From Delftia acidovorans NBRC 14950 (GTDB lineage: Bacteria; Pseudomonadota; Gammaproteobacteria; Burkholderiales; Burkholderiaceae_C), in assembly GCF_001598795.1 (NCBI RefSeq), contig NZ_BCZP01000021.1:63664-95663 (forward strand): a stretch of DNA of 32,000 nucleotides, given 5' to 3'. Under the pieces are notes generated by a model, which saw only the letters and a list, made by a program, of their open reading frames with translations, did no database searches and was not told the origin of the DNA. Position 1 is the first letter of the stretch; each line of letters begins with the position of its first letter. Below, piece after piece: positions 1 to 32,000 of this stretch. Both the position numbers and the translations under genes were made by a program.

Positions 1-63
1 GACCCATCGCCGCATGGGCCCTTTCTGCCGCAACTGCGGCTCCCGGTTCCCACAACACGTATC

Positions 64-1401
64 ATGGAAATTGCCATACTTTTTGCGCTGATCCTGCTCA
101 ATGGCGTCTTCGCCATGTCCGAGATCGCGCTGGTGACGGCGCGCAAGGCGCGCCTGCAAAAACTCATAGACGAGGGCGATGCCGGCGCCGCCGCCGCCGC
201 GCAGCTGGGGGCCGATCCCACGCGCTTTCTGTCCACCATCCAGATCGGCATCACCTCCATCGGCGTGCTCAACGGCATCGTCGGCGAGGCCGCGCTGGCC
301 GCCCCGCTGGCCGAGTGGCTGCAGCGCATGGGCGTGCCCGCGCCCTATGGCGGCTACACGGCCACGGCGCTGGTGGTGGTGCTGATCACCTATTTCTCCA
401 TCGTCGTCGGTGAGCTGGTGCCCAAGCGCATCGGCCAGACCTACCCAGAGACCTTTGCGCGCCTGATCGCACGCCCAGTCAACTGGCTGGCCCATCTGAC
501 CAAGCCCTTCGTGGTGCTGCTGTCCGTGTCCACCCATGCGCTGCTGCGCCTGCTGGGCGTCAAGGAAAACAGCGGCAGCGCCGTCACCGAGGAAGAGATC
601 CACGCCATGCTGGCCGAAGGCACGACGGCCGGCGTCATCGAATCGCACGAGCACACCATGGTGCGCAACGTGTTCCGCCTTGATGACCGCCAGATCGGCT
701 CGCTCATGGTGCCGCGCAGCGACGTGGTCTGCCTGGATGCGGATGCGCCGTTCGAGGACAACCTGCGCGTGATCGAGCAGTCCGACCACGCGCGCTTTCC
801 CGTGGTGCGCGGCGGCATGGACTCCATCATCGGCGTGCTCAATGCGCGCCAGTGGCTGTCGCGCGCGCTGCAGGGCAAGGAGCAGGGCCTGACCGACCAG
901 CCCATGCAGACCGCGCTCTATGTGCCCGAGACCATCACCGGCATGGAACTGCTGGAGAGCTTTCGCCTGTCCGACGTGCACATGGCCTTCGTGATCGACG
1001 AGTACGGCGAGGTCCAGGGCATCGTCACTCTGCAGGACCTGGTGGAAGCCATCACGGGCGAATTCCAGCCCCGCGATCCGCGCAACTCCTGGGCGCTGCA
1101 GCGCGAGGACGGCAGCTGGCTGCTGGACGGCCACATCCCCGTGCCCGAACTCAAGGACCGGCTGGAGCTGGCCACCGTGCCCGAGGAAGAGCGCGGCCGC
1201 TACCACACGCTGGCCGGCATGGTCATGCTGCTCACGGGCCGGCTGCCGCGTGTCACCGACACCGTGCAATGGGAAGGCTGGCGCTTCGAGGTGGTGGACA
1301 TGGACGGCAAGGCCATCGACAAGGTGCTGGCCATGCGCGTGGACGTGTCGCTGCAGGTGCCGGGTGGTGAAGACGGCGGTGCGGCCCATGCCGCGCGCTG
1401 A
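64..1401 (+). CDS. Hemolysin-family / CNNM membrane protein (DUF21 TM region, CBS pair, CorC_HlyC C-terminal domain)
   Basis: ATG at 64. The hydrophobic N-terminus MEIAILFALILLNGVFAMSEIAL is typical of DUF21. The central region has CBS-like segments. The C-terminus WLLDGHIPV...YHTLAGMVMLLTGRLP...WRFEVVDMDGKAIDKVL is typical of the transporter-associated CorC_HlyC domain. Third codon positions are strongly G/C-biased. Confidence 0.88.
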   Translation: MEIAILFALILLNGVFAMSEIALVTARKARLQKLIDEGDAGAAAAAQLGADPTRFLSTIQIGITSIGVLNGIVGEAALAAPLAEWLQRMGVPAPYGGYTATALVVVLITYFSIVVGELVPKRIGQTYPETFARLIARPVNWLAHLTKPFVVLLSVSTHALLRLLGVKENSGSAVTEEEIHAMLAEGTTAGVIESHEHTMVRNVFRLDDRQIGSLMVPRSDVVCLDADAPFEDNLRVIEQSDHARFPVVRGGMDSIIGVLNARQWLSRALQGKEQGLTDQPMQTALYVPETITGMELLESFRLSDVHMAFVIDEYGEVQGIVTLQDLVEAITGEFQPRDPRNSWALQREDGSWLLDGHIPVPELKDRLELATVPEEERGRYHTLAGMVMLLTGRLPRVTDTVQWEGWRFEVVDMDGKAIDKVLAMRVDVSLQVPGGEDGGAAHAAR

Positions 1402-1897
1402 ACGCCGGGGCCCGCGCGGCGCATGGAAACTGCTGGCATGCGCGGCGGCCGTGGTCTTCATGGCCGCCTGCCTGGACGGCGTGCAGGGCTACCCGCAACA
1501 GCAGGCGCCCATCATCAGCCCCTACGACATGACCCAGGAGCAGCGGCTTGCCGAAATGAACGTCATGGGCGCGGCCGGCCATGCCGACCATCGCTGGACC
1601 TACGAACTGCGCCCCGGCTGCGTGCTGCGCGTGGACCTGGACGGCCCGCAGGGCCCCAGGCCTTCGCATGACATCGCGCTGCTGGGCAGCGTGGTGGCCG
1701 TCACGGCCCAGCGCGAACGCGGCAGTTTCCGCGTGGAGCTGCAGCCCGGCGACGGCCTGCAGGCCGCGCGCTCCCTGGTGCTGGAAAGCGCCAAATGGGC
1801 CGACGCCAGCTGGACCCAGCTGCTGCTGCGCCTGATGCAAAAGGGCTGCGTGGAAATGCAGGGCCGCTCGCATGGCAGGGCCGCAAGCCGGCACTGA
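1388..1897 (+). CDS. Putative lipoprotein (hypothetical)
   Basis: An in-frame ATG at 1388 overlaps the upstream gene's end by 14 nt. The N-terminus has basic residues, then KLLACAAAVVFMAAC with a lipobox-like MAAC. GC3-rich codons continue through the ORF. I recognise no family. Confidence 0.5.
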   Translation: MPRAERRGPRGAWKLLACAAAVVFMAACLDGVQGYPQQQAPIISPYDMTQEQRLAEMNVMGAAGHADHRWTYELRPGCVLRVDLDGPQGPRPSHDIALLGSVVAVTAQRERGSFRVELQPGDGLQAARSLVLESAKWADASWTQLLLRLMQKGCVEMQGRSHGRAASRH

Positions 1898-1963
1898 CAC
1901 TGGCGTTGAAGGCGGCATCGCCATGGCACGGAGCGCGGCAGGCAAGCCGCTTTGCGCGCCCTT

Positions 1964-1993
1964 GAAAACAAAAGGCGGCACCGAAGTGCCGCC
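1964..1993 (-). terminator. Rho-independent terminator downstream of azurin
   Basis: Perfect 8-bp stem GGCGGCAC (1974-1981) / GTGCCGCC (1986-1993) with a CGAA loop. On the minus strand it is followed by TTTTGTTTTC (complement of 1964-1973). It lies about 47 nt past the azurin stop codon. Confidence 0.7.
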
Positions 1994-2039
1994 GGTTTGA
2001 ACGCGGGACGAGAGCCCCGCGCCAAGGCAGATCGCCGGC

Positions 2040-2495
2040 TTACTTGGCCAGCGTCAGCGTGCCCTTCATCAGAGCGGAGTGGCCGGGGAACGAGCAAAAG
2101 TAGCTGTAGGCCTCGCCGGCCTTCAGGGCAGCGGTGGAGAAGGTCACGGAGTCGGTCTCGCCGCCGCCGATCACCTTGGTGTGGGCGATCACGCGGGCAT
2201 CCTTTTCCTTCACGAAGTCCTTGGCCGCACCAGCGGCGATGCCGTCATTGGCCACGGGCTGCAGGTCGGCCGTCTTGCTCAGCACCCAGTTGTGGCCCAT
2301 GGCCGTCTTGGGCAGCTTGCCCACATGCTTGAGCTTGACCGTGAACTGCTTGCAGCTGGCGGGCACGCTGATGGTGGGCTTGTTGAATTGCATGGCGTCG
2401 TTGCCTTCGATCTCGACGGCGCAGTCGGCGGCCCAGGCGGGAGCGGTCGCGGACACGGCCAGAACCAGGAAGACGGATTTCCATTGCATTGCCAT
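2040..2495 (-). CDS. azu: Azurin (blue type-1 copper protein) precursor
   Basis: The mature sequence [18 protein letters not shown]...[25 protein letters not shown]...[19 protein letters not shown]...[23 protein letters not shown] is near-canonical azurin. It includes the Cu ligands (GHNW His; C-x4-H-x4-M in [12 protein letters not shown]). The signal peptide is [29 protein letters not shown] Shine-Dalgarno lies 5 nt upstream of the ATG (complement of 2493-2495). Confidence 0.95.
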
Positions 2496-2618
2496 TGTTT
2501 TCTCCTTGAAAAGCGGGTGAGGTGGCTGGCATCCGAGGGCCATGGACCGGCAGGCGGTCTGTCGCCATGGATGCCTTGTATGGCTGCCCCAAGCATAGAC
2601 AGGATCGGGGGCGGCAGG

Positions 2619-2632
2619 TTGATTTGAATCAA
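2619..2632 (-). promoter_or_regulatory. Perfect FNR/Anr/Dnr-type box TTGAT-N4-ATCAA upstream of azurin
   Basis: The sequence TTGATTTGAATCAA is a perfect match to the CRP/FNR-family half sites. On the minus strand a -10-like TATGCT (complement of 2592-2597) is centred 31 bp from the box centre. That spacing is close to the -41.5 class II FNR geometry. Confidence 0.55.
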
Positions 2633-2823
2633 GTCAAAAGAGTTCGAAGACTTGCGCTTGGAGCATGCGGTATGGCGTCGCGCATGCAGGGCATGCATTC
2701 GGGCTGCCGCAGGAAAACGGTTTTGCCGCCCGTGGTCTTTTGGCGACGGGCAACCCCACAGCTCGCATGCCTCTACTCACGTCAGTCACATTTGGGTACG
2801 ATTGCGGGAAATAGAGGGAATGT

Positions 2824-3114
2824 ATGAGATTGCTTGTTTTCATAGGCTCGATCATCGGCGCCATCTTTCTGCTGACGGCGTTCTTCGTCGACAGCTCCCA
2901 TCAACAGGCGGCGCTGGCGGCCATGGCCTGCGCCAGCGTCCTCATTCCCTATGTGCTGTTCAGATTGCACTCGATCGCCGTCGAGCATGACCAGCTCGAC
3001 CAGATCCTGCAACTGGTGCGAAAGTCCGGCAGCCAGGGCGAGGGGCTGGCACAGGGAGGCGATGGGCTCCCTGAGGCGAGCGAGCCTGTGGCGCCCAGGT
3101 CCTGGATGTCCTGA
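2824..3114 (+). CDS. Small hypothetical membrane protein (two predicted TM helices)
   Basis: ATG at 2824 is preceded by AGAGGGA. There are two hydrophobic segments, LLVFIGSIIGAIFLLTAFFV and AALAAMACASVLIPYVLF. The codon composition is visibly more AT-rich than the neighbours. I recognise no family. Confidence 0.4.
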   Translation: MRLLVFIGSIIGAIFLLTAFFVDSSHQQAALAAMACASVLIPYVLFRLHSIAVEHDQLDQILQLVRKSGSQGEGLAQGGDGLPEASEPVAPRSWMS

Positions 3115-3117
3115 GGC

Positions 3118-3152
3118 CTGGCATCAACAGGTCTGGCATCAACAGGTCTGGG
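3118..3152. repeat. Perfect 15-bp tandem duplication (CTGGCATCAACAGGT x2 plus partial third copy)
   Basis: Read directly. The unit occupies 3118-3132 and 3133-3147, followed by CTGG. It sits in the 43-bp gap between the convergent stops at 3114 and 3158. Confidence 0.9.
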
Positions 3153-3157
3153 AGGTG

Positions 3158-3868
3158 TCAGGCGAACTGCACCACCACGCGCCGGTTGGTGCGGCTTTTC
3201 TTCTCGATCTTGGTGACGGCCACCGTGCCGATCTCGGCCGTGCTGCGCACATGCGTGCCGCCGCAGGGCTGGCGGTCCAGGCCGGGGATGTCGATGATGC
3301 GGATCGTCGCCGTGCCGCCTGGGGGCGCTGCGCCTGCGGTGCGCACCAGGTCGGGCTGGGCGGCCAACTGCTCGGGCGTGATGCGGTCCACGTTCACCGC
3401 ATGGCTGGCGGTGATCAGGGCGTTCAGGCGCTCCGTCAGATCGGTCTTGTCCAGCGTGGACTCGGGCAGATCGAAATCCAGGCGCGCCGAGTCGGGCGAG
3501 ATGCTGCAGCCCGTCACGGGCACAGGCACCAGCACGCCCAGCAGGTGCAGGCAGGTGTGCAGGCGCATCAGCCGGTGGCGCCTGTCCCAGTCGATCACCA
3601 CCTGGACACGTTCACCCACCTGAGGCGGGGCATCGGTCTGCAGCACATGCAGGATGCGCTGCCGGTCATCGGCATAGACGGTGTCGATCAGGGCCAGGCT
3701 GCGGCCATCGGCCAGGGTCAGCGTGCCGGTGTCGCCGGCCTGGCCGCCGCTGCGGGCATAGCAGACCGTGGCGTCCAGCTCGATGCCCTCGGGGCTGACG
3801 GCCGTCACGGTGGCTTCGCAGCGGTCCAGGTAGGCGTCGTCATCAAAGAACTTGTGCGTCTGGGGCAT
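3158..3868 (-). CDS. Alanyl-tRNA editing protein (AlaX-type, threonyl/alanyl-tRNA synthetase second additional domain)
   Basis: The 236-aa product starts MPQTHKFFDDDAYL. It has the zinc-binding editing motifs H-x3-H (HTCLH) and C-x3-H (CGGTH). A GGAGA Shine-Dalgarno precedes the ATG (complement of 3866-3868). The longer 428-aa ORF extension is Arg/Pro-rich and looks non-coding. Confidence 0.85.
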   Translation of the reverse strand: MPQTHKFFDDDAYLDRCEATVTAVSPEGIELDATVCYARSGGQAGDTGTLTLADGRSLALIDTVYADDRQRILHVLQTDAPPQVGERVQVVIDWDRRHRLMRLHTCLHLLGVLVPVPVTGCSISPDSARLDFDLPESTLDKTDLTERLNALITASHAVNVDRITPEQLAAQPDLVRTAGAAPPGGTATIRIIDIPGLDRQPCGGTHVRSTAEIGTVAVTKIEKKSRTNRRVVVQFA

Positions 3869-4190
3869 GGGGTGTCTCCGGTGTCCTGGTTCTTGGGTTA
3901 GGGGCTTCAGCGCAGGGCGCACAGACCCTGGGCGGTTTCCATCTGGGGATCTGAGGGGCGTGGGAGCCGCCGGCCCGGGGTGCAATGCCCCGAAGGTCGG
4001 CCGCATGTCGGGCGCATGCCGGGCGCCGCGGTCCAGGCCGGCTGCGGCGGCGATGAGATGGTCAGGCTCCCGTGTCACGGCGCGTGTCATGTCGCGGTCC
4101 ATGGTATCGGCTGCATGGCGGGGCCGGGCAGTACGCCTGGGCGAAAAGTCCCCAGTACAGTCCATGGCCCGCAGCGGTGGCAGTCGCCTG

Positions 4191-4207
4191 CTTGACAGCC
4201 TGTCAAG
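4191..4207. promoter_or_regulatory. Perfect 17-bp palindrome CTTGACAG-C-CTGTCAAG (candidate operator) in the cluster leader
   Basis: Read directly: 8-bp perfect inverted arms around a single central base. A third, one-mismatch half site CTGACAAG lies at 4224-4231. The palindrome contains a TTGACA hexamer, but I see no convincing -10 at 17 bp. Confidence 0.3.
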
Positions 4208-4463
4208 TGGCGGTGCCCGCGACCTGACAAGATCGGCGCCCGCACCGCGTGCGTGCCGGGGAACAATGGCGTGGCCGTTGCGGATGGCGCTACAGATTTT
4301 TCCAAAGCTGACGACATACGCAGGGCATGAATCTGTGAGTTTTCCGAGGGACTGTCCGGATGGATCAAGAACTTTTGCTTCCGTCCGGTGCAGGCTCCAC
4401 CCCCGTCTCCATCCCGGCAGGCCCTGGTTTGCGGCTGCCCACATTGTTCATCTCCTCATCCCC

Positions 4464-7406
4464 ATGAGCACTACCGATCTTCACGCGGCTTCCCTGAGCG
4501 ATCTCTATGACCGGCTGCATGAAAGCCTCAGCGACGAGGCCTTTGCCGCCGAACTCGACGCCCGCCTGCATGACGGGCGGGCTGACGAGGTCCGCACCTT
4601 CCTGCGCGGCTGCGAGGAGCGTTGTCTCAACATCCTGGGGCATCTGAGCGGCAGCGACGCACCCTGGTCGCGTGACGGCGATCGCTGGCTGGCCTTTGCG
4701 CGGCTCACCGTGCCGCGCGGCCATGTGCTGTCGGGCCGCAGCGAGGAGCTGACCAATGCCCATGTGGCTGCCGAAGTGCGCGTGCTGGCCGAGCAATGGC
4801 TGGCCCACGCCCGCAGCGCCGACCTGCCTGTGTACAAGGGCATAGGCCTGGTGCTCGGCAGCCTGCTGCCCTGGCTCAGCTATCCCGGCATGCCCTATGA
4901 CGAGGTGACGTCCACGCTGGACTGGGCGCTGGCGCTGCGCGAGGAGGCCGGGTTCCGCCGCAGCCATGAGTACCACGCGGCCTGGAAGCCCCTGGTCGCC
5001 CAGCTGAACGATGCCGACCTGCTGCGCTACGCCGCAGTGGGCGGCAAGCTGTTCGACGATGTGCTGGACCACTACCGCAACGAGCGCCAGCCCGGGCAGC
5101 CCAAGGGCCAGGGCTGGAAGGACTGGCTGCCTTTCTTTGCCGAGCATCCCCAGCTCTTCGACAAATCCTACATAGATGATCCCGACCTGATCGGGCAGCG
5201 CTGGGCCAGTGCCGGCGCGCCCCGGCGAGAGGAACTGGCCGCGCTGCTGCTCAGCCAATTGACCTACTCCCAGCGTGCCGAGCGGACGAGCGCATTGCAA
5301 TTGCTGGACCGCCTCGTGGCCGAGGATTCCGCGCCCTTTGCCAAGCAGCTGCGTGAGAACGGCCGCTACCAGATCAGCCTGGCGCTGGCCATGCATGTCA
5401 TGAAGCAGGACGATGCCGCCTTGCTGCCCCTGCTGCTGCCCGCCATGGCCCAGCGCTGCGACCGCGAGGACGAGCTGCGCCGCTACCGCAGCGTGATCCG
5501 CGAACTGGTGACCCGCCGCCCGGCCGATCTGGCCGAGGTGCCTGTCAAGGACCTGGTCAATGTGCTGCCCGCGTTCGACACCGCCAGCCTGAAGGCCACG
5601 CTGCCCACCTTGACCCCGCTCATCGCAGGCAGCAGCGCAAAGGGCCTGCGCGCCGCCATGGCCGGTCTGGCCGCCCATATTCCGCTGGCCAGCTTGGTGG
5701 ATGCCGGCTGGCTGAACAAGCCGCCCAAGAACCTGCTGCTGACCTGCCGCGACGTGCTGCTGGCCCACCCCGACCCCGCTGTCGGTCCCTTGCTGGCGCA
5801 GTTGCTGGCCGGCGGCAAGCTGGATGCGGCCTCGGCCAGCAGCGTGCAGCAGCGGCTGCAGCAGTTGGGCCTGACAGGGCAGGGCGCCTCGACATCGGAT
5901 GAAAGCCAGGCAGATGCCGCATCGCCAGCGTCTGCCGCTGGCGGCGTGGATCTGCAAGCCCAGCTCGCCTCCATCAAGCGCCTGAGCGCGGCCATCAAGC
6001 CCTTCGATACGCCCGAGCTGCTGGCGCTGTGCGCGCCGCTGTCCGAACACGCGGCCCGCGTGCTGCTGCATGTGTCTGCCATTGCCGAAGGCGGCCTGCC
6101 GCCGCTGGCCGGCGAGCTGCTGGCGCGCATTCCGGCCGACAACCGTGCCCGCCTGGCGCTGGCCCTGGTGCAGCAATGGATTGCTTCCGAGGGCGAGCCC
6201 AAGCAGCGCTGGGCGCTCAGGCTGCTGCCCGGCCATGCCGATGACCGCGTGGTCGATGCGCTGGTGTCCGCCGTCCAGGCCTGGAACCGCCCGCGCCTGC
6301 AGCGCGCGGCCGCCGCCGTGGAGCATCTGGGCGAGGTGGACAGCCTCTACGCTCTGCTGCGCGTGCAGGAGATCTCCGAGTCGCGCTCGCTCAAGGACCA
6401 GGTGCAGCGCACGGCGCGCATCGCCCTGCGCGCTGCCGCCGCGCGCCGCAAGATGAGCGTGCCCGAACTCTTCGACGAGCTGACGCCGGACTTCGGCCTG
6501 GGCCAGGGCCTGACGGTCACGGTCGGGCCGCAGAGCTACCGCGTGGAGCTGCAGGGCGATCTGAGCCTGCGCGTCATCAACGACAAAAACAAGGCCAGCA
6601 AGACCATTCCTGCGGTCAAGGACGAGGCGCTCAAGCCCGAATGGGAGGCGGCCACCGCGCAGCTCAAGACCCTGGCCACCAGCCTCAAGACCGTGGTCAA
6701 GCAGCAGGCGCCGCGCATGCTGGCGGCCCTGGTCAGCGGCAAGCGCTGGCCGCTGGATCGCTGGCAGCGGCTGTTCGTGGCCCACCCGTTGCTGCGCATC
6801 GTGGGGCGCAGCCTGATCTGGCGCGCCGAGGATGCGCCGGGCCTGGCGCGCACCAGCTTCCGCTTGGCCGAGGATTTCTCGCTGGTCGATGTGGAGGATG
6901 AAACCGTGACCCTGCCCGCTGGCTGCAGCATCAGCCTCTGGCACCCGGCCACGGCCCAGCCCGGCGAGCGCGAAGCCTGGCAGGCCTACATGGCCGACTA
7001 TGAGCTGGAGCCCCTGGTCGACCAGCTGGGCGCCTGCGCCGAGCAGCCCGCGCCCGGCCAGTTCAAGAACGGCATGCTGCTGCCGCCCGCGCCGATCACG
7101 CTGGCGCAAGAGCAGCTTGGCGGCCTGCTCAAGAAATTCGGCTACCGGCCCGGCCCCGTGGGCGATGGCCCCAGCATCAATGAGCATGTGTGGCGCCTGC
7201 CCGCGCTGGAGCTGAGCCTGGAGTTGTCGCACGGCTATTTCCCGCCCTACCTGGACCTGGGCCTGCCCGTGGCCGTGGAAGGCCTGCGAGTGCACGACCT
7301 GAGCAAGGAATACGGGGCCAGCGCCGACCCGGCGCGGCTGCCCAAGCCGCTGCTGGCCACGCTGCAAGGCCAGTGGCTGGCCCTGGCGGCCAAGGCGGCT
7401 GCCTGA
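4464..7406 (+). CDS. DUF4132 domain protein, paralog 1 (MolR/YehI-like), 980 aa
   Basis: The C-terminal region LTPDFGLG...VGPQSYRVELQGDLSLRV...KTIPAVKDE...KQQAPRML...RWPLDRWQRLFVAHPLLRIVGRSLIWR...FRLAEDFSLVD...LWHP...AWQAYMADYELEPLVDQL matches the DUF4132 pattern I know from E. coli YehI/MolR. The start at ATG 4464 is chosen because all three paralogs align from their N-termini (APWSRDGDRWLAFAR motif). No clear Shine-Dalgarno is present. Confidence 0.85.
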   Translation: MSTTDLHAASLSDLYDRLHESLSDEAFAAELDARLHDGRADEVRTFLRGCEERCLNILGHLSGSDAPWSRDGDRWLAFARLTVPRGHVLSGRSEELTNAHVAAEVRVLAEQWLAHARSADLPVYKGIGLVLGSLLPWLSYPGMPYDEVTSTLDWALALREEAGFRRSHEYHAAWKPLVAQLNDADLLRYAAVGGKLFDDVLDHYRNERQPGQPKGQGWKDWLPFFAEHPQLFDKSYIDDPDLIGQRWASAGAPRREELAALLLSQLTYSQRAERTSALQLLDRLVAEDSAPFAKQLRENGRYQISLALAMHVMKQDDAALLPLLLPAMAQRCDREDELRRYRSVIRELVTRRPADLAEVPVKDLVNVLPAFDTASLKATLPTLTPLIAGSSAKGLRAAMAGLAAHIPLASLVDAGWLNKPPKNLLLTCRDVLLAHPDPAVGPLLAQLLAGGKLDAASASSVQQRLQQLGLTGQGASTSDESQADAASPASAAGGVDLQAQLASIKRLSAAIKPFDTPELLALCAPLSEHAARVLLHVSAIAEGGLPPLAGELLARIPADNRARLALALVQQWIASEGEPKQRWALRLLPGHADDRVVDALVSAVQAWNRPRLQRAAAAVEHLGEVDSLYALLRVQEISESRSLKDQVQRTARIALRAAAARRKMSVPELFDELTPDFGLGQGLTVTVGPQSYRVELQGDLSLRVINDKNKASKTIPAVKDEALKPEWEAATAQLKTLATSLKTVVKQQAPRMLAALVSGKRWPLDRWQRLFVAHPLLRIVGRSLIWRAEDAPGLARTSFRLAEDFSLVDVEDETVTLPAGCSISLWHPATAQPGEREAWQAYMADYELEPLVDQLGACAEQPAPGQFKNGMLLPPAPITLAQEQLGGLLKKFGYRPGPVGDGPSINEHVWRLPALELSLELSHGYFPPYLDLGLPVAVEGLRVHDLSKEYGASADPARLPKPLLATLQGQWLALAAKAAA

Positions 7407-7476
7407 GCCTTTGTGAACCTTTGCTCCCTTGAAACGTTGGCCGCCCGACCGCCCATCACCGAAGACTCCACAGACC

Positions 7477-10473
7477 ATGAGCAACAACGAGACAGCAGCG
7501 CTTCCCCTGCAGGCTTTGTACGAACTGCACACGGCCGCTCCGGCCGGGCGCGAGGGCATGCCGGCCTTTGCCGCCGAACTGGCAAAGCGCCTGGCCCAGG
7601 GGCGTGATGCCGAGGTGGCGGACTTCCTGCGCGACAGCAGCAGCCTGTGCCAGGAACGGCTGCACCAGCTGCCCGGCGAGCATGCGCCCTGGCAGCGCGA
7701 CCACGCGCTGTGGCTGGCGCTGGCGCGCATCAGCCTTCCGCTGGGACAGTTCTATGGGGGCAACTCGGGCGTGCCCCGGCGCAGTGCCGAGCTGACCGCG
7801 GAGCTGACGGCACTGGCCCGCGCCTGGCTGGATGACTGGGGCACCCGCACCCACCAGCCCTGGAGATTGCGCGATGGCTACGACCTCGTGCTCAGGCAGG
7901 TGTTTGGCGTGCTGGGCCATGAAGGCATGTCCAGTGCCGAGGTCACCGGCCTGCTGCGCTGGGCGCGGGAACTGAGCGCAAAGGCCGGCATTGCGCCCGG
8001 CGCGCAGTACTACTGCCACTGGCAGCACCTGCTGCACCAGCTGCCCGAGCCCGAACTGCTGGCCATGGCCATCGAGGACGGCGGCGGCCAGCTCAGCCGC
8101 GACATCGTCCAACGCCAGCTGCCGCTGCAGCGCACGCGGCCTGCAGGGCAGCGCTGGGCGCTGTGGCGGGATTTTTTTGCGCAATTCCCCGCCGTGCTTG
8201 ACCAGCTGCGCCTGCCCGAGCCCGTGCTGATTGCATCGCGCTGGGAGGCGGCCGATGCCGCGCGCCGCGACCTGCTGGCCCAGGACCTGTTCAAGGCCTT
8301 GTGCTTTGCCTCGGACGATGACTGGCCGCATGACCGTGCCCTGGTGGAGCGCATGCTGCAGACCGATGCCGCACCGCTGGTCGCCTGGTTCAAGCAACTG
8401 GGCCACCTGGCGATCAATCCCGTCGTGGCGCAGCGGCTGTGGGACGCCCGGTGGCCGGCCCTGCTGCCGCTGCTATTGCCGGCCTGCGCAGACGGCTGCA
8501 AGCACGAATCCGACCGCGCCGGCTACGCCCCGGTGGCCGAGACCCTGCTGGCCGATCGCCCTGGCGACCTGGCCCGGCTGGCCGCCGGCCCGCTCACGCA
8601 CCTGCTGCCCGCGCTGCGCGTGGACACGCTTCAGCGGCTGCTGCCGCAACTGGGCAAGGCCGCCTCCAGCAGTGCCTCCAAGGGCTTGCGTGCGGCGCTG
8701 GCACAGGCCCTGTCTGCCTTGCCCGTGGATGCGCCCCAGGCCGCCGGCTGGCTGGCCAAGCCCAACAAGAACCTGGTGCTGGCCTACCGCGATGTGCTGG
8801 TGGCCCATTCTGATCCGGCGTCTGGCAGCCTGCTGTCGGCACTGCTGTCCGGTGGATTGCTGGAGGTGGCCGAGCAAGGCCCGGTGCAGGCGCGCCTGAA
8901 GGATCTGGGTGCCGCAGCCCCGGTTGCGGACGCAGCCAGGCCACCTGCCGGCGAGGTCGCTCCGGCAGGCAGCGATGGTGCCGGCTCCCTGGCAGATCTT
9001 GAAGCCCAGGCCGCCAGCCTGCAGCGCCTGTCGCCCGCCATTGCCGCGCTGGACCAGCCGGCGCTGCTGGACCTGCTCGCGCCCCTGTCGGCCCAGGCCG
9101 CGCGTGCGCTGCTGCACCTGGCGGCCACCAGCCCGCAGGAGCTGCCGGCGCTGGCCCACCACCTGCTGGCCCAGGCCAGCGCCGAGAATCGCGCGCGGCT
9201 GGCCCAGGCCCTGGTCCAGCACTGGGTGGCTGCCGATGGCGCGCCCGAATCGCGCTGGGTGCTCAAGCTGCTGCCCGGCGCGGCGGACGACCGCATCGTC
9301 GATGTGCTGTCCTCGGCCGCCCTGGCTTGGCACAAGACGCGCAAGGAGCGCGCCGTGGTCGCGCTGCAGCAGCTGGGCCGGCTCGACACGGTCTATGCCC
9401 TGTCCTGCGTGCAGGCCCTGGCCACCGGCAAGACGCTCAAGCCCAGCGTGCTGGCTGCCGCGCAGGCCGTGCTGGCCGAGGCCGCCACGCGGCGCGGCAT
9501 GGTGCTGGCCGACCTCAGTGATGAGCTGACCCCGGACTTCGACCTGGGCCGGGGCGTGCAATTGCAAGTGGGCGCGCAGACCTATGACGTGCTGCTGCAG
9601 GGTGACCTGTCGCTGCGCCTGCGCACGCCGGCCGGCAAGCTGGTGCGCAGCCTGCCGGCCCTGGCCGACGAGGGCCTGCGCACGGAGTGGGATGCGGCCG
9701 CCGCGCGGCTCAAGACGCTGTCCAAAGGCATCAAGGCCGTGCTGCAGCAGCAGGCGCCACGCCTGCAGTCCTGCCTGATGCTGGGTCGGCACTGGCCGCT
9801 GGACACCTGGCGCCGCCTCTTCCTGGAGCACCCGCTGCTGCGCGTGGTGGCACAGGGCCTGGTCTGGCGGGTGGAGCCCGCGGCCGGCCAGCCGTTCAGC
9901 CTGCGCATTGCCGAAGACTTGTCCCTGGTCGATGCCGAGAGCGACGCGGTGCAACTGCCGGGCGAGGGCCGCATCGCCCTGTGGCACCCCGCGCAGGCCA
10001 CCGAACAGGAGCGTGCGCAGTGGCGCGAATGCCTGGCCGACTACGGCCTCAAGGCCCTGATCGAGCAGGTCGATGCGCCCGCCGACCTGCCACTGGCCAG
10101 CCAGTGGCAGCATGAGCTGCTGCAGCCCCAGGCACCGATACGGCTCACGCAGCAGGCGCTGGACGGCCTGGCAGGCCCATGGCGCTTTCATGCCGGCCCT
10201 GTGTGCGATGGCCCCGGCATCTACCTGCACCTGCGGGACTTTGCCGTGCAGCGCTGGCGCGTGGAACTGCTGCACAGCGCGGCCATGCCGTACTACGAGC
10301 CCGGCCATGAAATCGACATCGAAGGCTTTGCCCTGCGCGACATGGCCGCCGACCGCCTGCTGCCCCCGGCCGAATGGCCGCTGCCGCTGCAGGCATCGCT
10401 GTGCGGCATGCTCCAGGCCCTGGCCTCGCGCGCTGCGGGCGCGGCAGCCGCAGCGGCTGCAGCCCAGGTTTGA
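7477..10473 (+). CDS. DUF4132 domain protein, paralog 2 (most divergent), 998 aa
   Basis: It shares the architecture of paralog 1: N-terminal APWQRDHALWLALAR, central KGLRAAL...KPNKNLVLAYRDVLVAHSDP, and C-terminal LTPDFDLG...LQGDLSLRL...RLFLEHPLLRVVAQGLVWR...IAEDLSLVDA...LWHP...LADYGLKALIEQV. It ends in a poly-Ala tail (AAGAAAAAAAAQV). ATG at 7477 lies 70 nt after the paralog 1 stop. Confidence 0.85.
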   Translation: MSNNETAALPLQALYELHTAAPAGREGMPAFAAELAKRLAQGRDAEVADFLRDSSSLCQERLHQLPGEHAPWQRDHALWLALARISLPLGQFYGGNSGVPRRSAELTAELTALARAWLDDWGTRTHQPWRLRDGYDLVLRQVFGVLGHEGMSSAEVTGLLRWARELSAKAGIAPGAQYYCHWQHLLHQLPEPELLAMAIEDGGGQLSRDIVQRQLPLQRTRPAGQRWALWRDFFAQFPAVLDQLRLPEPVLIASRWEAADAARRDLLAQDLFKALCFASDDDWPHDRALVERMLQTDAAPLVAWFKQLGHLAINPVVAQRLWDARWPALLPLLLPACADGCKHESDRAGYAPVAETLLADRPGDLARLAAGPLTHLLPALRVDTLQRLLPQLGKAASSSASKGLRAALAQALSALPVDAPQAAGWLAKPNKNLVLAYRDVLVAHSDPASGSLLSALLSGGLLEVAEQGPVQARLKDLGAAAPVADAARPPAGEVAPAGSDGAGSLADLEAQAASLQRLSPAIAALDQPALLDLLAPLSAQAARALLHLAATSPQELPALAHHLLAQASAENRARLAQALVQHWVAADGAPESRWVLKLLPGAADDRIVDVLSSAALAWHKTRKERAVVALQQLGRLDTVYALSCVQALATGKTLKPSVLAAAQAVLAEAATRRGMVLADLSDELTPDFDLGRGVQLQVGAQTYDVLLQGDLSLRLRTPAGKLVRSLPALADEGLRTEWDAAAARLKTLSKGIKAVLQQQAPRLQSCLMLGRHWPLDTWRRLFLEHPLLRVVAQGLVWRVEPAAGQPFSLRIAEDLSLVDAESDAVQLPGEGRIALWHPAQATEQERAQWRECLADYGLKALIEQVDAPADLPLASQWQHELLQPQAPIRLTQQALDGLAGPWRFHAGPVCDGPGIYLHLRDFAVQRWRVELLHSAAMPYYEPGHEIDIEGFALRDMAADRLLPPAEWPLPLQASLCGMLQALASRAAGAAAAAAAAQV

Positions 10474-10496
10474 CTCCCTCCAGAACCCCTGAATCC

Positions 10497-13424
10497 ATGA
10501 CCTCTTCGACCCTAGAACACACCGACCAGGCCACGCTGGAGGAACTGAGCGCCTCGCTGCCACCCGCCGAACTGGTCCAGGTGCTGGCCAGCCGCATGCG
10601 CGCGGGCCGGCATGACGAAGTGGGCGCCTTCACGCGCAAGGCCTTCGACGACTATTCCAACCCCATCCGCGCCCTGGGCAACTTCGATCTGCCCTGGACC
10701 CATGACCATGACCTGTGGCTGGCCTTCGCGCGGCAGACCATCCCCTTCGGGCGCAGGATCGACGGCAGCCTGGACGGCGACATTCCACGCCACAGCCCCG
10801 AGCTTGCGGCCGAGTTCGAGCAGATGGCGCGCGCCAGCCTGGCCCGTCCACCTGCGCCGGACGGCGACAACGACTACCGTGAAATCCGCATCCTGGACAT
10901 GTTCGGCTGGCTCTGGTACCCGGGCATCAGCCGCGAACGGGTGATGCAGCAGCTGGACTGGGCCGCAGAGCTGAACGTCCAGTCCGGCGCCAGGTATGAC
11001 AGAACCGACTGGAAGCTGCTGCTGGGCAGCCTGGAAGACCAGGACCTGATGGAGCTGGCCGAGCGCGGCGGCGCGCTCTATGCCGACATCCGCGATGTCT
11101 ACATGACGCGGCACAGCGACGTTCCGCACCCGCAGCGCTGCGCGCCCTGGTACGACTTCTACCGCCGCCATCCCGACTGGTTCGACGACAAGCCCATCAA
11201 CGAAGACCCGGGCCTGATCGCGCTGCGCTGGGACCTGGGCGCCGACGCCCAGCGGCGCCTGGAACTGGTCAACCTGCTGCTGGGCAGGGCGGACCGCGAG
11301 CCGGCTGATTACTTCATCTCCATTTTCGACCGCCTGGTGCGGGAGGATGCCGCGCCCTTCGTCGCCTGGATCGAAGGATGGCAGCCCAAGTACCACTTCG
11401 ATGCGGTGGTCGCCCGGCAGATCTGGACGGCACGCTACCCGGAGCTTTTGCCCCATCTGCTGCGCTGCATATTGCAGAAATCGCGCATTGAGCCCTTCAT
11501 CGGCCTGCTCAACCAGATGCTGACCGAGCAGCCCGACTATCTGCGCGAGATTCCCACCGTGCGCCTGGCCCCGCTGCTGGCGCAGCTGGACCCGGCCATG
11601 CTGCATGCCCGGCTGCCCCTGCTGGGCGAACTGCTGGCGGCCAGCAGCTCGCGGGCGCTGCGCGAAGCGGTGGCGCGCTTCATGCAAGGGCTGGATGCGC
11701 AGGCCGTAGGCGCTGTCTTCGAGTCCAACGCCTGGCTGCAGCGGCGCGAGAAAGCGATGCAGCTGGCCTGCCGCGACATCCTGCTGGCCCACCCCGATCC
11801 CGGGGTCGCACCGCTGCTGCAGGCGCTGCTGCGCACGGGCCTGGACCTGGGCTCCGAAAGCATGGTCGAGGGCCGGCTGCTGGCCCTGGGTGTCTCAGTG
11901 CCAGGCGCTCTGACCGTGGCGCAGGGGGAGGGGGGCCGGGTCCCGCTCGATGCGCTGGAGGCCCGCGTGGCGCGCTTCAAGCGCTTTTCCAGCAGCATCA
12001 AGGCCTATGACCAGCCAGAGACCCTGGCCCTGTTCGCGCCGCTGTCCGGGCATGCGGCACGCACCGTGCTGCACCTGGTGGCCACGGCCGAGGAAGAACT
12101 GCCGCCGCTGGTGGAGCAGTTGCTGGCCCATGTGCCGGCCGAAAGCCGCGCCCAGCTGTCCCTGCACCTGGTCAATGCCTGGGTGGCCCTGGAGGGCGAG
12201 CCCAAGGCGCGCTGGGCGCTGCGCCTGGCCACCGGCCATATCGACGACCGCCTGGTGCAGACCCTGGTGGCCGCCGTGAAGGCCTGGGGCTGGAGCAAGA
12301 AGCTGCGCGCCATCATCGCCGTGGAGCAGCTCGGTGCGCTGGACACGCTGTACGCGCTGTCCCAGGTCCAGACCCTGTCCAGCTCGCGCAAGCTCAAGGA
12401 TCTGGTGATTGAAGCCACGCATGACGCGCTCAAGGCGGCCGCCCAGCGCCGCGGCCTGAGCCTGATCGAGCTGTATGACGAGCTGACGCCCGATTTCGGC
12501 CTGGGCGGCGAAGGCCTGGTGCTGGAGGTGGGCCCGCAGCGCTACCGCCTGCAGCTGCAGGGCGACCTGAGCCTGCGCGTGGTCGGCGACAAGGGCAAGG
12601 CCTCCAAGACCCTGCCTGCGCTCAAGGACGAATCGCTGCGCCTGCAGTGGAATGCGGCCCAGGCCGAATTCAAGACCGTTGCCGCAGGCGTCAAGGCCAT
12701 CGCCAAGCAGCAGGTGCCGCGCCTGGGTACCGCCTTCATGACGGGACAGCGCTGGTCCGTCCCGCGCTGGCGCAGATTGTTCCTGCTGCATCCCCTGCTG
12801 CGCATCGTGGGCCGCAGCCTGATTTGGCGGCTGGAGCAGGGCGCCAGCTTTCGCATTGCCGAGGACTTTTCCCTGCTCGACGCCACCGACGATGCCGTGG
12901 AGCTGCCCGACGACGCACAGGTGCTGCTCTGGCATCCGGTCGATGCCGCAGCGGGCGAGGTTGAAGCCTGGCGCACCTGCCTGGCCGACTACGAGCTGCA
13001 GCCGCTGATCGACCAGCTGAACGCAGGCGCACAACTGCCCGAAGCCGGGCAGTGGAAGAACCATGCCCTGCACCCCGCCGGCCCGCTGCAGATACGCCAG
13101 GGCGCGCTGTCCGGCCTGCTGGCCAAGTGGAACTACCGCCCCGGCCCCGTGGGGGACGGCCCCGGCATCTACGAGCACAAGCTGGACCTGGCAGGCCCGC
13201 AGCTGTACATCGAACTCCACCACGGGCGCTACCTGCCGTTCATGGACCTGGACAACCGCGTGGACATCACCCATGCCGTGGTCTATGACAGCAGCCACCG
13301 CGGCGACGATGGCCGCTGGCCCCGGCTGCAGCCGCAGCAGTGGCCGCGCGCACTGCAGGCCACGCTGATGGCGCAGTTCGCGGCCATCGCCGCCAAATCG
13401 GCCAGCACCAAAGAGAGCGACTGA
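10497..13424 (+). CDS. DUF4132 domain protein, paralog 3, 975 aa
   Basis: Architecture as above: LPWTHDHDLWLAFAR; ACRDILLAHPDPGVAPLLQALL; LTPDFGLGGEGLVLEVGPQRYRLQLQGDLSLRVV...RLFLLHPLLRIVGRSLIWR...FRIAEDFSLLD...LWHP...LADYELQPLIDQL...YRPGPVGDGPGIYEH. ATG at 10497 lies 23 nt after the paralog 2 stop. Its stop codon overlaps the next start (TGATG). Confidence 0.85.
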   Translation: MTSSTLEHTDQATLEELSASLPPAELVQVLASRMRAGRHDEVGAFTRKAFDDYSNPIRALGNFDLPWTHDHDLWLAFARQTIPFGRRIDGSLDGDIPRHSPELAAEFEQMARASLARPPAPDGDNDYREIRILDMFGWLWYPGISRERVMQQLDWAAELNVQSGARYDRTDWKLLLGSLEDQDLMELAERGGALYADIRDVYMTRHSDVPHPQRCAPWYDFYRRHPDWFDDKPINEDPGLIALRWDLGADAQRRLELVNLLLGRADREPADYFISIFDRLVREDAAPFVAWIEGWQPKYHFDAVVARQIWTARYPELLPHLLRCILQKSRIEPFIGLLNQMLTEQPDYLREIPTVRLAPLLAQLDPAMLHARLPLLGELLAASSSRALREAVARFMQGLDAQAVGAVFESNAWLQRREKAMQLACRDILLAHPDPGVAPLLQALLRTGLDLGSESMVEGRLLALGVSVPGALTVAQGEGGRVPLDALEARVARFKRFSSSIKAYDQPETLALFAPLSGHAARTVLHLVATAEEELPPLVEQLLAHVPAESRAQLSLHLVNAWVALEGEPKARWALRLATGHIDDRLVQTLVAAVKAWGWSKKLRAIIAVEQLGALDTLYALSQVQTLSSSRKLKDLVIEATHDALKAAAQRRGLSLIELYDELTPDFGLGGEGLVLEVGPQRYRLQLQGDLSLRVVGDKGKASKTLPALKDESLRLQWNAAQAEFKTVAAGVKAIAKQQVPRLGTAFMTGQRWSVPRWRRLFLLHPLLRIVGRSLIWRLEQGASFRIAEDFSLLDATDDAVELPDDAQVLLWHPVDAAAGEVEAWRTCLADYELQPLIDQLNAGAQLPEAGQWKNHALHPAGPLQIRQGALSGLLAKWNYRPGPVGDGPGIYEHKLDLAGPQLYIELHHGRYLPFMDLDNRVDITHAVVYDSSHRGDDGRWPRLQPQQWPRALQATLMAQFAAIAAKSASTKESD

Positions 13425-14548
13425 TGGCCACCAAACGCATTGCAGCGGCCACCCCGGAACCTGCCGCCCAGCGGCTGCCGGCCGAGATGGCCCACGCCCA
13501 GGAACTCGCGGCCCTGCAGGCCGCCGACCAGGGCCCGCGCCCCGACGGCTGGCGCCTGAGCCCGCGCTCCGTGCGGCGCTTCATCCTGGGCGGTGCGGAG
13601 CCTGACGGCGGCGGGCCTGCCATCGCGCGCAAGATCCACGGCAACGATGCCCTGGTCGAGCGCGCCATCGTCACCCTGGCCGGCCAGCGCGGCCTGATGC
13701 TGGTGGGCGAGCCGGGCACGGCCAAGTCCCTGTTGTCCGAGCTGCTGGCCGCCGCCATCAGCGGCGACAGCAAGCTCACCGTGCAGGGCGGTGCCGGCGT
13801 GGTGGAAGAGCAGATCCGCTACGGCTGGAACTACGCCCTGCTGCTGCGTGACGGCCCTGGCCCCGAAGCCCTGGTGCCCGGCCCGCTGCACCGCGCCATG
13901 GGGGAAGGGCGGCTGCTGCGTTTCGAGGAAATCACGCGCTGCTCCACCGAAGTGCAGGACTGCATGGTGCCCGTGCTCTCCGAGCGGCTGCTGCAGATTC
14001 CCGAACTCAAGCACGAGCAGCCCTGGCTGCTGGCACGGCCGGGCTTCAATGTGATTGCCACGGCCAACCTGCGCGATCGCGGCGTCAACGAGATGTCGGC
14101 CGCGCTCAAGCGCCGCTTCAACTTCGAGACCATGCGCCCGCTCGAAGGCGTGGCCGCGCAGGCCGCATTGATAGGGCAGGAGGTGGGCCGCGCACTGGCG
14201 CAGCAGCGCATCGGCACCACCGTCGCGCCCGATGTGCTGGCCCTGCTGGCCACGGCCTTCCAGGAGCTGCGCAGCGGCAGCGTTGAGGGCACGGCCGTGG
14301 AGCGGCCGGGCACCGTGCTGTCCACGGCCGAGGCCATCGACGTGGCCTTCAACGCCGCCTGCCAGTGCTGGTACTTCGGGCAGGAGCAGGTGGGTCCGGC
14401 CCACCTGGCGCGCCACCTGCTGGGCACGGTGATCAAGGACGACGACGAGGACCGGCGCCGTTTCGCCGAATACCTGCGCGTGGTGGCACGCCAGCGCGCA
14501 GGGCAGCCGCAGTGGCAGGACTTTGTCGCAGGCGGCCGTGAGCACTGA
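13424..14548 (+). CDS. MoxR/AAA_5-type AAA+ ATPase (YehL-like), 374 aa
   Basis: Walker A is GEPGTAKS (13706-13729). The Walker B-like segment LLRFEEITR (FEE at 13922-13930) aligns with the hhhhDEINR motif of MoxR ATPases. The sensor/Arg-finger region is NVIATANLRDRGVNEMSAALKRRF. The ATG overlaps the upstream stop by 1 nt. Confidence 0.88.
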   Translation: MATKRIAAATPEPAAQRLPAEMAHAQELAALQAADQGPRPDGWRLSPRSVRRFILGGAEPDGGGPAIARKIHGNDALVERAIVTLAGQRGLMLVGEPGTAKSLLSELLAAAISGDSKLTVQGGAGVVEEQIRYGWNYALLLRDGPGPEALVPGPLHRAMGEGRLLRFEEITRCSTEVQDCMVPVLSERLLQIPELKHEQPWLLARPGFNVIATANLRDRGVNEMSAALKRRFNFETMRPLEGVAAQAALIGQEVGRALAQQRIGTTVAPDVLALLATAFQELRSGSVEGTAVERPGTVLSTAEAIDVAFNAACQCWYFGQEQVGPAHLARHLLGTVIKDDDEDRRRFAEYLRVVARQRAGQPQWQDFVAGGREH

Positions 14549-16940
14549 CGCTGCCGCGTGGCTGGCGCCGCTGCCGCAGCTGCGCCTGGTGCCCGTGCGC
14601 CACCACAGCCCGCGCTGCGCCCACCACCTGCGCGCGCTGATGCGCGAGTTCAAGCCCACCCACGTGCTGATCGAAGGCCCGGGCGAGCTCGATGCCCTGC
14701 TGCCCGCGCTGCAGCACGCCCAGGCGCGTCCCCCGCTGGCCGCCTACCTGCATGCGGCCATGGCCGGGCCCGGCGCGGCCGAGCAAGACTGGCGCTGCCG
14801 TTGCTACGTGCCCTTTGCCGCCTTCTCGCCCGAATGGGTGGCCCTGCGCGAGGCGGCGCGGCTGCGCAGCGCCGTGCGCTTCATCGACCTGCCCTATGCC
14901 GACAGGCTGGCGCAGGCCGCGCAGCTGGACTACTTCGCCTGCGCGCCCGAACCCCTGCTGGCCGACGAGCCCGCACGGCGCGCGCCCGACGTGCTGGCCG
15001 GCCTCATCCAGGCCAGCGGCTGCCGCGATTTCGACGAATGGTGGGACCGGCATTACGAATCTGGCAACGAGGACGCCTCGCCCCAGGCGTACTTTGCCGG
15101 CGTGCTGGCCTTCAGCCAGCTGCTGCGCGAGCGCGAGCAGGGCGCGGGCGGCAGCGGCATGGATGCCGAGGACGTGGCGCGCGAGGCCCACATGGCCGCT
15201 CAGGTCAGCGCGGCCCTGGCCGAAGGCGGGCGCTGCCTGGTGGTCTGCGGCGGCTTCCATGTGCCCGGCATCGTTGCCGGCCTCTCGGCCCCCGCCTGGC
15301 CTGCGGACGCCAGGCCCGCCATCGATGTAGGCGTGCACCTCATTGCCTACACGCTGCAGCGGCTGGAGCGCGCCGGCGGCTACGCGGCCGGCATGCCCAT
15401 GCCTGGCTACTACCAGGGCGTATGGCAGGCGCTGGAACAGGGCGCTTCGCAACCCGATGCCCAGGCCTGGCCCGAGATGGCGGCACGCACCGTGAACAGC
15501 CTGCGCGCCCGGGGCATGCCCGCCAGCCTGCCTGAGGCGGCCGAGGCCGTGCGCCTGGCCCATGGTCTGGCCGCCTTGCGCGCCTGCCGCGGCGGCCGGG
15601 CCGAGCTGCTGGAAGCGCTGGACAGCGCCGTGTTCAAGGAGCATGCCCAGGCCCTGCGACCGCAGCCTATGGTGCAGCAGACCGGGCAGCAGACTGCTCA
15701 ATGGCTGCTGGACGCCGACGACTACGGCCAGCTGCCACCCAACGCGCCGGCCGCCCCGCTGCTGGTCGATGTGCAGGCCTTCTGCCTGCGACACCGTCTG
15801 CCCGTGCGGCCCGCCGCCCCCGTGCGCAAGGAGCTGGACATCTACCGCAGCGCCCGCCACCGCCGGCTGTCGCAGGGGCTGCACCGCCTGTGCTACCTGG
15901 GCGTGCCCTATGCGCAGCGCCTGGCCGGGCCGGACTTCGTGGCGGGCACGGGCCTGGCGCGTGTGCGCGAGGTCTGGACGCTGGGCTGGCAGGTCGAGAC
16001 CACGGTGGCCCTGACCGAGGCCATGTGTCACGGCTCCAGCCTGGAGGAAGCCGCGGTGCACCTGGTGCGCGAGCGCCTGGCGCAGACGGCCCACACGGAG
16101 CCCGCGCAGCGCGTGCTGGAGGTGCTGGTCATGGGGCTGGACGGCATCGCCCAACAGGTGCTGGACACCGTGCAGGCCTGGATGGAGCGCAGCCACGACG
16201 CGCTGGCCCTGGCCCGCGCCACGGGCTGCCTGGCCCTGGCCTACGAGGCCCGCCATGCGCTGGGCGGCGTGGGCCTGGCGCGCCTGCTCCCGCTGCTGCG
16301 GCGCTGCTTTGCGCAGGCCTGCCTGCGCCTGCCCTGGCTGGGCGAGGGCGATGCATCCCAGCAGGCACAGGCCCTGGATGCCCTGGCCGATCTGCACGGC
16401 ATGGTCTGCCGCCACGCGCCCTGGGCCGACGCCGGCCTGTTCCACGATGCCTGTGCCGCCCTGCATGAGGCAGGCGCCGACAGCACGCCCGAGCCCGTGC
16501 GCGGCGCCACGGCCGGCATCCTGAGCATGGCCGGCCGCTGGCAGATCGCGCAGACCGATGCCGCCCTGCGCGCCATGCTGGGCCTGGCGCAGGTCGATGC
16601 TGCCGCCATGGGCGAATACCTGCAGGGCTTTGTGCGCGTGGCCAAGGGCTGGCTGCTCAGCCATCCGCCGCTGCTGCGCCTGCTCAGTGACGGCATTGCG
16701 CACTGGCCGGAAGACGCCTTCCTGGCCGGCCTGCCCGCCTTGCGGCTGGCCTTTGCCCAGCTGACCCGTGCCGAACTGCGGCAGCTGGCCGGGCGGCTGG
16801 CGGGTCTGTCGGGCGCGGCCACGTCACCCGGCGCAACCACGCTGGCCTCCGTGCACCTGCCATCGGACGAGGCCCTGGCGCACGGCCGCGCCTTGGCGGC
16901 CCAGGTGGGCCGGCTGCTGCAACCCTGGGGACTGTCATGA
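14538..16940 (+). CDS. Large conserved protein of unknown function, YehM-like (DUF5682-type by recollection)
   Basis: The ~800-aa ORF has strong GC3 bias and an N-terminus LRLVPVRHHSPRCAHHLRALMREFKPTHVLIEGPGE. Its position between the AAA+ and VWA genes matches E. coli yehM. The start is ambiguous (GTG 14538 or TTG 14523), and both overlap the AAA+ gene's end. The stop overlaps the next ATG (ATGA). Confidence 0.7.
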   Translation: MSTDAAAWLAPLPQLRLVPVRHHSPRCAHHLRALMREFKPTHVLIEGPGELDALLPALQHAQARPPLAAYLHAAMAGPGAAEQDWRCRCYVPFAAFSPEWVALREAARLRSAVRFIDLPYADRLAQAAQLDYFACAPEPLLADEPARRAPDVLAGLIQASGCRDFDEWWDRHYESGNEDASPQAYFAGVLAFSQLLREREQGAGGSGMDAEDVAREAHMAAQVSAALAEGGRCLVVCGGFHVPGIVAGLSAPAWPADARPAIDVGVHLIAYTLQRLERAGGYAAGMPMPGYYQGVWQALEQGASQPDAQAWPEMAARTVNSLRARGMPASLPEAAEAVRLAHGLAALRACRGGRAELLEALDSAVFKEHAQALRPQPMVQQTGQQTAQWLLDADDYGQLPPNAPAAPLLVDVQAFCLRHRLPVRPAAPVRKELDIYRSARHRRLSQGLHRLCYLGVPYAQRLAGPDFVAGTGLARVREVWTLGWQVETTVALTEAMCHGSSLEEAAVHLVRERLAQTAHTEPAQRVLEVLVMGLDGIAQQVLDTVQAWMERSHDALALARATGCLALAYEARHALGGVGLARLLPLLRRCFAQACLRLPWLGEGDASQQAQALDALADLHGMVCRHAPWADAGLFHDACAALHEAGADSTPEPVRGATAGILSMAGRWQIAQTDAALRAMLGLAQVDAAAMGEYLQGFVRVAKGWLLSHPPLLRLLSDGIAHWPEDAFLAGLPALRLAFAQLTRAELRQLAGRLAGLSGAATSPGATTLASVHLPSDEALAHGRALAAQVGRLLQPWGLS

Positions 16941-18181
16941 GCCGGGAAGATCCGCCAATGCACGAACCGCCAATGCACGAGCCGCCAATGCAGGAACAGG
17001 CAATCGATGCCGCCACCCTGAGGCGCTGGCGACTCATCCTCGGGCCCGAGGCCGCCCAGCCCCTGGCTGCCGCGCAGCCGCTCGATGCCGCCGATGCGCG
17101 CCGCGACGCGGCACTGGACTATCTCTACCAGCGCGAGCACCGCCTGCGCGAGCAGGCGAACACCTCGGGCACCGATGCGTGGCAGGGCACGGGCGGGCTA
17201 TCCGCGCGCCAGGGCGGCAGCGGCGTGCCCGAGCCCCAGGCTGTGCACTGGCTGGGCGAGGTGCGCGATCTGTTCCCGCGCAGCGCCGTGGAAACGCTGC
17301 AGCGCGATGCGCTGTCGCGCTATGGGCTCCATGGCCTGCTCAGTGATCCCCAGGTCCTGGCCGAGGCCGCGCCCAGCATCGAACTGGTGGCCGCCTTGAT
17401 GGCGGTGCGCACCAGCCTGCCCCCCGAGGTGCTGGCCGAGGCCCGCCGGTTGGTGGCGCGCGTGGTGGCCGATCTGCAGGCGCGGCTGTCCTCGCGCGTG
17501 CACTCGGCCCTGGGGCGGCGGCGCAGGCGCCGCAGTAGCCGGGGCCAGGGGCAGATGAGCGATCTGGACTGGCCGCGCACCCTGCGCCACAACCTGCGCC
17601 ACTACCAGAGCGAGGAGCAGGTGCTGGTGCTGGAGCGCCTGTTCTTCAGGGAGAACGAAGCACAGCGCCTGACCTGGGACCTGTGGCTGGTGGTGGACCA
17701 GAGCGGGTCCATGCATGAATCCGTCATCCACAGCGCCGTCATGGGCAGCATCTTTGCGCGCGTGCGCGCCCTGCGCACCCATGTGCTGCTGTTCTCCGAT
17801 GCCGTGGCCGATGTCACCGGCCAGCTGCATGCGCCCGAAGAGCTGCTGCTGGGCGCGCAACTGGGCGGAGGCACCAACATCGGCGCGGCACTGGCGCATG
17901 TGGCCGGGCAGTTGGCCGCGCCGCGCCGCAGCGTGATCGTGCTGATCACCGACCTGTACGAAGGCCATGACGAGGCCCGCGTCATCGCCGAGACCGAGCG
18001 GCTGGTTGCCAGTGGTGCCCGCGTGCTGGTGCTGGCTGCGCTGGACCGCCGCGCCCACCCCGACTATGACCGCGACCTGGCCGCGCAGCTGGTGGCGCGC
18101 GGCGCCCAGGTTGCCGCCATGACGCCCGACCATCTGGTGGATTGGCTGGCCCGTGCCATGCAGGGAGGGCAGCCTTCATGA
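16937..18181 (+). CDS. VWA (von Willebrand factor A) domain protein with MIDAS motif (YehP-like), 414 aa
   Basis: The MIDAS motif D-x-S-x-S is VVDQSGSM (DQSGS at 17696-17710), with downstream GGGTNIGAAL and VIVLITDLYEG typical of the VWA fold. The N-terminus carries the repeat PPMHE-PPMHE-PPMQE. Both ends overlap neighbouring genes as ATGA. Confidence 0.8.
   Translation: MSREDPPMHEPPMHEPPMQEQAIDAATLRRWRLILGPEAAQPLAAAQPLDAADARRDAALDYLYQREHRLREQANTSGTDAWQGTGGLSARQGGSGVPEPQAVHWLGEVRDLFPRSAVETLQRDALSRYGLHGLLSDPQVLAEAAPSIELVAALMAVRTSLPPEVLAEARRLVARVVADLQARLSSRVHSALGRRRRRRSSRGQGQMSDLDWPRTLRHNLRHYQSEEQVLVLERLFFRENEAQRLTWDLWLVVDQSGSMHESVIHSAVMGSIFARVRALRTHVLLFSDAVADVTGQLHAPEELLLGAQLGGGTNIGAALAHVAGQLAAPRRSVIVLITDLYEGHDEARVIAETERLVASGARVLVLAALDRRAHPDYDRDLAAQLVARGAQVAAMTPDHLVDWLARAMQGGQPS
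16952..16996 (+). repeat. 15-bp tandem repeat x3 (CCGCCAATGCACGAA-like) inside the 5' end of the VWA gene
   Basis: Read directly. The copies are at 16952-16966, 16967-16981 and 16982-16996, with 1-2 substitutions. They are in frame, encode PPMHE/PPMHE/PPMQE, and each carries an in-frame ATG. Confidence 0.9.
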
Positions 18182-19866
18182 TGCAGGAATGGCTGCGCAC
18201 CCTGGACGATGACGCCATTGCCGACTGGGCCAACAAGGGCCTGCTCAAGCGCGGGGCCAAGGCCCTGGCGGCGGTGGATGCGGGGCAGTGGGAGCTGGCG
18301 GCCAACCAGGCCCGCGCCGGCATCGAAGGCCATGTCCAGACCCTGGCCGGCGCGGGCTTTGCCACGCTGCAATGCAGCTGCCCCGCCTTTGGCCCCTGCC
18401 ACCATCTGTGCGCCTTGCTGCTGGGCCTGCGGGCGCGGCTGGCCCACGAGACCCCGGCCGATGGCATGGCCCAGGCGCCCGCTGCCCCGTGGCTCGACGG
18501 CGATGCCGGCGCGGTGGCCCAGGCCTTTGGAATGGCCGCCCAGCGCAAGGCCTTGCGCTGGATGGCCCAGGGCTTCGAGGCGGTGCTGGAAGAGGCCCCG
18601 GCCACCCTGATCGGCGAACTGTCCAACCCCGACGAAGTCACCGTGCGCCTGCCGCGCGCCGGTGGCCTGGCGGCGGCCAGTTGCAGCTGCAAGGCAGCGG
18701 CCTGCGCCCACCGCGCCCTGGTGGCATTGCAGGCCCGGCGCCTGGCGGGCGCACCCATGCCGGAGCTGCCGGCGCAGGCGCTGGAAGCCGGCGCACTGCA
18801 GCGGCTGGCCCAGGCGCGCCAATGGCTGACCGGCTGGGTGCTGCAGGGCCGTGCAGGCATGAGCCCGGCCTTCCTCGACCAGGGCGAGGCACTGGCCACC
18901 GAACTGCGCCAGGCCGACCTGCCGCGCCCCGCCAGCGTGCTCAACCTGCTGGTACGCGCCTTGCGTGACGAGCGCGCAGGGCGTGCCGGTGCGGCCGAAC
19001 GCGTGGCGCCCTTGCTGGCCGCGCTGTGGATGCTGCTGCGCGGCCTGGCGCAACAGCCCATGCCACGGCCCCTGAGCGAACTGGCGGGCGTGCACAGGCG
19101 CAGCTACCGGCGCGTGCAAGGCCTTTGCCTGCACGCCGTGGCAGCCGAGCTATGGCATGCGCGCGGCGGGCAGCGCGGGTTTTCCGTGCATTTGCAGGAC
19201 GCGGCCAGCGGTCGGTATCTGACCTGGTCCGCATCGCGCGCCGAAGGCTTCGACCCGGAGTGGGAACCAGCCGGGGCGCTGGACTCGGAAACCCTGGGCG
19301 GCCTCACCGCAAGGCAGCTGCTGCAAGGCCCCCATGTGCTGCTGGACGGCTGGGCCAGCGACGATGGCCGCCTGTCGGCGCGCGACGCCACGCGGCTGGC
19401 ACCGGCCCAGGCGACCGGCCCGCTGCCGATCCAGGTGACCAGCCCGCTGCCGGTGGCCGACGATCCCCAGGCCCTGCTGCAGCGCCATCTGCAGGAGCTG
19501 CATGCCGACCCCTGGCGCCTGCAGCCGCCTCTTTGGGCACGGCTGCAGGTGGCCGGCAGCGGCCTGGCGCAGCGTGACGAGCTGCTGCAGCGCTGGACGA
19601 TTGCATTGCGGTCGCCGGTGCCCGGGCCTTCCCTGTCCCTGGTGGGCGATCTGCACGGCATGCAGGGCAGGGCGGGTGAGGCATTGCGCAGGGAACTGGC
19701 GCGCGGCCGCGTGCTGCGGGAAGTCTTTGGCCGCGTGGAATTCGTGGCAGGGCAGCTGCAGATTGCCGTGGCTTCCGTGCGCTGGCGGGACAGCGCGCAC
19801 TGGCACCATCCCAGCACGGCCTGGCCGCCGCCGCTTGCCGAAGTCGGTGTGGAGAAGGCTCCATGA
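18178..19866 (+). CDS. SWIM zinc-finger domain protein (YehQ-like), 562 aa
   Basis: There are two CxC-xn-CxH signatures: CSCPAFGPCHH (18373-18405) and CSCKAAACAH (18682-18711). The ATG at 18178 overlaps the VWA stop (ATGA) and is preceded by GGGAGGG. The rest is Ala/Leu/Gln-rich and probably helical. Confidence 0.75.
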   Translation: MMQEWLRTLDDDAIADWANKGLLKRGAKALAAVDAGQWELAANQARAGIEGHVQTLAGAGFATLQCSCPAFGPCHHLCALLLGLRARLAHETPADGMAQAPAAPWLDGDAGAVAQAFGMAAQRKALRWMAQGFEAVLEEAPATLIGELSNPDEVTVRLPRAGGLAAASCSCKAAACAHRALVALQARRLAGAPMPELPAQALEAGALQRLAQARQWLTGWVLQGRAGMSPAFLDQGEALATELRQADLPRPASVLNLLVRALRDERAGRAGAAERVAPLLAALWMLLRGLAQQPMPRPLSELAGVHRRSYRRVQGLCLHAVAAELWHARGGQRGFSVHLQDAASGRYLTWSASRAEGFDPEWEPAGALDSETLGGLTARQLLQGPHVLLDGWASDDGRLSARDATRLAPAQATGPLPIQVTSPLPVADDPQALLQRHLQELHADPWRLQPPLWARLQVAGSGLAQRDELLQRWTIALRSPVPGPSLSLVGDLHGMQGRAGEALRRELARGRVLREVFGRVEFVAGQLQIAVASVRWRDSAHWHHPSTAWPPPLAEVGVEKAP

Positions 19867-20177
19867 GCAGTTCAATCAAAGCAAGCAACGAGAGCACCAC
19901 CGCGCCGCTGCGCCATTGGCTGGCACAAGGCCAGGCCTGGCTGGCCGACATGCAGGCCGCAGGCCTGGCGGGTGCCGGCGCACCGCTGCTGGCCGCAGGC
20001 CGGGCCTGGGCCGACGAGGGCGCGCTGCTGGGCTGGGGCGCCCTGGCAAGGCAGATGGACGGCGTGCTGGACCCGCAGCTGCCGCCGGCGGAGCGCGCGG
20101 CCGCCCTGCTCGATATCGCGGTCTGGGTCATGACCGCGCAGCGGCTGCAGGCCGGTGCGGATCAGTCCTTGCCCTGA
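19863..20177 (+). CDS. Small hypothetical protein (104 aa), terminal gene of the cluster
   Basis: The ATG overlaps the SWIM gene's stop (ATGA) and is preceded by GGAGAAGG. The product is Ala/Leu/Trp-rich with GC3-rich codons. I recognise no family. Its 3' end overlaps the convergent gene by 16 nt. Confidence 0.45.
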   Translation: MSSSIKASNESTTAPLRHWLAQGQAWLADMQAAGLAGAGAPLLAAGRAWADEGALLGWGALARQMDGVLDPQLPPAERAAALLDIAVWVMTAQRLQAGADQSLP

Positions 20178-20989
20178 AAAAAGCCATTGAGTTCGGCGCC
20201 CGGCGTGGCCTGGGCGAACGCGTCGAAGCGCCCCGTCTCGGCAATGGAGCGCGCCGCATGCAGAAACCCGCTCCAGGCTGCGCGCGCCAGTGCGCCGCCC
20301 ACGCTGATGCGGCGCACGCCCATGGCCTCGGCATCCTGCAGGCTCCATTCGCTGGCCCCTCCGATCAGCAGATTCACCGGCTTGGGTGCCACGGCCGCCA
20401 CCACGGCACGGATCTGCTCGGCGCTGCGGATGCCGGGTGCGTACAGGCAGTCCGCGCCGGCCTCGGCATAGGCCTTGAGCCGGGCAATGGTGTCGTCCAG
20501 ATCGGGCCGGCCCACGAAGAAATTCTCCGCACGCCCGACCAACAAAGTGCCGCCACCGGCCTCGTCGATGGCTGCACGGGCGGCGCGCAGCCGGGCCACG
20601 GCTTCCTCGATGCTGCGCAAGGGGTTGGCTGCATCGCCTGTCGAGTCTTCGATGGACAGGCCCGCCACGCCGGTGTCCACGGCCATGCGCACGCTTTCGG
20701 CAACCTCCTGCGGGCCCAGGCCGAAGCCGCTTTCAAAGTCCGCATTCACGGGCAGATCGGTGGCCGCGACCAGGCTGCGCAGATGCTCCAGCGTCATCTC
20801 GCGGGAGATGGCGCCATCGGGCTGGCCCAGCGACCAGGCATGGCCTGAGCTGGTGCTGGCCAGCGCCTTGAAGCCCAGGCCCTGCAGCATGCGGGCGCTG
20901 CCCGCATCCCAGGGATTGGGCAGCACAAAGCAGCCCTGGCGGTGCAGGGCGTGGAAGGTGGCGCGCTTTTGTTCGGTGGTGGGGGTCAT
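20162..20989 (-). CDS. Isocitrate lyase / PEP mutase family protein (2-methylisocitrate lyase-like)
   Basis: The 275-aa product starts MTPTTEQKRATFHALHRQGCFVLPNPWDAGSARMLQ. It contains DLPVNADFESGFG and GVAGLSIEDS, characteristic of the ICL/PEPM superfamily. Confidence 0.85.
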   Translation of the reverse strand: MTPTTEQKRATFHALHRQGCFVLPNPWDAGSARMLQGLGFKALASTSSGHAWSLGQPDGAISREMTLEHLRSLVAATDLPVNADFESGFGLGPQEVAESVRMAVDTGVAGLSIEDSTGDAANPLRSIEEAVARLRAARAAIDEAGGGTLLVGRAENFFVGRPDLDDTIARLKAYAEAGADCLYAPGIRSAEQIRAVVAAVAPKPVNLLIGGASEWSLQDAEAMGVRRISVGGALARAAWSGFLHAARSIAETGRFDAFAQATPGAELNGFFQGKD

Positions 20990-21009
20990 GGGGGCACTCC
21001 GTTGCGGGG

Positions 21010-22179
21010 TCAGGGCGCTGGTGGAAACAGCAGGGGCCGCGCGGCCAGGGACGGCAGCACGCAAGCCACATCATGGGCGCAGTCCGGCACCACGACGAAG
21101 CGGCGTGGCCGCTGCGGCGCCAGCAGCTCGCGCTCGTAGGCCGCGAAGGCGTGGCCTCGCTGCAGCCGGAACGGGCCTTGCAGCATGGCGGCACAGGACT
21201 TGTCGAGGATGGGATAGAACGCGCCCTTGTCCGCGCTGCTGTCCAGGGCGCCTTCCAGGTAGTCGATCTGCGCGGCCGCATAGCGGGCCCGCGCGGCAGC
21301 CGCATCGCGCCCCAGGTGGCCGGGCAGGTCCTGCAGGCCGTACTTCCAGCGGTCATGGCCCGGGCAGGCGCTGGCGGCGGGCGGCGCATGGAAGACATAG
21401 CTGCACGCCCCCGGAAACGCCGCGCCTGTGCCGCAGGCTGCCCAGTCGGTGCTCTGCCCGGCCATCTGCGGCTGTGGCCGCACGGGATCGAAGTACAGCC
21501 AGGTACCCGGGTCGGCGATCACGTAGCGCAAGGTGACTGTGCCCGGCGCGTCGGCAGCAAAGGCCACGCTGTGCTGCAGCATCTGCGCCCCTGCCGAAAA
21601 CCCCGCCAGGGTCACGCTGCGCAGGCCGGGCCAGCGCTGCACGAGCTCGGCCACCAGCGCATCCAGCGCGGCGAAAGAACCTATCGGATGCGGCCCCAGC
21701 GAGGGCTCGCCGGCCAGCCAGCCCGCGCAGGTCCATACCGCGTCTGCGTTCCCGGCTGCGGGCACGCCACGGCTGTGGCAATGCGCAGCCTGGTCCTCGG
21801 GCACCTGGTACAGCGGGGCGATGACCAGGGTGTCCTGCAGCCGCTGCGCGCCTTCGGCGGCCCGCAGGCCGGCCTCGAAGCTGCGGTTGGCATCGCGCGG
21901 ATGCCCGTGCATCACCACCAGCGCGGACCGGGGCATGGCGCCGTTGCTGGCGCCCGGCGCCTGCGATGCGTAGTAGCGCATGCGCCCCGCGTTGCCGGGC
22001 AGGTTGAAGGATTGCAGGCAGGCGGTGTCGGCCCGGTGCCTGCAAACGGAAGCATCGGCGGAAGCATCGGCGGACACAGCCGCGGGGACAGGTTCGGGAG
22101 CTGTCGCTTGCGCCAGCGCCTCGACCGAGATCGCCAGAAACAGCAAAAGCAGGGGGCGCAGAGGACGGATGGACGGCAT
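21010..22179 (-). CDS. Secreted alpha/beta-hydrolase-like protein (esterase/depolymerase-like)
   Basis: The signal peptide is MPSIRPLRPLLLLFLAISVEALA. A GxSxG nucleophile elbow is present as LAGFSAGAQM. The gene ends 20 nt upstream of the PEP-mutase-family gene on the same strand. The exact family is not recognised. Confidence 0.7.
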   Translation of the reverse strand: MPSIRPLRPLLLLFLAISVEALAQATAPEPVPAAVSADASADASVCRHRADTACLQSFNLPGNAGRMRYYASQAPGASNGAMPRSALVVMHGHPRDANRSFEAGLRAAEGAQRLQDTLVIAPLYQVPEDQAAHCHSRGVPAAGNADAVWTCAGWLAGEPSLGPHPIGSFAALDALVAELVQRWPGLRSVTLAGFSAGAQMLQHSVAFAADAPGTVTLRYVIADPGTWLYFDPVRPQPQMAGQSTDWAACGTGAAFPGACSYVFHAPPAASACPGHDRWKYGLQDLPGHLGRDAAAARARYAAAQIDYLEGALDSSADKGAFYPILDKSCAAMLQGPFRLQRGHAFAAYERELLAPQRPRRFVVVPDCAHDVACVLPSLAARPLLFPPAP

Positions 22180-22279
22180 TTGCGGGACGTCATTCGCAGG
22201 GGTGGGTCGGCCTGCTAGTATGCGGGCGGCCGCAAGCCATGGCCTGGCTTGTTTCTCAAGACCCACTCCCTTGTCGCAT

Positions 22280-22606
22280 ATGCCACTTCTGCCGCGTTTC
22301 AGCCTTGTCCTTGCCTGTCTCGCACTGCCGGCCTTCGTTCACGCCGCAGACTTCGACAAGAAAAACTGCACCTACAAAGGCATCCGCCTCTACGGCAAGG
22401 TCCAGATCGTGCACTCCTTTCCCGACATCAAGGTCCAGGCCACCAGCTCTTTCCCGGACCTCAAGGTCAAGGTGGTGGACTCCTTTGCAGACAGTTGCGG
22501 AGAGTGGAAGATCGTCACCTCCTTCCCCGACTTCAAGGTCCAGATGGTCAGTTCCTTCCCGGACCTGAAAGTCGACATGGGCAGCTCGTCGCCCGGCGTG
22601 CGATAG
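22280..22606 (+). CDS. Small secreted repeat protein (about 6 copies of KVxxVxSFPD-h)
   Basis: The signal peptide is MPLLPRFSLVLACLALPAFVHA. The mature part is almost entirely repeats: KVQIVHSFPDI / KVQATSSFPDL / KVKVVDSFAD... / KIVTSFPDF / KVQMVSSFPDL / KVDMGSSSPG. Confidence 0.6.
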   Translation: MPLLPRFSLVLACLALPAFVHAADFDKKNCTYKGIRLYGKVQIVHSFPDIKVQATSSFPDLKVKVVDSFADSCGEWKIVTSFPDFKVQMVSSFPDLKVDMGSSSPGVR

Positions 22607-22644
22607 CCGCCTGGCGCTGTCCAGCATTGCCCCATCGCAGCACC

Positions 22645-23610
22645 GTGACCTCCTCCACACCCGACGAATTCGAAGCCCTGCACGACCAGGCCTATGCCGA
22701 CATGGGATGCGGCGCGCTGGCCGAGGCCGCCCAGGCCTTCGAGGCGCTGGCAGCCCACATGCCGGACAACCGCCACTACCACTACATGCTGGGGCTTGCG
22801 CGCAAGTACCAGCGCGATTGGCAGCCATCGCTGGAGCACAACCTGCGCGCCATTGCACTGGCGGGCGAAGACGACGAAGCCAGCCTCTGGAATGGCGCCA
22901 TCGCGGCCACGGCGCTGTCCGACTGGACCACGGCGCGCAGGCTGTGGAAGGCCTGCGGCATCCAGGTGCCTGGCGAGCAGGGCCCCATCGAGGGTGACTA
23001 CGGCGTGGCCGTGGTGCGCCTGCACCCCTGGCAGGGCGGCGAGACCGTGTTCATGCGCCGCATCGACCCCGTGCGCGCCCAGTTGCTCAACGTGCCGCTG
23101 CCCGAAAGCGGCCATCGTTTCGGCGACATCGTGCTGCACGACGGCGCCTCCACCGGCCAACGGTTCAACGGCCAGCGCGAAGTGCCGGTCTTCAACGAGC
23201 TGCAGCGGCTGGCGCCCTCGGCATTCCAGACCTTCGTGGTCTTCATCACCTGCGCCAATGCGCAGGACTTGCAGGAATTGCTGGGTACCGAAGCCCCGGG
23301 CATCGGCTATGCCGAGGACTGGACGGCCAGCATCCGCCACTACTGCATGCGCTGCAGCTATGGCACGCCCCACCAGCATGCCGAGGCAGCTTCGCCACCC
23401 GAGGGTGAACCGTCCTGGCAGACCGATCGCAACCTGGGCATCGCCGCAGTGGACCGCGCCGCCGTCGATGCCTTGCTCAACGCATGGCAAGCCGGTGGCG
23501 CCGGGCGCCGTATCGACGCAGTGCAGACCCGCGAACTGCCCGTGCCCGACGAGGAAGAAAGCTGGGCCTGGTGGGTAGGGCCCGAGGGCGCGGAGGATGA
23601 GGCGCCGTAG
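22645..23610 (+). CDS. Hypothetical protein, TPR-like N-terminus
   Basis: The ORF is GC3-biased, with a proposed GTG start at 22645, 38 nt after the repeat-protein gene. The N-terminus FEALHDQAYADMGCGALAEAAQAFEALAAHMPDNRHYHYMLGLARKY looks TPR-like. The C-terminus is acidic. The family is not recognised and the start is uncertain. Confidence 0.5.
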   Translation: MTSSTPDEFEALHDQAYADMGCGALAEAAQAFEALAAHMPDNRHYHYMLGLARKYQRDWQPSLEHNLRAIALAGEDDEASLWNGAIAATALSDWTTARRLWKACGIQVPGEQGPIEGDYGVAVVRLHPWQGGETVFMRRIDPVRAQLLNVPLPESGHRFGDIVLHDGASTGQRFNGQREVPVFNELQRLAPSAFQTFVVFITCANAQDLQELLGTEAPGIGYAEDWTASIRHYCMRCSYGTPHQHAEAASPPEGEPSWQTDRNLGIAAVDRAAVDALLNAWQAGGAGRRIDAVQTRELPVPDEEESWAWWVGPEGAEDEAP

Positions 23611-23643
23611 CTGAGCAATGCGAGCGAGCATGGCCCGCATCGA

Positions 23644-24138
23644 TCACCGACCCTGTGCGCTGGCCCCCTCAAGTCCGGGCGCGTGAAGCCGGACCCTGAA
23701 GCCTTCCGACACGCTGTAGCGAGGGATGCCGTGCCCCTCATACCGCCGCATCAGGCCAAGAAAGCGGTGCTTGAGCTGCATGGCCGCGCTGAACTCTTCC
23801 CAGGCGATCAGCGCACAGGGTGAATCGCCGTAGGTACTGCAGATGCGCACCTGGCGCTGGTCCTGCTCCATCTGCGCCCAGCCGTCCTCACGCAGGCTGA
23901 CGGCGCGCACCTGAGGATTGCGCAGATCCAGAAGCGCGGCGAGATAGGGCAGGTCCAGGTCGTTGAGCCAGTGGTAGTTGAAGAAGTGGTGCATCACGTC
24001 CAGTGCATCGGGCGAGCCCCTGGCTTCGAGATCCATGTGCATCCGTGCGATGCAATTGCAGACGCTCATGCCCCGCACGCGCACGGCGCTCAGCTGGATG
24101 TCTTCGGTGGTGTTCTCGCAAGAGAGGGTGTGCAGCAT
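23644..24138 (-). CDS. Hypothetical protein (164 aa)
   Basis: ATG at the complement of 24136-24138. The coding-like composition is more AT-rich than the surroundings. The upstream part of the 304-aa ORF is Arg/Trp/Ser-rich and looks non-coding. I recognise no family. Confidence 0.4.
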   Translation of the reverse strand: MLHTLSCENTTEDIQLSAVRVRGMSVCNCIARMHMDLEARGSPDALDVMHHFFNYHWLNDLDLPYLAALLDLRNPQVRAVSLREDGWAQMEQDQRQVRICSTYGDSPCALIAWEEFSAAMQLKHRFLGLMRRYEGHGIPRYSVSEGFRVRLHAPGLEGASAQGR

Positions 24139-24319
24139 GCTGTCTGGTGAGGTGGGACGGATACGGTGCTTGCCAATGTAGCGTGCGCGGCCCCGGATGG
24201 ACGATGGACTTGCTTGATCCGCGACGGATTGGCCTTGGCCGTGCGTTGAAGTGATGTGGCAAGCCGGCATCGGCTTTCTGCAAGCAACGTCCGTCCACAT
24301 CCTTTCAAGAAGAAACACC

Positions 24320-24649
24320 ATGTCCCTGCGCAAAGCCTTCATGCTCGTCATTGCCACTGCTTCGTTGGCCGGCCTCGGCAGCGCCGCATCCGCCGCCACC
24401 TGGGACCAGGCCCATCCGCGCCGTGCCGAGGTCAACGGCCGCCTGGCCAACCAGGACCGCCGTATCCACAACGAAGTGCGCAAGGGCGAGATCAGCCATG
24501 GCCAGGCGGCTGCGCTGCACCAGCAGGACCACAGGATCCGCCAGGAAGAACGCCTCATGGCCAGCCAGAACGGCGGTCATATCACGCGCAGCGAGCAGCA
24601 TGTGCTGAATCAGCAGGAGAACCAGGTCAGCCGTGAGATCGGCCACTGA
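24320..24649 (+). CDS. Small secreted protein with charged helical repeats
   Basis: The signal peptide is MSLRKAFMLVIATASLAGLGSAASAA. The mature part is rich in Q/R/E/H with NQ(D/E)xRI-like repeats. A strong terminator follows. Confidence 0.6.
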   Translation: MSLRKAFMLVIATASLAGLGSAASAATWDQAHPRRAEVNGRLANQDRRIHNEVRKGEISHGQAAALHQQDHRIRQEERLMASQNGGHITRSEQHVLNQQENQVSREIGH

Positions 24650-24727
24650 GCAGGCGCTGAGCGGCCACTGAGCAGCCACTGCGCGGCCGCCGGTCAGATA
24701 TCGCCAGATCTTGCGCACATGACACAA

Positions 24728-24759
24728 GGGCCGGCCGCCTTGAGGCGCCGGCCCTTTTT
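24728..24759 (+). terminator. Rho-independent terminator between convergent genes
   Basis: Stem GGGCCGGC (24728-24735) / GCCGGCCC (24747-24754) with an 11-nt loop, followed by TTTTT (24755-24759). It lies between the stop at 24649 (+) and the stop at 24782 (-). Confidence 0.7.
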
Positions 24760-24781
24760 CATGTTGGCGTGGGGCCCGCGT

Positions 24782-26005
24782 TCAGGCTCTCAGCAATGGC
24801 GGCAGCGACCGCGCCGGGGCACCGCCTGGCAGGACATGGCCTTGGGGGAACAGGTTGCGCGCCAGCCGCTGCGGGTCGATGCCGAAGCATTCGCCGGCTG
24901 CCGAGGCAATCAGCGCATCGACGCTGGTGGTCGGTTTCAGGTCCCGGTTCTCCAATAGCTGGCCGGGCTGCAGGCCAGGCCAGTCGGCCAGCACGCGGCC
25001 GCCCTGAACCGCGCCGCCCATCAGCATGGCGACGGCGCCTGTTCCGTGGTCGGTGCCACCGGTGCCGTTGGCCGCAGCCGTGCGGCCGAACTCGGTGGCC
25101 ACCAGCACCACGGTCTGCGACCAGGCATCGCCGAGGCCGTCATGCAGCGCCGCAATCAGTGCATCGAGGTTCTTGAGCTGGGCTGCCAGCCGATTGTTTT
25201 GTGCACTGTGCGTGTCCCAGCCGCCGGTTTCGATCATGGCGATGCGCAGCCCGTCCTGGCGGGCAAGAAAGCCGGCTGCCAGCTTGCCCAGGCTGGCGCC
25301 ATCCAGGCGCGGCCGGTTGTTGCCACCGTCCATGGCCACGCCGCGCGTGTCCATGGCGGAAGTCCAGAGAGCATGCAGCTGCGCATCGCCCTCGTAGAGC
25401 CTGGCCACGCGCAGCAGCAGGTCGTCACTGGCCTGGGGCAGGGAGGAAGGCGCGTAGGAGGCCACTTGCGCCGGCCCGCGCAGCGCCATGGGCACGGTGG
25501 GCGCGAAGGCAATGGCCTCTTCCCGGTGCGGCAACTGGGCGACCAGGCGGTTGAGCCAGCCGTCCTTGACCTGGTAGGGCGCGCTGCCTCCGGTTTCCAG
25601 CACGTTCTGGCCGTCGAAATGCGAGCGGTCACTGTAGGGCGATGCGACCGCGTGCACGAACAGCGCCTGGCCCTGGGCGTAGAGCCTGCCGGTCTCGGCC
25701 AATGAGGGATGCAGCGCGAACATGCCGTCCAGCCGCGTGGCCGCAGCCGTGTCCACGGCGATGGCGCCGCGCAGCCGGGCGTAGCCGGGGTCGGCATAGG
25801 GAATCAGGGTCTCCAGCCCGTCGGCCGCGCCGCGCTGGATGATGAATACGAAGCGGCGCTCGGTGGCTGCACGCGCCAGCGCCAGGTGGGGCGCGGCCAG
25901 TGCCAGCCCGGTGCCTGCGGCCAGCAGGCCCAGGAAATGTCGGCGATTGCGCCTGGCCATCGTGCTGGGCGCGATGTTCGTGGCGGTCGTATGGATCGTG
26001 GTCAT
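24782..26005 (-). CDS. DUF1501 domain protein (Tat-exported, sulfatase/phosphatase-superfamily-like)
   Basis: The twin-arginine signal is MARRNRRHFLGLLAAGTGLALAAPHLALA. The body ...GGWDTHSAQN...EFGRT...GTDHG... is typical of DUF1501. The start is 5 nt downstream of the DUF1800 gene's stop, which is the usual pairing. Confidence 0.88.
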   Translation of the reverse strand: MTTIHTTATNIAPSTMARRNRRHFLGLLAAGTGLALAAPHLALARAATERRFVFIIQRGAADGLETLIPYADPGYARLRGAIAVDTAAATRLDGMFALHPSLAETGRLYAQGQALFVHAVASPYSDRSHFDGQNVLETGGSAPYQVKDGWLNRLVAQLPHREEAIAFAPTVPMALRGPAQVASYAPSSLPQASDDLLLRVARLYEGDAQLHALWTSAMDTRGVAMDGGNNRPRLDGASLGKLAAGFLARQDGLRIAMIETGGWDTHSAQNNRLAAQLKNLDALIAALHDGLGDAWSQTVVLVATEFGRTAAANGTGGTDHGTGAVAMLMGGAVQGGRVLADWPGLQPGQLLENRDLKPTTSVDALIASAAGECFGIDPQRLARNLFPQGHVLPGGAPARSLPPLLRA

Positions 26006-26010
26006 GGTGT

Positions 26011-27381
26011 TCACCTGCGCAGGAAGTCGGGCGAGACCAGCAGCAGCGCGAGTGCGCCGCTGCCGCTTTCGGATCGGGCAATGGCCTCGGCCGTGCCCGC
26101 GCCCAGTGCATCGCCGGGCAGCAATCGGGGTGCCAGCGCGCGCGCATCGACGCTGTTGCCGGCCTGGGCTGCGAGCCGCTGCGCCAGCTCGACACGGCGC
26201 ACCAGCGCATCGGGCGCAGCCCAGCTGGCGGCGATGTCGTCGTAGCCGGCCGGCGAGCCGGGGCGCCACACCGGCTGGCCGAGCTGGTTGAGCAGGCCGG
26301 CGGCCTGAGCACCCTTCAACTCGCGCCGGCCCAGTGCACGCATTGAGGAGACGGCCCATTCCCAGGGGGTCTTGAACTTCGTGGCTGGTGCGGCCCAGGG
26401 TTCTGGCGAATCGATCAGCGTGCGGTAGACGGCTGGCAGGTCCCCGCCGCTGCGCTGGTAGGCGGCCGCAAGGCGCTGCACCAGCGCGGGCGGCGGATCG
26501 TCGGCGACGAAGTGCCGTGCCAGCTTGGTCGCGACATGGAGCGCGGTAGCGGGGGAGGCCGCCAGGTCGCGCAGGATGGCCAGCGCCTGCTCCTGCCCGC
26601 CTGCGGCATAGCTGCGGCCCAGCAGGCGGCGCGGTCCGGGCTCGTGCAATGCAGGTCGGTACTGGAAACCGGCGCTGGCGGCCGGGCTGCCTGCGTCATT
26701 GCCCAGGCTCCAGCCGGTGAGCGCGCGGGCGAACTCGGTCACGTCCTGCTGGGTGTAGCCGCTGCGCACGCCCAGGGTGTGCAGCTCCATGATTTCCCGC
26801 GCCAGGTTTTCGTTCAGGCCGCGTGTCTTGTCCGGGTTGCGCCGGGCGGCGCGCTGTGCAGCGGGGCTGGCGGGTCCCACCGACTGGGCCTGGTCCAGAT
26901 AGACCAGCATGGCCGGGTGGCGCACGGCGGCAAGCAGCAGGTCCTCGAATCGGCCCAGCACGTGCGGGCGTATGGCCTCGGCCTCGTAGGCGCCGGCCAG
27001 GTCGAGCACCACGGGCTTTTCCACCGAGACCGCGAAGTGGTTCGACCAGAAATGCACCAGGCGTTCCACAAACGGCGCGGGTGTGTCGATGGCGCTGGCC
27101 AGGCGCGCGTTCACTGCGTCCAGGTAGCCGTTGCGTGCGCCACGGCGCAACTGCTGGCGGGCGGCGGCGCGCTGGTCTTCAGGCAGGCTGCGCAGCTCGC
27201 GCTGCCGGGACTGGTAGTCGGACAGCAGCGCGTCCGTGTCCGCGTGACCGGCCCAGGCAGGGGGCTGTGGCTGGTAGCGCGCGAACTGGTCCAGCAGCCA
27301 GCGCTGCGGGTCGGCGGGCAGTGCGTCGTCAGGGCGGGCACCCAGGCCGAAGCGGTTCAGGGCGATGGCGGCAGAATTCAT
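26011..27381 (-). CDS. DUF1800 domain protein
   Basis: The N-terminus MNSAAIALNRFGLGARPDD and the segments FWSNHFAVS and LARE(I)MELHTLG are characteristic of DUF1800. It is paired with DUF1501 downstream. Confidence 0.88.
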   Translation of the reverse strand: MNSAAIALNRFGLGARPDDALPADPQRWLLDQFARYQPQPPAWAGHADTDALLSDYQSRQRELRSLPEDQRAAARQQLRRGARNGYLDAVNARLASAIDTPAPFVERLVHFWSNHFAVSVEKPVVLDLAGAYEAEAIRPHVLGRFEDLLLAAVRHPAMLVYLDQAQSVGPASPAAQRAARRNPDKTRGLNENLAREIMELHTLGVRSGYTQQDVTEFARALTGWSLGNDAGSPAASAGFQYRPALHEPGPRRLLGRSYAAGGQEQALAILRDLAASPATALHVATKLARHFVADDPPPALVQRLAAAYQRSGGDLPAVYRTLIDSPEPWAAPATKFKTPWEWAVSSMRALGRRELKGAQAAGLLNQLGQPVWRPGSPAGYDDIAASWAAPDALVRRVELAQRLAAQAGNSVDARALAPRLLPGDALGAGTAEAIARSESGSGALALLLVSPDFLRR

Positions 27382-27438
27382 GGATTCACCTCGAAAAATC
27401 GCGGGCGTGGCGGGCGTGGCGGGCGTGTCCTGTGCTCC

Positions 27439-28002
27439 TCAGCGCCTGGCCGGGGGTGCGGGCACATGGAAGGGGCCTTGCTGCGCTGCCAGCCCCTGCA
27501 CCAGTGTCTGTCGCTCGGCCGGCGTGAGCTGGGCCGCGAAGTCGACCACGTGCGCCTCCACGCGCTCGCGCACCGCCGTGTCGGCGGCCCGGGTGCGTGC
27601 CAATGCAGCCTCGACGGCAGCGCGATCGAACTGCGGCGCAGCCAGCAGTCGAACCACCTCGGCGCGGCCTTCGCGGCTGCCTTGGGTCAGCGCAGCAGCC
27701 TCGCGCCGCACTTCACGCAGTCCTGTGCGGAAGGCCTGGCGCCGCTCGGGCGGCAGGCCGTCTGCGGCAAAGCGCAGTCCGCGCGCAGTGGCCGGGGAGC
27801 TGCCTGCCGGTGCTCCGGTGGGTGTTCCTGTCTGCGTGGATGTGGCTACCGACCTGGCCTCGGCCTGGTGCGCCCACCAGCGCCAGGTGCCACCGGCAAT
27901 GCCGCCCACCAGAAACAGATTCAGCAGGGCAGAGGCCCACAGCCAGCGGCGCAGGTGCGTCGTGCGGGGGGCATCGCCGATGGGGGATTCGTTCATCGTC
28001 AT
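27439..28002 (-). CDS. Membrane-anchored periplasmic Spy/CpxP-like protein (periplasmic heavy-metal-sensor family-like)
   Basis: The N-terminal TM segment is WLWASALLNLFLVGGIAGG. The periplasmic part is helical and Arg/Ala-rich (FDRAAVEAALARTRAADTAVRERVEAHVVDFAAQLTPAERQTLV). The start overlaps the anti-sigma stop (ATGA). The second ATG at 27996 is an alternative start. Confidence 0.6.
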   Translation of the reverse strand: MTMNESPIGDAPRTTHLRRWLWASALLNLFLVGGIAGGTWRWWAHQAEARSVATSTQTGTPTGAPAGSSPATARGLRFAADGLPPERRQAFRTGLREVRREAAALTQGSREGRAEVVRLLAAPQFDRAAVEAALARTRAADTAVRERVEAHVVDFAAQLTPAERQTLVQGLAAQQGPFHVPAPPARR

Positions 28003-28526
28003 TCCTCGCTTCCTTCCACCAAGGCGCCGCCCGTGTCGAAGGCGGTGCCCGGCCACCAGCCGCCTTCGGACTGTGCCGGCCGGGCCGTGGGCAAGGCCGT
28101 GCCTATCAGCAAGGCCACGGCCAGGGCGCCTGCGGCCACACCGGCCAGGCCCGCACCGGCGATACTGGCGCCGGACCACCAGCCATGCCAGGGCTTGCGG
28201 CCGCTGGCACGCACCGGCCGTGCGGGCGAGGTACCACGGGGCTGCGGCCATGCATGCGGCGATGGTTGGCCTGGCGCAGTCGCCATGCCTGGGCGCGCTT
28301 GCAAGCCGGCCAGCACTGCGCTTGCCAGCGCTGCGCTGGGGGGCGCGACGGCATGGCTGCCCAGCAGCGTGTCGAGTTCATTTGCACGGGCGAGCACGGC
28401 CCGGGCCGCAGGCGCAAAGGCCGGCTGTTCCATCAGCGCGTGTGCCGCAGCCTGCTCCTGGGCCGGCCAGCGCCGCAGGTCGGCGCCCCAGGCGTCGGCC
28501 AATTGTTCAAAGCGTTCTGGCGTCAT
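27999..28526 (-). CDS. Putative anti-sigma factor (single-pass membrane protein)
   Basis: The ATG overlaps the ECF sigma stop (ATGA). The N-terminus is MTPERFEQLADAWGADLRRWP. There is one TM segment, IAGAGLAGVAAGALAVALLIG. Its position immediately after an ECF sigma gene supports the call. Confidence 0.6.
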   Translation of the reverse strand: MTPERFEQLADAWGADLRRWPAQEQAAAHALMEQPAFAPAARAVLARANELDTLLGSHAVAPPSAALASAVLAGLQARPGMATAPGQPSPHAWPQPRGTSPARPVRASGRKPWHGWWSGASIAGAGLAGVAAGALAVALLIGTALPTARPAQSEGGWWPGTAFDTGGALVEGSEE

Positions 28527-29131
28527 GGCGGTGATCCTCCAGGGTCTGCGGGTGCAGCGATTGCGCTCGTGCTTGCGTCCTGCAGGCGGGCGCGCAAGCT
28601 GCGCCGCGCACGGGCCAGCAGGCTTTCCAGGGCATCCACGGAGACGCCCATGAGTGCTGCCGCCTCGGCCTGGGGCAGCGCCTGGTAGTAGTGCAGCACC
28701 AGCGCCTCGCGCTGGCGCGGCGGCAGTGCATCCAGGGCAGCGGCGACCCGGGCGCTGTGCTGCGCGTGGTCCAGCTGCTGCTCCGGTGTGGGGCCGGGGT
28801 CGGCGAACGCGGCGGCTTCGGCGTGCTCGTCCAGCGCTTCTTCGCGCCGCACCGCGCGCCGGCGGAGCCGGTCGCGGCACAGGTTGAGCACCACCTCATG
28901 CAGCCAGGTGTCAAAGCGGGCCTGGCCCGGCCGCCAGTGGCCCACCTGCTGCCAGGCGCGCACCAGGCCTTCCTGCGCCACCTCTTCAGCCTCTGCCCGG
29001 TTGCCCAGCAGGCGCTGGGCCAGACCCAGCAGGCGTGGCAGCTTGCGCTCCACCAGTTCGCGGGCGGCCTGCGGCTCACCGCGGGCCAGTCTCGCCAGCA
29101 GGTCGGCATCCGGGTCATCGATTTCAGCCAA
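28523..29131 (-). CDS. ECF-type RNA polymerase sigma-70 factor
   Basis: Region 2 is ARFDTWLHEVVLNLCRDRLRRR. Region 4 HTH is LPPRQREALVLHYYQALPQAEAAALMGVSVDALESLLARARRSLR. The only in-frame start at the ORF head is TTG (complement of 29129-29131), so the start is uncertain. Confidence 0.88.
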   Translation of the reverse strand: MAEIDDPDADLLARLARGEPQAARELVERKLPRLLGLAQRLLGNRAEAEEVAQEGLVRAWQQVGHWRPGQARFDTWLHEVVLNLCRDRLRRRAVRREEALDEHAEAAAFADPGPTPEQQLDHAQHSARVAAALDALPPRQREALVLHYYQALPQAEAAALMGVSVDALESLLARARRSLRARLQDASTSAIAAPADPGGSPP

Positions 29132-29173
29132 AGGGCATCGGTGTAGTGGCGGGGTCAGCCAGTGTCGCGCGGC

Positions 29174-29437
29174 TCAACGCCAGCCGCGATGCCAGCCGTA
29201 GACCGGATGGTGCCAGCCCCAGCCGTAGCGCGGGTGGTATTGCCACACGAAGCCGACGCTGGGCATCGGATAGGCAGGCGCCACATAGGCGACGCCCGGC
29301 GGCACCACATAGGGCCCGGGCGCCACGGGCGCAACAGGCGCTACCACGCAGCCGGCCAGCGCGGCCAGGCTGCCGGCGGCAAGCGCCAGCGCAAGCGGAC
29401 GGACAGCGCGGCGAACAGTCAAACGGAATGAGGACAT
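29174..29437 (-). CDS. Small lipoprotein with YxWGxW-type Gly/Trp repeats
   Basis: An AGGAG Shine-Dalgarno precedes the ATG (complement of 29435-29437). The lipobox is LAALAGC. The C-terminus WQYHPRYGWGWHHPVYGWHRGW resembles YXWGXW-repeat proteins. The gene ends 42 nt upstream of the ECF sigma gene on the same strand. Confidence 0.65.
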   Translation of the reverse strand: MSSFRLTVRRAVRPLALALAAGSLAALAGCVVAPVAPVAPGPYVVPPGVAYVAPAYPMPSVGFVWQYHPRYGWGWHHPVYGWHRGWR

Positions 29438-29646
29438 GAAAGACTCCTGCATCGGCCACATCAGGCGGCCTTATTGCGTTCAACGCGCGGGCAGCACGGA
29501 TCCGTCGCGGGGGAGCGAAAAAATGTCGCGGAGAAAAGCGGGGGAGAGGTCGGAGGCGGGAGAGATCGGGCCCGCGCGGAAGGCGGTCCGTGGGATATCA
29601 GTGGCGGATGTGTATCCGGGACTGATGGACTTTGCTCCAGGAAATC

Positions 29647-29720
29647 TGGAGCGGGCGAAGGGAATCGAACCCTCATCATGAGCTTGGGAAGCTCAGGTCC
29701 TGCCATTGAACGACGCCCGC
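29647..29720 (-). tRNA. tRNA-Gly (anticodon CCC)
   Basis: The reverse complement reads GCGGGCGTCGTTCAATGGCAGGACCTGAGCTTCCCAAGCTCATGATGAGGGTTCGATTCCCTTCGCCCGCTCCA. It folds as a cloverleaf: 7-bp acceptor stem, D stem GTTC/GGAC, anticodon stem TGAGC/GCTCA with loop TTCCCAA, T arm GAGGG-TTCGATT-CCCTT, and an encoded CCA. Confidence 0.95.
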
Positions 29721-29848
29721 TTTGGCTAAGTTATTGTCAAAGCACGAATTTCTTTGCTAAGTGCTTGCCGCTATTCAGAATTTCACGCCCTGCTTGCCGC
29801 AGAACTTCATCTTAGCACCCAGCGAAATCTATCTACACTTAGGACTTT

Positions 29849-29905
29849 GGCGTAGGTTCTGGCGTAGGTTTTGCTCCCTACGCCTTTGGCAATCAAACCT
29901 ACGCC
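29849..29905. repeat. Cluster of four GGCGTAGGTT-type sites (two direct, two inverted) just upstream of the integrase start
   Basis: Read directly. GGCGTAGGTT occurs at 29849-29858 and 29861-29870. The inverted copies are CCTACGCC at 29877-29884 and AACCTACGCC at 29896-29905. Confidence 0.85.
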
Positions 29906-29925
29906 ATGACTCTGAGGGGATTCTA

Positions 29926-31209
29926 GTGCTATTCGATTCGCGGTCTGCAAAGCAGCTTCAGCCAGGCTCGCACCTGCTCGTGCAGGGATGCGATGGATTG
30001 CGATTGGTCGCGTCCCAATCGCGCAAGACATGGACCTATCGGTACAAAGACTCTGCTGGTCTCATGAAGCAGGTGAGGCTCGGCCATTGGCCGGAGATGT
30101 CGCTGGCGGAGGCCGTCTCAGCTTGGGGAGAAAAGCGCGACGGGCGTAGCGCAGGAGTTGATCCGGTCACTTCCCGTCGCAAGGCAGCACTGGCCAAGCA
30201 TGGCCCTGCCGTGTCGTCTACGGTGCGTGCGCTGCTGGAAGGCTTCCGCGATCACCTGGCGGGCCTGCGTCAAGCCGAGGGCGCGGCCCGGGCGTGGAGC
30301 GCTCTGGAGCGAATGCTGGATGAGGAGCCGGAGCTTGCGAGGACGGCGCCGCGTGACGTGACCCGCGCCCAGGCCTACGACGTGCTCGACAAGCGGCGAG
30401 ACCTTCCTGCGGCAGCCAAGAAGCTACGGGCACTGCTGGGGCAGGCTTGGGACTGGGGGCTCGATGCAGGGAAGATTGATGGCGCGGCGCCGAACTGGTG
30501 GCGTAGCCTTCTCAAAGGCCAACTGCGTTCAAAGGGAAAAATAGTCGGTGGGGAGCATGTGGGGTTTCGGCGCCGGGTGCTGTCCCAGGCGGAGCTGCGC
30601 AAGCTCCTGCCGTGGGCCCGGGCCAATATGTCGCAGAGCGCGCTGGATGGGCTGCTGCTGTACCTCTACACCGGCATGCGGGGTGTCGAGATTTTTGCAT
30701 TGCGCACTGAGTACGTGTCGCAGGAGGAGGATGGCTGGTGGATCACGTTCCCCGCCCACCTGCTCAAGATGGAACGGGATGCAGACACTGTGGACCACCG
30801 TGTTCCGCTGTTCGGTGAGGCGCTTGAGATCGTGCAACGCCGCGTGGCCGGAGCCTGGGACGGATGGCTGTTCTTCACGGGCCGGGGTGGGAAGTTCCGG
30901 CCGTACCACCGCAACACGTTCTCCAGCTACGTCTATTCGTTGATGCCGGAGTCCGCCAAGGCCAAGAGGCGTGCCGGTGATGGGCTGATCTGCCCTGTGG
31001 TGGATTGGTCGCCCCACGCACTGCGGCGCACGGCGCGCACGCTGCTCAGCGCCATTGATTGCCCGGAGGATGTGGGCGAGGCCATCATCGGCCACAAACC
31101 CGGGGTCATGGTGGCCAGCTACAACCTCCACACCTTCGATGCCCAGAAGCAGGTCTGGGTGAAGAGGCTGTACCAGACCGTGCGCAAGCTTGAGGGTCTG
31201 CCTGCTTAG
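29926..31209 (+). CDS. int: Tyrosine-type site-specific integrase (P4-like, DUF4102-type N-terminus)
   Basis: The N-terminus LQPGSHLLVQGCDGLRLVASQSRKTWTYRYKD...VRLGHWPEMSLAEA is arm-binding DUF4102-like. Catalytic residues are present: R in YTGMRGVE, HALRRTAR, GH..., and Y in VASYNLH. The proposed GTG start at 29926 is preceded by GAGGGGA. An alternative GTG at 29761 would add an implausible N-terminal extension. Confidence 0.88.
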   Translation: MLFDSRSAKQLQPGSHLLVQGCDGLRLVASQSRKTWTYRYKDSAGLMKQVRLGHWPEMSLAEAVSAWGEKRDGRSAGVDPVTSRRKAALAKHGPAVSSTVRALLEGFRDHLAGLRQAEGAARAWSALERMLDEEPELARTAPRDVTRAQAYDVLDKRRDLPAAAKKLRALLGQAWDWGLDAGKIDGAAPNWWRSLLKGQLRSKGKIVGGEHVGFRRRVLSQAELRKLLPWARANMSQSALDGLLLYLYTGMRGVEIFALRTEYVSQEEDGWWITFPAHLLKMERDADTVDHRVPLFGEALEIVQRRVAGAWDGWLFFTGRGGKFRPYHRNTFSSYVYSLMPESAKAKRRAGDGLICPVVDWSPHALRRTARTLLSAIDCPEDVGEAIIGHKPGVMVASYNLHTFDAQKQVWVKRLYQTVRKLEGLPA

Positions 31210-31517
31210 CCAGGCGGTGAGGCGGACTTGCCAGGTTTCCCTGCGCGGCCGTAGCCGCTGTCTGGCGCCGGCAGGCACTCGGACGGTGGCCGCGACATCA
31301 CCCAGGCCTCCACCTCTGCAACGATGAAGCCCACGCGGCGCGCACTGAGCTGCCGAGGCCTGGGGAAATCGCCGGTCTGCACCAGCTTTTGTATCTGCGA
31401 CTCGGACAGATCCACTGCCCGTGCTGCCTCTTGAAGGCTGATCGAAATAGGGCGCATCGTCACGATGGCCAGTGCATCGCCACCGCTGGCAGCTTCGATT
31501 TTTTCTTTCTTGGTCAT
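31206..31517 (-). CDS. alpA: AlpA-family phage/island transcriptional regulator or excisionase-like HTH protein
   Basis: A GAGGAA Shine-Dalgarno precedes the ATG (complement of 31515-31517). The core ISLQEAARAVDLSESQIQKLVQTGDFPRPRQLSARRVGFIVAEVEAWV matches the AlpA/MerR-like HTH pattern. It is convergent with the integrase, and the 3' ends overlap by 4 nt. Confidence 0.75.
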   Translation of the reverse strand: MTKKEKIEAASGGDALAIVTMRPISISLQEAARAVDLSESQIQKLVQTGDFPRPRQLSARRVGFIVAEVEAWVMSRPPSECLPAPDSGYGRAGKPGKSASPPG

Positions 31518-32000
31518 GGCGTGTTCCTCGCGTGCCTGCGGTTGGTGCCAGGCGTGAAAAGGCCCGCGGGTGCGGGCCAGGTGATTGGTTCGTCGTCGGG
31601 TTGTGGCGCGCGCTTGTCGCGCCACTCCTTGTGCTTCTTGCTGGCCATGGTCATGCCTACTTGGCCCTGATACCTGCATCCGCTTCGTAAAGCGTCTCGG
31701 CTACTTCGAGCAGGCGCACAGTGTCAGGTGGGCTGCGTTTCGTTGGCGATGAGTTGCTCATTAGGTCGCCTTCCGCACAGACAGGGCGCTCGGGTGCGAA
31801 GTAAGGTGCCCAGGCCGCACACCATTTGCATAGTGTTTTTGTCCCAGACGCATGCTCGGCATGCTTTTCGCGGTCTCTTGTAGGTAGCAAGTGGGTGACG
31901 GTCCCGAGGATTTTTATGACTCGAATGCCTGCGCCACCACCAGCGCTGTTCTCCAGACTTGTGGGCAACGACTCGGAGGTGTGGATAGTTCGTGGCCTTT

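What the first reader, a model, noticed from the sequence alone, without database searches (positions are those of the whole stretch)
4464..13424. Tandem triplication of ~1000-aa DUF4132 paralogs, all intact, with one markedly divergent middle copy
The three consecutive genes align from N-terminus to C-terminus. They share N-terminal (A/L)PW..D..LWLAFAR, central ..RD(V/I)LLAHPDP.., and C-terminal LTPDFGLG...LQGDLSLR...HPLLR(I/V)VG..L(I/V)WR...AED(F/L)SL(V/L)D...LWHP...ADY.L..L(I/V).Q. By eye, paralogs 1 and 3 are clearly closer to each other. For example, both have YRPGPVGDGP and DYEL(E/Q)PL, where paralog 2 has FHAGPVCDGP and DYGLKAL. Paralog 2 alone ends in a poly-Ala tail. None carries a frameshift or internal stop, so all three appear to be maintained. 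Several divergent DUF4132 genes feeding a single ATPase/VWA/SWIM core resemble alternative adaptor or specificity subunits, or a hetero-oligomeric scaffold. None of the three has a recognisable Shine-Dalgarno, whereas the downstream genes do.
Basis: seen in the sequence. Interest (0 to 1): 0.7.

Follow-up and report, generated by a model that had tools for sequence, protein, structure and literature searches.

The report
Ancient three-copy DUF4132 gene array
Three old, intact sister genes for large proteins of unknown function sit at the head of a Delftia operon that encodes an ATP-driven protein-remodelling machine; the array is real and conserved but belongs to a known, uncharacterised system also present in E. 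coli.

Summary
The core observation holds. Window 4464-13424 carries three head-to-tail, full-length, stop-free DUF4132 genes of 980, 998 and 975 aa. They lie upstream of yehL/M/P/Q-like genes (AAA_5 MoxR ATPase, DUF5682, VWA_CoxE, SWIM) and an unnoticed 104-aa gene. The window comes from Delftia.

The copies are 40-46% identical along their whole length (z>180 against shuffles). The triplication is ancient. Each copy has its own orthologue clade (bootstrap 99-100%), in the same order, in Delftia species and more distant relatives (orthologues 64-86% identical). All three are under purifying selection (dN/dS 0.20-0.27).

"Markedly divergent middle copy" is overstated, because the branching order of the three clades is unresolved. 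The lack of a Shine-Dalgarno sequence before all three genes is confirmed and conserved.

Related loci carry 1, 2, 3 or 4 copies, and E. coli has its own old pair (yehH/molR and yehI). Family-wide, only the C-terminal ~450 aa is conserved; the N-terminal alpha-solenoid varies.

My best reading is a shared C-terminal module for the common machine plus diverged N-terminal recognition solenoids, so the copies act as alternative or complementary adaptor/scaffold subunits. That part is inference. The biochemical function is unknown, and I found no match to known defence systems, phage records, solved folds or functional literature.

The parts
4464..7406 (+). DUF4132 paralogue P1 (980 aa). It belongs to the clade that also holds the only copy in single-copy relatives.
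   Evidence: ORF and start. The ATG aligns with the L086 orthologue start. Pfam DUF4132 E=5e-29. 99% identical to Delftia proteins. AF2 model with pLDDT 86.7. dN/dS 0.20.
7477..10473 (+). DUF4132 paralogue P2 (998 aa). It has the longest branch and a strain-variable poly-Ala C-terminal tail.
   Evidence: E=3e-26. Orthologues at 95-99% in D. acidovorans, tsuruhatensis, lacustris and deserti. dN/dS 0.27. Tail variation.
10497..13424 (+). DUF4132 paralogue P3 (975 aa). Its stop codon overlaps the ATPase start (TGATG).
   Evidence: E=2e-28. dN/dS 0.24. The gap to P2 is 23 nt with no SD, and 11 nt in L003 and L005.
13424..14548 (+). YehL-like MoxR-type AAA+ ATPase (374 aa).
   Evidence: Pfam AAA_5 E=4e-33. 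Walker A GEPGTAKS at residue 95; no canonical hhhhDE Walker B was found, and the Walker B assignment to FEE is by eye. Closest solved sequences are midasin AAA domains, E=1.5e-6. dN/dS 0.13.
14640..16940 (+). YehM-like DUF5682 protein (766 aa from ATG 14640; an upstream GTG at 14538 or TTG at 14523 is a possible alternative start).
   Evidence: Pfam DUF5682 E=1e-108. 31% identical to E. coli YehM and 61% to the L002 protein. Candidate starts.
16937..18181 (+). YehP-like VWA protein (414 aa) with a MIDAS motif.
   Evidence: Pfam VWA_CoxE E=5e-48. DQSGS at residue 254. Its start overlaps the DUF5682 stop.
18178..19866 (+). YehQ-like SWIM zinc-finger protein (562 aa).
   Evidence: Pfam SWIM 20.7 bits against a 19.6 cut-off. 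CSCPAFGPCHH at residue 66. Strong SD, -11.6 kcal/mol. Homologues occur only in the DUF4132-type loci.
19863..20177 (+). Small conserved eighth gene (104 aa, no known family). Its start overlaps the SWIM stop.
   Evidence: ORF. Similar ~99-aa genes lie in the same position in L088 and L002. No Pfam match and not similar to E. coli YehK.
3907..4463 (.). Roughly 550-nt intergenic region between the divergent AlaX-like gene and P1. This is the presumed promoter/leader, with the palindrome TTGACAGCCTGTCAA at 4192-4206. The left boundary is approximate.
   Evidence: AlaX-like domains occupy only the C-terminal ~250 aa of the minus ORF, and the orthologue in L086 is 249 aa. The last ~350 nt are conserved with L086. 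The palindrome is unique in the window, with 0 expected by chance. No Rfam family and no sigma-70 consensus.

Best explanation
Shown:
- The region is an ancient tandem triplication of the DUF4132 subunit gene of a Yeh-type operon, laid out as DUF4132 x3, MoxR AAA+ ATPase, DUF5682, VWA/MIDAS, SWIM and a 104-aa protein.
- The copies diverged long before the Delftia genus radiated. Each forms its own orthologue clade in conserved order, and each is kept by purifying selection.
- Each protein is a ~107-kDa, three-part molecule: an N-terminal alpha-solenoid (~1-470), a disordered acidic linker, a second helical block (~497-675), and a C-terminal alpha/beta module (~683-980) that carries the family-wide signature residues.
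- The C-terminal half is conserved between paralogues and across the whole family. The N-terminal solenoid is the fast-evolving part and is replaced in other family members.

Inferred:
- The conserved C-terminal module is the part that engages the shared ATPase/VWA/DUF5682/SWIM machine. A conserved acidic residue may bind the VWA MIDAS site, as in other MoxR-VWA pairs.
- The diverged solenoids give each paralogue a different partner or target.
- The three proteins would then be alternative or complementary adaptor/scaffold subunits of one remodelling machine.
- The SD-less starts and 11-70-nt gaps suggest low, coupled translation of the three genes from one transcript.
- The biochemical output of the machine is unknown.
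For: Gene structure and families.

Full-length homology far above chance.

Source and conservation:
- P1 is 97-99% identical in Delftia spp..
- P2 is 95-99% identical in D. acidovorans, tsuruhatensis, lacustris and deserti.
- Triple arrays in the same order occur in L086 (93%), L003/L004/L088 (64-79%) and L005 (66-73%), with the same downstream PEP_mutase neighbour in L088.

Orthologue clades: P1 99%, P2 100%, P3 100% bootstrap.

Selection (NG86): dN/dS P1 0.20, P2 0.27, P3 0.24, against 0.13 for the ATPase and 0.16 for DUF5682. The N-terminal quarters run at 0.25-0.44 and the C-terminal quarters at 0.06-0.23.

Paralogue identity: 30-44% in the first ~380 residues and 46-60% over residues ~380-875.

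Family-wide pattern:
- 5916 representative clusters match the profile, nearly all only over profile positions ~540-950, with N-termini of differing length.
- WGR and HEAT_2 fusions exist. E. coli carries a WGR-encoding yehF next to yehH.

All three copies keep essentially all signature residues: W762, W786, R800, H827-P828, W839, D845-Y846, Q854.

Copy number: 1 in L002, L007, L087 and L023; 2 in L006 and E. coli; 2+2 in L008. One copy is therefore enough for a complete locus.

Core machine looks intact: Walker A, MIDAS DxSxS and SWIM CxCxnCxH are present.

Operon continuity: overlapping stop/start codons and no terminator excess.

SD-less starts are conserved.
Against: - No experiment or complex prediction links the C-terminal module to the ATPase/VWA core, or the solenoids to targets.
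- A faster N-terminal half could simply reflect weaker structural constraint on a solenoid.
- Strict co-retention and fixed order of all three copies in every triple-copy lineage, together with probable translational coupling, fits an obligate hetero-oligomer at least as well.
- In well-studied MoxR-VWA systems the large neighbouring gene is usually the client, not an adaptor.
- The ATPase has FEE where Walker B is normally DE.
- 69 of 80 DUF5682 loci work without any DUF4132 gene and use SWIM+DUF5691 instead. DUF4132 is therefore not universal to the machine.
Confidence: 0.45

Rival explanations
1. Obligate hetero-oligomeric scaffold. After duplication the three paralogues became non-interchangeable subunits of one complex, as in other homo-to-hetero-oligomer transitions. 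All three are then needed together with the ATPase, VWA, DUF5682 and SWIM proteins.
For: - All three clades are co-retained in fixed order in every lineage that has P2.
- SD-less starts with gaps of 11-70 nt, and a stop/start overlap into the ATPase gene, suggest coupled and roughly proportional synthesis.
- dN/dS is similar for all three.
- All three keep the family signature residues.
Against: - Close relatives in the P1 clade have complete loci with a single DUF4132 gene (L002, L007, L087) or two (L006). Hetero-assembly is therefore not intrinsic to the system.
- No interaction data exist.
Confidence: 0.28
2. Client model. The DUF4132 proteins are substrates of the MoxR-VWA remodeller, for example needing cofactor insertion or conformational activation, as Rubisco does with CbbQ/CbbO or NOR with NorQ/NorD. 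The three paralogues would be three related clients or isoenzymes.
For: - From established knowledge of MoxR-VWA systems (CbbQO, NorQD, CoxDE), clients are usually encoded next to the ATPase/VWA pair.
- The C-terminal module carries invariant polar residues (R800, E803, H827, D845, Y846, Q854, D901). These could form an active or metal-binding site.
- The VWA is of the CoxE type with an intact MIDAS motif.
Against: - No enzyme family or fold was recognised. Pfam and NCBIfam give nothing beyond DUF4132. Foldseek of the C-terminal model against PDB and BFVD gives no hit with E<0.02 or TM>0.35.
- Two thirds of each protein is alpha-solenoid, the typical build of scaffolds.
- Most DUF5682 systems lack DUF4132 altogether.
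Confidence: 0.17
3. Conflict/surveillance system. The Yeh-type machine is an anti-phage or anti-mobile-element system, the DUF4132 paralogues are diversified sensors, and multiplication widens the recognition range.
For: - Modular build with variable N-termini, including the putatively nucleic-acid-binding WGR domain in relatives.
- Recurrent independent multiplication in E. coli (yehH/yehI, 43% identical), Oceanobacter L008 and Pseudomonas linyingensis L006.
- The yeh region is among loci studied for H-NS/Hha silencing in E. coli (title and listing only).
- NTPase, SWIM and VWA are parts that recur in conflict systems (general knowledge).
Against: - None of the 7 proteins hits PADLOC.
- No DUF4132 match in 50,697 phage records, and only 30 of 72,556 plasmid records, many of them chromosome-sized.
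- The locus is a stable, genus-wide chromosomal locus with host-like GC and housekeeping neighbours.
- Purifying rather than diversifying selection.
Confidence: 0.08
4. Trivial explanations: a recent strain-specific duplication, decaying pseudogene copies, or similarity limited to low-complexity Ala/Leu segments.
For: - The proteins are Ala/Leu-rich (A 12-18%, L 15-17%).
- The genome is ~70% GC, which produces long spurious ORFs.
Against: - Identity is 40-46% over ~980 aligned residues with z>180, and many W, H, D, R and P columns are conserved.
- Orthologue clades have 99-100% bootstrap support.
- dN/dS is 0.20-0.27.
- Copies are intact in at least four diverged lineages.
- DNA identity between copies is only 60-78%.
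Confidence: 0.02

Closest known systems
E. coli K-12 yehF-yehH(molR)-yehI-yehK-yehL-yehM-yehP-yehQ cluster (uncharacterised)
   Same: - Same gene families in the same order: DUF4132 genes, then AAA_5 MoxR ATPase, DUF5682, VWA, SWIM.
- E. coli also has two tandem, anciently diverged DUF4132 paralogues, 43% identical in the C-terminal module.
- YehM is 31% identical to the Delftia protein.
   Different: - Delftia has three copies, not two, and none is disrupted. yehH is a pseudogene in K-12.
- Delftia has no WGR gene or domain and no yehK. It has a different 104-aa gene after SWIM.
- The duplications are independent. E. coli YehI is 18-23% identical to P1-P3 and lies outside their clades.
- The only function-related literature I found concerns regulation: the molR promoter is activated by BglJ-RcsB (PMC3950696).
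SWIM-DUF5691-AAA_5-DUF5682-VWA_CoxE five-gene cassette, the commonest DUF5682 context
   Same: It shares the ATPase, DUF5682 and VWA_CoxE core plus a SWIM protein. It is found in Proteobacteria, Bacteroidota, Actinobacteria, Acidobacteria, Planctomycetes and Chloroflexi.
   Different: - It has no DUF4132 genes. A ~500-aa DUF5691 protein and a short SWIM protein lie upstream instead.
- DUF5691 shows no detectable homology to DUF4132 or to the long SWIM protein (hhalign probability <1%).
- DUF5682 identity to the window protein is only 25-32%.
MoxR-type AAA+ / VWA remodelling pairs (CbbQ-CbbO, NorQ-NorD, CoxD-CoxE, RavA-ViaA) and midasin/Rea1
   Same: - An AAA_5 ATPase is paired with a MIDAS-bearing VWA protein of the CoxE type.
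- The closest solved sequences to the ATPase are midasin AAA domains.
- From established knowledge, these pairs use the VWA MIDAS site to grip an acidic residue of a client while the AAA+ ring remodels it.
   Different: - No equivalog-level match to any of these; only sub-threshold GvpN and MadB hits.
- This system has two extra conserved partners (DUF5682, SWIM) and the DUF4132 proteins, none of which occurs in the characterised systems.
- The client is unknown.
Eukaryotic HEAT/ARM alpha-solenoid scaffolds (exportins/karyopherins, CAND1, FANCD2/FANCI, condensin Ycg1)
   Same: The predicted N-terminal two thirds of P1 is an alpha-solenoid. These proteins are the top Foldseek hits (E ~1e-4).
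   Different: - TM-scores are only 0.11-0.21 and sequence identity 9-14%, so this is generic repeat-fold resemblance rather than homology.
- The C-terminal alpha/beta DUF4132 module has no counterpart in them.

Membership tests
DUF4132 (Pfam PF13569) | HMM match above the curated gathering score (27 bits) | tested here: met
   P1 101.8 bits, P2 92.8 bits, P3 100.0 bits.
DUF4132 (Pfam PF13569) | Retention of family-wide conserved residues in the C-terminal module | tested here: met
   Of 28 positions conserved at >=80% in 118 diverse members, P1 keeps 27, P2 26 and P3 28. All three keep W762, W786, R800, H827-P828, W839, D845-Y846 and Q854.
Yeh-type operon (E. coli yehI/yehLMPQ) | AAA_5 MoxR ATPase, DUF5682, VWA_CoxE and SWIM genes co-oriented directly downstream of the DUF4132 gene(s) | tested here: met
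   Pfam matches. Same order as the annotated E. coli K-12 region. Overlapping stop/start codons.
Yeh-type operon (E. coli yehI/yehLMPQ) | Accessory genes yehF (WGR) and yehK | tested here: not met
   No WGR match in any window protein. The 104-aa protein is not similar to YehK. These genes appear to be lineage-specific extras.
MoxR-VWA remodelling pairs (CbbQ/O, NorQ/D, CoxD/E type) | AAA+ ATPase with Walker A and Walker B motifs | tested here: inconclusive
   Walker A GEPGTAKS is present. No canonical hhhhDE motif was found; by eye the Walker B position reads LLRFEE, that is EE instead of DE. ATPase activity was not tested.
MoxR-VWA remodelling pairs (CbbQ/O, NorQ/D, CoxD/E type) | Partner VWA protein with a MIDAS DxSxS motif | tested here: met
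   DQSGS at residue 254 of the VWA_CoxE protein.
MoxR-VWA remodelling pairs (CbbQ/O, NorQ/D, CoxD/E type) | Membership of a named, characterised subfamily (equivalog HMM) | tested here: not met
   NCBIfam gives only GvpN at 31 bits (cut-off 267) and MadB at 27.5 bits (cut-off 475). Nothing matches the VWA, DUF5682, SWIM or DUF4132 proteins.
MoxR-VWA remodelling pairs (CbbQ/O, NorQ/D, CoxD/E type) | An identified client that is remodelled in an ATP- and MIDAS-dependent way | not testable with these tools
   This needs biochemistry or genetics.
Known or candidate anti-phage defence systems (PADLOC-DB v2) | HMM match of any component to a defence-system protein model | tested here: not met
   0 families for all 7 proteins at E<=0.01. 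No DUF4132 in phage records.
SWIM-DUF5691 variant of the DUF5682 system | A DUF5691 gene upstream of the ATPase | tested here: not met
   A DUF5691 profile found hits in 69 loci but none in the window or the other DUF4132-only loci.

The most novel reading that the evidence does not exclude
DUF4132 proteins are interchangeable sensor/adaptor subunits of a widespread, uncharacterised midasin-like bacterial machine (MoxR AAA+, VWA/MIDAS, DUF5682, SWIM). Each N-terminal module (solenoid, WGR or HEAT) recognises a different macromolecular target, and the conserved C-terminal module, a fold with no solved counterpart, hands that target to the ATPase. Repeated independent multiplication in Delftia, E. 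coli, Oceanobacter and Pseudomonas would then be a general way of widening target range, possibly in nucleic-acid surveillance or inter-genomic conflict.
Probability: 0.2. Interest if true: 0.7.

Novelty: new member of a known kind. Interest (0 to 1): 0.35.

Why it matters
DUF4132 is a large family: 5916 clusters at 50% identity match the profile. Both the family and the Yeh-type MoxR/VWA/DUF5682/SWIM operon, which is present in E. coli K-12, have no known function. I found no functional paper on DUF4132, DUF5682 or DUF5691 in the searchable literature.

The Delftia array gives a clean natural experiment. It holds three old, individually conserved paralogues with a shared C-terminal module and diverged N-terminal solenoids, and close relatives carry one or two copies. 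That comparison shows which part of the protein probably serves the common machine and which part carries specificity. It also gives concrete constructs for pull-downs, complex prediction and deletion genetics.

By itself, a conserved tandem paralogue array in an annotated family is not surprising.

Tried and rejected
1. Low-complexity artefact: rejected by shuffle z-scores and the make-up of conserved residues.
2. Recent duplication or gene conversion: rejected. Copies are only 60-78% identical at the DNA level, and there are separate orthologue clades.
3. Pseudogenes: rejected.
4. 'P1 and P3 are sisters, P2 is the outlier': not robust. The Biopython BLOSUM NJ tree put P1 with P3, but the bootstrap with Kimura distances gave P2+P3 66% and P1+P3 21%.
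5. Homology between DUF4132 and DUF5691 or the long SWIM protein, that is DUF4132 as a replacement by descent: hhalign probability <1%.
6. Known defence system: no PADLOC hit.
7. RNA elements in the leader or between the genes: Rfam found only a distant tRNA. No sigma-70 consensus and no terminator excess.
8. Fold assignment:
   - The full-length model gives only generic solenoid hits.
   - The C-terminal domain model (pLDDT 89.4) gives nothing significant in PDB or BFVD.
   - A sequence profile against the PDB gave nothing meaningful.
9. The second homologue search, with the three-paralogue alignment, returned almost the same P1-dominated list as the first and added little.
It mostly returned the DUF5691 variant, so the copy-number survey of true Yeh-type loci rests on about a dozen loci.
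11. Charge and pI differences between paralogue segments are unremarkable.
12. Literature searches for DUF4132, DUF5682, DUF5691, yehLMPQ, and the MoxR+SWIM+WGR+vWA combination found no functional study.

Full report
**What is in the sequence**

The window is ~70% GC. On the + strand there are three consecutive long ORFs. Their most plausible starts are ATG 4464, ATG 7477 and ATG 10497, and their stops are at 7406, 10473 and 13424. None has an internal stop.

Each ORF matches Pfam DUF4132 in its C-terminal third, well above the curated cut-off (E 5e-29, 3e-26, 2e-28).

Directly downstream on the same strand lie five more genes:
- an AAA_5 MoxR-type ATPase (13424-14548), whose ATG overlaps the P3 stop as TGATG;
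- a DUF5682 protein (14640-16940);
- a VWA_CoxE protein (16937-18181);
- a SWIM zinc-finger protein (18178-19866);

Similar ~99-aa genes follow the SWIM gene in two related loci. No terminator-like signal exceeds chance inside the array. The eight genes therefore look like one operon.

It is preceded by a ~550-nt intergenic region that diverges from an AlaX-like gene.

**Check of the observation**

The three proteins align from end to end.
- BLASTP identities are 42% (P1-P2), 44% (P1-P3) and 40% (P2-P3) over ~975-1000 columns.
- Local-alignment scores are 189-300 standard deviations above composition-matched shuffles.
- The 290 columns identical in all three include many Trp, Pro, Arg, Asp and His. 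The similarity is therefore not Ala/Leu low complexity.
- At the DNA level the copies recur at ~3.0 kb spacing with only 60-78% identity and no long near-identical tracts. There has been no recent duplication or gene conversion.

The claim of a "markedly divergent" middle copy does not hold.
- P2 is only a few points less similar to the others.
- A 200-replicate NJ bootstrap leaves the branching order unresolved (P2+P3 66%, P1+P3 21%).
- The P2 poly-Ala tail varies between strains and is missing in a 93%-identical relative, so it is trinucleotide slippage.

The Shine-Dalgarno remark is correct for the three genes. Anti-SD duplex energies are +1.0, -1.0 and +0.2 kcal/mol against a background of -3.7 +/- 2.6, and the same holds in three related loci. 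The downstream genes range from weak to strong.

**Source and age**

P1 is 97-99% identical to proteins annotated "DUF4132 domain-containing protein" in Delftia acidovorans and other Delftia. P2 is 95-99% identical in D. acidovorans, D. tsuruhatensis, D. lacustris and D. deserti. The window is therefore Delftia, and the array is genus-wide.

Contigs carrying more distant P1 or P2 orthologues show the same three genes in the same order, followed by the ATPase, DUF5682 and VWA genes:
- L086, 93% identical;
- L003, L004 and L088, 64-79% identical, with the same downstream PEP_mutase neighbour as the window;
- L005, 66-73% identical.

In a tree of 21 DUF4132 proteins, the P1, P2 and P3 orthologue groups are each monophyletic (bootstrap 99, 100 and 100%). 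Orthologues are 64-86% identical, against 40-46% for paralogues.

Against L086, Nei-Gojobori dN/dS is 0.20, 0.27 and 0.24 for P1, P2 and P3. The ATPase gives 0.13 and DUF5682 gives 0.16.

**Copy number elsewhere**

Close relatives in the P1 clade have complete loci with a single DUF4132 gene: a Rhodocyclaceae MAG (L002), an Azoarcus MAG (L007) and L087. Pseudomonas linyingensis (L006) has two, one P1-like and one sister to the P3 clade (bootstrap 99%). A Thermomonas MAG has one, and an Oceanobacter MAG has two upstream plus two on the other strand.

E. coli K-12 has yehF (WGR domain), yehH (molR, a pseudogene in K-12) and yehI, followed by yehK-L-M-P-Q. The yehH and yehI C-terminal modules are 43% identical to each other. 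YehI is 18-23% identical to P1-P3 over the trimmed full-length alignment, and tblastn of the P1 C-terminal module finds E. coli YehI-type sequences at ~30%. The E. coli pair is thus an independent old tandem pair.

Tandem, anciently diverged DUF4132 paralogues are therefore a recurrent feature of this type of operon. One copy is enough for a complete locus.

**Wider context of the core**

A scan of one genome per species, anchored on DUF5682, returned 80 loci across many phyla. Sixty-nine carry a different five-gene arrangement: short SWIM, DUF5691, AAA_5, DUF5682, VWA_CoxE, with no DUF4132.

The DUF4132-type loci lack DUF5691 and have a longer SWIM protein after the VWA gene. Three Bacteroidota loci have both DUF5691 and one downstream DUF4132 gene. 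Profile-profile comparison finds no homology between DUF4132, DUF5691 and the long SWIM protein.

**Anatomy of the proteins**

An AlphaFold2 model of P1 (22-sequence alignment, mean pLDDT 86.7) shows four parts:
- an alpha-solenoid, residues ~1-470;
- a disordered acidic linker, 473-494;
- a second helical block, 497-672;
- an alpha/beta module, 683-980.

Foldseek against the PDB returns only generic HEAT/ARM solenoids (exportins, karyopherins, CAND1, FANCD2/FANCI) at TM 0.11-0.21.

An exhaustive profile search finds 5916 representative clusters (1238 at E<=1e-30). Nearly all share only profile positions ~540-950 and have N-termini of differing length. Some relatives fuse WGR or HEAT_2 domains.

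Between the Delftia paralogues, identity is 30-44% in the first ~380 residues and 46-60% over ~380-875. Between orthologues, the N-terminal half evolves two to five times faster in dN/dS.

All three paralogues keep essentially every family-wide signature residue: W762, W786, R800, H827-P828, W839, D845-Y846, Q854. None looks degenerate.

**The core machine**

- The ATPase has a Walker A motif. By eye, FEE sits where Walker B is normally DE.
- The VWA protein has a MIDAS DQSGS motif.
- The SWIM protein has CxCxnCxH (all).
- The closest solved sequences to the ATPase are midasin AAA domains.
- The VWA, DUF5682 and SWIM proteins have no solved relatives by sequence.
- NCBIfam and PADLOC give no family or defence assignment.
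- DUF4132 is absent from 50,697 phage records and found in only 30 of 72,556 plasmid records, several of them chromosome-sized.
- Flanking genes are ordinary: CNNM/CorC, an azurin-like protein, an AlaX-like protein, PEP_mutase and a DUF1501/DUF1800 pair. An integrase/AlpA island junction at a tRNA-Gly lies 10 kb downstream and is unrelated to the operon.

**How it most likely works**

Shown: this is an old, selectively maintained triplication of the DUF4132 gene of a Yeh-type MoxR/VWA operon, with a conserved C-terminal half and a diverging N-terminal solenoid.

Inferred, from established knowledge of MoxR-VWA pairs (CbbQ/CbbO, NorQ/NorD, CoxD/CoxE, midasin), where the VWA MIDAS site grips an acidic residue of a partner while the AAA+ ring remodels it:
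- the conserved C-terminal module is the interface with the shared machine;
- the solenoids provide distinct partner or target surfaces;
- the paralogues are therefore alternative or complementary adaptor/scaffold subunits.

I put this at about 0.45. The main rivals are:
- an obligate hetero-oligomer (0.28), favoured by strict co-retention, fixed order and likely translational coupling, and disfavoured by single-copy relatives;
- a client model (0.17), favoured by analogy with characterised systems and by the invariant polar residues, and disfavoured by the lack of any enzyme-like fold and by the solenoid build;
- a conflict/defence system with diversified sensors (0.08), for which I found no direct support.

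**Literature**

Full-text searches found no functional study of DUF4132, DUF5682, DUF5691 or yehLMPQ. The only relevant items are:
- activation of the E. coli molR (yehH) promoter by BglJ-RcsB (PMC3950696);
- use of the E. coli "metG/DUF4132/yeh region" as a transposon insertion site in ST131 (PMC9334617).

**Verdict**

This is a real, ancient, conserved three-copy array, and a new member of a known but uncharacterised kind of operon. The genes are already annotated as DUF4132 proteins in public Delftia genomes, and E. coli shows the same theme.

The finding is moderately interesting as an entry point to an unknown machine. It is not a surprise in itself.

Noticed in passing
window 19863-20177 (+): An unannotated-looking eighth operon gene of 104 aa. 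Its ATG overlaps the SWIM stop. Similar ~99-aa genes follow the SWIM gene in L088 (22291-22590) and L002 (12302-12597). It has no Pfam family and is not similar to E. coli YehK.
   Followed up: partly
window 4192-4206: A near-perfect 15-nt palindrome, TTGACAGCCTGTCAA, lies ~270 nt upstream of the P1 start, in the part of the leader that is conserved with L086. It is unique in the window, with 0 expected by chance. It may be an operator or part of the promoter.
   Followed up: partly
window 29647-31679: tRNA-Gly(ccc) on the minus strand lies immediately next to a tyrosine integrase (29761-31209, +) and an AlpA-like regulator (31206-31679, -). GC drops to ~0.62-0.65. This is probably the edge of an integrated island.
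   Followed up: no
window 10440-10470 (P2 C-terminus): The poly-Ala tail of P2 (AAGAAAAAAAAQV) is strain-variable. L086 ends ...SRATAQV, and Delftia P2 proteins are 984, 993, 997 or 998 aa long. This points to GCN repeat slippage, not a functional feature.
   Followed up: yes
window 13424-14548 (ATPase, residues ~165-172): A search for the canonical hhhhDE Walker B motif found nothing. By eye the Walker B position reads LLRFEE, that is Glu-Glu instead of the usual Asp-Glu. Walker A is canonical.
   Followed up: no
window 4444-4463, 7457-7476, 10477-10496, and the same positions in L086, L003, L005: The 20 nt before each DUF4132 start are pyrimidine/C-rich and end in ..(A/T/C)CC ATG or ..ATC ATG. 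Their anti-SD pairing is weaker than the window background. The single-copy locus L002 has an SD-like AAGGAA (-7.4 kcal/mol) instead.
   Followed up: partly
L003, L004 and L088, upstream of the triple array (L088 1-6746): In the more distant triple-copy lineage, the genes upstream of P1 are parts of an extracellular contractile injection system (eCIS_core, AAA+WHD ATPase, Asp/Arg hydroxylase). The downstream PEP_mutase neighbour is the same as in the window. GCA_903684635.1 is labelled D. tsuruhatensis, yet its orthologues are only 64-79% identical, so the label may be wrong.
   Followed up: no
L009-L084 (69 loci): A widespread five-gene cassette, short SWIM, DUF5691, AAA_5, DUF5682, VWA_CoxE, occurs across at least seven phyla. 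I found no literature on it. Three Bacteroidota loci (L060, L061, L078) combine it with one downstream DUF4132 gene.
   Followed up: partly
L008 (Oceanobacter MAG) 4271-8788 (+) and 18177-22302 (-): Four DUF4132 genes surround one yeh-type core. Two shorter ones (720-785 aa) lie upstream, and two lie on the opposite strand downstream. Three of them, compared, are ~31% identical to one another.
   Followed up: no
window 24782-27381 (-): A DUF1501/DUF1800 gene pair lies with long overlapping alternative ORFs. The 22.2-24.6 kb stretch has lower GC (0.64-0.67) and ORFs with no Pfam match.
   Followed up: no
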